Shown: positions 1 to 64,000 of the stretch, piece by piece | How the letters are laid out: every line of letters starts with the position of its first letter | Numbering within the stretch: the first letter of the stretch is position 1 | Made by a program: the position numbers and the translations under genes | From: an uncultured Anaerolineales bacterium | Lineage (GTDB): Bacteria > Chloroflexota > Anaerolineae > Anaerolineales > UBA11858 | Assembly (NCBI GenBank): GCA_964618295.1 | Contig: CAZTWV010000014.1 | Location: 1,288 to 65,287, forward strand | Direction: 5' to 3' | Length of the DNA stretch: 64,000 bases | The notes under the pieces: generated by a model | Told to the model about the DNA's origin: nothing | The model's database searches: none | What the model saw: only the letters and a program-made list of their open reading frames with translations

Positions 1-431
1 AGCTGGGGGAAATGGATGATGAAATCAAACTTATTCAGAAGCTTCAGTCCTTTGCCAGACGAAAAAAAACATCTGTTGAAGTGTATTTTGACCAGGCGCC
101 CCCCGGGAAAGCGGGCCGCCGGACCTACGGACGGGTGAAAGCAATTTTTGTCCGTCAGGGGGATACCGCAGATAACGCCATCCGCCGCAGACTGCTGGAG
201 CTTGGTAAACAAGCCAAAAACTGGACCACAGTTAGCAATGACCTTGAAGTTCAGTCCAGCGCCCGAACTGCTCTATCCCCTGTCCTGTCTTCTGGTCGAT
301 TTGCTCTCTTGACTCAATCGGCTGGGGATGCTGATTCAACCGGAGAAGACGGAAAACAATCTCCGCCGATCTCAGCAGAGGATCTGGACGATTGGATTGA
401 TTTTTTCTCAGGCGGCAGAGAAACTGTCTGA
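1..431 (+). CDS. NYN-domain (YacP/Rae1-like) putative ribonuclease; N-terminus lies outside the window
   Basis: The frame is open from nt 3. The segments VEVYFDQ, VKAIFVRQGDTADNAIRRRL and TTVSNDLEVQ follow the YacP pattern (VVFDA / vIFT..eTAD..I / vaTsD..eq). Confidence 0.5.
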   Translation, partial: LGEMDDEIKLIQKLQSFARRKKTSVEVYFDQAPPGKAGRRTYGRVKAIFVRQGDTADNAIRRRLLELGKQAKNWTTVSNDLEVQSSARTALSPVLSSGRFALLTQSAGDADSTGEDGKQSPPISAEDLDDWIDFFSGGRETV

Positions 432-450
432 GTGTGTCAAAATTATTCGG

Positions 451-1707
451 ATGAAGATAATCTTTACTCAATTTTTCGAAAAAATCAAATCTCTGCCCTG
501 GCTGTCCTGGATAGGATTTTTTTTGTTTGTCTCCTTGATGGCTGCCGGATATTACTACAACCTGACTTTTGTCCAGCTTGGACTGCTGGATTTAGGAACG
601 GGTCAGGTAGGCCTGACTCGCGTCTCAGTTGCCTGGATTCTCTCGTTACTGGCAGTGCTGACCTGCCTGGTTTCGCTGGGGTTTGGCTGGTGGATGAACC
701 AGAAAGGCTGGGGGTTTGAACTGCTGTTCAAGCTGAGGGCGGCTTTTGGAATTGTCAGTCTGCAGACTATTTTGACTTATCTGGCTCCAGGAATTCAATC
801 CCCAACCGGATTTATTACATGGGTCGTATTTTGTTCGTTCGCGCTGGGAATTGGTGTTCCGGTGACTTTCAGCCTTGCAGTGGATCTTATCCCCCGCGCC
901 AGCCGGGGAGCAGCGGGAGCCTGGATTACCGGGTTGGCTTATCTGGGGGCAAATTTACTGCCTGCATCCTGGACGATTGAGGATTTTTCCCGCCCATTAC
1001 TGCTCTTGACGCCGATTGGGGTCCTTGGATTGGGTTTGCTGGCTTTTTATCCCTTTCCCTGGTTAAAAGACCTGGAAAATCTTGGGGATGATCCCAGTTT
1101 TTCACAAGGCAGGTATATCCGTCAGGTTGATGCCCGCTTTATTGCCCTGATAGTATTAATGTTTGGGGTGTTCTTTACCGACAGTCTGGGTTTCTTAAGG
1201 CTGCTGGAAACCCCGGTCTTTATGATCAATGCCTGGCAGTCCAGGGAAATTGGAGTGCGTTTGCTGATCGGGGTAGTCCATTTTCTGGCCGCGGTGATCG
1301 GCGGCGTTTTGTACAAAAATTTAGATGTCCGGGAATTATTTTTCTGGATTTTTGGTATCTTCGCCCTGACCCATTTGATCTCCAGTTTTCAGATCCGCAC
1401 GAATGCGAACACGGTTCCCCTGGCGATGACAATTCTTTACGCAATCTCAGTCAGTCTTTACACAGTTGTCAATTTCTCGCTCTGGGCAGACCTGTCCACT
1501 CCGGAAACAATTGGTTTGAATGCTGCTCTGGGAGTTTCACTCTCCGGCTGGACAGCGACTTTTCTAAGTACAGCTTTGTCGATCTGGATGTCTGGTGCCG
1601 GGATAGGGTTGGAACGCCACCTGAATATCACGGATGCAATCGCAATGCTGTTCTTTTTAGGATTAATCCTGACAGGTTTGTTTTCACCCCGGAGGTTGGA
1701 AGGATGA
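451..1707 (+). CDS. polytopic integral membrane protein, MFS-like transporter (family uncertain)
   Basis: Within ORF 328..1707, the ATG at 451 (MKIIFTQFF) avoids overlap with the upstream gene. About 12 hydrophobic segments fall in two halves. The stop overlaps the next start (ATGA, 1704-1707). Confidence 0.5.
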   Translation: MKIIFTQFFEKIKSLPWLSWIGFFLFVSLMAAGYYYNLTFVQLGLLDLGTGQVGLTRVSVAWILSLLAVLTCLVSLGFGWWMNQKGWGFELLFKLRAAFGIVSLQTILTYLAPGIQSPTGFITWVVFCSFALGIGVPVTFSLAVDLIPRASRGAAGAWITGLAYLGANLLPASWTIEDFSRPLLLLTPIGVLGLGLLAFYPFPWLKDLENLGDDPSFSQGRYIRQVDARFIALIVLMFGVFFTDSLGFLRLLETPVFMINAWQSREIGVRLLIGVVHFLAAVIGGVLYKNLDVRELFFWIFGIFALTHLISSFQIRTNANTVPLAMTILYAISVSLYTVVNFSLWADLSTPETIGLNAALGVSLSGWTATFLSTALSIWMSGAGIGLERHLNITDAIAMLFFLGLILTGLFSPRRLEG

Positions 1708-2615
1708 GAAAATCTTCTTGGCTGATTCTGGTTTTGCTAGTCCTGATTTTAGGCCCAGGCTGCTCAGCGGATGGTGTTTATACCCTGAAAATCATCGATC
1801 AGGGCAGTCTGACGGTTTCTTCCCGGGAACTGCTGACTGCGGATGTCCTCCTGCTGGACGGCGTGCTGGTCATTGAAGAAGGTGGAACTCTGACCGGATC
1901 AATCTATCAGCTGCTGGGGGAGATTCAGCTCGATGGAACGCTGGCTGGGGATCTGACCCAATGGAGCGGGAATCTCCTTCTGGGCCCAGACTCATTAATT
2001 ACAGGGAACTACTCTCGAAGCGGGGGCGGTTTGGAGAGAAAAGAGGGTTCCAAAGTTAGCGGTGAATTTATTGAGCCGGAAATCCGTTTATCTCCCGGGG
2101 AATGGCTGCGACAAAATCTCAAACAACAGCTGGTGTGGTCTGCGGTCCAAATTCTTCTGCTGGGTGGGGCAGCTCTGGGATTGAGCCGCTGGTTTCCGCG
2201 CGGCATCGATCGTGTTCGGGATGCAGTCCAAAATCAAATCTGGGTTTGTCTGGCAATGGGGTCCCTGGTGGGAATTGTTGGAATAACCCTCCTGGTGCAG
2301 ATGGCTTTCACGATTATCTTGATTCCAGTGACATTCCTGGGATTGTTAGTGATGGCGGTCGGAATTGCAGCAGGATGGATTGGGTTCGGAGGATGGTTGG
2401 GAGCCCAACTGAGTAGCTGGTTGGGTTTCAGGTGGTCTCGTTCCATAGAAAATACAACCGGAACAATTCTCTTACTGCTGATTCTAACCCTATTGAATCA
2501 GGTTCCTCTCTTTGGCGGTTTACTGCTTGCCGTGATCAGCCTGATCTCCCTGGGAGCGGTATTTTTGACCCGGTTTGGGATCCGGAAATTTCAACCTGCT
2601 CCTCTGGATCCATAA
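1704..2615 (+). CDS. membrane protein with N-terminal signal peptide, Gly/Leu-repeat (bactofilin-like beta-helix?) ectodomain and C-terminal TM bundle
   Basis: ORF with signal-like MRKSSWLILVLLVLILGPGCSA. It has repetitive G-x-L-x-G segments and 4-5 hydrophobic helices at the C-terminus. It is translationally coupled to the upstream gene. Confidence 0.45.
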   Translation: MRKSSWLILVLLVLILGPGCSADGVYTLKIIDQGSLTVSSRELLTADVLLLDGVLVIEEGGTLTGSIYQLLGEIQLDGTLAGDLTQWSGNLLLGPDSLITGNYSRSGGGLERKEGSKVSGEFIEPEIRLSPGEWLRQNLKQQLVWSAVQILLLGGAALGLSRWFPRGIDRVRDAVQNQIWVCLAMGSLVGIVGITLLVQMAFTIILIPVTFLGLLVMAVGIAAGWIGFGGWLGAQLSSWLGFRWSRSIENTTGTILLLLILTLLNQVPLFGGLLLAVISLISLGAVFLTRFGIRKFQPAPLDP

Positions 2616-2719
2616 GATGTCCAACAAAGTATATATTTTTTTGCTGACTTTCAGTTTTCCTTAAGCCTGTTAATTTGTAATGATTTCAGCTTGAAAAATA
2701 TTCAAAAGGAGCCCACCGG

Positions 2720-3895
2720 ATGAAAATTTTCACCGTGGACATCGGCACCGGGACCCAGGATATATTCCTCTATAACTCAGAACTGGATCTTGAAAATGGT
2801 TTCAAATTGGTTGTGCCGTCCCCGACCATGATGGTCTACCGGCGCATTCAGGAAGCGACCCGGCGAGGAGATCCAATTTTGCTGACCGGGGTCACCATGG
2901 GGGGAGGGCCGAGCCATTGGGCAGCTCGCGATCACGCGGCAGCCGGTTTCCCGGTCTTCGCCACGGAAGATGCCGCCAGAACTTTTGACGATGATTTGAG
3001 TAAGGTCCAGGAAGAGGGAATTGAAATTATCAGCAGGGATGAAATTTCTACCCTGCCTGGATCCCCGGCTGAGCTCGAGCTGCGGGACTTTGATTTTCCG
3101 GCCATCCAGCGCTCATTGGGTCAATTCGGGGTTGATTTAACCGATCTGGATGCGGCTGCGGCAGCAGTTTTTGATCACGGGGCGGCTCCTCCCGAGATCT
3201 CAGACCGGCAGTTTCGTTTTGATTACCTGGCCGAGCGGCTACCGCTGGGAGAGCCTCCGGGAGCAGAACGGATTTCACCGCTCAGCCAGCTTGCTTTCCT
3301 GCGGGGTGAGATCCCGGAGGAGATGACCCGGCTCAAAGCTGTCGAGATTTCAGCATCCGATCTGGACGCGCCGCTGGTAATCATGGATACCGCACCTGCT
3401 GCGGTCCTTGGGGCGCTTCTTGATCCGCATCTCCAGGCCCGGGAGCGGGTCCTGGCTGCAAATATCGGAAATTTCCACACTCTGGCTTTTCGTTTCAACC
3501 AGGGGGCTGTTGAAGGGGTGTTTGAACATCACACCGGGCTGCTGGAACCATCGGAGATTGAAGGTTTACTGAGAAAATTTGCGTCAGGAGAACTGACCCA
3601 TCAGGATGTGTTTGGCGATCATGGCCATGGAGCGATGCTGAATCCGGAATCGGATCCTTATCTGTTTGGAGTGGATGATTTTGATCTGGCTGTAACCGGT
3701 CCCCGCAGAAGCTTGATCAGAGAAACTTCCCTCCGGTCTTTTTTCCCTGCTCCTTTCGGGGATATGATGCTGGTGGGGTGTTTTGGATTGTTAGCGGCAG
3801 CGGCAGATCTGCTGCCGGAGATACGGGAGACCGTTCTGGCTTCCCTGCGCGGAGGAGGAGGGAGAGGGACACCTCCCTGGGAAATATCAGGTTAA
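2720..3895 (+). CDS. DUF1786-like / ASKHA (actin-Hsp70-sugar kinase)-fold protein
   Basis: RBS aaaaggag lies upstream. The N-terminal MKIFTVDIGTGTQDIFLY resembles the phosphate-1 loop (DxGxT) of ASKHA proteins and the DUF1786 family N-terminus. Confidence 0.45.
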   Translation: MKIFTVDIGTGTQDIFLYNSELDLENGFKLVVPSPTMMVYRRIQEATRRGDPILLTGVTMGGGPSHWAARDHAAAGFPVFATEDAARTFDDDLSKVQEEGIEIISRDEISTLPGSPAELELRDFDFPAIQRSLGQFGVDLTDLDAAAAAVFDHGAAPPEISDRQFRFDYLAERLPLGEPPGAERISPLSQLAFLRGEIPEEMTRLKAVEISASDLDAPLVIMDTAPAAVLGALLDPHLQARERVLAANIGNFHTLAFRFNQGAVEGVFEHHTGLLEPSEIEGLLRKFASGELTHQDVFGDHGHGAMLNPESDPYLFGVDDFDLAVTGPRRSLIRETSLRSFFPAPFGDMMLVGCFGLLAAAADLLPEIRETVLASLRGGGGRGTPPWEISG

Positions 3896-3908
3896 AATTG
3901 GCATCAAA

Positions 3909-5777
3909 TCAGGAAAGCAGACCCCGGCTGTCACCGACACAATTTTCAGATCCCAGAATGGTTAATTGATCCCCGGAACGGAGGATGGTGGACCCGCGGG
4001 GCACAATCAACTCCCCATCTTTCCGGACTGCTACCACCAGCAGGTCGTTGGGGAATTCTACTTCCCGCAGCGGACGGTTGAGATAAACTGGGTTGTGAAC
4101 GGGAATTTCACACATATCCCGGTCATCATCTGTCCGGGTCAGCAGCTCATACATGGTGGGGTTGCGGACTAAGAGACCAAGCAGGATAGCCTGGTCCGTT
4201 GCTGAGTTAAGCGGAGTGACCCCGATTTTTTCAAAGCGGCTGATTTCACCGGGTTCGGTAACTCGGGAAACTACCTGGTCAATTCCATAGGTGGTGCGGG
4301 CCCGGCTGCAAATCTTGTAATTTTTTTCGACATCACTGTAGACGCAAACCAGGCGGTTTGCTTCATTTAAATATTCCTCGGTGGTTATATCATAGCGATC
4401 AGTCTGGGCTTGAAAGGCGAGGAGATCGTGCCTGCGGGCTCGTTCAACCCGGGCCTGGTCCTCATCGAAAAGCACAACTGGATCACCATGGCTGGCGATA
4501 TACTGACCGACCTGTAAGCCCACGGGTCCGGCCCCCATCACAACTGTTGGAATTTGTGTCATCTGCTGGCGGACCGGGACCAGTTTGCTGAAGAGCATAG
4601 GGGCTGCAATTACGCTGATAATTGCTACCAGAATCACAGCTGCGTTGACCGGTTCGGTGATCACGCCAATCCGCAGGCCGATGGCAGAGGCAGCAATGAT
4701 CAGGGACAGCCGGGCGGAAAGCAGGGATCCGGCACCCAGGGTTTGCTTCCAGCTGAAATTCCGCTTAAATATCAAACTGGGAAGAAGTTTGACTGCGGCG
4801 GCCGCAAATAGGAGCAGGGGAACCAGCAGCAAAGTGCTGTTTGAACTGAGAAGCGAGGAGAGATTGAAATCCACTCCGACCATGATAAAAAAGATTGGAA
4901 TGAAAAAGCCGTAGCCAATTGCGTCCAGCTGGCGGAATAAATCGGCATCTTCCGGACGGCTGAGGAGAGAGATAATTGCCCCGGCCAGGAAAGCACCCAG
5001 AATGATCTCAGTTCCCAGCATCTCCGCCAGGGCCACAAAGATCAGCATGATGGTAAACGCGGCCCGGACTTTGATCTGGGCTGTGGCGGAGCTGAGTTCA
5101 TCCACCAACCGCCGCACACCTGTGAATCGTTCTAAAATTCTTTCACCAACATAATAAAAAACAAAAAATGCCACAAAAAGCAGACCGATCAGCAGGATAT
5201 CCAGGGTTAAACCCTGGGAGAGAGCTGCCACCACAACTGTAATCAGCAGCATGGTTACAAAATCCGCAATTAATGCGGAGATCAGTACCGTCTGCCCAAA
5301 TCGTCCGCTGTTGAGCCCCTTTTCTTTCAAGACCGGGACTACCACACCCAGGGAGGTGGTGGAGAGGATCAGGGCGATCATCCAGGGATTGGAGACCAGC
5401 TCCATCCGGGTGAAAACCAGGCCGAATCCAGTGGAAAGAATCAGCGTCAGCAGAAAGACAATCCCGGCCAGGGTGACAGGACTGGTCGGCTGATCAGGAT
5501 TTTTTTTGCTGTCCGAGAATAGTTCCAGGCTTGAAAAATCCAGCTCCATCCCCGACAGAAACATCAAGAAAACAAAACCCAGCTCCGAGAGCAGGTCCAG
5601 GACTACTTCTGAGTGGTGGACCCATCCGAATCCGGTCCGGCCCACAATAATCCCGATAATGATTTCACCCACCACAATTGGAACCGGGAAGTTGCGGACC
5701 CGGGAGAGCAGGATCGGGACCAGAAAAGCCAAAAAAATTACAATTAATAATGGTAAAAATGATATGCTTTCTTCCAT
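3909..5777 (-). CDS. cation:proton antiporter (CPA2/Kef-type) with C-terminal RCK (TrkA-N and TrkA-C) domains
   Basis: 622-aa ORF. The N-terminal ~400 aa are polytopic (Na_H exchanger-like). This is followed by a Rossmann segment VVMGAGPVGLQVGQYIASHG...VVLFDED and a TrkA-C-like tail (LREVEFPNDLLVVAVRKDGELIVPRGSTILRSGDQLTILG). Confidence 0.8.
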   Translation of the reverse strand: MEESISFLPLLIVIFLAFLVPILLSRVRNFPVPIVVGEIIIGIIVGRTGFGWVHHSEVVLDLLSELGFVFLMFLSGMELDFSSLELFSDSKKNPDQPTSPVTLAGIVFLLTLILSTGFGLVFTRMELVSNPWMIALILSTTSLGVVVPVLKEKGLNSGRFGQTVLISALIADFVTMLLITVVVAALSQGLTLDILLIGLLFVAFFVFYYVGERILERFTGVRRLVDELSSATAQIKVRAAFTIMLIFVALAEMLGTEIILGAFLAGAIISLLSRPEDADLFRQLDAIGYGFFIPIFFIMVGVDFNLSSLLSSNSTLLLVPLLLFAAAAVKLLPSLIFKRNFSWKQTLGAGSLLSARLSLIIAASAIGLRIGVITEPVNAAVILVAIISVIAAPMLFSKLVPVRQQMTQIPTVVMGAGPVGLQVGQYIASHGDPVVLFDEDQARVERARRHDLLAFQAQTDRYDITTEEYLNEANRLVCVYSDVEKNYKICSRARTTYGIDQVVSRVTEPGEISRFEKIGVTPLNSATDQAILLGLLVRNPTMYELLTRTDDDRDMCEIPVHNPVYLNRPLREVEFPNDLLVVAVRKDGELIVPRGSTILRSGDQLTILGSENCVGDSRGLLS

Positions 5778-5823
5778 TTAGATTCCTTGATTGATTCCGG
5801 AGATTTTTATTCTAAAAATTTTT

Positions 5824-6747
5824 TCAAGCCTGGTGTTGGCTGCTGAGAGCCCGGACCTGCTCGGCCGCATGGTAGGAGGAGCGCACCAGCGGAGCGCTTT
5901 CCACCCAGCGGAAACCAAGCGAAAGTCCGTACTCTTTGAGCTGCTCGAATTCCTCCGGAGTGTAATAACGATCAATCGGCAGGTGGTGTTTGGAGGGCTG
6001 CAGGTACTGTCCAATGGTCAGAATATCAACATCCCAGCTCCGGATATCCTCCATCGTTTTTCGAACCTGGTTTATCGATTCTCCCAATCCGACCATTAAA
6101 CCGGATTTTGTCAGTGCATCGGGATCTAGCTTTTTAGCGTTGACCAGGGTGTCTCTGGAGTGTTGATAATTGCTCTGGGGCTGCACTTCCCGGAACAGCT
6201 CCGGAACCGTTTCAACATTATGGTTCAAAATTTCTGGATGAGCGTCCATCACTATTTTCAGGGCTTCCAGGCTGCCTTTAAAGTCGGGAATCAGAACTTC
6301 CACAGAGCATTCCGGGGTCAGCTCGCGGATGCGGCGGATCAGCATAGCAAAGATCGGAGCTCCACCGTCCCGCCGTTCATCGCGGTTAACGCTGGTGATG
6401 ACCGCATGGGAAAGCGCCATCTCCTGGATGGTGCGGGCAGTTCGCTCCGGTTCCTCCCAATCCAGGGATCCGGGTTTGCCGTGCTTGACATCACAGAATT
6501 TACAGGCCCGGGTGCAGACATCTCCCAGCAGCAGGAAAGTGGCAGTACCGGCACCCCAGCATTCGGAGCGGTTGGGGCACATTGCTTCCTGGCAGACTGT
6601 GTGCAGCTCCGAGGAGTGCATCAGGGAATTGATTTCTCGGTAATTTTTGCTTTTATCAATTTTCACCTTCAGCCAGCGGGGCCGCCGCTGGGGTGTGGTG
6701 TCTATTTTTTCTGGATTGACCCGATTCCGGGTGGGTGGTTTTACCAT
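5824..6747 (-). CDS. lipA: lipoyl synthase
   Basis: Both LipA cysteine clusters are present: [12 protein letters not shown] (CxxxxCxxxxxC) and the radical-SAM [10 protein letters not shown] (CxxxCxxC). The length and remaining sequence are typical of LipA. Confidence 0.93.
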
Positions 6748-6752
6748 GTTAA

Positions 6753-7205
6753 TTAATCCAATTGTGAAGTGCAGTGCGGGCAGCGGGTGGCACCGATGGG
6801 AATGGTGCTCAGGCAGTAGGGGCAGTCGCGGGTCTTGGGTGCAGGTGTTTCTTCCTCTTCCTGTTTGCGCTGCAGGCGGTTAATCCCGCGTACCAGCAGA
6901 AACATCACCAGGGATACAATTATAAAGCTGACCAGTGCGTTGATGAACAGCCCGTAATTGACGGTCACAGCCCCGGCTGCTTGCGCGTCCGCCAGCGTCG
7001 GGTAGGGTCCAGAAGGTGCCCCGGCTTTTAACGTCCAGTAAAAGTTCTCAAAGTCCACGCCACCGAGTGCTAAACCAATCGGCGGCATGATTAAATCATC
7101 AACCAGAGATTTGACGATCGAACTGAAAGCGGCTCCGATGATGATTCCGACAGCGAGGTCGACCACGCTTCCTCGCAGGGCAAATTCCTTGAATTCTTTT
7201 AACAT
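6753..7205 (-). CDS. mscL: large-conductance mechanosensitive channel MscL with C-terminal zinc-ribbon extension
   Basis: [44 protein letters not shown] is near-identical in pattern to the E. coli MscL N-terminus. I place the start at the ATG at 7205 (the ORF track begins at 7253). The tail is CPYC-x11-CPHC. Confidence 0.88.
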
Positions 7206-7438
7206 ATGTATATCTCCAACTCTTTCTGCTGTACCATCTGGATTATATCTCAAGAATTTTCAGGTGGGGGCAGACGCTGTTCTCACCGTATTCTAGTCCT
7301 GCGGGTGATTATTTAATATGATTTACACAGGTTTTTATGCAACGTTAATCTCACCCGCTTTACATCTTACCCATGCATCCTATAATGTGCCCGCAAGAAA
7401 GTCAACTGAAAATCGAAATTATTTCCGCAAGGAGGTTT

Positions 7439-7969
7439 ATGCGCAGGATTGTTAACGTAACGACAGGATTACTGATTTCAACCTTATTTTTATTGGCCCT
7501 GGCAGGCTGCGGTCTGATGCCTAAAAATCCTGAATTGAGGGAGGTTATGAGGTTGACAGACACTCCCGCAGCATCAGATCTGCCGGTCAATGACCAGACT
7601 CCCGGTCTGGGTAATAGTCCCACCCACTCACTCCAGGCTACAAATACAAAACAACCCACCAAACAGAACACCCAAGAAGTGGGTATCCAGCCGGAAATCT
7701 CAATTTCTCCCCGGACGATCTCTCAAGGAGCGAAAATTCAAATTCAAGGCCGGGGATTTCCATCCGGAGCTGAGGTTCGGCTGGGTTTTGGGAGAGTAAA
7801 TTCCGAATTTGATCTGATTTATAAGACTCAAGCAACTCAGGAAGGAGATTTCAAAACAGAACTTGAGGTACCGGAATTTGTCAATCCGGAAGACAGCTGG
7901 GTGGTAGTGGCAGCTGCGGATAACCTGAGGATCAAAGTGTTTACGGATCCAATCCAATTCAATGGGTGA
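7439..7969 (+). CDS. lipoprotein of unknown function
   Basis: RBS aaggagg lies 4 nt upstream of the ATG at 7439. There is a signal peptide with lipobox LLALAGC, a low-complexity T/Q/P linker and then a beta-rich domain. Confidence 0.6.
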   Translation: MRRIVNVTTGLLISTLFLLALAGCGLMPKNPELREVMRLTDTPAASDLPVNDQTPGLGNSPTHSLQATNTKQPTKQNTQEVGIQPEISISPRTISQGAKIQIQGRGFPSGAEVRLGFGRVNSEFDLIYKTQATQEGDFKTELEVPEFVNPEDSWVVVAAADNLRIKVFTDPIQFNG

Positions 7970-8078
7970 GAAATATACCCTTTAGAAATTTTACAGCGCT
8001 GTTCGGTTTACCCCGGGCAGCGTTATTTTTTTGTTATTATCAATATCAGGGTACAAAAAATATTCAAAGGAGATTCTC

Positions 8079-8609
8079 ATGAAAAAGGCCGTGATCCTGG
8101 CTTCATTGATATTTCTGGTTGGCTGCAGTGCGTAAGCAGATCTGGAAAATGCTCTGGCGACCTCAAGCGCAGTTGAGCAGCAGCTTGAGGAGCGGGATTC
8201 CCGGATTTCTGATCTCGAGCTTCAGATTGAGGATTTAACTGGAGAGCTGGCGGAGCTGGAAGCAGAGAGTACCGCACTCCAATCCGCTCCAGAGGAAGAG
8301 AGTGCCGAATCTGGAGTTTACCTCTGCGAGGAACAGATTGAGACCATGAAATACGGCTCACCTTCGACAGCGATTGCTGTTCTGGAAGGCTGGTTTGCCC
8401 TTCAGCCCTGGGTCCAGGAGCTGCAGGGGACCTATTCGACCACATTCTGGAATGATGTCAATTCCCGGGTTCACACCATCCGCTATATAGATGCCCGGGA
8501 CGGCCTGTCCACGACCTCCAATTTCTTGATCATGTTCGAGGAAGCGGGCTGGAGGCAGGGTGTGCTGTGGATGACGGAGCAGTGCTGGCTGGATTCTCCC
8601 CATGAATAG
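8079..8609 (+). pseudogene. lipoprotein gene interrupted by an in-frame TAA at codon 19 (8133-8135)
   Basis: RBS aaggag precedes the ATG at 8079, which encodes MKKAVILASLIFLVGCSA followed by TAA. The same frame then stays open to 8609 (ADLENALA... coiled coil ... MKYGSPS...DSPHE). ORF 8346..8609 in the track is the tail of this frame. Confidence 0.6.
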
Positions 8610-8665
8610 CCCTGCATGGAATTGACGAAGCGGGGGCGGTTTGTTATAATCACTGCGCTGAAAAA

Positions 8666-8737
8666 GCGGGTGTGGCCAAGTGGTAAGGCATCAGCCTTCC
8701 AAGCTGACATTCACGGGTTCGAATCCCGTCACCCGCT
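8666..8737 (+). tRNA. tRNA-Gly (anticodon UCC)
   Basis: Manual cloverleaf: acceptor gcgggtg/cacccgc, anticodon stem tcagc/gctga with loop cTTCCaa, T-arm acggg-ttcgaat-cccgt. No CCA is encoded. Confidence 0.8.
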
Positions 8738-8764
8738 CTTTTTGTTCTCAAAGGGGGGAACTGC

Positions 8765-8837
8765 GGGCCCGTAGCTCAGCGGTCAGAGCGAGCGGCTCAT
8801 AACCGCCAGGTCGCAGGTTCGAATCCTGCCGGGCCCA
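8765..8837 (+). tRNA. tRNA-Met (anticodon CAU; elongator type, a lysidine-modified Ile2 cannot be excluded)
   Basis: Acceptor gggcccg/cgggccc, D-arm gctc-agcggtca-gagc, anticodon loop ctCATaa, T-arm gcagg-ttcgaat-cctgc. The 1:72 G-C pair argues against an initiator. Confidence 0.8.
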
Positions 8838-8838
8838 T
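8823..8838. repeat. attL-like direct repeat (3' end of tRNA-Met)
   Basis: atcctgccgggcccat is repeated exactly at 12925..12940. Confidence 0.75.
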
Positions 8839-8855
8839 AAAAAACATTAAAAAAT

Positions 8856-8888
8856 GACCCTTTTTGTGCCAGAACGGGTCGTTTTTTT
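8856..8888 (+). terminator. possible Rho-independent terminator after the tRNA pair
   Basis: Short stem gaccc/gggtc followed by gttttttt. The stem is weak (5 bp) and the loop is long. Confidence 0.35.
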
Positions 8889-9013
8889 GATTAAATCGAG
8901 CCCCTTTTTTATCATTCATTTAAGATTTCCATGATCCTTTTTAGCTTGTTCTCTTCTGTTGATAGAGGGCAGGGCCATCCCCAGTAGGGGTGCGGGAAAT
9001 GGCTGATTTTCCA

Positions 9014-9202
9014 TTACTGACCTTCTCTAACGAGAAGGCCTGTTGCCTCTTCTTTCCAGGCACTACCAAAAGGCCCATTTCCTCCAAAAATGAGAACGAT
9101 TTCCAGCGCAGCTAGGTTTTCCTGTTGGTCCGTAGCAATAATTTGGAGCCCGGCATCAGACAGCATTGGCTGCATCTTGATAAAAGAATCTTGAAATTGC
9201 AT
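9014..9202 (-). CDS. hypothetical small protein (island cargo)
   Basis: ORF only; no recognisable motifs. Confidence 0.25.
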   Translation of the reverse strand: MQFQDSFIKMQPMLSDAGLQIIATDQQENLAALEIVLIFGGNGPFGSAWKEEATGLLVREGQ

Positions 9203-9237
9203 AATGGAAGGTGTGTGCTCCGTTGTAGGAGGTAGCC

Positions 9238-9459
9238 TTACGCTTTTAGGTAATCTTTATCGTGCAAGGCAAGCACAAAGCTCCGACTGACATTCTCTGG
9301 CGATATCTCTGGGAGGTAGTTTTGCTCCCTTTGAAATCCGAAGTAGCTGACTAATGCATCGATCACCAGCATGAGGATAAAAATCAAAATGCCTTGCAGG
9401 AATCGGTCTTGTCGCATATCGGACAGCCTCCTGAGATTAAGCTTGGTGACAGTTTCCAC
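9238..9459 (-). CDS. hypothetical small membrane protein (island cargo)
   Basis: ORF with one hydrophobic helix (FLQGILIFILMLVIDALVSYF). Confidence 0.3.
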   Translation of the reverse strand: METVTKLNLRRLSDMRQDRFLQGILIFILMLVIDALVSYFGFQREQNYLPEISPENVSRSFVLALHDKDYLKA

Positions 9460-9852
9460 GCTTCAGAAGAGAGCCGTCATCATGCTTGTTATCAACGGAC
9501 CTCAGAGTATCCCCATATCCGTTGCAATTGATTAATCGTACTAATTGCTAAAAAGATGGGGTGTGATGTCAATTATGATTCCAAAGAACGCTGGAAAATT
9601 GCAAACCTTATCTACCAGGGTTCTTTAGAATAATCTGGAGCGACCACATTTTTAGGAAACTCTAAAGCTGGTGTGATGAGGAGTGTCTAAACTTCAATTT
9701 GTATGGACTGGATGAGAGATATTTTCCCCTAGATCTTGAGATGGTGGATAGCTATTTGGAAAATGTAAAGATAGGTGGAGAATTAACCTGGAAAGGAAAG
9801 CATCGCTACTTGATCTCTCAGTGGTTGGTGCCAGAAAGAAACCACGCGGGGG

Positions 9853-10188
9853 ATGGGGGAACACCTTTCTTCTGATTTTTCCTATCTGGTACTGGGTGCT
9901 TTATTGGATCAGCCTGTTGGACGCACAGGTTCTTTTGAAATATTTACCGATGTCTTGATTCAGTCTGGACAGCTATGGTGGCATTCGGAAAATCAAACCT
10001 ATGCCCAGGATTCGCTGCACAACAGTATCGAATGCTTGATTATGAATATCCTGGAAGAATTCCAGGCTGTTGAGCTGGAATACCGGATTGTTGATCATGG
10101 GAGATACACTACCCAAGATCTGCGGTCTTTTACTATCACCTTGTTGAGAGCGGGGCTTCTGGAGGCAATTTCTGGTGGAGTGTATTAA
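9853..10188 (+). CDS. hypothetical protein (island cargo; possibly the 3' part of a frameshifted gene starting near 9741)
   Basis: ORF only. An upstream ORF from the ATG at 9741 ends just after a G-run (gcgggggatggggga) in another frame. Confidence 0.3.
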   Translation: MGEHLSSDFSYLVLGALLDQPVGRTGSFEIFTDVLIQSGQLWWHSENQTYAQDSLHNSIECLIMNILEEFQAVELEYRIVDHGRYTTQDLRSFTITLLRAGLLEAISGGVY

Positions 10189-10379
10189 TAACCAACGAGA
10201 TCTCACAGATAGGTATTAATAGGTTCTTTGTCTGCCATGAAGTATTGGCTTTCTCCTTTTCCCCGCTCAAAAAATGGTTGAGAGGAGTTGTCCAATCATT
10301 TTGGCACAGATGGGTAAGGATTGTATATTCCTCTAATTACTCGCAATCAAATCAACTTAGCATGCAGGGCGGTACTTAA

Positions 10380-11336
10380 TCAATTCCGAGCCTGATTCAC
10401 ATTCATGATTTTCCACAGCAGCGCGGGGTGTTGGGACAATCGCTCAGCCTCCAAGATACTTTTTGGAAATAGCAGCTCCAATTGCAGACGCCCCTCTGCT
10501 ACACCATTAACATAATCCTGTTCAGCAGTGGAGAGTTTCAGGAATGGCGCGATAAACTTATAGGCACGCTGGAGCACAGTCTCAACTTCCACCTGGTTGT
10601 CCACGGTCAGCATGGGGAGAAGTCCCATCTCGATTGATAGAGGATCTAACCGGCTTTTTATCCTGTCAATTGAATAGGTTGATAGGGGATGATCAAGGAT
10701 GGCGGAAAAGGCAATGAACATAGCGCGAAAATCACGAGAATGCAGCAGCTCCGGAGTGCTCCTGGAGACCTGGCCGATATCCCAGACATCTCTAGCTGCT
10801 GACCGGTCGATTGCAGCCAGGAATTTCCCAACGAATAACTCAATTGGCCCCACGGTCATTACGCGAGGGTGGAGGATTTCTCCAGGCTGCCAGAGCTCCC
10901 TGGCCCCGGCAGGATCCAGCGGTAAGCGAAAGATATAGTTAAGGTCAATCTCTACTCGATCGATAGGGCCTAAAACGGACTGGTATTGGCAGAAGATCTT
11001 TCGTCCTGCAAAAGTGTCCGGAGATTGTTGAGCAACATAGCCCTTCCTTTCCGCAAGGACGATCAGTACATTTTCATACAATGGCCTTTCTTTGATCATC
11101 TGGTCCCGATCAATGCTTCCCACATAATTGAAATCAAGATCAACCGAAAGCCTGCTCGGAGGACCAAACCCTAGATTGAGCGCAGTTCCACCTTTTAGCA
11201 CTAAGCCTTTTCCCAGAAGGGGGTGGCGGGTAATGTCGCCGGCTAGATCCCCAAGCCTGATCACCTTCTTCAGGGAGGAAGCCTGATAGCCCGTCTGGGA
11301 TGCTGCGCTTTCGATAAACTCTTGACTAGGTATCAT
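10380..11336 (-). CDS. nucleotidyltransferase AbiEii/AbiGii-family toxin (type IV TA system)
   Basis: The N-terminal segment GKGLVLKGGTALNLGFGPPSRLSVDLDFNY matches the AbiEii (DUF1814) NTase signature (LKGGTAL ... S.DiDf). It overlaps the upstream AbiEi gene by 11 nt. Confidence 0.8.
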   Translation of the reverse strand: MIPSQEFIESAASQTGYQASSLKKVIRLGDLAGDITRHPLLGKGLVLKGGTALNLGFGPPSRLSVDLDFNYVGSIDRDQMIKERPLYENVLIVLAERKGYVAQQSPDTFAGRKIFCQYQSVLGPIDRVEIDLNYIFRLPLDPAGARELWQPGEILHPRVMTVGPIELFVGKFLAAIDRSAARDVWDIGQVSRSTPELLHSRDFRAMFIAFSAILDHPLSTYSIDRIKSRLDPLSIEMGLLPMLTVDNQVEVETVLQRAYKFIAPFLKLSTAEQDYVNGVAEGRLQLELLFPKSILEAERLSQHPALLWKIMNVNQARN

Positions 11337-12138
11337 CTAGTCCCCCGATGTAGATGATCTCCTCTGGCAGGATCAAGTTCCAGCGTTGAAACAAAGTTCC
11401 TTCCCGCTGATTGCGAAGTACATATTGTGGAGACCGAGGGCAGTGGTTTTCGAGCCCAGCAAGAAACCGATCTGAAACGTGAAAAGTATTCTGATACCTT
11501 TCTAAAAACCATCCCACGCCCGCGTACAGCTTACGGGCAGCATAGATCTCCAGTATCTCAAGAAGCAAACTTAGGTCAAGCACAGGAAATCCGCTAGCAG
11601 AGACAATCAGCTCTTCGAGTCCTCCGGCATAATCAGGATTACGGAACCCCTCGATAAGTGTACGCTCCGGGCCCGTCACGTGAAGCCACCTGCCTCGCCT
11701 CTCAACTTTTTGAGTACCTGTGTCCAGGGCATTTTTCTCGCGAAACGGCTTGGGATGAACCAGGAACTTGATAGAGGTCCCTTTTAGGGATATAGGGCGC
11801 CTACGGGAGTCGACGAACAGCGTATGTGCACTCCAGGCAGAATGGGCAGCCCCAAGAAGCTGTAAGGCGCTGTGGTAGGCAAATATACCCTGAGGACGGG
11901 CAGCAGCTGCCACCAGGAAGGAATCTGGGTTGAAGTTGTCAGCCGACGCACCGGGTGGTACAACGGCATAGAGCTCCCTGCCCAGGTTCTTTAGCCTACC
12001 GGTTAGGAGGTGATGCTTCAGGCGTTCTGACACACTTGACTTGCTATCTGTAGGCGCCAGATACTCGACTGCTTCCTCCAGTGAAAAAACCGGATAGGTC
12101 AGAAAAAATTCGGTAGTTAGTTTACGTTTTGTGTTCAT
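11326..12138 (-). CDS. AbiEi-family antitoxin / transcriptional regulator (type IV TA system)
   Basis: N-terminal wHTH-like segment (FSLEEAVEYL ... LKHHLLTGRLKNLGRELYAV). Size and position immediately upstream of the AbiEii gene are typical of AbiEi. Confidence 0.7.
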   Translation of the reverse strand: MNTKRKLTTEFFLTYPVFSLEEAVEYLAPTDSKSSVSERLKHHLLTGRLKNLGRELYAVVPPGASADNFNPDSFLVAAAARPQGIFAYHSALQLLGAAHSAWSAHTLFVDSRRRPISLKGTSIKFLVHPKPFREKNALDTGTQKVERRGRWLHVTGPERTLIEGFRNPDYAGGLEELIVSASGFPVLDLSLLLEILEIYAARKLYAGVGWFLERYQNTFHVSDRFLAGLENHCPRSPQYVLRNQREGTLFQRWNLILPEEIIYIGGLDDT

Positions 12139-12481
12139 ATGGGGGGTATTATCCCCTGTAATGACTCAAAATGTCAAGTGTTTTCGATATTTTCTGGCTT
12201 TTCACCAAATGGTGAAAACATAGTTATGAGTGAAAATGTGCGGGAATTTGTCGCTTGGATCCTTCAGCTTCTGATCATAAAAACCAACGCTCATGAACAG
12301 GACCACTTATTTCACATCGATAATGATCAGAGGTGCCAGGACGAAAATCATCGTGTTGACCACTACAGCCTCGAACTTGGCTTGTCTGCTGATCTCAAGG
12401 ATCCGGTTGGACATCCGTTGACGGAGCATGCGGGCCATGGTTTGCAAGGTGCTGACCTATCCGTAATAAAAGTCTAGGCAT

Positions 12482-12879
12482 GTAACACCCAGGTTGAGAA
12501 ATTCCTTCTGGGTGGTCTTAATGCTGGCATGCCCCAGCAGGTTACTGATCTGAGCAATAGGGCCCCCGGCTCTACGACCCAGCTCAGCATACTACGTCCC
12601 CTTGAGGTCATTGGGCTGCAAATCTTGTTTACCAATTATTTTCCCCTACTTCTGGATGATATTGTAGAGGGTAGTGGTGATGATGTTTTCTCCAGGCACC
12701 TTATTTCTGCCTAAACTCCGCAGTACAAATTCTTTCGGTCCAATCAGAAAAAGCCTTTTGATAATCGCATCGCCCAGACGATCGTTGATGGGGAGTTTGA
12801 GGTGCCGGATTTTCCTTTTGCTGAGTAAGACTGAAAAAGATAAATAGACTGTGATTAACAAAACGGAGAGGGAAGGCAT
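12482..12879 (-). pseudogene. tyrosine recombinase/integrase remnant (catalytic-domain fragment with stops and mutated active site)
   Basis: The minus-strand translation reads ...SKRKIRHLKLPINDRLGDAIIKRL...IIQK*GKIIGKQDLQPNDLKGT*YAELGRRAGGPIAQISNLLGHASIKTTQKEFL. The LLGHxSIxTT box II region is recognisable. The HxLRHT motif is degraded to NDLKGT followed by a stop. Confidence 0.7.
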
Positions 12880-12924
12880 AAAATGCTTTCCCCTTTTTAA
12901 GGTACAAGTTTTGGTAAAACCTCT

Positions 12925-12940
12925 ATCCTGCCGGGCCCAT
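12925..12940. repeat. attR-like direct repeat
   Basis: Exact copy of tRNA-Met 3' end 8823..8838. The next bases (gtaaaaaca versus aaaaaaca) are also similar. Confidence 0.75.
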
Positions 12941-13266
12941 GTAAAAACAGCAAATTGCGAGAAGTGAAAAGTTAGCAGTGTTGCAATTGGTACTTCTGTC
13001 TGTATATTAATAATGACGGCTTCCAGCGAGGAGCCGTTTTTGCTTAACAGGGTAACGTAATCCTGTGGGGATCACGGTTCCTGCTTTATGGATTTCCGCT
13101 GTTCCAGGCTGCTGACTGGATTAAAATAAGTTAAAACAATACCAGATACACAGGTAAATTTTTGATCTTCAACCTTATACTGTCTGATAGAATAAATTAA
13201 AAGCAATCTTTCAACACCATAATTCTTGTCAAGCAATTTATAAGTAACCCTGTTAAGGAGGATCCA

Positions 13267-14655
13267 ATGAGACGAGCTCGGTCCCGTTATCCCTTATTCG
13301 CTATCTCGGCACTGCTGGTTGCCATTATGGCCTGTAATTTGCCGGGAGACTTCGGCAGCAGCTCTTTGAGTGAAGCCCAAATTACCCAAACGTACCAATC
13401 TGTGGAAACGTCTATTGCCCAGACGCTGGAGAGTGTTGACAGCGAGGAGCCGGAAAATACCGCAGAAGCACCTGAAGAACTTGATACTGCGACCCCTGAA
13501 CCGGAGCCGTCCCCGACGATTGAGCATTTGGTCCAACCCGGGGAGCCCGGAAATCCAAATACCTGGGTCACTGATAATTCCACCAAATCCAAGGCGGCCT
13601 CCAAAAGCACTGGAGCTGATCTTTTCAACACCAATATTTTGGAACGGCCTTTCACTTCAGAAGTAATGGATTATCAAGCCCACCTGGACCTGGCACGGGT
13701 CAACCTGAGTGCGTCTTCTCCCTGGATCTATATCACGTTTGTTTTAGAGGGAGCTCCACCGGAGGACTCTGAGGCCGTTTACGCCCTGGAGATTGATCTG
13801 GAAAGCGACGGTCGGGGGGATTGGCTGCTGCTGGGAAAGGTCCCGGCAGGTACGGAATGGACCACCGCAGGAGCCCAGGCCTTTAAGGATGATAACGAGG
13901 ACGTGGGCGGATACTCCCCTATGAATGCCGAGAACCCCAACGCCAGCCGGGATGGGTATGAGACCCTGGCATTTGAGGATTACTTTGGCAGTGATCCGGA
14001 TACGGTCTGGATTCGGCGCGATCCCGGCAGTTCCAACCAGGTGCAGCTGGCTTTCAAGCACAGCCTGATCGGCAATGACAAGTCTTTTGCCTTTGGCGGC
14101 TGGGCAGATGAGGGGCTGCGGGATCCCGGAGCTTTTGACTACAACGACTCCATGACCTTTGACCAGGCAGGCTCGGCCTATGCTGAAAGCAGTAAATATC
14201 CCATCAAGGAGCTGGCATCGGTCGATAACACCTGCCGCTGGACCTACGGATATGAACCCACCACCAGTTTCCCGGGTCTCTGTCCGCTTCCCGCGACACC
14301 AACGCCTACCCCCAGTCCCACTCCGGAGCCCCTCCCGGGTTCGCTTTCCGGCGGTGTTTTTAATGACTATAACGGCAATGGTGTCCGGAACGGCGGCGAA
14401 CCAGGTATTTCCGGATTTCAAGTCAGACTCGGAAAGGGCGCCTGTGGATCCACAGGATTGGCCAATACCAGCACGGCCGGCAACGGCAGTTTCTCCTTTA
14501 ATAATCTGGAAGCCGGGACGTACTGTGTTTCTGTCAATGTCACCACCACCTGCGGCGGCTGGATAGCTACAACGGCTACCCAGCGGACTGTCACCGTCCG
14601 GGCGGGAGAGAATACAGTAGTAGCCTGGTTCGGATACGCGGTTTATGTTTGCTGA
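13267..14655 (+). CDS. secreted/lipid-anchored protein with PT-rich linker and C-terminal SdrD-B/Cna-B-like (carboxypeptidase-regulatory-like) domain
   Basis: RBS aaggagg is present. The signal peptide ends in AIMACN. A PATPTPTPSPTPEP linker follows, then GGVFNDYNGNGVRNGGEPGISGFQVRL...GSFSFNNLEAGTYCVSV, typical of SdrD B-like repeats. Confidence 0.65.
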   Translation: MRRARSRYPLFAISALLVAIMACNLPGDFGSSSLSEAQITQTYQSVETSIAQTLESVDSEEPENTAEAPEELDTATPEPEPSPTIEHLVQPGEPGNPNTWVTDNSTKSKAASKSTGADLFNTNILERPFTSEVMDYQAHLDLARVNLSASSPWIYITFVLEGAPPEDSEAVYALEIDLESDGRGDWLLLGKVPAGTEWTTAGAQAFKDDNEDVGGYSPMNAENPNASRDGYETLAFEDYFGSDPDTVWIRRDPGSSNQVQLAFKHSLIGNDKSFAFGGWADEGLRDPGAFDYNDSMTFDQAGSAYAESSKYPIKELASVDNTCRWTYGYEPTTSFPGLCPLPATPTPTPSPTPEPLPGSLSGGVFNDYNGNGVRNGGEPGISGFQVRLGKGACGSTGLANTSTAGNGSFSFNNLEAGTYCVSVNVTTTCGGWIATTATQRTVTVRAGENTVVAWFGYAVYVC

Positions 14656-14724
14656 AAATTTTTACCGTTCTGGTGGGTAAGAGGAGATAAAATTCAGACT
14701 TTCTTTGGATAAAAATTGTGCTAG

Positions 14725-14763
14725 AAAGGGTACCCGGGATCATTCCCGGTGCCCTTTTTTTTT
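14725..14763 (+). terminator. Rho-independent terminator
   Basis: aaagggtacccggga-tcat-tcccggtgcccttt followed by a T9 run. Confidence 0.65.
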
Positions 14764-14992
14764 GCTGCAACCCGGCTCCTTTTTGGTTTGAAATCTACTG
14801 GTTTTGAGAAAACATGAGGGTCGCAAAGAAATTGATACAAAAATCCAGGTCGGTTTTGCCTTTTAGATTGTGACCATAAATAACTGGTGTTGTCTCATGA
14901 TCCGCAGACTGCAGGTTTAAGAAAATTTGTATAATCAGAAGTACACTTGAGTTTTGAAACTACATGATATTCCCATATATTTAGAGGTGTTT

Positions 14993-15796
14993 ATGAGTTT
15001 GATCACTATTTTTGGCCGGCTGCATCCCAGGCTGAGAGCTTTTTTCTTTAAATATTGGTATCAAATCCTCCCCAGGATCTCCCGGCGAGCGGATTGGAAG
15101 TTTATGAATTATGGGTTTGAGGAGCTTTCGGATCAGGAACAGGTTCTCCAGTTAGCCCCCGACGATGAGCGGAATCGCCTGTTCATTCAGCTCTACCACC
15201 ATGTGGTAAATGCAATTGACCTGCAGAGGACAAAAGCTCTTGAGATTGGCTCCGGACGCGGCGGTGGGGCAGAGTATGTGATGCGCTACCTGAAGCCTGA
15301 AAGTCTGGTGGGTGTGGACCTGTCAGAAAGCGCCGTCAAATTTTGCAGAAAGATGTATGCTCTGGATGGATTGACCTTTGAAACAGGGAATGCTGAATCT
15401 CTTCCCTTTCCGGCGAATCAATTTGATGTGGTAATCAACGTGGAGTCCTCCCACTGTTATGGATCCGTGGAAAGATTTTTTGCAGAAGTCTGGCGCGTCC
15501 TCCAGGATGGTGGGCATTTTCTCCTGGCTGATTTTCGGAGATCAAAGTCGCTGAATATATTAAGAGAACAGTTGAAGAAACCCGGTTTCCAATTGATCCA
15601 GGAAATCGACATCACTCCAAATATCCTGCAGGCCCTCAAGAGCGGGCAGATGGACAGGAAGGCATTTGTAAGTCAAGCTGTCCCCGGTCCGCTGAACCGG
15701 TTGGCCCATCAATTTGCCGGTACACCCGGATCCAAGATTTTTGAGCGGTTTAGAACCCGAGAAACCCGCTACCATAGTTTTGTGCTGAAAAAATAG
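14993..15796 (+). CDS. class I SAM-dependent methyltransferase
   Basis: SAM motif I LEIGSGRGGGAEYV, then VGVDLSE and FDVVINVES. The start is set at the ATG at 14993, preceded by gaggtg (the ORF track starts at 14954). Confidence 0.8.
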   Translation: MSLITIFGRLHPRLRAFFFKYWYQILPRISRRADWKFMNYGFEELSDQEQVLQLAPDDERNRLFIQLYHHVVNAIDLQRTKALEIGSGRGGGAEYVMRYLKPESLVGVDLSESAVKFCRKMYALDGLTFETGNAESLPFPANQFDVVINVESSHCYGSVERFFAEVWRVLQDGGHFLLADFRRSKSLNILREQLKKPGFQLIQEIDITPNILQALKSGQMDRKAFVSQAVPGPLNRLAHQFAGTPGSKIFERFRTRETRYHSFVLKK

Positions 15797-15960
15797 GAGT
15801 ATCTTAGAAGAATTTTCCCTTGATTCCTTTGACTTTCTGGTGAAAGAATGCGGGGATCTTGCAAGGTTCCTGTTCTTTGCCTTTAATGATAAAACTCTGT
15901 AAGGTCGTGATTGAATAAAGGCATTAAAATAGAAGCTAATATTTTGTCAGGAGAAAATGC

Positions 15961-17508
15961 TTGCACTTGCAGTTTGTGATTGGAAATTTACTTGCTTTCG
16001 TGGCCAGCGGCTTTATGCTGCTGCTGGCGCTGATTTCCTACCACGAATTCCGGCGTGCCCCCGGGGTGACCGCCTTTTCACTGGTGATGGCCTCGGTCTC
16101 GCTCTGGTCTGTTTCGATTGGGATCGGGATGCTGCAGCCGACTTTCGAGGAAGCCTGGTTTTGGATTATCCTCCGCATGGTGGGGGTCTTTTTGACCCCG
16201 ATTTTCTGGTTAATTTTTTCTCTTCAGTTTTCAGATAACTCGATTTCCCGTCGGCAGGGTATCCTTTTGGGAATAGTTCCCTTCATTTCCCTGCTGCTTT
16301 TGATTACCAGTGGAAGCCAGGATTTATTCTTAAGAAAAATTGAATACTCGCAGTCCGGCCGCTTTCTGATTGATGTGACCTGGCATCTCGGTCCGCTGTT
16401 CTGGGTCCATTTTGTATATTCTTATCTGTTGATTCTAAGTGGATCTTTTTTGATTCTCCGTCAGGCCTACCGCTATCGAAATTTTTTCCGTCGCCAGGCA
16501 GCTGGTTTGGTGGTAGGCGCCACAGCCCCCCTGATTGTCAACTTCAGTTATGCCCTGCATCTGATCCCGGATCTGAAAATTAATTATGATCCAGTGGGCT
16601 TTGTGATTTCCGGTATTGCGCTTTCCTACAGTATGTACGGCTTGGGATTATTTGATTTGACCCCGATTGCCCAGCAGTACCTGACAGACAGCATGCGGGA
16701 CGGAATGCTGGTGCTGGACATCAAAAACAGGGTGGTTGAAATCAATCCCTCTGCGGAGAGATTTCTTAATCTCGAGGAGGAGGCTGTCCTGGGTGAAGAA
16801 CTTCCTGGCGGCTCCCCTTTGCTTGATCGGCTGAAATATTTTCTAGCAAGCTACACCAGTGGGGAAGAAGTGATTGAAACCGGGAAGGTGGATGTTGATC
16901 CTTCCTACCGGGTTGAGCTGTCACGGGTCCAGTCGGGAGTCCGGGATCTGGGTAAGCTGGTGATACTGCGTGATATCAGCACCCAGCGTCGTTTAGAAAG
17001 AGATTTATGGAAAGCTGCGGTCCACGATCATTTGACCGGGGTCTATAATCGGCGCTATGCTGTCGAGGTAGGAAAGCGTGAGATCCAGCGCTCCCTGCGG
17101 CACGGACATACGCTGGCGTTGATCTTGTTCGATCTTGATGGATTTAAAGAGGTGAATGATCAGCTCGGTCATCAAACTGGGGACCGTGTTTTACAAGAAG
17201 CTGCCCAGGCCTGTCAGAAAGTGCTCCGGGATGAAGATGTGCTGGCCCGCTACGGCGGAGATGAATTTGTTGTTCTTTCACTGGACACCGACCAGATTGG
17301 TGCTGTCAGACTGGCTGAACGGCTGCGGACTGCAGTTGAGGATCTCCAGCGGGACATTACAGCCAGCTTTGGGGTTGTGGCTCTCACCAGGGAGGGGGGT
17401 GATACGCTGGAAAAAATGATCAAGCAGGCTGATCAAGCTCTTTACCGCTCAAAAAGGGGAGGGGGAAATCAATTAACGGCCTGGGTACCGGGACTGAATC
17501 AGAGCTGA
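15961..17508 (+). CDS. diguanylate cyclase with N-terminal 7TM sensor region and PAS-like linker (GGDEF)
   Basis: About 7 hydrophobic helices are followed by the C-terminal GGDEF domain (DHLTGVYNRR ... LFDLDGFKEVNDQLGHQTGD ... RYGGDEFVV). TTG start with aggag RBS. Confidence 0.85.
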   Translation: MHLQFVIGNLLAFVASGFMLLLALISYHEFRRAPGVTAFSLVMASVSLWSVSIGIGMLQPTFEEAWFWIILRMVGVFLTPIFWLIFSLQFSDNSISRRQGILLGIVPFISLLLLITSGSQDLFLRKIEYSQSGRFLIDVTWHLGPLFWVHFVYSYLLILSGSFLILRQAYRYRNFFRRQAAGLVVGATAPLIVNFSYALHLIPDLKINYDPVGFVISGIALSYSMYGLGLFDLTPIAQQYLTDSMRDGMLVLDIKNRVVEINPSAERFLNLEEEAVLGEELPGGSPLLDRLKYFLASYTSGEEVIETGKVDVDPSYRVELSRVQSGVRDLGKLVILRDISTQRRLERDLWKAAVHDHLTGVYNRRYAVEVGKREIQRSLRHGHTLALILFDLDGFKEVNDQLGHQTGDRVLQEAAQACQKVLRDEDVLARYGGDEFVVLSLDTDQIGAVRLAERLRTAVEDLQRDITASFGVVALTREGGDTLEKMIKQADQALYRSKRGGGNQLTAWVPGLNQS

Positions 17509-17618
17509 TTTTTAGCCAACGAGGTGTTCCCTGATACTTGAAATTTGATCTCCTTCTTCTTTTCCCAATTAATATCTTATATAATCAACCCAGATGATGA
17601 TAGTTCAGGAGGAAAGGA

Positions 17619-17783
17619 ATGAAAAAGCCGGAGAACAGCTGGTTTTTTGGGATTCTGCTCGGAGTGGGGGTAGGAACAGCACTGACAATTTCCCTCGATA
17701 ATCTGGCAGTTGGAATTGCGGTAGGGGTTGGTGTTGCGGTTCCTTTTATCGCGGGACTGCGCCGCAGGAATCAAGATGATTAA
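17619..17783 (+). CDS. small (54 aa) glycine-zipper membrane protein
   Basis: Below the ORF-track cutoff. RBS aggagga lies 7 nt upstream of the ATG. It encodes MKKPENSWFFGILLGVGVGTALTISLDNLAVGIAVGVGVAVPFIAGLRRRNQDD. Confidence 0.45.
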   Translation: MKKPENSWFFGILLGVGVGTALTISLDNLAVGIAVGVGVAVPFIAGLRRRNQDD

Positions 17784-17800
17784 GTTATCTGAATGGGAAT

Positions 17801-18997
17801 TTAAGGTTGATCTTTGTCTGTAGCGGTCAGCCGGGCTGCAGTGACGGTGTTTCCCCCCAGTTCTTTTCCTTCATATAAAGCCCGATCAGCCCGGATCAGA
17901 GTTTCATCGAATGTTTCCTCAGTAGGCCGGTACATTGCGACGCCGATGCTGGCGGTAATAGTCCAGTCCACTTCCGGGAGCGAGAGGAATTCAATTTCCT
18001 TTCGGAGCCGCTCAGCAACATTCATGGCGGATTTAAGGTGGGTATTGGACATCACGGTGATAAATTCCTCCCCCCCGTAGCGAGCTGTGATATCGCACTT
18101 GCGGGTGGCGTGGATCAAACGATCGGCTATCGCTTTCAGAACCCGATCCCCGGCATCGTGTCCCAGGGTGTCGTTCACTTTTTTAAATTTATCAATGTCA
18201 ATGATAGCTATCGAGAGATCAGTCCGGTAGCGTTTGCTTTGTTCTACGAGCACTGTAACGTATTCAAAAAATGCCCGGCGGTTGTGCGCACCGGTCAGGG
18301 CGTCCCGGGAGCTGAGAAATTGAAGCTCCTGGTTGCGCTGGCTGAGTTCACCCCGCAGAAGTAAGTTTTCTGAGCGCTGATCTTCCAGACTCCAGGCAAT
18401 CCAGATCGCCAGGGTGGCGTAAATGATCACTGCCAGAAGGATCTGAACGTTTACCTCATAATCCGCCAGGCTTAACACCAGCAGAGTAACCAGGGTGGAG
18501 AGGGAGATAAATCCAATTTGAGCTGTTTTTCCCAGCCGAAAACCAATCGCGATCAAAAATATCCCGACCAGGAAAACCGAGGTGTCATTTCCGGCCCTAA
18601 GATCCAGTAAGGTCAGCGAGGTGGTCACACTGATCAAAATTAAACCGATCAAATGGTTAAAGCCTATCTGGAGCGGTACACGCAAATTCTCGATAAAGGA
18701 TTGAGAAAAAATCCCGATCAGTCCTGCGGCAGAGCCGATAAAAATAAACGCTCCCAGATAGAGCTGCCAGAGCTGTGTATCTTCCGGCACAGCAGGAGCG
18801 GTGAGATGCTGGATGGTGAGAGCCACTCCGGAAAGAAACATGAGCAGAGAAAGCAGCGAGATATTTGTCCTGGTGTCTTTCAGGCGGTCTTCAAGAAGTA
18901 ATTTTTTTAAGTGTTCAGGAAGGGATTGTTCCTGTTTCCAGGAAAGCAGCTCATCCATTTCTTGCCTTGGGATTAATCTGTCCTTTTGAAAAGGCAA
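17801..18997 (-). CDS. membrane-bound diguanylate cyclase (GGDEF)
   Basis: An N-terminal multi-TM region is followed by a coiled coil and then the GGDEF domain (DALTGAHNRR ... IDIDKFKKVNDTLGHDAGD ... RYGGEEFITV). The start is uncertain (TTG at 18997 or ATG at 18958). Confidence 0.85.
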   Translation of the reverse strand: MPFQKDRLIPRQEMDELLSWKQEQSLPEHLKKLLLEDRLKDTRTNISLLSLLMFLSGVALTIQHLTAPAVPEDTQLWQLYLGAFIFIGSAAGLIGIFSQSFIENLRVPLQIGFNHLIGLILISVTTSLTLLDLRAGNDTSVFLVGIFLIAIGFRLGKTAQIGFISLSTLVTLLVLSLADYEVNVQILLAVIIYATLAIWIAWSLEDQRSENLLLRGELSQRNQELQFLSSRDALTGAHNRRAFFEYVTVLVEQSKRYRTDLSIAIIDIDKFKKVNDTLGHDAGDRVLKAIADRLIHATRKCDITARYGGEEFITVMSNTHLKSAMNVAERLRKEIEFLSLPEVDWTITASIGVAMYRPTEETFDETLIRADRALYEGKELGGNTVTAARLTATDKDQP

Positions 18998-19471
18998 CTA
19001 CCATTCTTTTGGGCTCAGCAATAATCATTGGGGGTTCTTAGGCTGGATTTTACCATACGGAAGGAGCCCATGTGAAATCTTCCGGTTCACCCCTGGCCTC
19101 AATTTTTTTCCTTGAAATAGCAGATTACCCATCCCAGCTTTGCATTTCTGTTGGTTCGGGAGAATAGTTCTGTCCAGGTTTGATAATTTTGTCAGCAGGT
19201 GGGTTAGTAGGATTTTTTAAGAATATTTGGGGGGTATAATGCCTGTAGACTGGTAATCCATCCTGTTTTCCAGGTTTAAGACTCAAAACTAGGACAGATA
19301 TCCAGGTGTTATAGATTAAGACCGTGTTAGAATTAATGATTGATTGTTAGACGATAATCAAAGTTCTCATTTCCTGATGCGGATGCTGACAGCGCAGGAT
19401 TTTTTGATGTGTCCGTGATTACCGGCGAACCGGCTTGTTGTCCAGGTCCCGGGTTGTGAGGAGAAGGTCTC

Positions 19472-20554
19472 TTGTCTGATTATTCTATTTTGATTGTTGA
19501 TGATGATCCGGATGCAATCCGGCTCCAGTCTTCCCTGATAAAGACTCTCGGTTATAAAGTCAGTGGGGCGACGCGGGCACAGGATGCACTTGAGTTCTAT
19601 AAGAATCACAAGCCGGATCTGGTGGTGACAGATCTGCGGATGCCGGATCTGGATGGATTAAGTTTACTGAAAAAAATCCGCCAGTTTGACCCAAAAGCAA
19701 AGGTTGCGATTCTTACCGCCTACGGCGAAAAAGAAACTGTTGCCCAGGCATTCCGACTCGGGGCAGTGGAGTTCCTGGAGAAGCCTTTAAGAACTCAGGA
19801 TTTGCTGGAAGCGGTGGATCAATTAGTAAAGCAGGAAGATCAAGCGCTGGAAGGTGACCTGCGGATGATGAGCCTGGCCAGCATCATTCAAATTAACTGT
19901 GAAGAGAGAAATCAAGCTTACCTCAGGCTGGTCAGCGAAGGGCGGGATGGACAGATCTATTTTTCAGAGGGTGAAATTGTTCATGCTGATATCGGAGATG
20001 TGGTTGGAGAGACAGCGATTTACGAGATGCTGGGATGGAAAGCCGGGTCGTTCCAATTAAAACTCGGAGTTTCGCCTCCTGAAAGAACGATCCACCAGGG
20101 ATGGTCTGGTTTACTGCTGGAAGGTATGCGCCGCCTGGACGAGTCCACAGCGGGTTGGAGCACGGTTTGGGAGGGTGAAATTAAGGCTGAACCCTCCCCG
20201 GAAGATATTTTACAGCCCCGAATTGCCCGGGCATTAACAAGCCTGGATGAGATTGAGGGAGTTTTGATATGCGATCCGTCTGGTCAGATCCTCGGTTATT
20301 CTGGATCCCGGAGCTCAGATAAGATTGCAGGATTGGTGCAGGTATTAATTGAACAGGCTTTGAGATTAAGCGAGCTGCTGAACGGATCCAAATCAAAGGG
20401 CCTTGAACGTTTGGTATTGAGTGGAGATGTGTCAAAAGCGCTGCTTTTCCCTTACAAGGACAACTTTTTTTATATATCCCTGACCCGCCGGGCATCCATA
20501 GATGCTGTCTGGCAAAGCATTAATCGAACCTTGAAGCGTTATAGATCGGCCTGA
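19472..20554 (+). CDS. response-regulator receiver + DUF4388/PATAN + Roadblock/LC7 three-domain protein
   Basis: REC: ILIVDDDPD...DLVVTDLRMPDLDG...ILTAYG. PATAN: LASIIQINCEERNQAYLRLVSEGRDGQIYFSEGEIVHADIG..GETAIYEMLGWKAGSFQL. The C-terminus is Roadblock-like (LDEIEGVLICDPSGQILGYSG...). Confidence 0.7.
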   Translation: MSDYSILIVDDDPDAIRLQSSLIKTLGYKVSGATRAQDALEFYKNHKPDLVVTDLRMPDLDGLSLLKKIRQFDPKAKVAILTAYGEKETVAQAFRLGAVEFLEKPLRTQDLLEAVDQLVKQEDQALEGDLRMMSLASIIQINCEERNQAYLRLVSEGRDGQIYFSEGEIVHADIGDVVGETAIYEMLGWKAGSFQLKLGVSPPERTIHQGWSGLLLEGMRRLDESTAGWSTVWEGEIKAEPSPEDILQPRIARALTSLDEIEGVLICDPSGQILGYSGSRSSDKIAGLVQVLIEQALRLSELLNGSKSKGLERLVLSGDVSKALLFPYKDNFFYISLTRRASIDAVWQSINRTLKRYRSA

Positions 20555-20569
20555 GCAAGGAGGGCAAGT

Positions 20570-21580
20570 ATGATTTTCCCCAAAGATAATGCGGTGTACC
20601 AGAACTTGAATACATCCTTCACGAATTTTGCTGAACTGCTTGTGGATCTCAAGGAGAACAGTTTTACCGGCTGTGTTCAGGTCAGCTATTGGGAATATGA
20701 AGGTGTTCTCCTGCTTGACAGCGGGAGTGTTGTCAATGCAGTAGAGGAGATGGGAGGGAACCAGCTCTTTGGTCCGGATGCAGCAAAAAGAGTGACAACC
20801 CGGGCCCGGGACAAAGATGGTTCAATCAGTGTCTTTGCACTTTCTGGAGAGATGGTGACGATGCTTGCCAGCGTCGCTAAAAGCGAAGTGATTTTTGAGG
20901 ATTTGAGCACAGAATTCACCAGTTTGGAAGCGCTGATCACAAAACTTCGCTCTGAAGATCATACCGGTTACATTGAGGTTGATATCAAGGATGATCCCCG
21001 GGTCGGGTATATCTTCCTGCTGGCTGGCAGGGTGATTGAGAGCTTGATCACTTCGCAGGGCGAAGAAATCTCAGGAACATCCATTTTGCCCCGGATTGTA
21101 GATTACGCATCCACCCGGGGAGCGACTTTCAGTGTCTATCGTTCTGCCGTGGAACAGGCCTTGGAGGACAGTGAGGAGATTATGGTCAGTTTTGACCTGC
21201 CTCAGCTTTTGGAAGTCTGGCAGGATATCCTCTCAGTGTCTGAAGCGGCTGTGGATCGTCATACAAAACCAAATCATTTTTTGAATACTTATAAAGAGAC
21301 CCTGATTGGGATCGCCGATGAGTACCCCTTCCTGGATCCCTTTGCGGCGAAGTTCCAGTACCAGAATGGTGAGATCAAATTTTCCGGTGAAGCCCGAAAA
21401 AATTTCAGCCAGGGGATTGCGTCCGGATTGCTCGGAACGCTCGAGAATATTGATGCCCAGCTCTCAAATGTGGATTTGCTGGCTGAAGTTCGGGCAGACC
21501 TGGGGCAGGTAAAACAGGAGCATTCGGAATTGATAGAGCGCTTCAATCTCAGTGTGCTGCTGCCGGGATTGCTGGTTTGA
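20570..21580 (+). CDS. protein with two tandem DUF4388/PATAN-like modules
   Basis: Two repeats of the pattern (s/h)fTG-x-v/i-x-V ... G-x-l-l-l-x-G-x-V-x-x-A/S are present (FTGCVQVSYWEYEGVLLLDSGSVVNA and HTGYIEVDIKDDPRVGYIFLLAGRVIES). Good RBS. Confidence 0.45.
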   Translation: MIFPKDNAVYQNLNTSFTNFAELLVDLKENSFTGCVQVSYWEYEGVLLLDSGSVVNAVEEMGGNQLFGPDAAKRVTTRARDKDGSISVFALSGEMVTMLASVAKSEVIFEDLSTEFTSLEALITKLRSEDHTGYIEVDIKDDPRVGYIFLLAGRVIESLITSQGEEISGTSILPRIVDYASTRGATFSVYRSAVEQALEDSEEIMVSFDLPQLLEVWQDILSVSEAAVDRHTKPNHFLNTYKETLIGIADEYPFLDPFAAKFQYQNGEIKFSGEARKNFSQGIASGLLGTLENIDAQLSNVDLLAEVRADLGQVKQEHSELIERFNLSVLLPGLLV

Positions 21581-21590
21581 ACGGAGAAAT

Positions 21591-21974
21591 ATGGAAAACG
21601 GATTAAACGAAATACAATCAGTGCAGGGGGTTCAGGCTTGTTTTGTGGCGGATAATGTTGGGAAGATTTACGCCTCGGCCCCTGGACCTGGATTGGACGA
21701 TCGAGATTTGCAGGATATCAGCCGTTTGTGTCTTGAAGCGTTAGTTGCTGTGGACCAGGTAGAAGATCAAATAACCGAGCTGGATTTTTCAACCTCGGCT
21801 GCCACAGTATTGGTGCGGGATTACAACTCATATATCCTGGTGATACTCTGTGATCCTGATGTCAATACCTCGTTAATCCGTCTCAGTATTAATGTAGTCA
21901 GCAGCCAGTGGCAGGAAGACCAAAATATCCAGCGCCGAATTGAAAATCATCAGATGGTTCGAGAGGTATTGTAA
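21591..21974 (+). CDS. Roadblock/LC7 (MglB-like) domain protein
   Basis: ATG at 21591 after ggag. LNEIQSVQGVQACFVADNVGKIYAS ... ITELDFSTSAATVLVRDYNSYILVILCD fits the Roadblock alpha-beta-alpha pattern. Confidence 0.6.
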   Translation: MENGLNEIQSVQGVQACFVADNVGKIYASAPGPGLDDRDLQDISRLCLEALVAVDQVEDQITELDFSTSAATVLVRDYNSYILVILCDPDVNTSLIRLSINVVSSQWQEDQNIQRRIENHQMVREVL

Positions 21975-22033
21975 AGAAATCGAAATAATGTTTACGGTTA
22001 TAATCAAAGCAAGAACGCACGAGGAGACATATT

Positions 22034-22819
22034 ATGCCTGAGGTATTAAGGGGCAATTTAGCCCAGCTTCCGCTGCTGGATATCATTAAGATGCTCAGCG
22101 CGGGCAAGCGCAGCGGCCGTTTAGATCTTATCCAGGGTGCCAAACGGGGCGAAATTTACCTGGAAAGTGGAAATCTGATCCATGCGGTGACCGGGACCCA
22201 GATGGGTGAAGCCGGTGTATACGCACTGCTGGGATGGCTGGAAGGTGATTTCAGTTTTGTGCCGGATGTTCAGGCTCCAGAAGAATCCATTGCTCTGACA
22301 ACGGAGCAGATGCTGTTGGAGGCATCCCGGAAAGCTGAACAGTGGGAAGATATTAAAGAAGTTATTTCCACCACGGATATGGTTTTCAATATCTCCCCCT
22401 CCGGATCGACAAATACGGTCAGCCTGAAGCCGATTGAATGGCAGGTGCTGGCCCAGATCAATGGGGTTCGGAGTGTAGCCGATGTGGCAGAAATCCTGGA
22501 GCTGGACGAATTTGATGTGGCAAAGATAATCTTCAGCCTGGTCACTGCAGGTTTGCTGCATGAATCTGCCGAACCAACTGCCCGTTATCAAAATCTGGTG
22601 GCGGAAGATTTCTTCCCGCGGCTGACCGAAGCCTATACAGAAATTCTGGGACCGATGGGACCGGTGATTATTGATGATGAAGTAGCAGCAATGGGTGAGT
22701 CCCGGGATGCATTCCCGCAGCAAAAAGCAGCTGAACTTGTAGAACGGATGAGCCTGGAAATCGCGGATTCTGGAAAACGAACTGAGTTCCAGAAATTTAT
22801 GCTTGAACTGCTTCAATAA
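22034..22819 (+). CDS. DUF4388/PATAN domain protein
   Basis: LRGNLAQLPLLDIIKMLSAGKRSGRLDLIQGAKRGEIYLESGNLIHAVTGTQMGEAGVYALLGWLEGDFSF is a textbook DUF4388 N-terminus. Confidence 0.7.
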   Translation: MPEVLRGNLAQLPLLDIIKMLSAGKRSGRLDLIQGAKRGEIYLESGNLIHAVTGTQMGEAGVYALLGWLEGDFSFVPDVQAPEESIALTTEQMLLEASRKAEQWEDIKEVISTTDMVFNISPSGSTNTVSLKPIEWQVLAQINGVRSVADVAEILELDEFDVAKIIFSLVTAGLLHESAEPTARYQNLVAEDFFPRLTEAYTEILGPMGPVIIDDEVAAMGESRDAFPQQKAAELVERMSLEIADSGKRTEFQKFMLELLQ

Positions 22820-22893
22820 AAATGTTTATGACACCACCTCCCTTGCAGAGAGATGCTGCACCGATAAGAAGCTGGTGATAAGGAGAAGAAGAT

Positions 22894-23697
22894 ATGAAAC
22901 TCTCAACTTTACGGAAATATGTGATTGGGTTTGGAATTGTGGTGATTCTGCTGGTGGTGACTTCATTTTTAAGTGTGAATTATCTCCGCTCCAGCCTGGA
23001 TGTAACCGTCGATTTGATAAATCTTCAGGAAGTTGTTCAAGCTACCAACAGCCTTGAAAGAGCCTTGCTTGAAGAGCGGATCGCTCTGGGAAAATACGTT
23101 CTGACCGGGGTTTCAGGCCAGCTGGATAGGATTGAGGACGCCCGGAATACCTATAATCAGCGCTGGGCTGTCGTTGCCAATGCCCTGGAAGACAGCAACC
23201 CGGAAGGAGTGGCTGCCGTGGATGATGCCCGCCGGACCTACATCTCCTTGCTGGAAAATGCGATAACTGCTTATCAGTCCAACCCGGATGATATTTCGGC
23301 GGCAGTGATTTTTATTGGCAACCTGGATTCCTATTCAAACGACACCCTGGGACCCCTGCTGGATGATCTGGATGAACCCGAGCTGGCGCGCTTGATTGAG
23401 TTAACAGGCCGGGAACGGACCCGCGCCACCCGGCTTTCCCTGGTCTATAATGTCCTCAGCGTGCTCAGCCTCGTGGTCGGGGTTGCGATGATTGTTGCCA
23501 TGGTCTTTGTCTTCAACTTTACCCGGAATGTAATTGATTCTGTCGCCCATTTAATTGAAGCTTCGGATGCAATTTCCCGCGGTGACCTGGATGTCCCGAT
23601 TGATGTCTCAATGGGTGGGGATATGCAGACCCTGGCGGAATCTATTGAACGGATGCGCACCAGTTTGAAAGCTGCCATTGAACGGCTGCGCCGCTAG
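22894..23697 (+). CDS. membrane receptor-like protein: TM - helical ectodomain - TM - HAMP, no output domain
   Basis: Two TM helices (IGFGIVVILLVVTSFL and LSVLSLVVGVAMIVAMVFVF). A HAMP-like segment ends the protein (IDSVAHLIEASDAISRGDLDVPIDVS...LAESIERMRTSLKAAIERL). Confidence 0.65.
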   Translation: MKLSTLRKYVIGFGIVVILLVVTSFLSVNYLRSSLDVTVDLINLQEVVQATNSLERALLEERIALGKYVLTGVSGQLDRIEDARNTYNQRWAVVANALEDSNPEGVAAVDDARRTYISLLENAITAYQSNPDDISAAVIFIGNLDSYSNDTLGPLLDDLDEPELARLIELTGRERTRATRLSLVYNVLSVLSLVVGVAMIVAMVFVFNFTRNVIDSVAHLIEASDAISRGDLDVPIDVSMGGDMQTLAESIERMRTSLKAAIERLRR

Positions 23698-23788
23698 TAA
23701 AACGAAACCTACAGAAAGGGATCCCCGAAATTATGACCATCACCATCCTCCTCAGGATGAACCGTGGACTGCAAAGAGGAGAGCTTTT

Positions 23789-24280
23789 ATGACAAGACGA
23801 TTGGAATTACCTGAGGAACTTCTGGATCGGATAGATTATATCCTTGATCACCTGATGCAAAAAGCACATACAGATTGTGTTTTGCTGGCAGATATCAGCG
23901 GCCAGCTGATATCCACCCAGGGAATTATGGAGGAGGGAGAGCCGACGACTGTCGCTGCCCTGGCTGCGGGCGATGTGGCCGCAATGGGAGAACTCTCCAC
24001 GCGGATTGGGGAATCAGATCCTCATGGTTCCTTTTTTCATGAAGGGGAAACTAAGAGCATCTACCTTCATAATATCGCCGGAAGCTTTATCCTGATCGTG
24101 ATTTTCCGTACAGAAACTCCTATAGGACTGGTCCGGTTGTTTGCTAAACGGGCTGCGGAGCAGCTCCAACCTCTAACGGAAGAATTTGAAAAAGTGATGG
24201 GAGATCAGGGCCCTCTGAATCCAGAAGATTTCAGCAAAGGTCTGACCCAGGAGCTGGAGAATACCTTCCTGGATGATTAG
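23789..24280 (+). CDS. Roadblock/LC7 (MglB-like) domain protein
   Basis: ATG at 23789 after agaggag. LDHLMQKAHTDCVLLADISGQLISTQG...AALAAGDVAAMGEL...KSIYLHNIAGSFILIVIF matches the Roadblock fold pattern. Confidence 0.65.
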   Translation: MTRRLELPEELLDRIDYILDHLMQKAHTDCVLLADISGQLISTQGIMEEGEPTTVAALAAGDVAAMGELSTRIGESDPHGSFFHEGETKSIYLHNIAGSFILIVIFRTETPIGLVRLFAKRAAEQLQPLTEEFEKVMGDQGPLNPEDFSKGLTQELENTFLDD

Positions 24281-24297
24281 CAGGATCGATTGTTGGT

Positions 24298-24894
24298 ATG
24301 TTTATTAATTGGAAATTACGCGAAATAAACCTAAAGATCGTATACTACGGTCCATCTTTAAGCGGTAAAACTACCTCGCTGCAGTATATCCACAGCAAAA
24401 CCCACCCGGAGCGCCGGGGAGAATTGGTTTCGCTCAAAACACGGGAGGACCGCACCCTTTATTTTGATTTTATGCAGTTTCAACTGGGTGAAATTGGCGG
24501 CCTGAAACCGAAATTTAATATTTACACCGTTCCGGGTCAGGTCTATTACCGGGGGACGCGGAAACTTGTTTTGAAAGGGGTTGATGGAATTGTCTTCGTG
24601 GCCGATTCCCAGGCGGTGCGGTTAAACGAAAATGTCCAGGCGATCCGGGATCTAAAAGAAGACCTCAAGGAACTGGGCTTTTTACCCCGGGATATTCCAA
24701 TTATTCTGCAGTGCAATAAACGAGATTTATCCAATATAGTCCCGGTGGAGACTCTCAAATCTCATCTGGGTTTAAATGGAGTACCGACATTTGAGAGCGT
24801 AGCCGTGCAGGGAACAGGCGTGCTGGATGGTTTGAAATCAATTGTCAATCAAGTCGTGCGGAAAGTACAGGGAAAATTGAGCCCGGGTTCCTGA
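24298..24894 (+). CDS. mglA: MglA-family Ras-like small GTPase
   Basis: Collinear with Myxococcus MglA as I recall it: INLKIVYYGPSLSGKTTSLQYI (P-loop), DRTLYFDF, YTVPGQVYY (MglA-type switch II), GVDGIVFVADSQ, QCNKRDL (NKxD). Confidence 0.88.
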   Translation: MFINWKLREINLKIVYYGPSLSGKTTSLQYIHSKTHPERRGELVSLKTREDRTLYFDFMQFQLGEIGGLKPKFNIYTVPGQVYYRGTRKLVLKGVDGIVFVADSQAVRLNENVQAIRDLKEDLKELGFLPRDIPIILQCNKRDLSNIVPVETLKSHLGLNGVPTFESVAVQGTGVLDGLKSIVNQVVRKVQGKLSPGS

Positions 24895-24908
24895 TCAAGG
24901 AGAACAAC

Positions 24909-25301
24909 GTGACCCCGAAGAAACCCTGGATGGGTGGCGATCCTTCATCTTCATTTGACGATATTCTCGCAGAATTAAATCACAAAGGTGATTTTTTGTT
25001 TTCAGTCCTGACCACCGAGGAAGGACTTCCCATTGCTTTTCACCCGGGAAATCAGAAATATAATCAAGCATCAGCCATGACTGCACTCCTAAATCAGGTC
25101 AGCCAGCAAACCCGAACTTTGCTGGATCTGGATGATCTGGACGAAATCATGATCCGGACTCAAGACAAAACCCGGCTTGTGATTCGCCCAATCCGGGTTG
25201 AGGGAGAACGAGTTTTGTTAAGTGTTTTGATTTCCTCTGAAACTTACTACCGACAGCTGACAAATCAGGCAATCAACCGTGTGCATGATTTGATTGAGTA
25301 G
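24909..25301 (+). CDS. Roadblock/LC7 domain protein (MglB-like, candidate GAP partner)
   Basis: GTG start after aaggag. FDDILAELNHKGDFLFSVLTTEEGLPIA...ASAMTALLNQ...DEIMIRTQDKTRLVIRPI fits Roadblock. It lies directly downstream of mglA. Confidence 0.6.
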   Translation: MTPKKPWMGGDPSSSFDDILAELNHKGDFLFSVLTTEEGLPIAFHPGNQKYNQASAMTALLNQVSQQTRTLLDLDDLDEIMIRTQDKTRLVIRPIRVEGERVLLSVLISSETYYRQLTNQAINRVHDLIE

Positions 25302-25327
25302 ATAACCTTTTTGTAAATTAAAGCTAA

Positions 25328-25359
25328 ACGCCCGGGACAGCTGTCCCGGGCGTTTTTTT
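25328..25359. terminator. bidirectional Rho-independent terminator between convergent genes
   Basis: Perfect 13-bp palindrome acgcccgggacag/ctgtcccgggcgt, flanked by aaa on the left and ttttttt on the right. Confidence 0.8.
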
Positions 25360-25379
25360 ACTTAGATTGAATTTTTTTA

Positions 25380-27074
25380 TCAGGGCAGATAACCAATCAC
25401 ATCAAAAGTATCCATGATCCGGACCATGGCGTCAACATCTGCATCGTTGATCATCTGAACCTGGACCAGCACCAGATATTCGGTTGGCGCAGCACTCGGA
25501 CGGGCGCCAATTACCACCACGCCTGCATCAGGACCGCACTGCCAGAAATCGTAGGCGCCTTCGTAGACCTGGTCAATATAGTCCTCCCTTTCCACCCATT
25601 CACAGGAGTCCTCGTACCAAAATTTCACCCCATCCAGGAGCTGGATGTAACCTCCAATTGCGCCCCAATCCCGGGAGGCGGAGAAGGTGACCCCGCTGGC
25701 CTCGTACATGGAATTGAAGTCAATCAAGAAAGGCGCAGCGGTGACAGAGGCGGCGGTGAAGTACAGGTCACCCCAGTAGTCCTGCCATAAAGTGCCGTCA
25801 ATATCATCCCAGCCGTAAGGGACATCAACAGAGAGGGCAAAATATTCGTCGGTGATATTCATGTATCCGTCGTCATAGACATCCACAATCAAACCGCCGA
25901 TTGCGGGTCCACCACTGGTGTTTCCGCCAGTATTCCCGGTATTGGTGTTTGCGTTGGCATTGTTGTTTGATACAACGGGTGCCGGACCAATCACTGCCAG
26001 TTTCCTTCCGTTGATCTGGCCTTCCAACACTTCATCTGTATCATAGCGCAGGACCTCGACTTCCAGGGTGCTGTTTGCTCCCTGGGTGCGGATAATATCG
26101 CAGTAGGTTGACATTGTACCGTCGGTAGCCAGGGGGAAGTTTTCCATCGCAGTGATCACATCTCCGGGCTGAACGCCGGCTTCATCGGCTGGGGATCCGG
26201 AATTTACGGATGATACCCAGATCCCGGAAAGTGTCCCGTCCGTTGTCACAACAGCCAGGCCGTTGATGCCAAGAGTATCCACATTTCGTTCCCGGCTGAG
26301 CGAATCAATGACTGGTAATGCAGCATCCCGGCCGATCGCAAAGCTCTGGGTGGTCAGGGTGCTTGTTGCATAGTTGACTCCTACCACCTGGCCGTTTGCG
26401 TTGACCAGCGGCCCCCCGGAATTTCCGGGGTTGATGGTGGCATCATGTTCAATTACGGAGTTGACCGAGGACCAATCAGATTCGCCGTCGGCATCTTTCT
26501 TGGAGACAATCCCTTTGGTAAGGGTGTACTGTGGTTCTCCCAGCGGGAAGCCAGCCGCATAAATTTCCAGGCCGACGTTAATGGGGTCTGGATACCATTC
26601 CAGGTAAGGGAATCCATCCCCTTCAATATCAATAACAGCCAGGTCCGAGCACTCTGATACCGCCAGGATCCGGGCGTTGTAGGTTTTGGAGTGATCCCCG
26701 CCGATGTAGACATTGATCAAAGCCGCGCCGGTCACCACGTGGTTATTGGTAACTGCCAGACCGGAGGGGGCAATGATAAAACCGCTTCCGGATCCGAAGC
26801 TGGGCTGGAAGCCAAATTCCGGATCAACGAAGGTTCCCTGAGATTCGATTTGAATCACGGCCTGCTGGACATCTTCCAGGCTGGTCACCAGATTTTCCGG
26901 GACTGGAGGTGTGGTCGGCTCAGGTTGGGTTGTGGGCAGGGCCTGCGTGCGCGGTGTTGCCGTGGGCGGAACCGGGGTCGGTTCAGGTGGTGAAAGAATC
27001 GAACAAGATGTACCCAGAATGGATATGATAACTAAAAGACCGATAATGTTACGTTTAGTGATAAGGTTGGACAC
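25380..27074 (-). CDS. HtrA/DegP-like trypsin-fold serine protease with PDZ domain and extra C-terminal domain
   Basis: GSGFIIAPSGLAVTNNHVV (His), AVIDIEGD (Asp) and INPGNSGGPLVN (Ser). PDZ segment GIWVSSVNSGSPADEAGVQPGDVITAM. The start is set at the GTG at 27074, 6 nt after AGGAGG (the ORF track starts at 27113). Confidence 0.85.
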   Translation of the reverse strand: MSNLITKRNIIGLLVIISILGTSCSILSPPEPTPVPPTATPRTQALPTTQPEPTTPPVPENLVTSLEDVQQAVIQIESQGTFVDPEFGFQPSFGSGSGFIIAPSGLAVTNNHVVTGAALINVYIGGDHSKTYNARILAVSECSDLAVIDIEGDGFPYLEWYPDPINVGLEIYAAGFPLGEPQYTLTKGIVSKKDADGESDWSSVNSVIEHDATINPGNSGGPLVNANGQVVGVNYATSTLTTQSFAIGRDAALPVIDSLSRERNVDTLGINGLAVVTTDGTLSGIWVSSVNSGSPADEAGVQPGDVITAMENFPLATDGTMSTYCDIIRTQGANSTLEVEVLRYDTDEVLEGQINGRKLAVIGPAPVVSNNNANANTNTGNTGGNTSGGPAIGGLIVDVYDDGYMNITDEYFALSVDVPYGWDDIDGTLWQDYWGDLYFTAASVTAAPFLIDFNSMYEASGVTFSASRDWGAIGGYIQLLDGVKFWYEDSCEWVEREDYIDQVYEGAYDFWQCGPDAGVVVIGARPSAAPTEYLVLVQVQMINDADVDAMVRIMDTFDVIGYLP

Positions 27075-27374
27075 CAGATTCCTCCTGGGCTGCAGTTGGG
27101 AAACCTTTGCCAAACTGCAGACTGTGATTTCGGATTATGTGGATAGGATAGAATTTTTCTTCTGTAAATATATCCCACAACAGGGACCGGAACAAGGCAT
27201 GTACAGACGTTTTTCTTATCAGTTTTGTTATGCGGGCTCAATTGTTATCAATTGGGAACTTTTCGATCCCAACCAGATTCAGGCTGGGGGTGATGATAGA
27301 ATAGAAACAAGGAATGAAATGTCCATCAGACCAAAGCAGATTTATTGTTATTTTTAGTCCCCGAGGAGGCAGCC

Positions 27375-28169
27375 GTGGCGCAGAAAGACTTTCAAGATAT
27401 CAAGAAAATGCTGGCAAGTGAGGATCCAAAAGGCATTCACCAGGGTTTGTTGGGTGTCCGGGACGTGCTGCCGGACACCGACGCAGAGAATGCCCGGGTG
27501 CTGTTTGAAATGATCTCACCCCTCTTTTACATTGATGTGCTGGATCATCCTGAACTGGTTCCTGTCATGGATGAAGCCGTGGGGTTAATGGCGGATTTTG
27601 GGGAGCAGGCGATCCCAATTCTCCTTGAAACCCTGGATGCGGGAGATATGAAAGCCCAGCTGACGATTGGCCATGCATTTGGAAGAATTGGGGAAGAAGC
27701 CATTGAACCCCTGCTGGAGTCCTATAAATGTGAGGAGTCTCCAGAATGCCGGATTTTCCTGGCCTATGCCCTCGGAAAAATCCGTTCTCCGAAAGTTATT
27801 GATGCATTTGAGCCACTCCTGGAGGCGGCATCTTCGGACCATACGGAGCTGCGGGATACCGCGGTCCGGGCTCTGGGAGAATTTGTAGAAGTGATTCCTC
27901 CCGAGGACCTGCCGGAAGAATACAAGCAGGCCATGCTGGAAGAAATCCAGGACAACCTGGCCCATCCCAGCGCCGGAGTGCGCTCCAAAGCGATCCGGAG
28001 CTACGGCAAGCTGGCCCGCTTCGGCCATCTGACTCCTGAGGAACGCGAAAAATGCCGGGAGACCTGCGAACTGCTCCTGGGGGTGGATAAGAGTTTTGAT
28101 TGGGATCGGGCTTATATTGTCCGCAAGGAAGCCCAGGAAGCTCTGGACTGCCTGGAGGGATGTGACTGA
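27375..28169 (+). CDS. HEAT-repeat (PBS-lyase-like) protein
   Basis: Repeated helical units are present (AIPILLETLDAGD..., AIEPLLESYKCEESPECRIFLAYALGKIRSPKVIDAFEPLLEAASSDHTELRDTAVRALGEF). GTG at 27375, 6 nt after gaggagg. Confidence 0.65.
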   Translation: MAQKDFQDIKKMLASEDPKGIHQGLLGVRDVLPDTDAENARVLFEMISPLFYIDVLDHPELVPVMDEAVGLMADFGEQAIPILLETLDAGDMKAQLTIGHAFGRIGEEAIEPLLESYKCEESPECRIFLAYALGKIRSPKVIDAFEPLLEAASSDHTELRDTAVRALGEFVEVIPPEDLPEEYKQAMLEEIQDNLAHPSAGVRSKAIRSYGKLARFGHLTPEEREKCRETCELLLGVDKSFDWDRAYIVRKEAQEALDCLEGCD

Positions 28170-28606
28170 GGGGAAAGCGGTAGATTTATGAAGTTATTGG
28201 TGAATAGTGCAGCGAGCCAAAGGCTCGCTGCATATTTATTAAGGTCATCTAACGACTGGTGACTGCCCTTCCAGGATGCTGTGCAAAAATCACAGGCTGG
28301 AGATTGGCAAGTCCCACTTCAGAGGGACTAAAAAGCAAACCAGCAAGACGCTGGCGTAAGTAACGATGTTTCTTTATCAGTGTAAGTGCTTTATAAATCC
28401 AAAGTGATACCAGTAAACGGAAACAGTAAACATGAATTGTTGATGACGATCTTTGTGTTTGATGAATGTGATATAAATCTTATTCTGAAATTTCAACTCT
28501 GATATTTTGATTTGTGTAGGCATCCATTTTGATTCGCCATGAAAGACCATTGATTATCTGGTAGCTGGCAACCTCCGAGGTCGGGCTGTAGGGTACAATC
28601 CGGAAT

Positions 28607-29230
28607 ATGGCATTCATAACTTATTTGTTTGAGGCAGTCTTGATTTCCCTTTCCGGTGTTTTAGCACCGGGACCGATTACCTCGGTGACAATAGGCTACG
28701 GCAGTAAAAATCCCCGGGCTGGAGCCTGGGTGGCAGTCGGCCACGGACTGGTGGAGTTTCCGGTGATCGCCGCGGTCTCCTTCGGGGTGGGAGCGGTGGT
28801 GGAAATTCCCTGGGTAAAAATTGCCATCTCGCTGATCGGTGGGGCATTCCTGATTTGGATGGGGATAGGAATGCTGCGGAATATCCGGACGGAAGCTGTA
28901 GAAGGGGAAATGCATTCCGGATCTCCGCTGCTGGCCGGGGCGCTGCTGAGTATTGGCAGCCCCTACTTCTTGATCTGGTGGGCTACGGTTGGCGCCGGTT
29001 TGATACTGCGTGGGATGGAGTTTGGACCCCTGGCAGTGGCGGCTTTTGCAGCAGGGCACTGGCTCTGTGACCTGGGCTGGGACAGCTTTCTGGCAGGGCT
29101 TTCCTTCCGGGGCGGACAATTTTTCGGGAAGCGTTTTCAGCAGGTGGTGTTTGCTCTAACCGGTGGATTTTTGCTTTATTATGCAATCCGATTAATCATC
29201 CAGGGTTTTGGCGCTCTATTGGGTCTATAA
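28607..29230 (+). CDS. LysE/RhtB-family amino-acid exporter
   Basis: 207 aa with about 6 TM helices. The N-terminal LISLSGVLAPGPITSVTIGYG matches the LysE-family PGP motif. Confidence 0.75.
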   Translation: MAFITYLFEAVLISLSGVLAPGPITSVTIGYGSKNPRAGAWVAVGHGLVEFPVIAAVSFGVGAVVEIPWVKIAISLIGGAFLIWMGIGMLRNIRTEAVEGEMHSGSPLLAGALLSIGSPYFLIWWATVGAGLILRGMEFGPLAVAAFAAGHWLCDLGWDSFLAGLSFRGGQFFGKRFQQVVFALTGGFLLYYAIRLIIQGFGALLGL

Positions 29231-29298
29231 ACCTTCTCTTCCTGACTCAAAAAGCAGTTATAATACGGGACTTAGATTAACTATTTATTGGAGTTTAC

Positions 29299-30495
29299 AT
29301 GTCCCATCCCTCATCAGAATCAAGATCCCGACCTGAAACCGGCTTGGCCGTCCAGCTGGGCGCTATCACCTTTACTAGAACTGTAGTGTACACCGGACTG
29401 CGGATGGTTTTCCCCTTCCTCCCGGTCCTGGCCCGCGGGATGGGGGTCACCCTGCAAACCGCGGCCCTGGCAGTTACCATCCGCTCGGTAATGGGCATGC
29501 TCAGCCCGGTGCTGGGAGCGCTGGGAGATGTCCGGGGCCGGAAATGGGCCCAGCGTTTGGGTTTGGGATTGATCGGTGTCGGGACCCTGCTGCCGGGTTT
29601 GTGGCAAACTTACGCGGCTTTTTTGATTGGCAATCTGTTATTTGGACTGGGAATTGTGGTCTTTGATCCGGCTATCCAGGCCTATGTCGGGGACCGGGTG
29701 CCGTATGAGCGCCGGGCAACTGCGATTGCGGTCATCGAACTGGGATGGTCGCTCAGTTTTTTGATCGGAATTCCAATCGTGGGCCGGGTGATCAGCGAGG
29801 ATAACTGGGGCATCCCCTACTTTTGGGTCGGAATCCTGGTGCTGGCCTGTTTGCTGCTGATCCACTGGACCTTACCGGAAAGCAATCCGCCTTCTGCAGA
29901 AAAGGAACGTCCGGATTTGCTCTCCGGTTTAATTGAAGTCATCCGGGATCGACCTTCGATGGCAGCGGTGGGTTCAAGCCTGCTGATGCTGATCGGCGGT
30001 CGGGGGTTGATGATCGTCTATGGCGCCTGGTTTGAAGATGTGTTCCGGATGAACGAACAGATGCTGGGTGATGTCTCAACTTCCATCGGGGCAGCCGGAA
30101 TTGCCGGGTTGGTACTGGTCGGTTTGCTGACTGACCGTGTGGGAAAGAAACCATCCCTAATTCTGGGCCTGGGAGCCAGTGCTCTAGCGGCTGTCGGACT
30201 CCCTTTCCTGAAAGACAACCTGACTTTAACAGTATCTTCGCTCTTTCTGCACTATATGGCTTTTGAATTTGCACTGGTGACCGGAATTTCACTGGTCAGT
30301 GAACTGCGGCCGGAGACCCGGGCTACATTAATTGCGTTTAACGCTGCCGCGGTATCTGCCGGGGATGCTGTGGGATCGTTTATCGGACCCCGGGTCTACC
30401 AGGGAGCGATCGGACCCAATGTCGCCCTGGTGGTGGGATCGAATCTGGCAGCGGTTCTGCTGCTGTTATTTTTTGTCCAGGAAAGAAGCCCATAA
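29299..30495 (+). CDS. MFS transporter
   Basis: 398 aa with about 12 TM helices. The loop 2-3 motif GALGDVRGRK (MFS signature G-x-L-x-D-R-x-G-R-K) is present. Confidence 0.8.
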   Translation: MSHPSSESRSRPETGLAVQLGAITFTRTVVYTGLRMVFPFLPVLARGMGVTLQTAALAVTIRSVMGMLSPVLGALGDVRGRKWAQRLGLGLIGVGTLLPGLWQTYAAFLIGNLLFGLGIVVFDPAIQAYVGDRVPYERRATAIAVIELGWSLSFLIGIPIVGRVISEDNWGIPYFWVGILVLACLLLIHWTLPESNPPSAEKERPDLLSGLIEVIRDRPSMAAVGSSLLMLIGGRGLMIVYGAWFEDVFRMNEQMLGDVSTSIGAAGIAGLVLVGLLTDRVGKKPSLILGLGASALAAVGLPFLKDNLTLTVSSLFLHYMAFEFALVTGISLVSELRPETRATLIAFNAAAVSAGDAVGSFIGPRVYQGAIGPNVALVVGSNLAAVLLLLFFVQERSP

Positions 30496-30681
30496 TTCAG
30501 AAAATGTGAGATGTAGATTGTGAGCCGACAACCTTCGTGATTTTCCCAAAAAAATTTATATTTCCCGGAGTGTGTGATTCCATCTGCTTGAAACAGAAAG
30601 CGCCATCCAAAAAGGATGACGCTTCACTTCGAAAAAGTAGCTTCCGGAGTCACGCGGACCTCGGAATTTTTTTTATTGTTT

Positions 30682-33600
30682 TCAGGCAGGCAGCAGGTAA
30701 TCGTACTGATCGCGTACGGCCAGCATGATCTCAAACAGGCCCTGGAGCTCACCATCCACGATCAGCTCCGGGTCGGCCGGGACCACTTTCCCGTTACTGC
30801 AGCTCAGGTCCAGGATTTCACCCTGGTAGCGCATCTTCAAACCATGGTCTCCGACCGGCAGGTAGCCCTCATTTTCACTTTCCAGGAAGGCTTCTTCTTC
30901 CCAGAACAGCGTGAACTTATCCTTGTAGGGAGCTGCCTGGTAGGGGCAGAAGGTTTCACAGTTGCCGCACTCGTTGCACAGCGCATCCAGGTGCAGGATC
31001 TGATTTTCCTTTTCCAGCCCGTTGCCGACCTTGACCGCGATATTGGCCCGGTTGGGGCAGACGCTGACGCATTTGTTGCACAGGAAATTGCACTCCAGGC
31101 AGCGTTCCGTCTCTGCCTGATATTCCTCTTCAAACACATCCGCTTCCAGCTGGGGGACCAGGACTGCCTTGCGGGCTTCCACTTCATCGCGGCGGGTGTC
31201 TGCGGCAAATTCAATCACCGGCAGGGTCAGTAAACGTTCCTCAACCCGCTCCCGGCGCAGAATCCCGTCAGCGGTTTTCCGGGCATCTGCGATGCCTTCC
31301 ACCACGGTCGCCGGACCCCGGTAGGCGTCCCCGGCGATAAAGACATTATCCACGCTGGTCTCGTTGAATTCATCCACCAGGATGTTGCCGCGATCATCGA
31401 CAGCGATCCCGTTATCCGTCAGCAGATCATATTCGACCAGCTCGCCGATCGCAGTCAGAACTGTATTGGCCGGGAAGGAAACGGTTTGACCTTCGACCGG
31501 CACAGGACGCCGCCTTCCGCTGGCATCCAGCTCGCCCAGCTCCATCACCTGACAGGTCAGGATCCCGTTTTCGAGGGATATCGGGTTGACCAGCTCCTGG
31601 AAAATCACCCCGTCTTTCATCGCATTTTCTAATTCTTCCCGGTCGGCCGGCATCTGCTTGATGGTCCGGCGGTAAAGAATCGAGACCGATTCAACGCCGG
31701 AAACCCGTTTGGCTGCCCGGGCGCTGTCCATGGCGCTGTTGCCGCCTCCGATCACCACCACATTGGCACCGAGTTCCAGGGAATCAGGATCTTTCTTGAA
31801 TGTGTGCAGGAAATCAATCGCGCCGCGCACCTTGTCCTGGTCTCCTTCCACTGGAAGCATCCGTGATTTCCAGGCACCAATTGCGATCACAATATAATCA
31901 AAACCGGCAGCTTTCAAGGCAGTGATATCCAGTTCAGGATCGCAGTTCATTTCAAACTGGACCCCGACCCGGCGTGCCAGCTCGACATCTTTTTCAACTG
32001 TTCCTTCCGGATAGCGGAAGTCGGGGATGCCGTGAGCCACCATCCCTCCCGGGCGGTCCATCTTGTCAAAGACCGTGACCTGGAAACCTTCCCGAGCTAA
32101 GAAGTATCCGGCAGAAATTCCGGCCGGTCCGGCGCCGATCACAGCGACCTGCTTCTCGCGCTGGATTTCGGGCGGCTGAATGGTGTCAATTACCTCGTCA
32201 TACCCTTTCTCGGCCGCAATGTGCTTCAGGTCCCGGATCTGAACCGGGGCTTCATAATCGTTGCGGACGCATTTCAGCTGGCAGTTGTGATCGCAGATAT
32301 AACCTGTAATGAAAGGCAGCGGATTCTTGGCAGTGATCAACCGGTATGCATCTGCATAGCGCTCTTCACCGATCAAGCGGATGTATTCCGGAATGTCCTG
32401 ATGAATCGGGCAGCCTACCGTGCAGGGTGCCAGGAAGCAGTCCAGCAGCGGTAAACTTTGATCGGTTTTCATCGGGGCGGGGGGTTTTCCTTCATACGCA
32501 TAGCGTGGATCTCGCAGTGATTGTTCTGCTGTCCGGGCCAGGGAATCCAAGTTGACCTGGTCGCTGTGCAGGGATTCCAGCTCATCTTCCAGGATCTGTG
32601 CCAGCTGGGTCATCCGGGCGTAGCCGCCTGGTTTCAGCAGGTAGGTCGCCATCGTGATTGGTTTCAGGCCAGCCTGGAGCAGATCCGTGATGTTGAAAAC
32701 ATCCGCACCCCCGGAGTAGGAAATGGTCAGCTCCCCGTTGAATTCCCGGGACAGCTTTTCGGCCAGGTTAACAGTCAATGGATAAAGGGCCCGCCCGCTC
32801 ATGTACATTTCATCGCAGGGCAGCGTTCCCTGGTCATTGACCACAGCCAGGGTGTTGGAAAGCTTGACGCCAAATTCCACCCCGGTTTTATCCGCGTGGT
32901 CCAGCAGATTGTGAAGCATCTCTACCGCTGCCGGGTACTGCATATCATGTGTAAAGCTTTCCTCCCGGAGGTGGATATGTTCGTATCCCAGGTCGTCAAA
33001 GACACCCTGGACATATTCATAGCCGTGCAGGGTGGGGTTGAGCTTGACATAAGTGTGAAGCCCTTTTTCTGCCATCAGGTATTTGCAGATTTCTTCCTGA
33101 TCCTCGGGCGGCGTGCCGTGCATGGTGGAGAGCGTTACGGAGTGTGAAATTGAACTGGATATTTGTTCCACAAAATCAGCGCTGGTAATTCCCGGAAGAT
33201 CTCCGGCTTCCACTGCTTCCCGCAGCAAGCGCTGACATTCCTGGAAGATCGGTTCTTGGGAGCCATCTTTCAGTCCCTCGATGAAATTGTCTATCTTGGG
33301 GGATTTGATGCCCTCGAGGTCATATCCCACGCTCATGTTGAAGACAAAAGCCCGGTTTTTAAGCTTCGATAGACCAAACATTTCCTGCAGAGTGTGGATC
33401 AGGAACCAGGCTTTGATATATTCATCATAGGCCTGGGGAACGGTCAGCTCGGTGGACCATTCGGTGTTGTAGGTTTCACGCTCGGCATCGATGCAGGGCT
33501 TTTCAATCTCCAGTTCATCCATAATCTGGACGGTTTTGAGCTCGAAAAAACGCCCGCCGGTCAGATAAGCGGCAGCCAGGTTCTGGGCCACCTGGGTGTG

Positions 33601-33783
33601 GGGACCGGCTGCGGGACCGATCGGTGTTTCACAGGTTTCCCCGAAGACGGTCATGGCTGCGGTGTCATTTTTATAATAGAATTTTTCTTCCGGGATCCCG
33701 AAAATGGATCCTTCGGATTGGAATTCAGCGACCATCCAGGTCAATAATTGCTGGAAAGGGATCGGGATCATCACATCACTCAT
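30682..33783 (-). CDS. ygfK: YgfK-like multidomain Fe-S flavoprotein (DPD-like TIM barrel + GltD-like FAD/NAD(P) oxidoreductase + 2x[4Fe-4S] ferredoxin)
   Basis: Collinear with E. coli YgfK as I recall it (IPFQQLLTWM..SIFGIPEEKFYY..VFGETCETPIGPAAGPHTQVAQN..GGRFFELKTVQ). Dinucleotide loops VAVIGAGPAGISAGYFLA and VVVIGGGNSAMD are present. The C-terminus has CLECNFLCNKCVSVCPNRA and CNECGNCETFCP. ATG at 33783 after aggag. Confidence 0.8.
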   Translation of the reverse strand: MSDVMIPIPFQQLLTWMVAEFQSEGSIFGIPEEKFYYKNDTAAMTVFGETCETPIGPAAGPHTQVAQNLAAAYLTGGRFFELKTVQIMDELEIEKPCIDAERETYNTEWSTELTVPQAYDEYIKAWFLIHTLQEMFGLSKLKNRAFVFNMSVGYDLEGIKSPKIDNFIEGLKDGSQEPIFQECQRLLREAVEAGDLPGITSADFVEQISSSISHSVTLSTMHGTPPEDQEEICKYLMAEKGLHTYVKLNPTLHGYEYVQGVFDDLGYEHIHLREESFTHDMQYPAAVEMLHNLLDHADKTGVEFGVKLSNTLAVVNDQGTLPCDEMYMSGRALYPLTVNLAEKLSREFNGELTISYSGGADVFNITDLLQAGLKPITMATYLLKPGGYARMTQLAQILEDELESLHSDQVNLDSLARTAEQSLRDPRYAYEGKPPAPMKTDQSLPLLDCFLAPCTVGCPIHQDIPEYIRLIGEERYADAYRLITAKNPLPFITGYICDHNCQLKCVRNDYEAPVQIRDLKHIAAEKGYDEVIDTIQPPEIQREKQVAVIGAGPAGISAGYFLAREGFQVTVFDKMDRPGGMVAHGIPDFRYPEGTVEKDVELARRVGVQFEMNCDPELDITALKAAGFDYIVIAIGAWKSRMLPVEGDQDKVRGAIDFLHTFKKDPDSLELGANVVVIGGGNSAMDSARAAKRVSGVESVSILYRRTIKQMPADREELENAMKDGVIFQELVNPISLENGILTCQVMELGELDASGRRRPVPVEGQTVSFPANTVLTAIGELVEYDLLTDNGIAVDDRGNILVDEFNETSVDNVFIAGDAYRGPATVVEGIADARKTADGILRRERVEERLLTLPVIEFAADTRRDEVEARKAVLVPQLEADVFEEEYQAETERCLECNFLCNKCVSVCPNRANIAVKVGNGLEKENQILHLDALCNECGNCETFCPYQAAPYKDKFTLFWEEEAFLESENEGYLPVGDHGLKMRYQGEILDLSCSNGKVVPADPELIVDGELQGLFEIMLAVRDQYDYLLPA

Positions 33784-34256
33784 AATTCTGCTCCTGCCAG
33801 GCTGCACCGGCTTAATGGTAAGAATAAAGTACTGGAATTTTATTGTAGCTAAATTTGTCTGACATTTGCAGTGATACTTGTCTTAAATTGGCTGCGGGCT
33901 GCAGGAAAAATCGGCTCCAGACACCTGAACATGATGGAATCCAGGGTCAGGTACGCTAAGCCCTGTTCTTTATTTCAAACGGATGAAGGGATTTTTTTGG
34001 GGGAGAGCAGAGTTCAACAGGCGATCACTGAAAATCAAGAACCCCTGAATTCAAATCTGAAAACTTGAAATTAGCCAAGATGTAAGGTGTTCGAGCGGTA
34101 ATCGGAATAAAAAATAAGTAAAAAATCAAAATTGATAGGTAAACCTTCTGGTATGTGAATATAATCAAAGATGAAAAATCAAGTCCTCTTTTGCATTTCA
34201 GCGGGAACTATCTGGAAGATTAAGCCGGCCTGCATCTGTTTCGGGAGAAAAAAAAG

Positions 34257-36533
34257 TTGAAGGAGTTTACTGTTGGAAAGCAAATTGAGAAGATCCGGGC
34301 CCGGGCCCGGGTATTCCCGTACTGTACGCTGATATTGATTGTGTACAGCGGTTTACTGGCGGGAACAGCCGGGCTGATTGTCCGGTTTTCTCTCCCTGAC
34401 AGCATTTTACTGGTTTTTATCATCCCCTGCATTTTGGGAAGCCTGGTGTTTTTGAGAAGGCTCTATCTCACCCAGCAGCTGCTGCTGGCAGCGAGTGCTG
34501 TCTGGGTGACCTCCCAGGTTTCAGAAAGCTTTCGGACCTCCTTGATCACTATCGGGGTCTTGATGGTAAGTTTGCTGCTGCTGACCGAGCTGCTCCATGC
34601 CCTGGCGGAAAACTATGTCAACCAGAGTATTGGGCTGAGAAAGAGCGAAAAACGCTATCGGGAATTGTTTGAAAACGTTCCTCTGGGTTTGTACAGCACA
34701 ACACCGGATGGAAAGATTACAGATGCGAATCCGGCTCTGATTGAGATCCTGGGTTATCCTGATCTGGAAACCCTGCTGAGTACAGAGGCATTGGAACTCT
34801 TTCTGGATCCAGCAGATGAAGAAAAATGGAGTGAGATGATGACCCGGCATAATATTGTCCGGGATTTCGAAATCAGGTTTAAGCGCTATGATGGGACCCC
34901 GATCTGGGTTAAGGATGATACTCAATCGGTCTTTGATGAGGATGGTAAACTGATTGCTTATCAAGGAAGTCTGGAAGATATCTCAATCCGAAAAGAAGCT
35001 GAGTCCCGGATTGCATTTCAATCCCGCCTGCTGGATCAAATTCAGGACAAAGTGACCGCCACGGATATTAAAGGGAAAATTACTTATGTTAATCAATCCG
35101 CAGTACGTGACCTGAAGTTAGCCAGGGATGAGATTATCGGAAAAAATGTGAGTATTCTGGGAGAAGATCCCCAGCATGGAGCAACTCAGGAAGAGATTGT
35201 CAGCACCACACTGCAGGAAGGTTCCTGGCGCGGGGAGGTGGTCAACTTCAGCAGCAGCGGTGAAAGAGTTGTCCTGGACAGTCGTACTCAGCTGATTCAA
35301 ACCGAAGAAGGAGACCCGGTGGGAATGTTAGGAATCAGCACCGATATTTCCGAACGGATCAAAGTGGAGGAAGAACTCCGATCTCAGAAAGAGCGATTGA
35401 GCTCTATTCTGGAAGGAACCAATGTGGGAACCTGGGAGTGGAATGTCCAAACCGGCGAAGTCATCTTCAATGAGAAATGGGCTGAGATGATTGGCTACAC
35501 CCTGGATGAGCTGGAGCCCATCAGTATTGAGACCTGGCAGCGGTTTGCTCATCCTGATGATTTAGATCGCAGCGCTGAACAGCTGGAACTGCATTTCCAG
35601 GGAGAAAAGGACAGCTATGAGTTCGAGGCCCGGATGCATCATAAAGCAGGTCATTGGGTCTGGGTCCAGGATCGAGGAAAAGTAATTGAATGGGCTGAAG
35701 ACGGTCAACCGCTCTGGATGTATGGAACGCATACTGATATCACGGATAAAAAGCGGGCTGAGGAGCGCTTGAGAAATTACTCCGATCTTCTGGAGCAGAG
35801 AGTCCAGGAGCGAACCCGTGAGCTGCGGAAAGCCCAGGAGAAGATTGTCAGGCAGGAGAAATTGGCAGTGATGGGTGAGCTGGCGGGAAGCGTGGCCCAT
35901 GAGCTCCGCAATCCGCTGGGCGTGATCAGCAACGCAGTCTATTTCCTGCAGATGAACAACGAGGTGTCATCGGAGAAGCTGGCGGAATACTTGATTTTGA
36001 TCTCAGAGGGAACCCAGACGGCGGATAAAATCATTACTGAACTCCTGGATTTTGCCCGGGCCAGACCGCTCCAGCGGACCAAAGTGGAGCTCCCGATTTT
36101 AATCAAAAATTTTTTAGAGGAGCATCCCCCTCCCGAAAATATCCGGGTTGAGTTAGACTTTTCGGCTGGAATACCGCCGGTGCATATTGATCCGATCCAG
36201 ATCAGGCAGGTGCTGTCCAATCTGGTTACCAATGCTTTCCAGGCCATGCCTGATGGTGGACTGCTGAAAATTTTTTGCACCACAGAGGGAAACGCTCCCG
36301 CTGAGTGGATTCAAATCACCGTGGAGGATAACGGTGGAGGCATTGCTGCTGGAGACCTTGAACAAATATTTGAGCCGCTGTTTACCACCAAATCCCGGGG
36401 GATAGGGCTGGGATTGGCAATCTCCAGAAAGCTGGTTGAAGCCAATCAGGGGCAGATTACTGTCCAGAGTGAGGAAGGAAAATGGGCCCGTTTTACCATC
36501 TCTCTGCCAGTGGTAGATGAAGATCAGGGGTAA
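34257..36533 (+). CDS. multi-PAS sensor histidine kinase
   Basis: N-terminal TM segments are followed by three PAS-like modules. HisKA H-box AGSVAHELRNPLGVI is present. HATPase N, G1 and G2 boxes are present (NLVTNAFQAM, VEDNGGGI, GIGLGLAISRKLV). Confidence 0.88.
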   Translation: MKEFTVGKQIEKIRARARVFPYCTLILIVYSGLLAGTAGLIVRFSLPDSILLVFIIPCILGSLVFLRRLYLTQQLLLAASAVWVTSQVSESFRTSLITIGVLMVSLLLLTELLHALAENYVNQSIGLRKSEKRYRELFENVPLGLYSTTPDGKITDANPALIEILGYPDLETLLSTEALELFLDPADEEKWSEMMTRHNIVRDFEIRFKRYDGTPIWVKDDTQSVFDEDGKLIAYQGSLEDISIRKEAESRIAFQSRLLDQIQDKVTATDIKGKITYVNQSAVRDLKLARDEIIGKNVSILGEDPQHGATQEEIVSTTLQEGSWRGEVVNFSSSGERVVLDSRTQLIQTEEGDPVGMLGISTDISERIKVEEELRSQKERLSSILEGTNVGTWEWNVQTGEVIFNEKWAEMIGYTLDELEPISIETWQRFAHPDDLDRSAEQLELHFQGEKDSYEFEARMHHKAGHWVWVQDRGKVIEWAEDGQPLWMYGTHTDITDKKRAEERLRNYSDLLEQRVQERTRELRKAQEKIVRQEKLAVMGELAGSVAHELRNPLGVISNAVYFLQMNNEVSSEKLAEYLILISEGTQTADKIITELLDFARARPLQRTKVELPILIKNFLEEHPPPENIRVELDFSAGIPPVHIDPIQIRQVLSNLVTNAFQAMPDGGLLKIFCTTEGNAPAEWIQITVEDNGGGIAAGDLEQIFEPLFTTKSRGIGLGLAISRKLVEANQGQITVQSEEGKWARFTISLPVVDEDQG

Positions 36534-36539
36534 AGTAAG

Positions 36540-37955
36540 ATGAAAATCAGATCGATGATTGAAAAACTGCGCACCAACTGGGAGGCAGTTCCGGACCTCC
36601 AAACAGCAAGAGAGAGCCTGCTGCAGAGCCTGATGGTGATTTTTTCAGTACTGGGAGCCCCGGTTTTGGTGGTGGGTACGATGGAAGCTGTTTCGCAGGG
36701 CCATCCGTTCAGCGGGGTGCTGTACGGGGTTTTGTACTTCCCGGTACTGCTGGCAACTCTTTTTTCAAAATCTCTCACATATCACTGGCAGCTCAGGTTC
36801 CTGATGGGAGCGCTGTATGCGCTGGGTTTTTCAAATCTGATCGTATACGGGTTCAATGGTGCCGGGATCCATATTCTGCTGACCGGGTGCCTGCTGGCTA
36901 CGGTTCTCCAGGGTGGTTGGGCTGGTTTGATTACGGTGGGATTGTCCCTGATGGCAATTCTCACAGCCGGTACAGCTTACAGCCTGGATTGGGTCAGTGT
37001 CAGTCCTGCATTTTATAAAATCTCAGAGTCCCCGGTCGCTTGGGGAACTGCCCTGGTGACCTTTTTGATGCTCTCGCTGGTGATGGTGGTAACTGCCCAT
37101 TTGCTCCAGAAGTTCCTGGAAAACTCCCTGGAGGATTTGCATTTGCATCAAACCCAGCTGGAGTCCCTGGTGGAAGAACGCACGGAGGAGCTCCAGCAGG
37201 TTCAGCAGCAAGCTCTGCGGAAGGAGCGGTTGGCTGTTCTTGGACAGCTGGCCGGAGGGGTCGCTCATGAACTCCGCAATCCATTGGGGGTGATCTCGAA
37301 TGCGGTATATTATTTACAGGAGAAGCAGGAACTGAGCCCGGAAGACCTCGATGATTATTTAGGAATCCTGGATGCTGAAACCCGGAATGCGACGAAAATT
37401 ATCTCAGATCTGCTGAGCTTCTCCCGGCAGCCTAACTGCCAGCTGTCTGAAGTGGACCCACGGCAAGCCGCAGAAATCGTATTGGATCGTGTTCCTCCCC
37501 CTGATGAAATTGACCTGGAACTGCGGGTGGAACCAGATCTTCCAGCCGTTCTGGTGGACCCTGACCATCTGCAGCAAATGCTTTTGAATTTATTATCCAA
37601 TGCTTACGAAGCCCTGCCAGAGGGCGGTCAGGTGGAAGTCCGGATCAGCCGGGTCGATTCAACGGAAATTGAACACCTCTGGAATGAGGGCAGCAGTCCG
37701 AAAGCAGATTCCTGGATCAGGATCTCGGTTCACGACAGCGGAATAGGTATTCCGGAAGAGAATCTCCCGCAGTTGTTTGAGCCCTTGTTTACTACCAAAG
37801 CCCGGGGGATCGGCCTGGGTTTATCTGTAACTCACCGGCTGGTTAAGGTTAATGGGGGTAGAATATCTGTGGATCAGCCTTCCCGGCAAGGAAGCCGGTT
37901 TAATCTCTATCTGCAAGCTGATGAAAATGGATCACTGCAGAGCATAAGTGTGTGA
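36540..37955 (+). CDS. membrane sensor histidine kinase
   Basis: Polytopic N-terminus, H-box AGGVAHELRNPLGVI, and an ATPase domain (NLLSNAYEAL, VHDSGIGI, GIGLGLSVTHRLV). Confidence 0.88.
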   Translation: MKIRSMIEKLRTNWEAVPDLQTARESLLQSLMVIFSVLGAPVLVVGTMEAVSQGHPFSGVLYGVLYFPVLLATLFSKSLTYHWQLRFLMGALYALGFSNLIVYGFNGAGIHILLTGCLLATVLQGGWAGLITVGLSLMAILTAGTAYSLDWVSVSPAFYKISESPVAWGTALVTFLMLSLVMVVTAHLLQKFLENSLEDLHLHQTQLESLVEERTEELQQVQQQALRKERLAVLGQLAGGVAHELRNPLGVISNAVYYLQEKQELSPEDLDDYLGILDAETRNATKIISDLLSFSRQPNCQLSEVDPRQAAEIVLDRVPPPDEIDLELRVEPDLPAVLVDPDHLQQMLLNLLSNAYEALPEGGQVEVRISRVDSTEIEHLWNEGSSPKADSWIRISVHDSGIGIPEENLPQLFEPLFTTKARGIGLGLSVTHRLVKVNGGRISVDQPSRQGSRFNLYLQADENGSLQSISV

Positions 37956-37971
37956 GAGAAGAGGGAATGGT

Positions 37972-38337
37972 ATGAAATCGCAGCCAGAACGGATTCTGAT
38001 TGTTGAGGATGACCGCAATATGGCCCGGACCATCCACGATATCCTGACGGATCACGCTTATGAAGTGGACATAGCTTACAGCGGAGATCAGGCTCTGGAG
38101 ATGGTAGGGGAAAATCGTTACTTTTGCCTCTTATCGGATATAAAAATGCCCGGAATGGATGGGGTGGAGCTGTTTCACGCTCTGCAGGAGAGTCATCCCA
38201 ATCTTCCAATTTTACTGATGACCGCTTATGTCCCCAGTGACCTGCTTTCTGACAGTGTGGATGAAGGGGTGGTGGCGGTGCTCACCAAGCCGCTGGAAAT
38301 TGACCTGCTGCTGATGTATTTGAAAGCTCTGAAATGA
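37972..38337 (+). CDS. single-domain response regulator (receiver only)
   Basis: ILIVEDDRN...CLLSDIKMPGMDG...LLMTAYV...LTKP. ATG at 37972 after gaggga. Confidence 0.85.
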   Translation: MKSQPERILIVEDDRNMARTIHDILTDHAYEVDIAYSGDQALEMVGENRYFCLLSDIKMPGMDGVELFHALQESHPNLPILLMTAYVPSDLLSDSVDEGVVAVLTKPLEIDLLLMYLKALK

Positions 38338-38391
38338 TCAATTAGAAGACCTCTCCTGCCGGCAGGATTTTTTCAATTAAGGAGGAATCTG

Positions 38392-39294
38392 ATGTTTGAT
38401 AACCGGGTGAAGTTGATTTTCATGATTGTTGTCCTGGCTGCTTTCAGCCTGGCCTGCTCCTTTTCCGTTGACCTCGGTCAAAAGACTCCGACAGCTGATG
38501 GGGTCGAATCCGGGGATCCCGTTGCCACCGCGGTAGCGGCCACCCTGGCTGCTGCGGGAGGGGAGACACCTATTCCGCCGACAGAAGAGGCCGGACCAAC
38601 CCCGACCTGGACCATCCATCCCACGATCACCGCTTCTCCGGATTACACCTACCAGGGAGTGAGCCTGTACTGGGTGAATCAGATTGCCAATTCGGCTTCA
38701 CCCCAGAACCAGCCCGCCATGGGGGAAGGACCTTTTCCTATGCCGGCCTTTCTGGATATCAATCTCGGTGGATACTCGATGGCGGGAGGATATTTTGAAC
38801 CCACGGTCCGGGTCATATCCGTGGCGGAGTTCAGCAGTGTGAACTCATCTGCTGGTGAGGCGCTGGATGATCTGGAAGCGCTGCTTGCTTCCCAACCGGC
38901 AGATCCGGATACCATTCCGATCCCCGATTTCTGGGGGGCAGCTCAATTTTTAGCCTGCCAGAAGGATTATGTCCGTTTTCAGAACGGAAACGGGATCCGG
39001 TATGTGACCCAGTGGGGCCAGGCTGCCTACCCGGTGGGATTTCCCCAGATGTTTTACAGTTATCAGGGTCTGACCGATGACGGGGCTTATTACCTGCATG
39101 TGTTTTTCTCGGTCGGTCATCCCTCGCTGCCGGATCCGGAGAGCGTGGTCCAGGATCAGGCTTTTTATGATAACTTCCTAAATTACATGGCCCAAGCTGA
39201 AGCCCAGCTCGAGGCGGAGACCCCGGACAGCTTCCAGCCTTCACTTTTTTTCCTGGATAACTTTGTAAGTCAGATCCGGGTTGAAGCACCGTGA
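38392..39294 (+). CDS. lipoprotein / secreted protein of unknown function
   Basis: RBS aaggagg is present. The signal peptide has lipobox AFSLAC. No other motif is recognisable. Confidence 0.55.
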   Translation: MFDNRVKLIFMIVVLAAFSLACSFSVDLGQKTPTADGVESGDPVATAVAATLAAAGGETPIPPTEEAGPTPTWTIHPTITASPDYTYQGVSLYWVNQIANSASPQNQPAMGEGPFPMPAFLDINLGGYSMAGGYFEPTVRVISVAEFSSVNSSAGEALDDLEALLASQPADPDTIPIPDFWGAAQFLACQKDYVRFQNGNGIRYVTQWGQAAYPVGFPQMFYSYQGLTDDGAYYLHVFFSVGHPSLPDPESVVQDQAFYDNFLNYMAQAEAQLEAETPDSFQPSLFFLDNFVSQIRVEAP

Positions 39295-39310
39295 AAGGCT
39301 AGTAAGTTGT

Positions 39311-39360
39311 CAATAGTAAATAGAGAAGCGCGCCGGATGGCGCGCTTCGAGTTTTAATGA
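39311..39360. repeat. dispersed intergenic element: A/T-rich (a)gtaaatag tract + GC hairpin + agttttaatga (also terminator-like)
   Basis: caatagtaaatagagaagcgcgcc-ggat-ggcgcgcttcgagttttaatga. It is related to copies at 46066, 60591, 62760 and 63601. Confidence 0.7.
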
Positions 39361-39452
39361 TTAGAATGTGATGGGGCTTCTTTGCGTTCTTTATGATCTT
39401 ACGTAAATTGTATAAAAATCACATCCTGCGTCCCACTGGTGTGAACGCACAA

Positions 39453-39486
39453 CTCCCGGAGATTTAAAAGCTCCGGGAGTGTTCCG
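39453..39486. repeat. ctcccggag..ctccgggagtg hairpin repeat (variant copy)
   Basis: ctcccggagatttaaaagctccgggagtgttcc is related to the 32-nt repeat at 53003 and 60737. Confidence 0.55.
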
Positions 39487-39503
39487 GCTTTAATGACTGG
39501 GGA

Positions 39504-40676
39504 TCAGTCCTCATCCTCCAGCGGGAAGGTGACTTCGACGGTCATCCCCCAGCGCAGGTCGCTGCTGCTGTCCTCGAGTGAGATTTCCACCGGATACAGA
39601 ATATCCCCGGCCTGGGTCTGGAAGGAATCCCCGATGCGTTCCACGGTCCCGCTCAGCACCAGATCCGGAAGCGAATCCGGGACCATTTCCACCGTCTGCC
39701 CAATCCGGACCTGGACTACTTCCAGCTCGGTCAGGTCGCTGGTTTCAACATGGAGCTCGCTCAGATCCGCCAGCAGGATGGCCCGGCTGTAAGGTCCGAC
39801 AAATTCACCGGTTTCCAGGAAAATGTCTGTCACGGTTCCGTCAAAGGGAGCCCGCAGCGAGTAGTTCTCCAGGGCATTTTCCGCCGATTGGAGCTGGGCC
39901 TCAGCGGCCGTGACCCGGGCTTCCAGCACTGCCATCTGATCCGGATCATTCCCTTCTTCCAGCTGCAGTTCATATTCCCGCCGGGCTTCCTGTTCAGCAG
40001 CCAGGGCAGCATCCAGCTCGGCCCGGACGCTGTCGATTTCCCGTTCAGCTTCCTCCAGCAAACGGTGCGCTTCGTTGACGTCCTCCAGAGCTGTTTCAAG
40101 GTCATCTTCAGCCCGTTCCCGGTCCAGGTTATCTTCGGCGACATCCTGGTATTTATCGAGTTCTTCCTCAGCGTCCTCCAGGTCTTCCTGGCGGTCTTCA
40201 ACCTCGATCTGGGCCTCATCAATCTCATCTTCAAGGCGGTCCAGATCCAGGTCTTCCCATTCCCTTTCGGCTTCAGCCCGCCGGATCTCGGCTGCCTGCA
40301 AATCCAACCAGGCCTGGGCCAGCTGCAGATCGGCAGTCCGCAGGAAATCATCCAGATCCTGCCGGGCCGAGATCAGGGCCAGGCGGGCTTCCTCCCGGGC
40401 GGCCTGGGCCGGTTCGCTGTCCTCCAGTTGAATCAGGACCTTACCGGCGGTGACCTGCTCACCTTCTTGAACGAGAATTTCAGCCACCCGGCCTTCGGCT
40501 GCGAAGTTCAACTGCAGTTCGCGGGCGGGGAGGATTTTCCCCTCCGCAACCACACTATCGAGGTTGGGGGCGGCAATCGGGGTCGGGGCCGGGGTTTCCT
40601 GCCCTCCGCAGGCAGCTAAAAGCAGGACCGCGGTCAGGCTGATCACGAGTATGGAAAATGTGAAATTTTTATTCAT
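39504..40676 (-). CDS. HlyD/MacA-family periplasmic adaptor (membrane fusion protein) lipoprotein
   Basis: Lipobox LLLAACGG. Barrel-sandwich segments flank a long acidic coiled-coil hairpin. The C-terminal beta domain ends ...GMTVEVTF. It is in an operon with the ABC genes. Confidence 0.8.
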   Translation of the reverse strand: MNKNFTFSILVISLTAVLLLAACGGQETPAPTPIAAPNLDSVVAEGKILPARELQLNFAAEGRVAEILVQEGEQVTAGKVLIQLEDSEPAQAAREEARLALISARQDLDDFLRTADLQLAQAWLDLQAAEIRRAEAEREWEDLDLDRLEDEIDEAQIEVEDRQEDLEDAEEELDKYQDVAEDNLDRERAEDDLETALEDVNEAHRLLEEAEREIDSVRAELDAALAAEQEARREYELQLEEGNDPDQMAVLEARVTAAEAQLQSAENALENYSLRAPFDGTVTDIFLETGEFVGPYSRAILLADLSELHVETSDLTELEVVQVRIGQTVEMVPDSLPDLVLSGTVERIGDSFQTQAGDILYPVEISLEDSSSDLRWGMTVEVTFPLEDED

Positions 40677-40726
40677 AGTTGCTTCCTTTTTTTTGCGGGC
40701 AGCCGCCTGGGCAAACTGCCTGGTTA

Positions 40727-43153
40727 TTATTCGTACCCTAAAACTTCACGGATGGTGAGCCGGGCTGCGTTTCGGGCCGGCAGCAGGCTGGCCAGGGAGG
40801 ATAACACCAGCACCAGCCCCAGCCAGATTCCGTAGCCCAGCGGGGTAAATGAGACGGCAATTGGTGTTTCAAAAATTGCATTGCTGACAATGGTTGACAG
40901 TAAAAAAGTAAAAGGGACGGCCAGGATGACCGCCAATCCGAAGGAGATCAGACCAATTAATGTCCCTTCCAGGACCACCATCTTAACGATCTCCTGGTTG
41001 GTCGCCCCCAGGGCCCGCATGATTCCAATTTCCCGGGTCCGTTCCATAACGTTCATGCTCATTGTTCCTGCCAGCCCCATCGATCCTACCGAGGCGGTCA
41101 GCAATGCCATAATTAGCAGGAACGTGATCAGGATATCCAGGCTTTCTGAAGCGCTGTCCAGGGTGGATAATCCTGGGGTGGCATCCAGGACATGGAAACC
41201 CTGGTCCCGGAAATATGCATCCAGGGATTCAGCCATGACCTTCTGAAAATCCCGATCGTGTTCCGTGGTCACCACCCGGAAGCTGAAAGATCGGTTAGCT
41301 AGATTCAGCTCACGGGAGATGTATTCATACGGGGCATACCCCAGCATTCCTTCCAGGCCGATAAACTTGAAAATCCCAACTACCTCCCACTCCTCTTCAT
41401 CCCCCATGAATTTGAGCGGAATGAAATCGCCAACCTCCAGATCGGGGTAGAAATCGTAAACACCTTCACTGATGACCAGCTTCTGCTGGTCGCCGGGTTG
41501 AATCCAGCGGCCCTCAACCACCAGGGGGGAAACCAGATCGCTTTCCGCCGGGGGTGCCAGCAAGGTCAGGTTGTCCGCTGTAGAATTGTCCGGGTAAAGG
41601 ATTTCCGCGCTGGCGTAAGCCCAGCCCTCGACATGGGTCACCCGGGGATCCTGGAGGGCATAGTTTTCAATTTCATTCAAGCGGTAGGGCTGTTCAAAGT
41701 CCAGGGTGACATCGGCCAGGAAATAATTACCGATATCCTGGACATAATCATTGAGGGTGACCCGGACGTTGAAAACAGAGATAAAAATTGCGCCGCCCAT
41801 GGTCAGCGTGAAGAGGGTCAAAAGCAGCCGTCCCCGCTGCCGGAATGTGTTGCGGAGGGAAACCAGCTGCTGGCGGGGGATCCGGATCCCGCGGTCCGCC
41901 AGGCGACGAGCAGCCCGAACCTGGAGCTGCTCAAATTTTGAATCATCCTCCTCGTCTTCAGCAGAACCCTGTTCGCCGTCCCCGCTCAGCGCCTGCTGGA
42001 CAGTGACATTTGAACCTTTGATGACCGGAACAAATCCGGCAACCAGCGGGACCAGGATCCCGACTGCGATCTGGATAATAAAGGAAAGCGGTACAATCCG
42101 GTAGCTCAAAACAGAAAACCCGATTTTGTCGGCAATGTAGCGGGCCAGGGCGTAAGCCCCCTGCCCCCCCGCCGGGACTGCGATTAACAGGGATAATAGT
42201 CCGAAGGCCAGCAGCATCACGAGGTACATCCGGAAGATAATTTGTTTTCGACCCCCGATCAGCTTCATGACTCCGATGTGGCGCAGGTGCTGCTGCAGCA
42301 GGGCACTGAGAGTATTGGCAATTAATGAACTGGAAAGGAAAACAATCAGCACGCCGAGCGCCAGCAGGATCCCCAGCACGGCGTTAATGGTCGGTTCCAG
42401 GGGATGTTCATAGGTCTTGGACCGGAAGGTCCGGGTGACCAGGTAATTATTTCTTTCGATCTTTGAGGTCAGATCTGCCAGCACGCTCCGGATGTGTTTG
42501 TCATCATTCTGTCCGGTCTCGACGGTGGCAAAAAGCCGGTTGTAATCCTCCGGTTCATCAAAGTAGGACAATGTATCCCACTGGATATAGGCCAGCGGGG
42601 GGGAGAGAAAATCAATCGCCCCGGTGGAGGTGTCCCGGACTACACCTGCAACCCGGATTGTTTTTTCAGAATCATCCCGGAGCTGGACCTCAATCATATC
42701 CCCGGGCCTGACCTGGAAATCATCCAGGACATCCCTTTCTAACAGGATTTCATTTTCACCCGGGATTTCCGCTCCGCTGACCGGCTGCAGAAGATTGATC
42801 TCATTCTCCTCAAAGCTTTCGAAGGCCACGACATCGACAGCGGTCCATTGTTTGTCGCCCGGTTTGCGGAGCCGAACGGAAAATACCCGCCTGGGTTCAG
42901 CCTGCCTAACCTGATCCTGGTTGCGGATGGTCTGGAGCAGGTCCTGATTGAAATTGTCGAGGCGGATTTCAATATTGGAGGGGTTGTTGGCAGCATAACT
43001 GGGACCGATATCCTCGGAGATGATCCGGTAGGCGCCGGCAATGACACCGATGGCAAAGACGCCAATGGCGATGGACAGCACAACCAGCAGGGTGCGGATT
43101 TTGTTGTCCAGTAGATCAGAGAGAACTTTTCGCCAGCGGGGGCGCATATACAC
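40727..43153 (-). CDS. ABC transporter permease with two FtsX/MacB-type domains
   Basis: 808 aa. Each half has TM1, a large periplasmic domain and 3 TM helices. FtsX-like segments are present (REIGIMRALGATNQEIVKMVVLEG and IGVMKLIGGRKQIIF). Confidence 0.8.
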   Translation of the reverse strand: MYMRPRWRKVLSDLLDNKIRTLLVVLSIAIGVFAIGVIAGAYRIISEDIGPSYAANNPSNIEIRLDNFNQDLLQTIRNQDQVRQAEPRRVFSVRLRKPGDKQWTAVDVVAFESFEENEINLLQPVSGAEIPGENEILLERDVLDDFQVRPGDMIEVQLRDDSEKTIRVAGVVRDTSTGAIDFLSPPLAYIQWDTLSYFDEPEDYNRLFATVETGQNDDKHIRSVLADLTSKIERNNYLVTRTFRSKTYEHPLEPTINAVLGILLALGVLIVFLSSSLIANTLSALLQQHLRHIGVMKLIGGRKQIIFRMYLVMLLAFGLLSLLIAVPAGGQGAYALARYIADKIGFSVLSYRIVPLSFIIQIAVGILVPLVAGFVPVIKGSNVTVQQALSGDGEQGSAEDEEDDSKFEQLQVRAARRLADRGIRIPRQQLVSLRNTFRQRGRLLLTLFTLTMGGAIFISVFNVRVTLNDYVQDIGNYFLADVTLDFEQPYRLNEIENYALQDPRVTHVEGWAYASAEILYPDNSTADNLTLLAPPAESDLVSPLVVEGRWIQPGDQQKLVISEGVYDFYPDLEVGDFIPLKFMGDEEEWEVVGIFKFIGLEGMLGYAPYEYISRELNLANRSFSFRVVTTEHDRDFQKVMAESLDAYFRDQGFHVLDATPGLSTLDSASESLDILITFLLIMALLTASVGSMGLAGTMSMNVMERTREIGIMRALGATNQEIVKMVVLEGTLIGLISFGLAVILAVPFTFLLSTIVSNAIFETPIAVSFTPLGYGIWLGLVLVLSSLASLLPARNAARLTIREVLGYE

Positions 43154-43165
43154 TCCTGTCGGGGC

Positions 43166-44311
43166 TCAGCTGCGGCCCCGGCCAAATAAACCTTTCTTTT
43201 TCTTCCGGCTGATCTGTCGGTTTTCTTCCAACCGGCGCTGCACGGTGCGGCAAATTGCCTCTTCCGTCAGCGGGGATTCTGCCATCAGCCAGGAAAAATC
43301 TTCCGGGGAGAGCGCCAGCAGTTCGACCGGTCCCTGGTCCGAGGCCCGGACGCTGGCAATTGCTTTTCCGCCCCGGAGGAGGGAAATCTCACCGAAGAAA
43401 TCATTCTGGGTCAGAGATGTGATCACCTGGTCGTCGCTGAAGCGGCCCTGGAGCACGATCTCGACCTCCCCGCTCTGGATCATGTAAAAATTATCCACGC
43501 TCTTTTTCTGCTCGAGGATCATTTCCCCTGGCTGATAAGTAACCAATTCCACCCGGTGGTCGAGCTCCTTCATCAGTGGATGACTAACCAGGGGCAGAGC
43601 CTGGGCAATCGTTTCGTTCACCAGTTCCCCGTCGGAGATAAACACAGTCCGGGAGGATCTTTCGGTCATGGTCGGATCGTGGGTCACCATCAGGATGGTT
43701 TTTCCACCCCGGGAAAGCTCTTCAAAAAGATCAATAATTTCTTCGGCAGCCCTGGTATCCAGGTTCCCGGTGGGTTCGTCGGCGACCAGGATCGGGGGAT
43801 CGTTAGCCAGGGCCCGGGCAATCGCTGCCGCCTGCTGCTGGCCGCGGGATATCGAGCGGGGCAGCATCTGGGCCTGGTCCAGAAGGCCGACCCGGTCCAG
43901 GAGCTCCATCGCTTTCTTGGGCCGCTGATCTATTTCGTACATCCCGACATAATCCATGGGAAGCATCACGTTTTCCAGGATATTGAGCATCGGCAGGAGC
44001 TGGAAGAATTGGAAGATGATCCCCAGGTTGCGGCCGCGCCACAGCGACCGTTTGCTCTCGGTCATTTTGTGAATGTCCACTCCATCTACCATTACCCGGC
44101 CGCTGCTGGGATGGTCGATGCCGGTGATCATGTTCAGTAAAGTAGATTTCCCGCTGCCGGATTTGCCGATCACAGCCGCAAATTCTCCCTCGGTCAGCTT
44201 CAGGTCAATGCCTTTCAGCGCTGTGAATTCTCCCGCGGTGCTGATGAAAGTTTTCACCACGCTTTCCAGGCGGACAATCTCGGGAGGGCGGGGGTTGGTG
44301 ATCGCTGTCAT
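43166..44311 (-). CDS. ABC transporter ATP-binding protein fused to a C-terminal cyclic-nucleotide-binding (CAP-effector-like) domain
   Basis: Walker A GKSGSGKST, signature ISRGQQQAAAIARAL, Walker B ILVADEPTGNLD. The C-terminal ~130 aa carry a cNMP pattern (FYMIQSGEVEIVL...DFFGEISLLRGGKAIASVRA). Confidence 0.8.
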   Translation of the reverse strand: MTAITNPRPPEIVRLESVVKTFISTAGEFTALKGIDLKLTEGEFAAVIGKSGSGKSTLLNMITGIDHPSSGRVMVDGVDIHKMTESKRSLWRGRNLGIIFQFFQLLPMLNILENVMLPMDYVGMYEIDQRPKKAMELLDRVGLLDQAQMLPRSISRGQQQAAAIARALANDPPILVADEPTGNLDTRAAEEIIDLFEELSRGGKTILMVTHDPTMTERSSRTVFISDGELVNETIAQALPLVSHPLMKELDHRVELVTYQPGEMILEQKKSVDNFYMIQSGEVEIVLQGRFSDDQVITSLTQNDFFGEISLLRGGKAIASVRASDQGPVELLALSPEDFSWLMAESPLTEEAICRTVQRRLEENRQISRKKKKGLFGRGRS

Positions 44312-45021
44312 CAGGATTCCTCTCCTTTCTCCAGTTCGCCGTCCGAAATCCTGACATGCCGTGTAAAACGGGGCAGTAGACCGCGGTCGTGGGTCACCAT
44401 TAAAATAGTGTGGCCGGCTTTGATCAGGTCCTCGAAAATCTTAAAGATGCTGTCGGCTGTGACTGAATCCAGGCTGCCGGTGGGTTCATCAGCGACCAGG
44501 ATCGGAGGGTCATTCGCCAGGGCCCGGGCAATGGCCACCCGCTGCTGCTGCCCGCCGGAAATCTGGGTCGGATATTTTTCCACATGCTCAATCAGGCCCA
44601 CGCTTTCCAGGAGGGTCAGGGCCCGTTCTTTGCTCTTCCGGGGGTGGTACAGGCCGCACATATCCATCGGCAGAATTACATTCTGGGTCAGGGTCAGCAT
44701 CGGCAGGAGCTGGAAGGACTGGTAAATCACACCCATCGTTCGACCCCGCCAGAGTGTGAGTTCATTTTCCGTCAGTTCTTCAAGGTTGAAAGATTCTCCA
44801 TTGGCCTGGACGTGGACCCGTCCGTCCGTCAGCTGGTCGACTCCGGTCACCATGTTCAGCAGGGTGGATTTGCCGGCCCCGGATTTTCCGATAATTCCCA
44901 GGAATTCTCCGGGATAAACTTCCAGATCCACACCTTTAAGAGCAGGGAAGGCTCCGGCGCTGGTGTGATAGTGCTTAACCACGCCGCACATTTCAATCAA
45001 GGGAGAGTTAGTTTGATTCAT
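44311..45021 (-). CDS. ABC transporter ATP-binding protein (MacB/LolD type)
   Basis: Walker A GKSGAGKST, signature ISGGQQQRVAIARAL, Walker B ILVADEPTGSLD. The start is set at the ATG at 45021 (MNQTNSPLIEM), which avoids overlap with the TetR gene. The stop overlaps the next start (TGATG). Confidence 0.85.
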   Translation of the reverse strand: MNQTNSPLIEMCGVVKHYHTSAGAFPALKGVDLEVYPGEFLGIIGKSGAGKSTLLNMVTGVDQLTDGRVHVQANGESFNLEELTENELTLWRGRTMGVIYQSFQLLPMLTLTQNVILPMDMCGLYHPRKSKERALTLLESVGLIEHVEKYPTQISGGQQQRVAIARALANDPPILVADEPTGSLDSVTADSIFKIFEDLIKAGHTILMVTHDRGLLPRFTRHVRISDGELEKGEES

Positions 45022-45041
45022 TTGCAGTGTGTGCTCCGCTG

Positions 45042-45635
45042 TCAATTTGAATCCAGCCTCTGGGTCATCACCAGCCAGGTGGGTTTGATCACCAGGTCGG
45101 TGAAAATCTGGCCCATTTTTTGAGGGCTGTGTTTGAGATCGTTTTCCAGCCACCAGCGCATTAACGCAAAAGCGGCGGTAATGATGTGGTTGGCAGCCAC
45201 ATCGGCCGGGATGTTCTCCTGGGGCAGGCTTTTCAAAAATGTCTCCGCTTTCTCACAGGCCCGCTTCATGACTGGATCCAGAGCAAAACCGGAACTGTCG
45301 TCCAGCAGCAGGAAGCGCAGTCCATCCTCGTTGTCCCGGATGTGCTCAAAAATAGTCTGGCTGATCTGGTTAAAAAACTCGACCGGATCCTCCATCAGCT
45401 CCCCGGGGAGGGGCAGATCCAGGACGCTGTAAAAATCATCCAGCCGGTCCTGGGAGACCGCGATCAGCAGTTCATCCAGCCCGTTGTAATGCCGGAAGTA
45501 GGTCCGGTAGCCGACATCCGCGGCTTCGGTCACGTCCTGGATGGTGATGTTTTTGTAGCCTTTCTCGAGAGCGACCTCAATCAGGGCATCTCCAAGCAGT
45601 TTCTGGGTCCTGCGAATCCGGCGGTCTTCCGTCAT
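45042..45635 (-). CDS. TetR/AcrR-family transcriptional regulator
   Basis: N-terminal HTH RRTQKLLGDALIEVALEKGYKNITIQDVTEAADVGYRTYFRHY. It is the first gene of the efflux operon. Confidence 0.85.
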   Translation of the reverse strand: MTEDRRIRRTQKLLGDALIEVALEKGYKNITIQDVTEAADVGYRTYFRHYNGLDELLIAVSQDRLDDFYSVLDLPLPGELMEDPVEFFNQISQTIFEHIRDNEDGLRFLLLDDSSGFALDPVMKRACEKAETFLKSLPQENIPADVAANHIITAAFALMRWWLENDLKHSPQKMGQIFTDLVIKPTWLVMTQRLDSN

Positions 45636-45849
45636 ATAATTATGACACCTTGTCTGTAATATGGCAGTTAATGCGCCATAACTCTAACACGCCTGAAAAG
45701 CTTCGTCAAGAGGGCGAGGGCGGCGGGGAGCCTACAGAATTGATAGGGGGGAAGGACGGTGGACAGTAAACAGTGAGCAGTAGGTAGTGCAGCAGCCTGC
45801 CGCTTGCCGCCAGCTTGGATTAACTGATTGCCGTGGATTCCCGCTCGTT

Positions 45850-45968
45850 TGTCATCGCGAGCGGCCGCAGGGAGCGCGGCGATCTGTTTTATGATACGGA
45901 AAATTGTATGTAAAGCAGATTTCCGTCCCTTTAAATCATAGATTGCTTCGCTGCGCTCGCAATGACAA
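45850..45968. repeat. MITE-like element, variant copy (terminal inverted repeats tgtcatcgcgag / ctcgcaatgaca)
   Basis: 12-nt TIRs and a subterminal agattgcttcgctgcgctcgcaatgaca arm are shared with copies at 46181 and 53043. The interior differs. Confidence 0.6.
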
Positions 45969-46065
45969 AATCCTGGGATCCAGCCAGCGTCCTCGCTGGC
46001 GTGAATGGACGATGAAGACCTCGGAGGTTGGTGTTGGCTTCTGCTGGATCGTTCCCGGTAAATAC

Positions 46066-46127
46066 CAGTAAATAGTAAACAGTAAATAGTTCAGCCAGCC
46101 TGTGGCTGGCTGCCAGTTTTAATGACT
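46066..46127. repeat. dispersed gtaaatag-hairpin-agttttaatgac element
   Basis: cagtaaatagtaaacagtaaatagtt-cagccagcc-tgt-ggctggctg-ccagttttaatgac. Confidence 0.65.
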
Positions 46128-46180
46128 TGATTGATAAAGTTAACTGATAAAAACAAAAAGCTGGCGCTCAAAGACTACAA

Positions 46181-46304
46181 TCTCATTGCGAGGAGGCCGC
46201 TAGGCCGACGCGGCAATCTCCTCGAACTGGAACGATCCCATTAGTTATTCAGATGATTATTTCTTCCTGAGACACAGATTGCTTCGCTGCGCTCGCAGTG
46301 ACAA
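46181..46304. repeat. MITE-like ~124-bp element (copy 1)
   Basis: Aligns along its whole length, in the same orientation, with 53043..53166 with scattered substitutions. TIR tctcattgcgag / ctcgcagtgaca. Confidence 0.75.
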
Positions 46305-46348
46305 ATGAAATACACAGCTCTGGGAGTGCTCCTGCCCCAATCTCCCAC

Positions 46349-47449
46349 TCACTCCTTGAGCTTGATTTTCGGCTGCGGCGGCTCCGGCTTCTCAGGGCGG
46401 CGGAAACGAACGATCACGTTTGGTAGAAATAACAGCCCGACGAAAACCAGCAGCAGACCGCCGAAGACCGGTGCAGGCACCGCGCCTGTCACCTCTGGAA
46501 CCAGGCCTCCCGGGTTGTAGGTGACTGCTTCCATCTCTTCGTCTTCAGTGCCAGCCGGAGCATCTGCCAGGCGGGCACTCAGGGAGCGGTTAACGCCGTC
46601 CCTGAGGCTGGAGGGTGAAGTGTAGGTCAGCTGGTATTCGCTTTTGAAAGAAGCTGCGTAGGCCTGGTAGATTTCATCCAAACTTCCGGTATCTTCTGCG
46701 AAGCTGTACACCCCGCCGCTGTTTTCCGCAAGATAGGTCAGGGCTTCAACATCCAGGGCGGTTTTCTCTGCCAGATCCTGGTCTGGATCGCCCAATCCGA
46801 TGGTGGAAATTGAAAGTCCGGCCGGGCCGATCTGCTGCAGGACCGTCTCCGGAGAGGATTCACTGAGGGTGTCCAGCCCGTCCGTGATGGCGACAATTGC
46901 CGCCCGTCCGCTGACACCCTCCATGATCCCGGCTGCCTCGACCAGGGCATCATACATGGCGGTGTCATCCTTCGCTTCCAGACTCTGAATTGCGGACAGG
47001 ATCAGATCCCGGTCTGTGGTCAAAGGCTGGACATAGTCCGTCTCGGTGTGGAAAGTCAGCAAACCGACCCGGTCTGCGGGTCGGAGCTGCTCCACGAACA
47101 GTACTGCGGCCTGCTTGGCGGCCTTTAGTTTATCGAGATAGAGCATGCTTCCGGAGATATCCACGGCCAGCAGCACATTCAGCGGTGGGATTTCACCGGC
47201 GCCGGTGATGCTCTCCGGCGGGATGACTTGACCGTTCTCCAGGAGCTGGATTCGGTCGGGGTCCACTCCCAGGGGCTGTCCCTGGCTGTCGCTGACCGCT
47301 ACATAGACAGTGACCTCGGGGAACTGTGAGGTATCGACCTGGGTGATCCGCACCCCGGGACCATCACCCTGAGGCAGAGGCTGGAAAGCGCTCATGCTGA
47401 GCAGGATGCTCAAAACCAGAATCAAGCGGGGGAAGGGGGATTGCTGCAT
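46349..47449 (-). CDS. secreted, C-terminally membrane-anchored von Willebrand factor A (vWA) domain protein
   Basis: Signal peptide LILVLSILLSMSAF, MIDAS VLLAVDISGSM (DxSxS) and later DGLDT. The C-terminal TM helix PAPVFGGLLLVFVGLLFLPNVIV is followed by a basic tail. Confidence 0.8.
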   Translation of the reverse strand: MQQSPFPRLILVLSILLSMSAFQPLPQGDGPGVRITQVDTSQFPEVTVYVAVSDSQGQPLGVDPDRIQLLENGQVIPPESITGAGEIPPLNVLLAVDISGSMLYLDKLKAAKQAAVLFVEQLRPADRVGLLTFHTETDYVQPLTTDRDLILSAIQSLEAKDDTAMYDALVEAAGIMEGVSGRAAIVAITDGLDTLSESSPETVLQQIGPAGLSISTIGLGDPDQDLAEKTALDVEALTYLAENSGGVYSFAEDTGSLDEIYQAYAASFKSEYQLTYTSPSSLRDGVNRSLSARLADAPAGTEDEEMEAVTYNPGGLVPEVTGAVPAPVFGGLLLVFVGLLFLPNVIVRFRRPEKPEPPQPKIKLKE

Positions 47450-47451
47450 GG

Positions 47452-48315
47452 TTATTTCCTTTCGTGGTAGACCAGCTCGGTGTGGCCCATTTTTATGGTC
47501 TGGCCTGAGCGCAGGCGGGTCTGTTCAATTTTCTTGCCGCCGATAAAAGTTCCACTCAGGCTGATGTCCTTGAGATTGAAATGAGAGTCCGCCCCGGTCA
47601 GCAGGGCGTGCTGGGGATCGATATCCGGATCGGGAAGCACAATATCCGCTTTTAAAGCGCTGCTCCCCAGATAGGCAGCGGGACCGCCGGATCGGATAAA
47701 TTTATCAAGGATGAATTCTGAACCCTGCATTTTACCGCTGGTCACCTCCAGCCAGGCTTTTGACAGCAGCAGGGCAATCAGGGCAATGAAAACCCCGATG
47801 GCTGCTCCCAGCAAGCTCAATCCCAGGGCTTTCCCGTAGAGCGGATTGTTGATCACGGAACCGATGCCTTCCAGGAGAGCACCTCCCAGCACCCCGCCCA
47901 GGGTTCCGCCCAGAGCAGGTTTCCAGATCTCGCTGGCGCTGGTGACCCCGAAGGCCAGTCCTAAAAGCAGGCCGAATACTCCCCAGCCCAGGGATCGGCC
48001 TGGAAAACCGCCGCCCAGGATCTGGAATAAAGCTTCGGCAACCGGTAGACCGACCGCGCCTCCCACCAGACCTAATCCTCCGTTGATCAGGCTGGATTTC
48101 AGAATCCGCAGCAAACGGCGGGAGATCAGCCCTTCAGAAAACCCGATCAGGACCCCGATGCTGAGTCCGATCAGACCTCCTACCGGGATTTCGCTCAGGT
48201 AGAGATTGGACCAGAAGGATAGTCCCAGGGCGTTGCTGGCCTGCCAGCCAATCAAACCGCCCATCGCTCCCAGTACGGCGTAATAATACAGCCTCATCGT
48301 TCTACTCATTTTCAT
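47452..48315 (-). CDS. polytopic Gly-rich membrane protein with C-terminal FHA domain
   Basis: About 7 glycine-rich hydrophobic helices are followed by an FHA pattern (LGSSALKADIVLPDPDIDPQHALL...DISLSGTFIGGKKI...LRSGQTIKMGHTELVY). Confidence 0.75.
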   Translation of the reverse strand: MKMSRTMRLYYYAVLGAMGGLIGWQASNALGLSFWSNLYLSEIPVGGLIGLSIGVLIGFSEGLISRRLLRILKSSLINGGLGLVGGAVGLPVAEALFQILGGGFPGRSLGWGVFGLLLGLAFGVTSASEIWKPALGGTLGGVLGGALLEGIGSVINNPLYGKALGLSLLGAAIGVFIALIALLLSKAWLEVTSGKMQGSEFILDKFIRSGGPAAYLGSSALKADIVLPDPDIDPQHALLTGADSHFNLKDISLSGTFIGGKKIEQTRLRSGQTIKMGHTELVYHERK

Positions 48316-48961
48316 CGGTTTGTTCTCCCTTCGATAAAGGTGAATCAGCGGTCAGGTTTCGCCAGCGGACTACACTGCGGGAATTTTGACCGGCTAATTC
48401 ATGGAAACCGTAATAATAACGTCCCTCCAGTTTGCCGTCCCGGTCCCGGATGAAAAACCCGGCCTTTCGGCTGTGGGGTTCGATCACCAGGGCAACCTGG
48501 TAGGGATGAGGGAAGAAATGGTTGTGAAGGAAAAGGTCGTAGTCGGATAAAAAGACGCTCATCCGGGGATGGGTGTGGTACCAGCCCACCAGCTCCTTCT
48601 CGGGATATTTTTCTTCCATGGTATCGTACAGCGTCAGCTGGCTGTCCTGTGTGAATGTCAGGTGAGCGCTGCCGTGCCGGATATAGCGGGCCGGCAGGCA
48701 GCGTTCGATGACAATGTATTCCTGTCCGGAAGCCTGGTCCGACCTCCAGTTGCCGATCAGCCAGCCCCCGACTTCATTCTCCAGGTCGCTGTGAGCGTGG
48801 GCGTTGGCCCTGGCGTAGGCTTTCTGGGTCATGTAAATCTCGGTCCCCGGGGCCCGAGGCTCGATTTGCTCGGGTTCTGAGCGCCAGCGCAAAGCGTGGG
48901 GGCGGGGGATAAAACCCGACCGGGGGATGGGGGCTTCGATGGGCAGCAAGCGGATGGTCAC
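48302..48961 (-). CDS. JAMM/MPN+ (JAB) metalloisopeptidase
   Basis: Catalytic Glu in ENEVGGWLIG and a complete JAMM motif GWYHTHPRMSVFLSDYD (HxHx7Sx2D). GTG start after gaggaagg. Confidence 0.85.
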   Translation of the reverse strand: MTIRLLPIEAPIPRSGFIPRPHALRWRSEPEQIEPRAPGTEIYMTQKAYARANAHAHSDLENEVGGWLIGNWRSDQASGQEYIVIERCLPARYIRHGSAHLTFTQDSQLTLYDTMEEKYPEKELVGWYHTHPRMSVFLSDYDLFLHNHFFPHPYQVALVIEPHSRKAGFFIRDRDGKLEGRYYYGFHELAGQNSRSVVRWRNLTADSPLSKGEQTDENE

Positions 48962-48997
48962 AGGATCCTTCCTCTGGAAATTGTGGGGGGCTGGTGG

Positions 48998-49264
48998 TCA
49001 GCCCGCAGTTACATCGGCGGTCATCACCAGCTGGTCGTTCTCCGGGACGCCGGCTTCTGCCAGGGTTTCTTCTTCCTGCAGTTCGCGGCCCAGGGCTTTG
49101 CTGTCCAGCCGGTAGCCCATCGGGCGGCCGTCCGGACCGGTGGTCGGCAGCTCCAGTGAGGTGGTCAGCTCCGGGATCAGATCCCGGATTTCAACATCAT
49201 CGGGGACTTCAGCGGTGCGGGTGCCTCCCGAGGGGAGCACCAGGGTTAAGGTTAGATCGGCCAT
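48998..49264 (-). CDS. ubiquitin-like beta-grasp protein (88 aa) ending ...TADVTAG
   Basis: RBS ggaggt is present. Size and alternating pattern are typical of a beta-grasp fold. The protein ends in Gly directly before the stop. It is a paralogue of the N-terminal domain of the adjacent E2 (63/88 identical by manual count). Confidence 0.75.
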   Translation of the reverse strand: MADLTLTLVLPSGGTRTAEVPDDVEIRDLIPELTTSLELPTTGPDGRPMGYRLDSKALGRELQEEETLAEAGVPENDQLVMTADVTAG

Positions 49265-49318
49265 GCTTTTACCTCCAGGGTAGTGTTCTGATTTATGGTC
49301 TCTGATGATAAAAAGTAA

Positions 49319-50173
49319 TTATTTCAGGCGGATATTGGGTTTTGATTTTTTGGTTTCTTTAATTTTGACCCGGGTCGGGCGCAGCAGCTCGCGGTTGTCA
49401 ACTGGAAAGGCATTCGGGTTTTTCTCGCGGTAGCTCCGGCTCCAGCGGGCAGCTTCCGGATCCCAGGGAAAAGGCGGTCGGGAGGGATCATCATGATAGT
49501 TCTTATACTGAACCATTTCACCGATCATCAGCACCAGACGGTCCAGGGATCTGCTGGCTGTCCACCAGGCAGCGTCGACGCAAACTGAACCGTTCTGGTG
49601 ATTGATGTTCGGGTGCCAGATTGGGGTCAGCCACTGCATCCCAGGCCAGCGCTGGGGATACTGGTTGTGAAGGTAGATCTCCACCTGGTGGTTGCTGCCA
49701 ATTTTGGGCTTGCCCTGTTTGTTGACCCCGACCACCCCCTTGCAGGTATAGGTCACGGTGTAGCGTTCGGGCGGAAGGCCTTTGCGGGCTGCTTCTGACT
49801 GAAATGAAATTAAATCGCTCCGGGAGGCCAGCTCCTGCATCCGCTGGTAATCGGCCCGCAGGCGGCGCATCCTTGGGCTTTGGTCGAGGGATATCCGGCT
49901 GTTCTTTGCGCCTGCCGTGATATCGGCCGTCAGCACCAGCCGGTCCTCTTCCGGGATACCGGCATCGGACAGGGTCTCGTTCTCCTGCAGCTCCCTGCCC
50001 AGGGCTTTGCTGTCCAGCCGGTAGCCCATGGGGCGGCCGTCGGGTCCGACGGTCGGTAAACCGAGCAGCGAGGTCAGCTCGGCCAGCAGATCGCGTACAG
50101 CGACATCATCGGGGATTTCCGCTTTGCGGGCTCCGCCGTTAGGCAGTACGATGGTCACGTCCAGTTCTGGCAT
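49319..50173 (-). CDS. Ubl - E2 (UBC-fold ubiquitin-conjugating enzyme) fusion protein
   Basis: Residues 1-88 form a Ubl domain. These are followed by E2 helix-1-like RMRRLRADYQRMQEL, then YPQRWPGMQWLTPIWHPNINHQNGSVCVD, which is the canonical UBC YP..pP...f.t.i.HPN(I)...G.(I/V)C motif with the catalytic Cys. Confidence 0.8.
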   Translation of the reverse strand: MPELDVTIVLPNGGARKAEIPDDVAVRDLLAELTSLLGLPTVGPDGRPMGYRLDSKALGRELQENETLSDAGIPEEDRLVLTADITAGAKNSRISLDQSPRMRRLRADYQRMQELASRSDLISFQSEAARKGLPPERYTVTYTCKGVVGVNKQGKPKIGSNHQVEIYLHNQYPQRWPGMQWLTPIWHPNINHQNGSVCVDAAWWTASRSLDRLVLMIGEMVQYKNYHDDPSRPPFPWDPEAARWSRSYREKNPNAFPVDNRELLRPTRVKIKETKKSKPNIRLK

Positions 50174-50196
50174 AAGGTTCTCCTTCTTGCAGTCTT

Positions 50197-51006
50197 TCAG
50201 GGGTGGGAATGGGGGATCTGGCAGGTGCCGGTGATTCCCCAGCAGTCAGTGTGATGGCGGGTTTTACAGATCGGGCAGATCTTCACGCCCCGCGGGTCGT
50301 GTTCCTGGACAGGCTCCAGGCAGTAGGGGCAGATGTGCTCCACATCACCCACGAATGTAATCCCGCTGGCACGGGCGGGCGATTTACTCCTCTTGATTTT
50401 GGGCAGAGAAAGGTTGGGCTTCTGGTTGATCCGGGCCCGGATTGTACGGGTAGGTTCCCGATGCTGGCGGGTCCGGTTCAGGCGGGCTGAATCAGAGAAT
50501 CGTCCGAAAGAAAGCTGGCGGGCCGGGGGCTGGCTGGTCCGATTTTCCTCTGTTCTTGCTGTGGGCTGGATCAGCGGTTTGCGGAAAGCCCGCAGCGCCA
50601 GCATCAATCCGGCGGCAGCCAGGAAAAGCTGGATTAAAGCCTCCCAGTTCGGCCCGGTTTTCGGGGAGGAAAGGGTAATTCCCAGGAATCCTCCCGACAG
50701 GAGCCGGAAGAGCAGCAGGCTGAGGGTGGCAGCGCTGAAAGCAGTCAAGTTCCGAAGCAGCGGAGAATTCTCCCTTAATATCCGACGGGCGGAGAAGCCG
50801 GACAGCAGGCCAACAGCCAGCGGCAGGGTAAATTTCAGCAGGAGATAGGGGACAGCGTGCCGCGCAAAAAAGACCAGCAGCAGGGGCAGGCTGAGCAGGA
50901 CGGTTTGCAGGGCAGTGATCACAATTTTGCCTGCTGCCGAGTGCACAAATCTGTCTAGGGCGGTGGAACCGGTTTTCACCATCAGCGCTCCGCTGTGAAC
51001 CTTCAC
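50197..51006 (-). CDS. membrane protein (about 4 TM) with C-terminal prokaryotic RING-like Cys/His zinc finger (candidate E3)
   Basis: Four hydrophobic helices and a basic/Ser-Pro-rich linker are followed by CPYC-x14-CPIC-x4-H-x2-C-x6-C-x3-H at the extreme C-terminus. The GTG start overlaps the E1 stop (GTGA). Confidence 0.65.
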   Translation of the reverse strand: MKVHSGALMVKTGSTALDRFVHSAAGKIVITALQTVLLSLPLLLVFFARHAVPYLLLKFTLPLAVGLLSGFSARRILRENSPLLRNLTAFSAATLSLLLFRLLSGGFLGITLSSPKTGPNWEALIQLFLAAAGLMLALRAFRKPLIQPTARTEENRTSQPPARQLSFGRFSDSARLNRTRQHREPTRTIRARINQKPNLSLPKIKRSKSPARASGITFVGDVEHICPYCLEPVQEHDPRGVKICPICKTRHHTDCWGITGTCQIPHSHP

Positions 51007-52652
51007 GATCCTGAATCCTTCAGTCTAATCCGTCCCGCTGCCGGGTTTTGTTCTGGATCCTGGATGCGGATTGATTTACCAATCTTAATCCGCTCCCGGA
51101 GAGGGACTTCGGAAGCGGTCGGTTCAAAATGATTAAAATGGAGGGTTTCGTCGAGGTCCCCGGTCAGCTCGTAGAAGCGGTATTCGTAGCCGTCATTGGC
51201 CCGCAGGATATGCAGGGGAGGGACCCCGATGCTGGCCAGGGTGTGATCCAGGAAATCCTCTTCCCCGGTGATCAGGTGGGTCAGCTGGACCTCGCGCATT
51301 GCCCCGCAGCCGGGACAGTGGGCGGCTTCAAAGCTGACCGCGGAAAGCGGCTGCAGGGTCCGTTCCAGGGTCTGGCAGGTCCCGCATTCCAGGGCTAAAA
51401 CCAGCTCCTGGTCGAGCTCAATCACCGCCTGGTCCCCGAGGTCGACCCGGATCACCTGTAAAAGTTCTTTCAGGGTCGTGGTTCCGGCGCTGAGGGGTAA
51501 TTCGGTCACCTCGCCGTAAATCCAGTGACTCTCGCAGTCCTCGCGGGCGGTGTAAGCCGTGGTGTGCATCTGGTTGTTAAGGCCGTTGTAATGCACCACT
51601 TTTCCGGCCGGGACATCCATATCGTGGATCAGCTTGAGCGCTTCCTGGGACTGCATGGCGCCGATGATCGAGGCAATGGTCGGGGTGGTGGGGACCTTTC
51701 CCAGCAGAATGTTCTGGCGGGCCAGGAGGGGACAGGAGTAGCGCAGGGCCAAATCGCGGCGGGCCTGCTCGGTCAGGGTGCATTCGTAGCAGGCGCCCTG
51801 ACCGGGAATGAAAACCCGCACCAATCCCAGCAGTTCCTGGATGGCGCCGTCCACCCAGGGTTTGTTCATCCAGTGGGCAAAACGGTTAACCGCCAGACGG
51901 GCTTCCCGGTTGTCCAGGCAGCCGATCACCACATCCATCCGGCGCACAATCCCCAGGCCGAGGTCGGTGGTGACATCGCCGTGCAGATACTGGACCCGGG
52001 TCTGGGGGTTGAGCTCCTTGCCGCGGGCGGCGACCACCTCGGCTTTCTGGCGCCGGGCATCGGACTCCCGGAAGAGCACCGAGCGGCTCAGGTTGGCGGC
52101 TTCAATGGTGTCAAAATCAATGACGAAAATTTTCCCGACCCCCATCAGGGCCAGGTTTTTGACCACTTCGTTGCCCAGGGCACCGGCTCCAACCACCAGC
52201 ACACTGGCATCAGCAACTTTATCGCGCTCCCACCAGCTGATAAAATCAAAGGTTCCCAGGCGGTCGGTTTTCAGGTTGGGGATCTTGAGCGGTTTTTCCT
52301 TGGCTACCGGCAGGCGCCTGGGACCGTCCGGTCCTTCGCCGGGGCGCTGGATCTTGATTGGTTTGGCAGGCCTGGTTTCATCCTGGGCCAGTCCGGCGGC
52401 CCGGACCAGGTTGTCGCCCTTCAGGGGATGCACAAACCAGCCCACCCCGGGCCGGGCTTCAATCAAGTTGTGCTCGGCCAGGATTTTTAAGGCTTCGCGC
52501 AGACTGGAGCGGCTGACATCAAGCTGTTTGCCGAGTTCGCGCTCGCCGGGAAGGTGCTCCCCGGGCTGGAAATCCCCGTTCAGGATCCGGGCGGCGATCT
52601 GTCCGGCGACGATTTCCGAAAGCGATTTGCGGGGCAGGGGTTGAAGGTTCAT
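51003..52652 (-). CDS. GntR-type winged-HTH fused to E1-like (ThiF/MoeB/UBA) adenylating enzyme
   Basis: wHTH: LPGERELGKQLDVSRSSLREALKILAEHNLIEARPGVGWFV. E1: VLVVGAGALGNEVVKNLALMGVGKIFVIDFDTIEAANLSRSVLF, plus CxxC pairs CYEC and CPGC (and CGTC). The start is set at the ATG at 52652, because the ORF-track extension to 52790 runs through an intergenic repeat. Confidence 0.8.
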   Translation of the reverse strand: MNLQPLPRKSLSEIVAGQIAARILNGDFQPGEHLPGERELGKQLDVSRSSLREALKILAEHNLIEARPGVGWFVHPLKGDNLVRAAGLAQDETRPAKPIKIQRPGEGPDGPRRLPVAKEKPLKIPNLKTDRLGTFDFISWWERDKVADASVLVVGAGALGNEVVKNLALMGVGKIFVIDFDTIEAANLSRSVLFRESDARRQKAEVVAARGKELNPQTRVQYLHGDVTTDLGLGIVRRMDVVIGCLDNREARLAVNRFAHWMNKPWVDGAIQELLGLVRVFIPGQGACYECTLTEQARRDLALRYSCPLLARQNILLGKVPTTPTIASIIGAMQSQEALKLIHDMDVPAGKVVHYNGLNNQMHTTAYTAREDCESHWIYGEVTELPLSAGTTTLKELLQVIRVDLGDQAVIELDQELVLALECGTCQTLERTLQPLSAVSFEAAHCPGCGAMREVQLTHLITGEEDFLDHTLASIGVPPLHILRANDGYEYRFYELTGDLDETLHFNHFEPTASEVPLRERIKIGKSIRIQDPEQNPAAGRIRLKDSGS

Positions 52653-52853
52653 AGGGTTTTGTCCGGGGTACTGGTATGCTGGTCTGACCGGTATACCGGG
52701 TTTATAGCAGATCGGGCCCGCCTTGTCAAGCGGGGGCTGAAAAACCCTGCCAGCGTCCTCGCTGGCGTGACTTTTATTCTCTTGAAGCATTCAAGGCTTC
52801 GGGATATTTCCTCTTTCCCCGCTGGTTTTCGGTCGGTGATATGCTTGGACACA

Positions 52854-52970
52854 CTCATCAGCGAGGACGCTGATGGGAGCTTGGATAGATAGCCAACCTC
52901 CGGGGTACCTGCGTGACCTTGGAAGTTGAGGGTGACGTTCCGGGTGAGTAATCTGGTTTTATCTGCCCGG
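52854..52970. repeat. 117-bp direct repeat, copy 1
   Basis: ctcatcagcgaggacgctgatggg...gccaacctccggggtacctg...ctggttttatc.gcccgg aligns with 53283..53399. Confidence 0.75.
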
Positions 52971-53002
52971 CTGCTGAAGTAGCGGGCTGGTCCTGAAACA
53001 CC

Positions 53003-53034
53003 CGGAGATCAACGGCAAGCTCCGGGAGTGCTCC
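53003..53034. repeat. 32-nt exact repeat (hairpin cggag..ctccg), copy upstream of the atp operon
   Basis: cggagatcaacggcaagctccgggagtgctcc is identical to 60737..60768. Confidence 0.8.
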
Positions 53035-53042
53035 AGCTCTGC

Positions 53043-53166
53043 TGTCATTGCGAGGAGGCCGCCAGGCCGACGCGGCAATCTTCTTGAATTGGAACGATCC
53101 TATTAGTAATTCAGATGATCATTTCTTCCTGAGATATAGATTGCTTCGCTTCGCTCGCAATGACAA
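53043..53166. repeat. MITE-like ~124-bp element (copy 2)
   Basis: tgtcattgcgaggaggccgccaggccgacgcggcaatct...agattgcttcgcttcgctcgcaatgacaa has a perfect 12-nt TIR. It is in direct orientation relative to 46181..46304. Confidence 0.75.
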
Positions 53167-53282
53167 AAGAAAAATTCGCTCCAGCCAGTGTTTCGCACAG
53201 GTGTATTGGAAGGGAAGACCTCCGAGGTCTGGATCTGCTGCCAGCCGCAGTCGGTGTTCGGCCGGCGGCATGTTCGGATAAT

Positions 53283-53399
53283 CTCATCAGCGAGGACGCT
53301 GATGGGTGCTTGGATGGATAGCCAACCTCCGGGGTACCTGGGTGATCCCGGAGGTTGGTGGACCCGTTGCGGGTGAGTATGCTGGTTTTATCCGCCCGG
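53283..53399. repeat. 117-bp direct repeat, copy 2
   Basis: See 52854..52970. The two copies bracket MITE-like copy 2. Confidence 0.75.
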
Positions 53400-53519
53400 A
53401 GGATAAATTGGAAACTGATCAGTGATCACAGATCACCGGGTTGAAAATACTAATTACTACCTTACGATTTACTGATCACTGCTCCGGCCGTCCATTCTGA
53501 TAATAAGTTAACCTGGTTT

Positions 53520-53528
53520 TGCTATAAT
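53520..53528 (+). promoter_or_regulatory. candidate extended -10 promoter (TGcTATAAT) for the atp operon
   Basis: tgctataat lies 92 nt upstream of the atpD GTG. No convincing -35 element is present. Confidence 0.3.
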
Positions 53529-53613
53529 CTGGGATAGATACATTGCCGACTGGTGTTTATTCAGCCGGAGACCACACAACAACAAGTTAAAAGGATCACA
53601 GCGAAGGGAGTGA

Positions 53614-55379
<1,766 letters not shown>

Positions 55380-55383
55380 GCCC

Positions 55384-55677
55384 ATGAACGAAGAATCGGA
55401 CCGCTCCCCTGAAAAAATATTTCCCGCTCTGGTCCGGGAAGGGCTGGGTGTGCTCAGCATCGGCTGGGATCTGGCTCTCCCCATAGTCGGCGGGGTGCTG
55501 CTCGGCCATTTTCTGGACCAGTGGTTGGGCTCCGGATACACCTTCACGCTGGGTTTGCTGGTGCTGGGGGTGATGATCGGTTATTTCAATCTTTCCCGGC
55601 TGATACACCGCCTGAATCAGCAGGATAAGAAACGGAAAGAGCTGGAAGAAGGGACCGGGGAGGAGAAAGACGGATGA
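55384..55677 (+). CDS. atpQ: AtpZ/AtpI-like small membrane protein of N-ATPase operons
   Basis: Two TM helices (GLGVLSIGWDLALPIVGGVLLGHFLD and FTLGLLVLGVMIGYF). The position after atpC matches the N-ATPase gene order. Confidence 0.6.
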   Translation: MNEESDRSPEKIFPALVREGLGVLSIGWDLALPIVGGVLLGHFLDQWLGSGYTFTLGLLVLGVMIGYFNLSRLIHRLNQQDKKRKELEEGTGEEKDG

Positions 55678-55955
55678 TGAGCTGGGTCTGGCTCCTGGTT
55701 GGACTGGGCACGGGACTGGTGATCTGGTTTTCCCAGCGGTCAGCGGTCAAACGCCTGACCCCGGAACGGGCTGCGGCCGGCCGGAGGTCGATTGTGCTGG
55801 GTGCCGTGCTGCGCTGGACCTTGAGCGCCCTGGTCCTGATTCTGGCCCTGGAGCAGGGGATTGGAAGCGGTCTGTTCGCTTTTGGAGGTCTGATGACCGC
55901 CCGCTGGCTGGGGATTTTTTCCTTGCAGGTTTTTCCCCTGCCGGAAATTGAGTAA
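55674..55955 (+). CDS. atpR: N-ATPase AtpR-like membrane protein
   Basis: 93 aa with 3 TM helices and intramembrane/interfacial Arg residues (LRWTLSAL, TARWLGIF). Coupled by ATGA to the preceding gene. Confidence 0.55.
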   Translation: MMSWVWLLVGLGTGLVIWFSQRSAVKRLTPERAAAGRRSIVLGAVLRWTLSALVLILALEQGIGSGLFAFGGLMTARWLGIFSLQVFPLPEIE

Positions 55956-55976
55956 AGGATGAGGAGGATTTAAGCT

Positions 55977-56645
55977 ATGCAGGAAGTATTTCCGGAGGTT
56001 GCCTTCACCGTGATGGGGATTCCGGTTCGTGATACCGTGGTTTCATCCTGGGTGATGATGGCTCTGATTGTGGGGCTGGTGCTGCTGGTCCGGCGCTTGA
56101 AACCGACCGCCCTTGAGATGGTGGTTGATTTCCTGACCGATTTTATCAGCGAGATCATGCGCCGGCCGGCCGGTCCCTTTTTGCCCCTGGTGGGATCGCT
56201 GGCGCTGTATATCGGTGTCGCCAACGTGATCGGCCTGGTGCCTTTCTTGAAGTCGCCTACCAGCGATATCAACACCTCGATTGCCCTGGCACTGGTTGTT
56301 TTCGTAGCCGTGCATGTCTACGGGGTCCGGATCATGGGGCTGGGTGCCTACATAAAAAGCCTGGCCTCCCCGATTTTCCTGCTGCCCCTGGAGCTGATCA
56401 GCCAGGTCAGTCGGACAATTTCCCTCAGCATCCGGCTTTTCGGCAACGTCTTCAGCGCGGAGATTATCATTGCGATTTTGTTTGCCCTGGCACCGCTGAT
56501 TGTGCCCCTGCCTCTGCAGGGATTCAGTATTTTTACCGGCCTGCTGCAGGCCTATATTTTCGCCGCCCTGGCCGCGGTCTATATCGCGGCCGGCCTGCCA
56601 GCCCGGCAGGAAGAATCCGGGGCGGAAGCAGAAATTGAAAACTAA
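55977..56645 (+). CDS. atpB: ATPase a subunit
   Basis: Conserved stator arginine context ISLSIRLFGNVFSAEI (R-x-x-G-N). 5-6 TM helices. Confidence 0.85.
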   Translation: MQEVFPEVAFTVMGIPVRDTVVSSWVMMALIVGLVLLVRRLKPTALEMVVDFLTDFISEIMRRPAGPFLPLVGSLALYIGVANVIGLVPFLKSPTSDINTSIALALVVFVAVHVYGVRIMGLGAYIKSLASPIFLLPLELISQVSRTISLSIRLFGNVFSAEIIIAILFALAPLIVPLPLQGFSIFTGLLQAYIFAALAAVYIAAGLPARQEESGAEAEIEN

Positions 56646-56688
56646 AAAAGCTTAGAACAATTTATGGAAAAAGAGAAGGAGTAGATTT

Positions 56689-56961
56689 ATGGCTGAAATG
56701 GATCCCGGTACCCTTGTTACCATCGTGACAATTATTATCGCAGGACTGGGCATGGTGATTGGTGCCATCGCCCCGGCCATGGCCGAAGGCCGGGCGGTGG
56801 TCAAAGCGCTGGAGAGCATTGCCCGCCAGCCGGATTCCGCCGGCGACCTGCGCACCACACTTTTGATTGCTATGGCTCTGCTGGAGTCGACGGCGATTTA
56901 TGTCCTGCTGGTGGTCTTGATCTTATTGTTTGCCAATCCGCTGCTGGACCGGTTCTTCTAA
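56689..56961 (+). CDS. atpE: ATPase c subunit with Na+-binding-type (two-carboxylate) motif
   Basis: Hairpin with the ARQP loop. Helix 1 has AMAEG (Glu at the I. tartaricus Q32 position). Helix 2 has LLESTAIY (E-S-T...Y ligand set). Confidence 0.85.
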   Translation: MAEMDPGTLVTIVTIIIAGLGMVIGAIAPAMAEGRAVVKALESIARQPDSAGDLRTTLLIAMALLESTAIYVLLVVLILLFANPLLDRFF

Positions 56962-56974
56962 AAAAGGAGGGAGG

Positions 56975-57757
56975 ATGCTGAATCTGAACATCCCGACCAT
57001 CATTTTCGAGGTCATTAATTTCCTCGTATTGACCGGGCTGCTTTACATGCTGCTCTTCCGGCCCATCCAGCGCCAGGTCAACAGCCGGGCGGAAGAAAAG
57101 GAACGGCAGCAAGAGGAAATCGCCCGGAAACTGGCTCAGGCAGAATCAATGCGGGACGAGCTGGACCAGCGGCTGCAGAATGTGGACCAGCAGGTCGATG
57201 AGATTCTCAGTGAAGCCCAGGAGCGGATGGAGGAGATCCGGCGGAGCACGATTAACACCGCCCGCCAGGAGGCCGAGCGGATCATCAAAGCCGCCGCCTC
57301 GGAATCCGGCCAGCTCCAGGAAAAGGCAGTCAGCGATCATATGGATGAAATCCTGGATGCCATCCGTGAGGTCAGCCAGCGGGTCATCCGCGAGACCACC
57401 CCGGACGAAGTTCACAACCGGCTGGTGGTGGAGCTCAATGACCGGATCTGGCAGCTTGGGTCGGGCGAAATGGACCAGGTCCAGGCCATCCGGCGTTCGC
57501 TGGACGAGCGTTCTCCGACGGTTTTCGCTGAATCGGCCCGGCCCCTGGATGAAAAACAGGACCGGGAGCTGCGGGACACCCTGAGCGCCCTGATTGACAA
57601 AGAAGTTGACCTGGAAGTGAGCACGATGCCGGAACTGATCGGGGGCCTGCGGGTCCGGGTGGGGGATACCCTGATCAACAATACCCTGGCTGCGAAATTG
57701 GATGAAATCCTCAGCCAGGCCTCGGAAGCGATCCGGGAGCGAATGGAACATGTCTGA
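56975..57757 (+). CDS. atpF: ATPase b subunit with delta(OSCP)-like C-terminal extension
   Basis: ATG at 56975 after aaggaggg. An N-terminal TM helix and long charged helix are followed by a C-terminus ELIGGLRVRVGDTLINNTLAAKLDEI resembling the delta/OSCP signature. No separate atpH is present. Confidence 0.75.
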   Translation: MLNLNIPTIIFEVINFLVLTGLLYMLLFRPIQRQVNSRAEEKERQQEEIARKLAQAESMRDELDQRLQNVDQQVDEILSEAQERMEEIRRSTINTARQEAERIIKAAASESGQLQEKAVSDHMDEILDAIREVSQRVIRETTPDEVHNRLVVELNDRIWQLGSGEMDQVQAIRRSLDERSPTVFAESARPLDEKQDRELRDTLSALIDKEVDLEVSTMPELIGGLRVRVGDTLINNTLAAKLDEILSQASEAIRERMEHV

Positions 57758-59414
57758 TATCGAGAAAACAGCGGTCTCCGATGCCCTCGGGGATTTTCAG
57801 GCTGTGATCCAGAATGAGGTGGAGCTGCTGCAAACCAGCTGCCAATCGATGGTGGCAGACCTGGAAAAAGATCTGCCGGAATCCGAAGCCGTTCGCAGCC
57901 CGCTCCGGCTCCTGATCAACGCCGTCCGGGACGCCAGCGGAAAATTTGCGAGCAAGGTTGATTTTGAAGATATTGGGACCGTACACCATGTCGGGGATGG
58001 TGTGGCGACCCTGACCGGCCTGCCCCGGGTCCACACCGAGGATATGCTGGTTTTCCCGACCGGCGTGCGCGGCCTGGTTTTCAGCCTGGAGCCGCGCCAG
58101 CTTGATGTGGTTTTGCTTGGATCGGATGAAGGCATCCGGGGGGGCGACGTGGTTCGCACCAGCGGGGTCCAGCTCCGGATCCCGGTCGGCCCCAATTTGC
58201 TGGGCCGGGTGGTCAACCCCCTGGGCGAGCCGCTGGACGGGGGACCGATTCCGGAACCTTCCGACCTGCGTTTGCTGGAGCGGGAGGCGCCGGGGATTAC
58301 GACCCGGACACCCATCAAGGAGCCGCTCCACACCGGCTGGAAAGTGATCGATGCCCTGATCCCGGTCGGACGCGGTCAGCGGGAGCTGATCCTGGGCGAC
58401 CGCCAGACCGGAAAGACCACCCTGGCGGTGGATGCCATCATCCAGCAGCGGGACGCGGACGTGGCCTGTGTTTACGTTGCCGTCGGCCAGAAAAAATCCT
58501 CAACATTAAACGTGATTGACCGCTTGCGGGAAGCCGGCGCCCTGGAATACACCTCGGTGGTTATGGCTACCCCGGATGATCCGCCCGCCCTGCGCTACCT
58601 GGCCCCCTATGCCGGATGCACCATGGCGGAATATTTAATGGAGCACGAGCGGGATGTGCTGATCGTCTACGACGACCTCACCAAGCATGCCAATTCCTAC
58701 CGGGAGCTGAGTTTGCTGCTGCGCAGGCCGCCGGGGCGGGAAGCCTATCCCGGGGATGTTTTTTACCTCCATTCCAGGCTGCTGGAGCGGGCCGGAAAGC
58801 TCAACCAGAATCACGGGGGAGGTTCAATGACCGCCCTCCCGGTGATTGAAACCCAGCGGGGGAACCTTTCGTCCTACATTCCCACCAATTTAATTTCGAT
58901 CACGGACGGCCAGATTGTGCTGGACGCTGATCTGTTCAACCAGAATATCAAGCCGGCTGTTGATGTCGGCCTTTCGGTTTCCCGGGTCGGGGGATCCGCC
59001 CAGACCGGGGCCATGAAAAAGGTGACCTCGGAGCTGAGGCTGCAGCTGGCCCAGTATGAGGAAGTGGCCCGCTTTGCCCGCCTGGGCACCGAGGTGGATG
59101 AAGCCACCCGGCAGCAGATCGAGCGCGGGAAGCGCCTCCAGGCGGTCCTGGCCCAGCCCCCGCACCAGCCGATGCCGCTCAGCGAACAGGTGGTGATGTT
59201 TTATGCGGTTCAGCAGAATCTGCTGGAAAACCTGGCTGTCAACGAGGTGCCCCGCTTTGAATCGCGGCTGCTGGATTTTTTCCACCGGGAGCACGGCGAG
59301 ATGATGGAGGAGATCGGGCTCAAGCGCGATCTGCCCCCCGAGATGCAGAAACGCCTGAGCGAGGTGCTGGAAGAATTTCTGAGTTTGGAGCAGGAAAGGA
59401 GCGCTGAAGAATGA
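57750..59414 (+). CDS. atpA: N-type ATPase alpha subunit
   Basis: Walker A GDRQTGKTT and typical alpha features (LIVYDDLTKHA, PGREAYPGDVFYLHSRLLERA). The ATG at 57750 overlaps the atpF stop by 8 nt. Confidence 0.9.
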   Translation: MSDIEKTAVSDALGDFQAVIQNEVELLQTSCQSMVADLEKDLPESEAVRSPLRLLINAVRDASGKFASKVDFEDIGTVHHVGDGVATLTGLPRVHTEDMLVFPTGVRGLVFSLEPRQLDVVLLGSDEGIRGGDVVRTSGVQLRIPVGPNLLGRVVNPLGEPLDGGPIPEPSDLRLLEREAPGITTRTPIKEPLHTGWKVIDALIPVGRGQRELILGDRQTGKTTLAVDAIIQQRDADVACVYVAVGQKKSSTLNVIDRLREAGALEYTSVVMATPDDPPALRYLAPYAGCTMAEYLMEHERDVLIVYDDLTKHANSYRELSLLLRRPPGREAYPGDVFYLHSRLLERAGKLNQNHGGGSMTALPVIETQRGNLSSYIPTNLISITDGQIVLDADLFNQNIKPAVDVGLSVSRVGGSAQTGAMKKVTSELRLQLAQYEEVARFARLGTEVDEATRQQIERGKRLQAVLAQPPHQPMPLSEQVVMFYAVQQNLLENLAVNEVPRFESRLLDFFHREHGEMMEEIGLKRDLPPEMQKRLSEVLEEFLSLEQERSAEE

Positions 59415-59701
59415 TGAAAATGGTGATGGCCGTGGTACCGCGCGATGAAAGCGATCAGCTGCTTCAGGACCTGGTGAAAGCGGGTTTTTCCGCCACCTTC
59501 ACCGACAGCAAGGGCGGGATGCTCCGACAATCTCAGGAGATGCTCTTTATTGTGGTGGAAGAAGAACGGATTGAAGAGGTGCTGGCGCTTATTCACGGGG
59601 GAGAAGAGGAAAGGAAACGCCATACCGCGGAGGGAAAAGAAATCAGTAAAAGCGGCCGGGTGATCTTTGTCTGGCAGATTGACCGCGTGGAGACCTGCTG
59701 A
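59411..59701 (+). CDS. DarA/PstA (YaaQ, DUF970)-like PII-type cyclic-di-AMP receptor
   Basis: MKMVMAVVPRDESDQLLQDLVKAGFSATFTDSKGGMLRQSQEMLFIVVEEERIEEVLALI aligns without gaps to B. subtilis YaaQ/DarA as I recall it ([60 protein letters not shown]). The ATGA overlaps atpA. Confidence 0.65.
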   Translation: MMKMVMAVVPRDESDQLLQDLVKAGFSATFTDSKGGMLRQSQEMLFIVVEEERIEEVLALIHGGEEERKRHTAEGKEISKSGRVIFVWQIDRVETC

Positions 59702-59704
59702 CTT

Positions 59705-60568
59705 ATGACTGTTTCGGGACGGACCGAGGAGCGGCTGGAGAATATTCAGTCTGTGGAGCCGATCTTGAGCGCGCTGCGGACTGTGTCCCAGGCCAGCATG
59801 CAGACCGCCCGGCGTCGGCTGCAGGGAGCGGCCCGCTACGGGCAGGACCTGGCGGAGATGGCTGGCTGGCTCCCGGAGGAAAATCAGCGGGAGGAATCGG
59901 AGGGAGAGAAAGCCCCCCGGACCCTGCTGATCGTCCTGGGAAGCGACCGGGGCTTGTGCGGCACATTTAATGATGAAGCGGTCAGTGCCCTGGCCCGGGA
60001 GCTGACCGACCTGGAGGACGGGGAGGAAAGGACAGCGGTCTGGGCCCTGGGACAGCGCCTGCGGTCGCCCTTATTCCGGGTCGGGATCCAGCCGGAGCGG
60101 AGAGAGCGGTTTTCCCTGGGTGGGGTGCCCGATTACCAGCGGGCCTATCAAGCAGCAGGGTGGATTGCCTCTGAGATTCAGAAGAACGGGCTGGACCGGG
60201 TCCTGGTGGTGTTGAACCGGCTGGTGCGGGCTGACCGGGCCTGGCCGGCGGTTGAACAGCTGTTTCCGGTCCAGATTGAAAATGGCCAGGGAAATGGGGA
60301 GCACTGGCCGCCGCCGATCCTGGAAAGTGATCCCCGGATTCTGCAGCAGCGGATTCAGCGCCAGGCCCTGGAGGTCAACCTTTACCGCCTTTTACTGATC
60401 TCGGCGAACGCAGAGCATGCCACCCGCTTTCACCTGCTGGAAAACGCAGCTCAGAATATGGAGCGCCTGACCGTGGAGCTGGAAATGGAAGTCCAGCTGG
60501 CCCGGCAGCAGGCGATCACGACCGAGATGATGGACTTGATGTCCGGCTCGGGTTTGATCAAGACCTGA
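59705..60568 (+). CDS. atpG: ATPase gamma subunit
   Basis: N-terminal helix LENIQSVEPILSALRTVSQASMQTARRRL and C-terminal helix ARQQAITTEMMDLMSG are typical of gamma. It is the last gene, as in N-ATPase operons. Confidence 0.8.
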   Translation: MTVSGRTEERLENIQSVEPILSALRTVSQASMQTARRRLQGAARYGQDLAEMAGWLPEENQREESEGEKAPRTLLIVLGSDRGLCGTFNDEAVSALARELTDLEDGEERTAVWALGQRLRSPLFRVGIQPERRERFSLGGVPDYQRAYQAAGWIASEIQKNGLDRVLVVLNRLVRADRAWPAVEQLFPVQIENGQGNGEHWPPPILESDPRILQQRIQRQALEVNLYRLLLISANAEHATRFHLLENAAQNMERLTVELEMEVQLARQQAITTEMMDLMSGSGLIKT

Positions 60569-60590
60569 GGGGGATGGAGCAGGTGATTCG

Positions 60591-60639
60591 TGATCAGTAC
60601 GGAGAGAAGCGCGCCGCTGGCGCGCTTCAAGTTTTGATG
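60591..60639. repeat. dispersed hairpin element / terminator-like after atpG
   Basis: tgatcagtacggagagaagcgcgcc-gct-ggcgcgcttcaagttttgatg. It shares its stem with 39322..39360. Confidence 0.65.
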
Positions 60640-60736
60640 TGCCGCTTGCGGGGGGATGTGGGGAAATTCGTTATATCCGCCCGGCGATTTGCCCTTTCAG
60701 GGGGCTTCGCAAAATCACGGGCTGGTCTAACACTAT

Positions 60737-60768
60737 CGGAGATCAACGGCAAGCTCCGGGAGTGCTCC
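60737..60768. repeat. 32-nt exact repeat, copy downstream of the atp operon
   Basis: Identical to 53003..53034. Confidence 0.8.
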
Positions 60769-61004
60769 CGCTTCAGCGGGACTAAAAAACACATCCAGTG
60801 TGCTCCTGGGTGGGACCTCCGTGTAGCGTTCATGGTAAATGTTTATCAGTGATTTCTGATCACTGGAGACAAAGACTATTTACTAATCCACTATTCACTG
60901 TTCACTGGGCTGCAAGCGGCGCACCGCGGACGCATCTTGACATCCCCGGGGTTGTCCCTGACAATGGGAGAGCTTTCATACTTTAATCAACAGGAGTACC
61001 CACC

Positions 61005-62762
61005 TTGCCTGTCCTGAAACGCCTCTTGAAATATGTCCGCCCCTACTGGAAAACCCTGGTTCTGGTCAGCCTGTTTCTGCTGATCGGGACCGGTTTACAC
61101 CTGCTTCCGCCCCTGGTCCAGCGGGCGGTGATCGATGAGGTGGTTGAAGCCGGGGACTTAACCCGGCTGACGCGTCTGATAGGGACTTTGATCGGGGTCT
61201 ATTTTCTGATCCAGTTTGTTGATTTCGCGGACCTTTACACCCGCCACGTGGTAGGTGAAAAATTCATCTTTGACCTCCGGGTCCGTCTGTACGAGCATCT
61301 GCAGGGGCTGTCGCTCTCTTTTTATGAAAACACCTCGACAGGGGAGCTGATGTCCCGGGTTTCGAATGATGTCAACGAGCTGGAAAAATTCATCACGCAC
61401 GGGATCGCCCTGACCGTCGCGGACCTTTTACGGTTGATCGGGGCTTCTGTGGTGCTGCTGGTCCTGGATTGGAAGCTGGCCCTGATCCTGCTGGTACCGC
61501 TGCCGCTGCTGGCCTACAGCCTGGTGATTTTCAACCGTCGGGTGCAGCCGATTTATAAACGGGTCCGGGCCCGGCTGGGGGATATTAACGCCAACCTGCA
61601 GGACACCCTGTCCGGGATCCGGGTCGTACAGGCCTTTGACAGGGAGGAAAGTGAACTGCAGCGCTTCCGGGGAGTGAGCCGGGATTATCTAGAGGAGCGG
61701 GTGGCGGCCATCCGGACCTGGTCCTTTTTCTTCCCTACCTTCCGCTTCGTGTCCGCCCTGGGTGGAGCGCTGGTGCTGGGCTTCGGGGCCCGCATGGTGG
61801 TCAACGGCCGTCTGACACTGGGCACGCTGGTGGCTTTCCTGTCCTATATTATTTCCTTCTACGAACCGCTCCGGCGCCTGACCGAGGTCGATAACACTTT
61901 CCAACAGGCCATCGCTGCCGGGGGGCGGATTTTCGAGCTTTTAGATCAAACCTCTCAGATCCAGAATGCTCCGGATGCACAGCCTCTGGGAAAGATCGAG
62001 GGACGGGTGAAGTTTGAGGAGGTCCATTTCCGCTACGGAGAACCGGAGGACGAAAGCGATCCGGAAGAGAGCAATGTGCTGCATGAGATTTCCTTTGAGG
62101 TTGAACCGGGTCAGGCGGTGGCCCTGGTCGGTCCCAGCGGGGCTGGGAAAACCAGCATCGCCAACCTGCTGTGCCGTTTTTACGATCCGGACCGGGGCCG
62201 GGTGCTGGTGGACGGGAAGGATTTAAAGGAGGTCCAGATCCAGTCCCTGCGCCAACAGGTGGCTGTGGTCCTGCAGGATACCTTCCTGTTCAACACCACC
62301 GTGCGCGAGAATTTAATGTACGGGAACCTGGAAGCGGGGGAGGAGGAGATGATCGCCGCGGCCCGGAGCGCTCACGCTCACGAGTTCATCGCCGAAATGC
62401 CGGATGGCTACGATACCATGATCGGAGAACGGGGTGTGAAATTGAGCGGAGGCCAGAAGCAGCGTCTAAGCCTGGCGCGGGCCATCCTGGCGGATCCCCG
62501 GATCCTGATCCTGGACGAAGCCACCTCCTCGGTCGACGCCGAAGCCGAGTACCTGATCCAGCAGGCCCTGGAGGAAGTCATGCAGGGCCGGACCGCGCTG
62601 GTGATCGCCCACCGCCTGAGCACCATCCGCAGTGCGGATAAGATCATCGCTCTGGAGGAAGGCAGGATTCGGGAAGTGGGGAATCATGAGGAACTGCTGG
62701 CGAAGGATGGGCTGTATTCTCAGCTCTACAGGAGGCAGCTGGCGCTGGTGGGGGAAGACTAG
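61005..62762 (+). CDS. ABC exporter, fused permease/ATPase (MsbA/multidrug type)
   Basis: 6-TM N-terminal domain, Walker A GPSGAGKTS, signature LSGGQKQRLSLARAI, Walker B ILILDEATSSVD. TTG start after aggag. Confidence 0.88.
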   Translation: MPVLKRLLKYVRPYWKTLVLVSLFLLIGTGLHLLPPLVQRAVIDEVVEAGDLTRLTRLIGTLIGVYFLIQFVDFADLYTRHVVGEKFIFDLRVRLYEHLQGLSLSFYENTSTGELMSRVSNDVNELEKFITHGIALTVADLLRLIGASVVLLVLDWKLALILLVPLPLLAYSLVIFNRRVQPIYKRVRARLGDINANLQDTLSGIRVVQAFDREESELQRFRGVSRDYLEERVAAIRTWSFFFPTFRFVSALGGALVLGFGARMVVNGRLTLGTLVAFLSYIISFYEPLRRLTEVDNTFQQAIAAGGRIFELLDQTSQIQNAPDAQPLGKIEGRVKFEEVHFRYGEPEDESDPEESNVLHEISFEVEPGQAVALVGPSGAGKTSIANLLCRFYDPDRGRVLVDGKDLKEVQIQSLRQQVAVVLQDTFLFNTTVRENLMYGNLEAGEEEMIAAARSAHAHEFIAEMPDGYDTMIGERGVKLSGGQKQRLSLARAILADPRILILDEATSSVDAEAEYLIQQALEEVMQGRTALVIAHRLSTIRSADKIIALEEGRIREVGNHEELLAKDGLYSQLYRRQLALVGED

Positions 62763-62829
62763 TAAATAGTGAATAGTAATTGGTAAGCAGTGAAGCGAGG
62801 CTTTGCCTCGCTTCCAGTTTTAATGACTC
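62760..62829. repeat. dispersed gtaaatag-hairpin-agttttaatgac element (left of the TA cassette)
   Basis: tagtaaatagtgaatagtaattggtaagcagtgaagcgagg-ctttg-cctcgcttccagttttaatgactc. Confidence 0.75.
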
Positions 62830-62895
62830 TATAGCGAAGGAATTTTGCAGTTCATTCTGTGCTTTGAATTCATACTAAATCCAGTTGGGTTTGAC

Positions 62896-62924
62896 TTGAC
62901 ATTATGTCAAAAATGACATAATAT
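62896..62924 (+). promoter_or_regulatory. sigma70-type promoter TTGACA-17-TAATAT with overlapping TGACA/TGTCA palindromes (operator-like)
   Basis: ttgaca at 62896-62901 and taatat at 62919-62924. The half-sites TGACAttaTGTCAaaaaTGACA span the spacer. The toxin ATG at 62933 is only 8 nt after the -10, with no SD. Confidence 0.6.
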
Positions 62925-62932
62925 GAGATCAA

Positions 62933-63262
62933 ATGGCGGAAGCTGATAAACCGCTGGTTTGGTTGGAAGGCGAAGTCAAGACCCCTCCTTTCTCATCAGA
63001 AGCTAGAATTGAGGTAGGTTTCTTGCTGAGGAAAATTCAGATGGGTGAGACGTTATCCCTTCCGCATTCGCGGCCGCTCCCGGTGATTGGTAGAAATGTT
63101 CACGAGCTGAGAGTAAATGATCAAAACCAAACATGGCGTTTGATTTACCACCTGGCGCCGGAAGCTGTGGTAATCTTGAAAGTTTTTCCGAAGAAGACCA
63201 ATCAAATACCCCAGCAGATTATCCAGATTTGTCAGCAGAGGCTCACTTATTTTTACTCATAG
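62933..63262 (+). CDS. HigB/RelE-superfamily toxin (Gp49/DUF891-like)
   Basis: 109 aa and basic. The pattern ...VHELRVNDQNQTWRLIYHLAPEAVVILKVFPKKTNQIP is typical of HigB-like/Gp49 toxins. It lies upstream of an XRE antitoxin (the toxin-first order typical of higBA). Confidence 0.65.
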   Translation: MAEADKPLVWLEGEVKTPPFSSEARIEVGFLLRKIQMGETLSLPHSRPLPVIGRNVHELRVNDQNQTWRLIYHLAPEAVVILKVFPKKTNQIPQQIIQICQQRLTYFYS

Positions 63263-63268
63263 GACAAG

Positions 63269-63580
63269 ATGATGGATCCAAAAAGGATTAAGGAACTCAA
63301 GAGCAAAGGCTGGAAGGTGGGCGGGGTGGAAGATTTCCTGCAGCTTTCTGAAGCTGAAGCATCCTACATTGAGTTGAAACTCAGCTTGAGTGAGATGGTG
63401 AAAGAAATCCGGGAATCCCGGGGCCTAACTCAGATGGAGGCTTCGAAACTATTGGGTTCCAGCCAATCCCGGATCTCAAAGATGGAAGCGGGGGATTCCT
63501 CTGTGTCCATCGACCTGCAGATCAAATCCCTCCTGGTCCTGGGTGCAACCCGGAGTGAGATTTGTAAACGTTTGGGATGA
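63269..63580 (+). CDS. XRE-family HTH antitoxin (HigA-like)
   Basis: HTH segment ESRGLTQMEASKLLGSSQSRISKMEAGD. 6-nt gap after the toxin gene. Confidence 0.7.
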   Translation: MMDPKRIKELKSKGWKVGGVEDFLQLSEAEASYIELKLSLSEMVKEIRESRGLTQMEASKLLGSSQSRISKMEAGDSSVSIDLQIKSLLVLGATRSEICKRLG

Positions 63581-63600
63581 AAGGTCAGGACTGGTGGATT

Positions 63601-63654
63601 GTAAATCGTAAGCAGAGAAGCGAGGCAAAGCCTCGCTTCCAGTTTTAATGACTC
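63601..63654. repeat. dispersed gtaaat-hairpin-agttttaatgac element (right of the TA cassette)
   Basis: gtaaatcgtaagcagagaagcgagg-caaag-cctcgcttccagttttaatgactc. It has the same stem and flanks as 62784..62829, but the 5-nt loop is the reverse complement. Confidence 0.75.
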
Positions 63655-63779
63655 GATATTGTAGAATTCTCGCATTCCATATGCAATCTCAGAAACCTGA
63701 AAACAGAAAAGTGAATACTGCCGACTGGTTGTATCAATCGATTTACAATTTACAGCTTACAGCTTACTGGCAGTTAATC

Positions 63780-64000
63780 TCAGTCTTTCTCCAGTTTGAC
63801 GAGATACATCACCAGGACAAAGATCGCAATTAACAGCGGAATCCCGCCCCCCAGACAGCACAGGCAGCCCAGGCCGGAAAAAGTCGCCAGCGACTTCCCG
63901 AAAGGGACCTCGAAATCAGCCGGTGTGCCGGAGAAGGGGTCCGGGGTGGGGGTGGCGGACTGGAATTGGGCCTGCGCGGCGGCCGGGGTCGAGGGCGTCA
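63780..64000 (-). CDS. C-terminal end of a protein with PT-rich segment and C-terminal TM anchor (5' part outside the window)
   Basis: The minus frame is open from the window edge: ...TPSTPAAAQAQFQSATPTPDPFSGTPADFEVPFGKSLATFSGLGCLCCLGGGIPLLIAIFVLVMYLVKLEKD, with the stop at 63780-63782. Confidence 0.4.
   Translation of the reverse strand, partial: TPSTPAAAQAQFQSATPTPDPFSGTPADFEVPFGKSLATFSGLGCLCCLGGGIPLLIAIFVLVMYLVKLEKD

What the first reader, a model, noticed from the sequence alone, without database searches (positions are those of the whole stretch)
46349..52652. Seven-gene eukaryote-like ubiquitination operon (wHTH-E1, membrane RING, Ubl-E2, free Ubl, JAMM) co-transcribed with membrane FHA and vWA proteins
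Seen in sequence:
- Seven co-directional minus-strand genes are separated by 2-54 nt or overlap. There is a GTGA stop/start overlap at 51003-51006 and a 14-nt overlap at 48302-48315.
- 51003..52652: GntR-type wHTH plus a ThiF/MoeB/E1 adenylation domain (VLVVGAGALGNE, FDTIEAANLSRSVLF, CxxC pairs).
- 50197..51006: a 4-TM protein ending in a Cys/His treble-clef finger, CPYC-x14-CPIC-x4-H-x2-C-x6-C.
- 49319..50173: a Ubl fused to a UBC-fold E2 with the canonical WHPNINHQNGSVCVD motif.
- 48998..49264: a free 88-aa Ubl ending in Gly.
- 48302..48961: a JAMM isopeptidase with an intact E...HxHx7SxxD motif.
- 47452..48315: a polytopic membrane protein with a C-terminal FHA domain.
- 46349..47449: a secreted, membrane-anchored vWA protein with a DxSxS MIDAS motif.

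Established knowledge:
- Ubl/E1/E2/JAB operons in prokaryotes have been predicted by comparative genomics.
- An archaeal Ub-E1-E2-RING-Rpn11 operon has been reconstituted.
- Bil and CBASS Cap2/Cap3 systems use related chemistry in anti-phage defence.

Inference:
- This locus has the full E1-E2-E3-DUB logic, not just E1/E2/DUB.
- It is tied to the membrane through the RING, FHA and vWA proteins.
- It carries its own DNA-binding domain on the E1.
- The JAMM plus vWA pairing is reminiscent of the proteasome lid pair Rpn11/Rpn10.
- I am not aware of any experimental characterisation of this architecture. Its substrates and role (defence, envelope quality control or signalling) are unknown.
Basis: partly seen in the sequence, partly recalled or inferred. 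Interest (0 to 1): 0.92.

Follow-up and report, generated by a model that had tools for sequence, protein, structure and literature searches.

The report
Membrane-bound bacterial ubiquitin-like tagging operon
This is a real seven-gene operon from an Anaerolineae (Chloroflexota) bacterium that encodes a complete ubiquitin-like tagging machine (E1, E2, membrane RING E3, two Ubls, JAMM protease) with two membrane partners. This kind of system was predicted from genomes years ago but has never been tested in bacteria.

Summary
**Observation.** It is confirmed. All seven minus-strand genes exist at the stated coordinates, and every domain call passes profile searches.

**Conservation.**
- Every catalytic or metal-binding residue checked is invariant in 66-80 homologues.
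- The gene order E1, TM-RING, Ubl-E2, Ubl, JAB, TM-FHA, vWA holds in all 83 related loci, all but one from Anaerolineae genomes, with unrelated flanks.

**Prior knowledge.** The kind is already predicted:
- Pfam Prok-RING_1.
- The 'tri-ligase' Ubl systems of Burroughs/Aravind (2011, 2020).
- The reconstituted Caldiarchaeum operon.

I file this as a variant of that kind, not a new category.

**New details found here.**
1. A PdhR/FadR-type palindrome (TGGTCWGACCA, with outer TGGTAT/ATACCA arms) sits just after a sigma-70-like promoter upstream of E1 in 59 of 63 loci. The GntR domain on E1 therefore probably autoregulates the operon.
2. E1, E2 and vWA end, and JAB begins, with a shared basic/hydrophobic peptide ([KR][IV][KR]L[K]D). 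This peptide is absent from background ORFs.
3. The FHA domain has lost its phosphothreonine pocket.
4. The vWA domain is predicted to lie outside the cell, so the Rpn10 analogy fails. In a distant relative, vWA is fused through one TM helix to the RING.

**Function.** Substrates and biological role remain unknown.

The parts
52724..52729 (-). -35 hexamer TTGACA of the operon promoter
   Evidence: Read directly. The pattern TTGACn-N17-TATAAT-like recurs upstream of E1 in related loci.
52701..52706 (-). -10 hexamer TATAAA, with a 17-nt spacer from the -35
52671..52697 (-). Composite palindromic operator GGTATAccGGTCAGACCagcATACCAG, starting 3 nt after the -10
   Evidence: The core GGTC[A/T/C]GACC lies upstream of the E1 start in 59 of 63 loci, 24-64 nt upstream in all but one. 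The exact 11-mer TGGTCWGACCA occurs exactly once per locus in 55 of 89 loci and once in the 64-kb window.
52741..52766 (-). Terminator-like hairpin plus T-run just upstream of the -35. It may insulate the operon from upstream transcription.
   Evidence: Consensus scan only. Weak evidence.
51003..52652 (-). E1 (549 aa). It comprises a GntR/PdhR-like wHTH (aa 12-74, nt 52431-52619), a ThiF/E1 adenylation domain (aa 138-373, nt 51534-52241), a C-terminal Zn-ribbon-containing domain (aa ~380-510), and a basic tail ending ...GRIRLKDSGS.
   Evidence: Pfam and NCBIfam hits. The best PDB matches are UBA7/UBA1 (1e-26) and ThiF (4e-23). Foldseek returns ThiF, UBA3 and SAE2. GxGxxG, R190, K203, D247, C288/C291/C373/H376, C307 and C423/C426 are invariant in 68 of 68 sequences; C446/C449 in 67 of 68.
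50197..51006 (-). Four-TM protein with a C-terminal Prok-RING_1 finger (aa 222-266, nt 50209-50343). An alternative ATG start lies at 50982.
   Evidence: AF2 gives 4 TM helices at pLDDT above 90 and the RING at 75-91. The domain alone passes the Prok-RING_1 cut-off, and 35 of 35 members match. Ligands C226, C229, C244, C247, H251/H252, C255, C262 and H266 are invariant in 71 of 71.
49319..50173 (-). Ubl-E2 fusion. It comprises a YukD-like Ubl (aa 1-88, ending in invariant DITAG), a variable linker, a UBC core with HPN...C198, and a tail ending ...KPNIRLK.
   Evidence: Pfam YukD and UQ_con. HPN and Cys align with eukaryotic E2s. H187, P188, N189, C198 and DITAG are invariant in 80 of 80. The linker from TAG to the conserved SPR varies from 4 to 11 aa.
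48998..49264 (-). Free 88-aa YukD-like Ubl ending ...DVTAG directly before the stop codon
   Evidence: Pfam YukD 3.7e-10. It ends exactly at TAG in 69 of 73 homologues and is an ancient paralogue of the fused Ubl. No significant PDB sequence match.
48302..48961 (-). JAB/JAMM metalloprotease, with an N-terminal M-T-I-R-L-L-P peptide
   Evidence: Pfam JAB and Prok-JAB. The best PDB match is Caldiarchaeum CsRpn11, 6fjv, at 2e-6. E63, H129, H131, S139 and D142 are invariant in 76 of 76. The N-terminal motif is present in 52 of 76.
47452..48315 (-). Polytopic Gly-rich membrane protein with a C-terminal FHA domain (aa ~190-282, nt 47470-47748) that lacks the phosphothreonine pocket
   Evidence: Pfam FHA 8.5e-12 and Yop-YscD_cpl 6.5e-10. 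Alignment to GarA and CT664. GR is replaced by an invariant GS, the canonical Ser by variable A/D, Arg by Pro, and Asn is variable. Hydropathy supports the membrane segments.
46349..47449 (-). Signal-like segment, then a vWA domain with MIDAS (predicted outside the cell), one TM helix, and a cytoplasmic tail ending ...PKIKLKE
   Evidence: Pfam VWA_2 and VWA. MIDAS residues D97, S99, S101, T163 and D190 are invariant in 66 of 66. Hydrophobic segments at aa 4-27 and 317-351. Tail motif.

Best explanation
This is a self-contained, autoregulated, membrane-assembled ubiquitin-like (Ubl) conjugation and deconjugation system. It is inherited vertically in Anaerolineae.

**Shown by sequence evidence.**
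- All enzymes carry intact, invariant active sites.
- The seven genes form one conserved cassette with its own promoter.

**Inferred cascade.**
1. The ThiF-type E1 adenylates the C-terminal Gly of the YukD-like Ubl (...TAG).
2. E1 probably forms a thioester on the invariant crossover-loop Cys307.
3. The Ubl passes to Cys198 of the UBC-fold E2.
4. The four-TM Prok-RING_1 protein acts as E3 at the inner face of the membrane and promotes discharge onto target lysines.
5. The JAB protease removes the tag. It probably also cuts the Ubl-E2 fusion after the invariant TAG, releasing a second Ubl paralogue and free E2.

**Inferred regulation.** The PdhR-like wHTH on E1 binds the palindrome that overlaps the transcription start and represses its own operon. 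E1 would thus be both enzyme and repressor, as in BirA. Its occupancy by Ubl or E2, or its recruitment to the membrane, could tune expression.

**More speculative.**
- E1, E2 and vWA end, and JAB begins, with short terminal basic/hydrophobic peptides. These may dock the proteins onto a membrane hub, either the phospho-independent TM-FHA protein or the TM-RING.
- The extracytoplasmic vWA/MIDAS domain may couple an outside ligand to RING activity inside the cell.

Substrates are unknown.
For: **Domain identities and thresholds:**

**Similarity to solved structures.**
- The E2 HPN...C motif aligns with eukaryotic UBCs.
- E1 is closest to the active adenylation domains of UBA7/UBA1 and to ThiF.
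- JAB is closest to the Caldiarchaeum Rpn11-like DUB.

**Invariant residues:** every catalytic or ligand residue checked is invariant in 66-80 homologues, apart from one sequence at E1 C446/C449.

**Synteny and inheritance.**
- The seven-gene order holds in all 83 loci, and 389 species-representative genomes carry a relative of the E2.
- E2 identity is 71-82% and E1 66-81% across these genomes.
- Flanks are not conserved and are often housekeeping genes, such as nusG-rplKAJ, or an ATP synthase operon in the window.

**Operator.**
- TTGACn-N17-TATAAT is followed by TGGTAT-nn-TGGTCWGACCA-nn-ATACCA in 59 of 63 loci. The 11-mer occurs once per locus.
- The wHTH's best named match is PdhR, at 7.8e-15. 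From my own knowledge, the PdhR/FadR box is TGGT-N3-ACCA.

**Processing site.**
- DITAG is invariant, followed by a variable linker.
- The free Ubl ends at TAG in 69 of 73 homologues.
- A distant relative's Ubl ends TAG-LGR.

**Terminal peptides.**
- A strict C-terminal pattern matches E1 46 of 68, E2 53 of 80 and vWA 43 of 66. It matches none of the other four families and none of 1483 background ORFs.
- Looser anchoring matches 66 of 68, 79 of 80 and 65 of 66.
- The JAB N-terminal motif is present in 52 of 76.

**Outside-in coupling:** a distant locus, L086, encodes a signal peptide-vWA-TM-Prok-RING_1 fusion next to a homologous TM-FHA.
Against: - There is no biochemical evidence for any step.
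- The Ubl ends in Ala-Gly, not Gly-Gly. It has no significant solved-structure relative by sequence. B. subtilis YukD itself is reported not to be conjugated (PMC1779556).
- The E1 model is poor (mean pLDDT 58.9). The crossover loop and a UFD-like C-terminal domain could therefore not be confirmed structurally.
- The RING fold rests on the ligand pattern and a Pfam match just above the cut-off. Whole-chain Foldseek was uninformative, and PDB profile hits to TRIM5 RING are weak (E 0.013).
- The operator-wHTH pairing is inferred from position and family resemblance, not from binding data.
- The docking-tail and vWA-sensor ideas rest on pattern alone. Only two distant loci with vWA/FHA and two without were compared.
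Confidence: 0.6

Rival explanations
1. It is an anti-phage or other conflict system, like Bil, CBASS Cap2/Cap3, or the vWA-MoxR-FtsH 'tri-ligase' systems. In that case Ubl conjugation would target an invader protein or arm an effector.
For: - Related Ubl chemistry is used in defence. PADLOC gives E1 and JAB hits to CBASS and Bil models.
- A distant Ubl-E2 relative, L084, sits beside EAD8-TPR and DO-GTPase2 genes, which are typical of conflict systems.
- Tri-ligase systems are described inside conflict systems (PMC7159879).
- In L001 the cassette lies next to an integrase/relaxase element.
Against: - The PADLOC hits cover only the generic adenylation and JAB cores. There is no hit for E2, RING, Ubl, FHA or vWA.
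- The locus contains no effector, MoxR, FtsH, EAD or CD-NTase gene.
- It is a single, highly conserved cassette with 71-82% E2 identity and the same architecture in all 83 loci. Flanks are variable and often housekeeping. This pattern is the opposite of patchy, fast-evolving defence islands.
Confidence: 0.15
2. It is a constitutive membrane-protein quality-control or turnover pathway, analogous to ERAD. A polytopic RING E3 would tag misfolded or surplus membrane proteins for extraction and degradation. FHA and vWA would act as substrate adaptors rather than signal sensors.
For: - A polytopic RING E3 with a cytosolic E2, a Ubl and a DUB is the logic of Hrd1/Doa10-type ERAD (my own knowledge).
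- The pattern of vertical inheritance and high conservation looks like housekeeping.
- All three accessory proteins are membrane proteins.
Against: - No AAA+ unfoldase or protease is encoded in or next to the cassette.
- The RING's TM domain shows no detectable similarity to known retrotranslocon E3s.
- An operon held under autorepression fits an inducible response better than a constitutive pathway.
Confidence: 0.15
3. The Ubl is not conjugated to proteins. The E1/Ubl pair would serve sulfur transfer or another adenylation reaction, or the Ubl would be a structural or assembly factor, as YukD is in type VII secretion. The E2-like and RING-like proteins would then be non-catalytic.
For: - The Ubl belongs to the YukD family. 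B. subtilis YukD is reported not to be conjugated (PMC1779556).
- E1 scores nearly as well against ThiF/MoeB as against eukaryotic E1s.
- The C-terminus is AG, not GG.
Against: - The exposed C-terminal Gly is kept in 69 of 73 homologues.
- E2 keeps HPN and the catalytic Cys in 80 of 80, JAB keeps all metal ligands in 76 of 76, and the RING keeps 8 ligands in 71 of 71.
- There is no rhodanese domain and no sulfur-cofactor gene in the cassette.
Confidence: 0.05

Closest known systems
Prokaryotic 'tri-ligase' Ubl systems with a prokaryotic RING (Burroughs, Iyer & Aravind 2011; Pfam Prok-RING_1; Kaur et al. 2020, PMC7159879)
   Same: One neighbourhood holds separate E1, RING-type E3 and JAB genes plus a protein fusing a Ubl to an E2. 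The Ubl is YukD-like. From my memory of the Pfam text, the bacterial RINGs carry TM helices. The JAB is proposed to release the Ubl from the fusion.
   Different: - The variants I could read about are embedded in MoxR-vWA-FtsH conflict systems, with EAD1 and caspase-like effectors, or are coupled to Pup. None of those genes is present here.
- This variant adds a GntR wHTH on E1 with its own operator, a second free Ubl, a TM-FHA and an extracytoplasmic vWA.
- I could not read the 2011 paper, so I cannot say whether this exact seven-gene form was already drawn there.
Caldiarchaeum subterraneum Ub-E1-E2-RING-Rpn11 operon (reconstituted; PMC5654768, PMC6043591)
   Same: It has the same E1/E2/RING/JAMM logic in one operon. 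The JAB protein here finds CsRpn11 as its best solved relative. A JAMM enzyme processes the Ub precursor.
   Different: - The archaeal modifier is a true ubiquitin with Gly-Gly, whereas this one is YukD-like and ends Ala-Gly.
- The archaeal RING is small and soluble, whereas this one is polytopic.
- The archaeal operon has no FHA, vWA or HTH.
- The archaeal system has been tested in vitro, whereas this one has not.
Bil (BilABCD), type II CBASS Cap2/Cap3 and Bub (6E/DUF6527) bacterial systems
   Same: All use E1/E2-type Ubl chemistry with a peptidase. The adenylation and JAB cores give weak PADLOC hits.
   Different: - Those systems have no RING E3.
- Their E2s are divergent (for example the BilB CEHH motif), whereas this E2 has the canonical HPN...C.
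- They are patchy defence genes, whereas this cassette is lineage-wide and conserved.
BirA, and MocR-type GntR regulators (enzyme-repressor fusions)
   Same: An N-terminal winged HTH is fused to an adenylating (BirA) or enzyme-fold (MocR) domain. An operator sits at the protein's own promoter.
   Different: The effector domain here is a Ubl-activating E1. No DNA binding or corepressor has been shown, so this is an analogy only (my own knowledge).
PpkA-Fha1 threonine-phosphorylation pathway of type VI secretion
   Same: A periplasmic vWA domain on a single-pass membrane protein signals to a cytoplasmic FHA protein (my own knowledge).
   Different: The output there is a Ser/Thr kinase and a phosphothreonine-binding FHA. 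Here there is no kinase, the FHA has lost the phosphothreonine pocket, and the cytoplasmic output would be a RING E3.
Proteasome lid pair Rpn11/Rpn10
   Same: A JAMM protease and a vWA protein occur together.
   Different: Rpn10's vWA domain is cytosolic and carries UIMs. The vWA here is predicted to be outside the cell and has no UIM. The resemblance is superficial.

Membership tests
Prokaryotic tri-ligase Ubl system with Prok-RING_1 E3 | E1 adenylation domain with an intact nucleotide site and a candidate catalytic Cys | tested here: met
   ThiF 8e-55. GxGxxG, R190, K203, D247 and C307 are invariant in 68 of 68.
Prokaryotic tri-ligase Ubl system with Prok-RING_1 E3 | UBC-fold E2 with HPN and a catalytic Cys, fused to an N-terminal Ubl | tested here: met
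   UQ_con 4e-11 and YukD 2e-10. The motif aligns with eukaryotic E2s. Invariant in 80 of 80.
Prokaryotic tri-ligase Ubl system with Prok-RING_1 E3 | RING of Pfam family Prok-RING_1 with eight Zn ligands | tested here: met
   The domain alone scores 30.9 bits against a 29.1 cut-off, and 35 of 35 members hit. The C4-H-C-C-H ligands are invariant in 71 of 71. The 3D fold is not independently confirmed.
Prokaryotic tri-ligase Ubl system with Prok-RING_1 E3 | JAB peptidase with E...HxH...S..D in the same neighbourhood | tested here: met
Prokaryotic tri-ligase Ubl system with Prok-RING_1 E3 | Conserved gene neighbourhood across genomes | tested here: met
   All 83 loci share the order. Core E1, RING, Ubl-E2 and JAB also occur together in distant loci L084, L086 and L087.
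Prokaryotic tri-ligase Ubl system with Prok-RING_1 E3 | Actual Ubl conjugation to proteins | not testable with these tools
   This needs biochemistry or mass spectrometry.
FtsH-MoxR-vWA ternary conflict system with tri-ligase (Kaur et al. 2020) | MoxR AAA+ and tandem FtsH-type ATPase genes, EAD1 fused to the Ubl, and an effector such as a caspase-like peptidase | tested here: not met
   None of these domains occurs in the seven proteins, nor among the flanking gene families that recur across the related loci.
Archaeal/eukaryote-type ubiquitin operon (Caldiarchaeum) | Modifier of the ubiquitin family proper, ending in Gly-Gly | tested here: not met
   The Pfam ubiquitin hit is only E 0.13, whereas YukD scores 3.7e-10. 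The C-terminus is TAG.
Bil (BilABCD) defence system | Matches to the BilA, BilB, BilC and BilD models, with no E3 | tested here: not met
   There is only a weak BilD hit (2.5e-7) over the adenylation core, and no BilA or BilB hit. A RING is present.
Type II CBASS Cap2/Cap3 | An E1-E2 fusion protein next to a CD-NTase and an effector | tested here: not met
   E1 and E2 are separate genes, and no CD-NTase is present. The PADLOC hits cover only the ThiF part.
GntR family, FadR/PdhR-like subgroup | N-terminal GntR wHTH | tested here: met
   Pfam GntR 4e-19. PdhR 7.8e-15, plus NanR, LldR and GlcC. PDB PdhR 5.5e-12.
GntR family, FadR/PdhR-like subgroup | A TGGT-N3-ACCA type palindromic operator at a regulated promoter | tested here: met
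   TGGTCWGACCA is present, or the one-mismatch core GGTC[A/T/C]GACC, in 59 of 63 loci right after the -10. Binding itself is not tested.
GntR family, FadR/PdhR-like subgroup | C-terminal all-helical FCD effector domain | tested here: not met
   The C-terminal part is a ThiF/E1 domain.
Canonical phosphothreonine-binding FHA domain | FHA fold | tested here: met
   Pfam FHA 8.5e-12 and Yop-YscD_cpl 6.5e-10. PDB matches to CT664 and GarA.
Canonical phosphothreonine-binding FHA domain | Conserved Arg (GR), Ser (SxxH) and Asn (NG) that contact phosphothreonine | tested here: not met
   GS218 is invariant. Position 233 is variable A/D/S. P234 replaces Arg. Position 254 is variable.
Rpn10-like ubiquitin receptor | A cytosolic vWA domain plus ubiquitin-interacting motifs | tested here: not met
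   The signal-like N-terminus and the C-terminal TM with RFRR place the vWA domain outside the cell. No UIM hit. The topology is predicted, not measured.

The most novel reading that the evidence does not exclude
In Anaerolineae, Ubl conjugation serves as a housekeeping outside-in signalling pathway, taking the role that phosphorylation has in vWA-kinase-FHA modules.
- An extracellular vWA/MIDAS sensor gates a polytopic RING E3.
- All soluble enzymes are held on a phospho-independent FHA/RING membrane hub by a shared terminal peptide.
- E1 doubles as the operon's repressor, sensing its own load of Ubl or E2, as BirA senses its adenylate.

This would be a bacterial ubiquitin-type signalling machine, with an E3, that is not a defence system.
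Probability: 0.2. Interest if true: 0.85.

Novelty: new variant of a known kind. Interest (0 to 1): 0.6.

Why it matters
- **An untested class.** Bacterial Ubl systems that include a RING-type E3 have been predicted since 2011. As far as the searchable literature shows, none has been tested. The only reconstituted prokaryotic E1-E2-RING cascade is archaeal.
- **A good entry point.** This Anaerolineae cassette is compact and very strongly conserved. It is present in hundreds of species, and every active site is intact.
- **Concrete experimental handles.** The analysis provides a defined operator for the E1 repressor, a likely JAB cleavage site (TAG|), candidate docking peptides, and a predicted topology.
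- **Broader significance.** If conjugation is shown, it would bear on how E3-dependent ubiquitin signalling and membrane-anchored RING ligases arose before eukaryotes. It would also show a non-defence role for ubiquitin-like tagging in bacteria.

Tried and rejected
- **Burroughs et al. 2011 and the related reviews.** I tried PMID 21547297, PMC5938088, PMC5881585 and PMC2732565. None is held. Whether this exact seven-gene form was already published therefore stays open.
- **Whole-chain Foldseek of the RING-TM model.** It returned only weak helical-bundle matches. The RING is too small relative to the TM part, so I fell back on ligand conservation and Pfam/PDB profiles.
- **AF2 model of E1.** It was poor (pLDDT 58.9). 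I could not decide whether the C-terminal Zn-ribbon domain is a UFD. Foldseek only confirmed the adenylation fold.
- **PADLOC.** There were no system-specific hits.
- **Rfam over 45.6-53.7 kb.** Nothing was found.
- **Consensus promoter/terminator scan.** It missed the real promoter because TATAAA fails its rule. Its terminator count is not above chance.
- **Search for an eighth conserved gene.** No flanking family is shared by more than about 18% of loci.
- **Acceptor-lysine idea for the tails.** I rejected this as a general explanation. The Lys positions are not conserved in E1.
- **Acidic FHA pocket centred on Asp233.** I rejected this idea because position 233 is variable.
- **PDB sequence search with the free Ubl.** There was no significant match.

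Full report
**1. Observation**

The region 46349-52652 holds seven co-directional minus-strand ORFs exactly as described.
- The junctions are a GTGA overlap at 51003-51006, gaps of 23, 54 and 36 nt, a 14-nt overlap at 48302-48315, and a 2-nt gap.
- Base composition matches that of the neighbouring genes.
- Two start codons need comment.
  - The E1 start at 52652 gives 549 aa, identical in length to the public protein P0241. It lies downstream of a conserved promoter. The longer ORF from 52790 is not supported.
  - The public RING protein P0121 has 261 aa, which would fit a start at the internal Met (ATG 50982). The GTG start and its overlap are possible but unproven.

**2. Domain identities**

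Pfam places the proteins as follows.

| Protein | Pfam families |
|---|---|
| E1 | GntR (4e-19) + ThiF (8e-55) |
| TM-RING | Prok-RING_1 |
| Ubl-E2 | YukD (2e-10) + UQ_con (4e-11) |
| free Ubl | YukD (4e-10) |
| JAB | JAB / Prok-JAB (2e-9) |
| TM-FHA | FHA (8.5e-12) and Yop-YscD_cpl (6.5e-10) |
| vWA | VWA_2 (1e-15) |

- **RING.** The whole-protein hit is below the gathering score (26 against 29.1 bits). The isolated domain passes at 30.9 bits, and all 35 family members tested match Prok-RING_1, with PHD and zf-RING_2 as the next families.
- **Solved structures by sequence.**
  - The E2 aligns its WHPNINHQNGSVCVD with the HPN...Cys of eukaryotic UBE2K, UBE2N and UBE2D.
  - The E1 matches the active adenylation domains of UBA7/UBA1 (1e-26) about as well as ThiF (4e-23).
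  - The JAB protein's best match is the Caldiarchaeum Rpn11-like deubiquitinase.
  - The free Ubl has no significant match.
- **Structure models.**
  - AlphaFold of the RING protein gives four confident TM helices, a disordered linker (aa 140-220) and a small C-terminal domain at pLDDT 75-91. Whole-chain Foldseek was uninformative.
  - The E1 model was poor, and Foldseek only confirmed the ThiF/UBA3/SAE2 fold.

**3. Conservation and synteny**

- The Ubl-E2 has 1913 close homologues. The best 120 are 74-96% identical, and those that carry an organism name are from Anaerolineae/Chloroflexota MAGs.
- A scan of one genome per species found 389 genomes encoding a relative. The 80 best were all Anaerolineae/Anaerolineales, apart from one MAG labelled Eisenbacteria.
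- In all 83 loci fetched, the order E1, RING, Ubl-E2, Ubl, JAB, FHA, vWA is kept. Sixty loci are intact, and the rest are cut by contig ends or frameshifted.
- Flanking genes differ. The most common neighbour set, nusG-rplK-rplA-rplJ, occurs in 14 of about 78 loci.
- Invariant residues are listed below.

| Protein | Invariant residues | Homologues |
|---|---|---|
| E2 | H187, P188, N189, C198 | 80 of 80 |
| JAB | E63, H129, H131, S139, D142 | 76 of 76 |
| E1 | GxGxxG, R190, K203, D247; Zn site C288/C291/C373/H376; crossover-loop C307; C423/C426 of a second Cys4 cluster | 68 of 68 |
| E1 | C446/C449 of that cluster | 67 of 68 |
| RING | C226, C229, C244, C247, H251/H252, C255, C262, H266 | 71 of 71 |
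| vWA MIDAS | D97, S99, S101, T163, D190 | 66 of 66 |

Only the biochemical condition is untested.

**4.

*(a) Promoter and operator.*
- Upstream of E1, the window reads TTGACA (52729-52724), a 17-nt spacer, TATAAA (52706-52701), then GGTATAccGGTCAGACCagcATACCAG (52697-52671), then ATG at 52652.
- The same layout recurs in related loci. The core GGTC[A/T/C]GACC lies upstream of the start in 59 of 63 loci, 24-64 nt upstream in all but one. It is usually TGGTCWGACCA with outer TGGTAT/ATACCA arms.
- The exact 11-mer occurs once per locus in 55 of 89 loci. In the window the site occurs once, allowing one mismatch to that 11-mer.
- The wHTH's best named relative is PdhR. From my own knowledge, the PdhR/FadR box is TGGT-N3-ACCA.
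- The operator starts 3 nt after the -10, so binding should repress transcription. E1 therefore most likely autoregulates the operon.
- The GntR fusion is specific to this variant. E1s in four distant relatives lack it.

*(b) Shared terminal peptides.*
- E1, Ubl-E2 and vWA each end in a variable basic linker followed by a short motif:
  - E1: G-[RK]-[IV]-x-L-x-D
  - E2: K-P-[RK]-I-[RK]-L-K
  - vWA: K-P-R-[IV]-K-L-K-(D)
- A strict pattern matches 46 of 68, 53 of 80 and 43 of 66 sequences. It matches none of the other four families and none of 1483 background ORFs from the same loci.
- Looser anchoring matches 66 of 68, 79 of 80 and 65 of 66.
- The JAB protein carries a similar peptide at its N-terminus (MTIRLLP; 52 of 76).
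- The RING proteins have a related strand (consensus IKLxG) just before the finger.
- Distant systems that also have vWA and TM-FHA keep such tails. Two four-gene cores without them do not, but this comparison is small.

*(c) The two Ubls.*
- They are ancient paralogues. Free-to-free identity between genomes is 81%, fused-to-fused is 77%, and free-to-fused within a genome is 72%.
- The free Ubl ends exactly at TAG in 69 of 73 homologues.
- The fused Ubl ends with an invariant DITAG followed by a linker of variable length.
- A distant free Ubl ends TAG-LGR.
- This points to cleavage after TAG by the JAB protease.

*(d) The FHA domain.* It keeps its fold but not the phosphothreonine-contacting residues.
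- GR is replaced by an invariant GS.
- The canonical Ser is a variable A/D/S.
- Arg is replaced by Pro.
- Asn is variable.

This resembles the phospho-independent FHA domains of secretion-system scaffolds, consistent with the Yop-YscD_cpl hit.

*(e) Topology.*
- The vWA protein has a signal-like N-terminus and a C-terminal TM helix followed by RFRR. Its vWA/MIDAS domain should therefore face outward and its tail inward.
- E1, E2 and JAB have no hydrophobic segments.

*(f) A distant fusion.*
- Locus L086, whose E2 is 35% identical, encodes a signal peptide-vWA-TM-Prok-RING_1 fusion followed by a homologous TM-FHA.
- This ties an outside vWA to an inside RING in a single polypeptide.
- In the same locus, the C-terminal Zn-ribbon domain of E1 is a separate 125-aa protein.

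**5. Mechanism**

- The best-supported reading is an E1, E2, membrane-RING conjugation cascade for a YukD-like Ubl.
- JAB both reverses conjugation and probably processes the Ubl-E2 fusion.
- The cassette is expressed from one promoter under repression by E1 itself.
- These steps are inferred from intact, invariant active sites, synteny and the operator. None has been shown biochemically.
- Two further ideas are hypotheses that fit the patterns but rest on little:
  - the terminal peptides dock E1, E2, JAB and the vWA tail on the TM-FHA or TM-RING hub;
  - the vWA domain gates the E3 from outside.
- Substrates are unknown. The tail lysines are unlikely to be the general acceptor, because they are not conserved in E1.

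**6. Rivals**

- **Defence or conflict role.** This is possible, because relatives occur in conflict contexts (PMC7159879). Several findings argue against it for this variant:
  - there are no system-specific PADLOC hits;
  - no effector, MoxR or FtsH gene is present;
  - conservation is uniform and high;
  - the neighbours are housekeeping genes.
- **ERAD-like quality control.** This cannot be excluded, but no unfoldase or protease is linked to the cassette.
- **Non-conjugating role for the Ubl.** This is unlikely given the intact E2, RING and JAB sites and the exposed terminal Gly.

**7. Comparison with known systems and novelty**

- The locus meets every testable defining feature of the predicted prokaryotic tri-ligase/Prok-RING_1 systems.
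  - Kaur et al. 2020 (PMC7159879) describe JAB, E1, a prokaryotic RING and a Ubl-E2 fusion in bacteria, and a related system in Thermofonsia.
  - Hennell James et al. 2017 (PMC5654768) mention complete bacterial operons.
- It is not a Bil, CBASS or FtsH-MoxR ternary system, and not a true-ubiquitin archaeal operon.
- I found no experimental study of a bacterial RING-containing system.
- I could not read Burroughs et al. 2011, so this exact form may already be drawn there.
- I rate it a new variant of a known, predicted kind.

**8. Scores**

| Item | Value |
|---|---|
| Interest | 0.6 |
| Confidence in the core mechanism | 0.6 |
| Most novel reading not excluded (non-defence outside-in Ubl signalling, with E1 as a BirA-like repressor): probability | 0.2 |
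| Interest if that reading is true | 0.85 |

Noticed in passing
window 52671-52729 (minus strand); upstream of E1 in L001-L083: A conserved sigma-70-like promoter is followed by a PdhR/FadR-type composite palindrome (TGGTAT-nn-TGGTCWGACCA-nn-ATACCA). It is present in 59 of 63 loci and occurs once per locus.
   Followed up: yes
window 51006-51041 (E1 tail), 49322-49348 (E2 tail), 46352-46380 (vWA tail), 48941-48961 (JAB N-terminus): Four of the seven proteins share a terminal basic/hydrophobic peptide ([KR][IV][KR]L[K]D-like). It is absent from the other three proteins and from 1483 background ORFs. Its function is unexplained. A docking role seems more likely than an acceptor-lysine role.
   Followed up: partly
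L086 12430-13989 and 14018-14938: A distant relative encodes a signal peptide-vWA-TM-Prok-RING_1 fusion next to a homologous TM-FHA. Its E2 carries two tandem Ubl domains. Its E1 is split into a ThiF part and a separate 125-aa Zn-ribbon domain. The source organism is unknown.
   Followed up: partly
L020, L031, L039, L042, L047, L001, L067 and others, 73-118 nt upstream of E1 (once at -198): A second motif, TAGTAC[TC], sometimes forms the full palindrome AGTAC-N4-GTACT. It occurs upstream of the promoter in about 25 of 63 loci but not in the window. It could be a site for another regulator. In L001 a MerR-family gene is divergently transcribed from that side.
   Followed up: partly
window 53620-60568 (plus strand): An F-type ATPase operon has the gene order beta, epsilon, two small membrane proteins (one weakly like 'ATPase_gene1'), a, ..., alpha, gamma. 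This is the order known for N-ATPases. The 'alternate F1F0' NCBIfam models score below their cut-offs, so the assignment is open.
   Followed up: partly
window 52800-53600: About 800 nt between the Ubl operon promoter and the ATPase operon contain no convincing ORF and no Rfam match. A terminator-like hairpin, readable on both strands, lies at 52748-52767.
   Followed up: partly
window 40727-45635 (minus strand): Immediately downstream of the operon lie a TetR-family regulator gene and a MacB/FtsX-type ABC transporter, consisting of two ATPase genes and an 808-aa duplicated permease. This neighbourhood is not conserved in related loci.
   Followed up: partly
L001 1-4896: In one related genome the cassette lies a few kb from a coupling-protein/relaxase/integrase cluster, which looks like an integrative mobilisable element. 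This was not seen in the other loci examined.
   Followed up: no
window 50982-51006: The RING gene may start at the internal ATG (50982, giving the 261 aa of the public protein) rather than at the GTG that overlaps the E1 stop codon.
   Followed up: partly
window 52322-52241 region (E1 aa 110-143): The linker between the wHTH and the ThiF domain carries a strongly conserved peptide, GPRRLPVAKEKPLKIPNL..DRLGTFDFISWWER. The corresponding N-terminal segment is kept in distant E1s that lack the HTH (for example IRIPNPRTDRLTPFEHLSWW in L084). Its role is unknown.
   Followed up: no

Follow-up and report, generated by a model that had tools for sequence, protein, structure and literature searches.

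A free and an E2-fused ubiquitin-like module in an Anaerolineae E1/E2/RING/JAMM cassette: ancient paralogs and a putative JAMM-cleaved pre-protein

A 64,000-nucleotide stretch of DNA from an uncultured Anaerolineales bacterium (contig CAZTWV010000014.1, hereafter the window, meaning the whole stretch analysed) encodes two ubiquitin-like (Ubl) modules, one free and one fused in front of an E2. They are ancient paralogs of a single ubiquitin-fold modifier, within a complete bacterial E1/E2/RING-E3/JAMM cassette. The Ubl-E2 protein is likely to be a pre-protein from which JAMM cuts a second Ubl fit for conjugation, leaving a mature E2. According to this processing model, the free Ubl would be mature as translated, ending at Gly88, and could pass directly to E1. 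The fused copy would be cut at the Gly88-Ala89 peptide bond by the adjacent JAMM metalloprotease, and the same cut would both release the second Ubl and unblock the N-terminal helix of the E2. We infer the cleavage, its enzyme and the activation of both Ubls by the same E1 from comparison of sequences.

The cassette consists of seven minus-strand genes, in the order GntR-E1, TM-RING, Ubl-E2, Ubl, JAMM, TM-FHA and vWA. Its features are the following:

51003..52790, minus strand: E1, with N-terminal GntR winged-helix, ThiF/E1 adenylation domain and C-terminal region (Pfam ThiF 1e-54, GntR 5e-19)
50197..51006, minus strand: membrane protein with C-terminal RING-like zinc finger, candidate E3 (Pfam Prok-RING_1, E 9e-6)
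49319..50173, minus strand: Ubl-E2 protein, 284 aa (ORF and translation; Pfam YukD and UQ_con)
49910..50173, minus strand: fused Ubl module, residues 1-88 of Ubl-E2, ending ...LVLTADITAG (translation; Pfam YukD, E 2e-10)
49880..49909, minus strand: linker AKNSRISLDQ, between Gly88 and the first E2 helix (Ubl-E2 translation)
49319..49879, minus strand: UBC-fold E2 core and basic tail ending KPNIRLK, with stop codon (Pfam UQ_con 4e-11)
48998..49264, minus strand: free Ubl, 88 aa, ending ...LVMTADVTAG directly before TGA (ORF and translation; Pfam YukD-type beta-grasp, E 4e-10)
49073..49138 (free) and 49982-50047 (fused), minus strand: identical core block G43-E64, 22 aa (paralog alignment)
48302..48961, minus strand: JAMM/MPN+ metalloprotease, proposed processing enzyme (Pfam JAB and Prok-JAB)
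47452..48315, minus strand: multi-pass membrane protein with C-terminal FHA domain (Pfam FHA 8.5e-12; synteny)
46349..47449, minus strand: vWA-domain protein with N-terminal signal/TM and C-terminal TM segment, last gene of the cassette (Pfam VWA_2 1e-15; synteny)

The best PDB matches of the E1 were the adenylation domains of UBA7 and UBA1, and that of JAMM was the Caldiarchaeum Rpn11 homolog 6fjv. Three genes lie between the E1 gene and that of JAMM, whose HTHPRMSVFLSDYD motif is at 48536-48577. The E2 core, with HPN at 49607-49615 and Cys198 at 49580-49582, aligns to UBE2K/N/D with HPN...C in register, which places Cys198 at the position of their catalytic Cys. The match of the candidate E3 to Prok-RING_1 is weak (26 bits, under the 29.1 cut-off); its Cys/His ligand pattern is kept among orthologs. 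At the fusion junction, Gly88 is encoded by 49910-49912, and Ala89, the proposed P1' residue, by 49907-49909. The free Ubl gene is preceded by a GGAGG ribosome-binding site of its own. No family-level name was given by NCBIfam or PADLOC to the Ubl, Ubl-E2 or RING proteins, and scans for Rfam families, promoters and terminators gave no result relevant to the cassette.

A first-pass annotation, made from the sequence alone, had described a free Ubl ending exactly at Gly and a gap-free paralog of it continuing into the E2, and both descriptions were confirmed. In the ORF and its translation, TGA follows the terminal Gly of the free Ubl. By BLASTP, this protein and fused residues 1-88 share 63/88 identities and 77/88 positives without gaps (E = 4e-45, far beyond chance), and in translation the fused copy runs on through the linker into the E2. 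At the DNA level, 194 of 264 nucleotides (73%) are identical, and a repeat search recovers the same pair. Both Ubls match Pfam PF08817 (YukD) above threshold, at 40.9 and 41.7 bits for a cut-off of 27. An AF2 model of the isolated free Ubl (pLDDT 93) has a beta-grasp fold, with ubiquitin and Caldiarchaeum Ub as best structural matches. The identical block of the two Ubls, GPDGRPMGYRLDSKALGRELQE, exists as first reported, but it is 22 residues long (positions 43-64) and not 26. Its DNA is indeed similar, with a 33-nt exact match (49088-49120 = 49997-50029); the range in the fused copy had been placed slightly off, at 50000-50060 instead of 49982-50047.

The cassette was compared over 80 genome loci from independent species-level genomes. 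Its gene order was kept in 77 of the 77 informative genomes, nearly all labelled Anaerolineae or Chloroflexota, and the genes for the RING-like membrane protein, FHA and vWA were fixed parts of it across the 80 loci. The genes flanking the cassette were not conserved in other genomes and gave no functional clue. The fixed gene order across these genomes looks like that of a housekeeping or signalling module, not of a mobile defence island. An apparent loss of the free Ubl in 5/80 loci was traced to masked N runs in two of them (L041 and L058) and to contig ends in three; the end still visible beside the masked run of L041 reads ...TADVTAG-stop.

A search for the same duplication in homologous loci, suggested in the first-pass annotation, found the pair kept. 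In a tree of 76 genomes, free and fused Ubls were reciprocally monophyletic (76/76), without mixing, and mean identity to orthologs was 0.80 and 0.77 for the two copies, versus 0.71 to the paralog of the same genome. Clades this clean mean that the duplication is old and that strong constraint acts on both copies. A similar free-plus-fused pair was present at a locus of a distant lineage (L084), where the two Ubls share 55% identity with each other and 34-39% with the window copies.

Gene conversion and strong constraint had both been offered as reasons for the identical core. Core columns 43-62 are close to 100% conserved in both paralogs across the 76 genomes, and this invariance points to purifying selection, on a surface shared with the common enzymes, as the reason for the 22 identical residues. 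That ongoing conversion between the adjacent copies, rather than selection on the protein, maintains the core and the overall similarity is very improbable, even if codon usage offers something in its favour. In the window core, 14 of 19 degenerate codons for identical residues are themselves identical, versus 7.2 expected from local codon usage (p ~0.001), and the 33-nt exact run lies there as well. Over 75 genomes, identical codons are more frequent within than between genomes, in the core (0.554 vs 0.432) and in the rest of the module (0.436 vs 0.367). However, the part of this excess that lies outside the core is expected from shared genome codon bias, and an invariant core in both paralogs of all genomes can be explained by protein-level constraint alone. 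Moreover, each copy is nearer to its own orthologs and carries fixed diagnostic residues (D28, S35, L36 and I85 in the fused type), and the separation of the two types in the tree is perfect. Reciprocal monophyly rules out wholesale conversion. What is left is a weak hint of short-tract conversion, from a modest within-genome excess of synonymous codon identity, so that of the two reasons offered, constraint was upheld and conversion for the most part set aside.

Conservation of the terminal Gly, also named for a check at the outset, was found in both copies. In 69/75 genomes the free Ubl stops right after TAG; at 6/75 Anaerolineae loci it has a short propeptide, TAG/GR, TAG/CPQGGK or TAG/CLDSGR. 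At the fusion junction, (L)TADITAG shows no variation in 120 close homologs or in the 80 genome loci. In the fused Ubl, T82, D84, I85, T86, A87 and G88 show 100% conservation, and the linker behind them is hypervariable, with 4-11 residues and a mean pairwise identity of 33% among 80 orthologs, for 77% in the fused Ubl and a similar 79% in the E2 core. The P1' residue of these orthologs is A in 61, G in 8, S in 8 and K in 3. Ala-Gly, and not Gly-Gly, is the tail of all free and fused copies, and it is present at the junction in 20/20 distant Ubl-E2 fusions (those among the 50%-identity cluster representatives in which the alignment reaches the end of the Ubl), down to 31-44% identity. Of 111 stand-alone E2 homologs, 76 have their first residue at a place equivalent to positions 85-99. 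The catalytic motifs are intact, HPN...C in 80/80 E2 orthologs and HxHx7Sx2D in 75/75 JAMM orthologs. Invariant positions common to free and fused copies are the core 43-62 and the tail residues T82, D84, T86, A87 and G88, as expected if both Ubls were to meet the same E1, E2 and JAMM.

Precedents for such a cut exist. In Citrobacter, experiments showed that BubCD, through its JAB domain, cuts the Ubl-E2 protein BubAB directly behind a conserved Gly (bioRxiv 10.1101/2024.11.21.623953), and Caldiarchaeum Rpn11 trims a Ub precursor, exposing its terminal Gly (PMC6043591). Compared with the former, a JAMM cut of the joined Ubl would be a variation on something for which another bacterial system has given experimental proof. 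The initial proposal that TAG/A is a JAMM site freeing a second Ubl was thus supported in part: it agrees with the invariant Gly, the Ala-Gly of distant fusions, the exact Gly end of most free Ubls and the Bub precedent, and the cleavage itself is a prediction from them.

More distant operons bear on the same point. Loci L081-L083 consist of E1, Zn-finger, Ubl-E2 and JAB genes, with no second Ubl within 10.7 kb by Ubl HMM, and locus L088 of E1, Ubl-E2 and JAB; these sole-Ubl operons come from contigs of limited length. Because the fused Ubl is the only Ubl there, their E1 and E2 would be left without substrate unless the fusion is cut. Free Ubls of relatives end in VTAG/STRG, VTAG/GGCRG, PTAG/MNSLG, TVAG/NS or MTAG/R. 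Since these, like those of the six Anaerolineae loci, carry residues after Ala-Gly, an endopeptidase acting between Ala-Gly and the following residue is needed in this Ubl family anyway. Relatives of the E2-only type carry Ubl as a separate gene immediately before that of the E2, and in L090 the two overlap; therefore the fusion looks as if it arose by read-through of a propeptide into the E2. That Ubl and E2 are adjacent separate genes in these relatives would also fit a fusion created by an assembly or annotation artefact, through a lost stop codon or a frameshift. This explanation has practically no chance of being correct: the same uninterrupted Ubl-E2 ORF is found in >1,900 database proteins and in 80 independent species-level genomes, which refutes it. 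Short fused-type fragments in the set of database representatives (P0143, P0151, P0170 and P0212), considered as natural split genes, proved to be frameshifted or chimeric assemblies.

The fused Ubl might instead stay attached for good and give the E2 a regulatory or docking domain in cis, only the free Ubl being conjugated. It could then recruit E1 or JAMM, bind the backside of the E2, or offer Lys56, the only Lys invariant in both paralogs, as a site within the fusion to which the free Ubl is attached (auto-conjugation). An equivalence of Lys56 with ubiquitin Lys48 was considered and dropped, as global alignment does not place them together. We regard an uncleaved fusion as unlikely, but several observations speak for it and weigh on the processing model. 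With a free copy that already ends at Gly, a second source is not required, and the fused copy is unneeded as a Ubl source in the window operon. A related subfamily (P0152, P0194 and P0234) with a degenerate N-terminal Ubl-like domain, without Ala-Gly before the E2, shows that an uncleaved Ubl-E2 architecture is viable and can persist. The diagnostic differences between paralogs (positions 28, 31, 35, 36, 38 and 42) fall on or beside helix alpha1, consistent with an E2-contact surface, and the cluster of paralog-specific residues on that helix (27-36) could equally reflect an intramolecular E2 contact. The AF2 model of whole Ubl-E2, from a 41-sequence alignment, is too poor to judge Ubl-E2 packing or junction exposure (mean pLDDT 55, Ubl part <50). 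On the other hand, integrated uncleaved Ubl domains normally lose their C-terminal tail motif. A fully conserved tail before a hypervariable linker, the Ala-Gly kept in distant fusions, operons where the fused Ubl stands alone beside E1, E2 and JAB, and the direct precedent of Bub all argue against an uncleaved Ubl, and for its processing by JAMM.

A further elaboration of the processing model, which we find rather doubtful, is that the cassette works as a two-modifier code that contains its own switch. The two Ubls would be non-redundant, and a regulated JAMM cut at Gly88/Ala89 would activate a pro-E2 and release a distinct Ubl in a 1:1 ratio with the E2. Free and fused Ubls would have stayed apart throughout Anaerolineae history, with different helix-alpha1 surfaces, and the E1/E3-binding N-terminal helix of the pro-E2 would be masked by a Ubl only 4-11 residues upstream. 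Under such a code, the L084 pair would mean that the free-plus-fused arrangement was repeatedly selected.

Complete E1/E2/RING/DUB/Ubl systems were, to our knowledge, long thought to be absent from bacteria. A broad survey found the complete toolkit in none of its analysed bacterial genomes (PMC4327156). The window contains such a complete set, and ubiquitin itself is the nearest match to the predicted fold of its modifier. The free-plus-fused pair offers a simple testable entry, with one protease, one scissile bond and two modifiers distinguishable by mass. If the cleavage is true, the Ubl-E2 pre-protein principle of the serine-based Bub would apply as well to a canonical cysteine-based pathway with an E3, and bacteria would have a parallel to the eukaryotic ubiquitin fusion genes.

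Among known systems, Type I Bub shares with the window a Ubl ahead of the E2 in one polypeptide and a conserved junction Gly. In both, a JAB/JAMM of the same operon would cut after this Gly to give a conjugatable Ubl, as found experimentally for Bub and predicted here. In contrast, the Bub E2 has a catalytic Ser (with His and Asp) and forms oxyester intermediates, whereas the window E2 is of the HPN...Cys type; the JAB of Bub is fused to E1 (BubCD), and JAMM and E1 are separate here. Bub includes a DUF6527 serine protease (BubE), a domain absent from all seven cassette proteins (Pfam scan, E <= 0.1), and lacks both an E3 and a second, free Ubl, whereas the window cassette adds membrane RING, FHA and vWA proteins and the free Ubl paralog. 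Bil (BilABCD) also has Ubl, E2, JAMM and E1 genes, and BilC pre-processes its Ubl by cleavage between Gly and Ala. However, it lacks an E3 of the RING type and a Ubl-E2 fusion, and as a defence system it occurs patchily, whereas the window cassette is lineage-wide. The PADLOC models of BilA, BilB and BilC matched none of the cassette proteins; E1 matched BilD weakly (2.8e-7), over the adenylation domain only, and JAMM matched generic JAB models only.

The operon of Caldiarchaeum subterraneum (Ub, E1, E2, small RING and Rpn11 homolog; PMC5654768, PMC6043591) likewise holds the full E1/E2/RING/JAMM/Ubl set. The window JAMM is nearest to CsRpn11 among solved structures, and the Ubl model matches ubiquitin and CsUb. 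The window cassette is of this Caldiarchaeum type, or prokaryotic RING-associated type, in having E1, UBC-type E2, a RING-type finger (by a weak match), JAMM and a beta-grasp modifier. The archaeal Ub is a single gene with a Gly-Gly end and a 9-residue propeptide, whereas the window has Ala-Gly tails, a YukD-like family and two paralogs, one of them E2-fused. In the window, the RING protein is membrane-anchored, a GntR domain is part of the E1, and the cassette includes genes for FHA and vWA proteins. Bacterial E1/E2/RING/JAB operons were reportedly predicted by Burroughs, Iyer and Aravind in 2011, in Mol Biosyst, with YukD-like Ubls proposed as conjugated by them, and the window cassette fits this description of RING-associated Ubl systems. 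The literature searched, which did not extend to that paper, contained no experimental work on this bacterial family.

The window Ubls share the PF08817 match with YukD/EsaB and differ in their neighbours, which are E1, E2, RING, JAMM, FHA and vWA here and across the 80 loci, in constant order. Pfam matches related to type VII secretion (FtsK/EssC ATPase, WXG100) were absent from the seven cassette proteins; the flanking ORFs within 43-56 kb were inspected by eye only. Finally, in the eukaryotic ubiquitin fusions (polyubiquitin, Ub-L40/UBA52 and Ub-S27a/RPS27A), the modifier is obtained from fusions cut after its terminal Gly and from other genes, and the partner is a functional protein made in 1:1 amounts. 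The window would be alike in this, with an endoproteolytic release that is deduced from conservation. Here, however, the partner is the cognate E2, the processing enzyme would be JAMM and not a Cys-DUB, and at 72% identity the two Ubls have diverged as paralogs instead of being identical ubiquitins.

The seven genes of the cassette all lie on the minus strand. Their window coordinates and domains (Pfam unless otherwise stated) are:

51003-52790, minus: E1, N-terminal GntR winged helix and ThiF-type adenylation domain
50197-51006, minus: TM-RING, multi-pass membrane protein with a RING-like zinc finger at its end (Prok-RING_1 score slightly below the cut-off)
49319-50173, minus: Ubl-E2, 284 aa, YukD-type beta-grasp and UQ_con
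48998-49264, minus: free Ubl, 88 aa, YukD-type beta-grasp
48302-48961, minus: JAMM metalloprotease, JAB/Prok-JAB
47452-48315, minus: TM-FHA, membrane protein with a C-terminal FHA domain
46349-47449, minus: vWA-domain protein, VWA

Both Ubl modules matched the beta-grasp model above the curated cut-off. In the E2 part, the HPN motif and Cys198 aligned in register with eukaryotic UBE2K/N/D, and HPN...C was kept in 80/80 Ubl-E2 orthologs. The JAMM motif HxHx7Sx2D (HTHPRMSVFLSDYD) was kept in 75/75 orthologs, and the best match of this protein among solved structures was the Caldiarchaeum Rpn11 homolog, which trims the archaeal ubiquitin precursor behind its terminal Gly (PMC6043591). Structure-database matches place the E1 nearest to UBA7 and UBA1, at their active adenylation domains. 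The E1, E2, JAMM and Ubl parts look functional. The GntR-type DNA-binding domain of the E1 (52430-52620, residues ~58-120, Pfam 4.9e-19) had PDB matches to PdhR, FadR and NanR, and E1 orthologs at other cassette loci are of similar length (~540-610 aa). A transcription-factor domain joined to an E1 is unusual; it hints at autoregulation of the operon.

The first-pass annotation had described the free Ubl and the first 88 residues of Ubl-E2 as paralogs, aligned without gaps at 63/88 identities. Protein alignment gave the same count (E 4e-45), for a DNA identity of 73%. The free copy ends in ...LVMTADVTAG, followed at once by TGA, and the fused copy reads ...LVLTADITAG-AKNSRISLDQ-SPRMRRL... into the E2, so that the one does stop where the other runs on into the linker. 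The two genes each have a Shine-Dalgarno sequence of their own. The identical block, initially counted as 26 residues, is only 22 residues long (G43-E64; 49073-49138 in the free copy, 49982-50047 in the fused one). AF2 modelled the free Ubl confidently (pLDDT 93) as a classic beta-grasp fold, with strands at 3-9, 15-21, 48-55 and 78-85, a helix at 26-36 and a T-A-G tail that protrudes; among solved structures, the model came closest to ubiquitin itself (TM 0.71-0.85) and to that of Caldiarchaeum. Within the invariant core block lies Lys56 (codon 49097-49099 in the free copy, 50006-50008 in the fused one). No other lysine is shared by both paralogs as a conserved residue, and the window's free Ubl has no other lysine at all. 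Lys56 may serve as a chain-forming or acceptor site, and was not placed at ubiquitin Lys48 when the Ubl was aligned to ubiquitin.

More than 1,900 Ubl-E2 homologs were found in databases, the best 120 of which all carry both Pfam domains as a fusion and come from Anaerolineae or Chloroflexota wherever the source was named. With each species represented by a single genome, a scan yielded 210 relatives. The best 80 loci were used for synteny; the order E1 / RING-TM / Ubl-E2 / Ubl / JAMM / FHA / vWA was constant in all of them, and the genes flanking the cassette varied from genome to genome. The free Ubl seemed missing from five of the 80, but these absences coincided with masked N runs (two) or contig ends (three); the duplication noticed in the window is therefore found in 77/77 informative loci. 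One of the 80 (L043, MFFQ01000033.1), a full cassette at 75% identity, is labelled Candidatus Eisenbacteria, not Chloroflexota, which may reflect mis-binning or horizontal transfer.

A tree built from 76 free and 81 fused Ubl modules (157 in all) separated the two kinds perfectly. Mean identity between genomes was 0.80 for free copies and 0.77 for fused ones, versus 0.71 between the free and fused copies of the same genome. Fixed paralog differences (positions 28, 31, 35, 36, 38 and 42) lie for the most part in helix alpha1 or immediately behind it, and position 85 is an invariant I in fused copies and V in 76% of free ones. The clean split, the higher identity of orthologs and the paralog-specific residues show that the duplication is older than the divergence of the sampled species and that wholesale concerted evolution is absent. 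The identical core had been taken to suggest gene conversion or strong constraint. Since columns 43-62 and tail residues T82, D84, T86, A87 and G88 show practically no variation in either paralog, in any genome, protein-level constraint alone explains the block. At identical residues, identical codons were more frequent within than between genomes, both in the core (0.554 versus 0.432) and outside it (0.436 versus 0.367); the window's core has 14/19 identical codons, versus 7.2 expected, and an exact run of 33 nt. This excess is due in part to shared codon bias, and occasional short-tract conversion may have occurred in the core. Constraint is thus the main explanation, and gene conversion at most a minor contributor.

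The TAG|A junction had been proposed as a JAMM processing site. A cut behind Gly88 would yield a Ubl with a C-terminal Gly and an E2 with a natural-type N-terminus, as 76/111 stand-alone E2 homologs start at the equivalent of residues 85-99. We regard Ubl-E2 as probably a pre-protein cut in this way, a reading that comparative data support well. Conservation of the junction Gly had been singled out as a check: LTADITAG was invariant in 120 close homologs and 80 loci. Of the 26 representatives of 50%-identity clusters that have a Ubl ahead of the E2, 20 had the Ubl aligned to its end, and every one of these (31-44% identity to the query) carried Ala-Gly at the junction. Across the 80 loci, Ubl and E2 core were equally conserved (77% and 79%), the residue behind Gly88 was small (A, G or S) in 77, and the segment behind LTADITAG had a length of 4-11 residues and 33% identity. 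This invariant motif before a variable linker speaks against a Ubl that is never removed and acts in cis as a permanent module of the E2, an arrangement that we consider unlikely. It would fit an operon that already makes a mature free Ubl, and the paralog-specific helix surface could make an intramolecular E2 contact; AF2 modelled the whole fusion with poor quality. An uncleaved arrangement can exist, since in a related subfamily (database proteins P0152, P0194 and P0234) the N-terminal Ubl is degenerate and lacks Ala-Gly. However, in some operons (L081-L083, E1 / zinc finger / Ubl-E2 / JAB, with no second Ubl detected by Ubl HMM within 10.7 kb; L088, E1 / Ubl-E2 / JAB) the fused Ubl stands without another, and the pathway would lack a substrate unless the fusion were cut.

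Cleavage at Ala-Gly would also be needed elsewhere in the family, since free Ubls often carry short propeptides: TAG-GR, TAG-CPQGGK or TAG-CLDSGR in 6/75 Anaerolineae loci, and VTAG-STRG, VTAG-GGCRG, PTAG-MNSLG, TVAG-NS and MTAG-R in relatives. Relatives whose E2 lacks a Ubl have a stand-alone Ubl gene just ahead of the E2 gene, overlapping it in L090, which suggests that the fusion arose by read-through of a propeptide into the E2. Such cleavage has experimental precedents: BilC cuts its Ubl between Gly and Ala, and in Type I Bub the JAB domain of BubCD cleaves the Ubl-E2 pre-protein BubAB right behind the conserved Gly (bioRxiv 10.1101/2024.11.21.623953).

Other architectures were observed among database proteins. 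P0251 is a tandem Ubl-Ubl with Ala-Gly at both boundaries; P0140 reads Ubl-VTAG|VC..., an insert, then E2; in P0152 the degenerate Ubl-E2 precedes another Ubl (end ATVAG|C), then a long region and, by eye, a TIR-like domain. At locus L091 (4732-5901), a TIR-domain protein adjoins the gene of a Ubl-E2 and an additional E1 / E2 / Ubl set. A link to defence is possible for some branches of the family. L084 (1304-2425), from a distant lineage, has a free Ubl (propeptide PTAG|MNSLG) beside Ubl-E2 in reversed order; these copies are 55% identical mutually and 34-39% to the window Ubls, so this pair would be either of independent origin or homogenised.

A basic-hydrophobic C-terminal tail is common to three cassette proteins, in the vWA protein past its C-terminal TM helix:

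51003-51040: E1, ...GRIRLKDSGS
49319-49345: Ubl-E2, ...KPNIRLK
46349-46375: vWA, ...QPKIKLKE

Among orthologs of the 80 loci, [ILV]x[ILVF] was present in the last 9 residues of E1 (50/70), Ubl-E2 (77/80) and vWA (61/64), versus FHA (0/71), JAMM (2/75) and RING (0/75). Distant E2 homologs have similar ends, and the Ubl is very acidic by residue count. Possible functions of the tail are Ubl binding through a SIM-like strand, docking or membrane binding.

A 128-nt direct repeat brackets the cassette (46183-46310 and 53045-53172; 91% identical, 6862 nt apart), with further shared intergenic elements around it (52824-52970 / 53253-53399 and 45938-45970). All 3 occurrences of GATTGCTTCGCTNCGCTCGCAATGACA in the 64-kb window lie within the two cassette-flanking intergenic regions. 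The repeats had no Rfam match, and may be dispersed MITE-like elements or cassette-linked. Immediately upstream of the cassette, on the opposite strand, an ATP synthase operon starts (53620-56645, by eye), in a gene order reminiscent of N-type ATPase operons:

53620-55044, plus: ATP synthase beta
55041-55379, plus: ATP synthase epsilon
after epsilon, plus: two small membrane proteins
55977-56645, plus: a-subunit-like protein

The predicted junction cleavage is that of BubAB/BubCD, but the cassette is not a Bub operon: its E2 has Cys where that of Bub has Ser, its JAB is encoded apart from the E1, the Pfam scan gave no DUF6527 hit, and it includes RING, FHA and vWA genes and a further Ubl. A Bil system was likewise ruled out, as no cassette protein matched the PADLOC BilA, BilB or BilC models and a candidate E3 (RING) is present. 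No experimental study of this cassette family was found in the literature, and a broad survey found the complete ubiquitin toolkit in none of its analysed bacterial genomes (PMC4327156). The Caldiarchaeum-type E1 / E2 / RING / Rpn11 / Ub operon is the closest in composition and sequence affinity. The cassette also fits the bacterial RING-associated systems that Burroughs, Iyer and Aravind reportedly predicted in 2011, a study said to have proposed that YukD-like Ubls are conjugated there. What may be new here, though the fusion was possibly noted in that work, is a canonical Cys-E2, E3-containing bacterial ubiquitin-like pathway in which one copy of the modifier would be made mature and the other within a Ubl-E2 pre-protein. 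Its cleavage mechanism has close precedent; the system is complete, lineage-wide, uncharacterised and easily tested.
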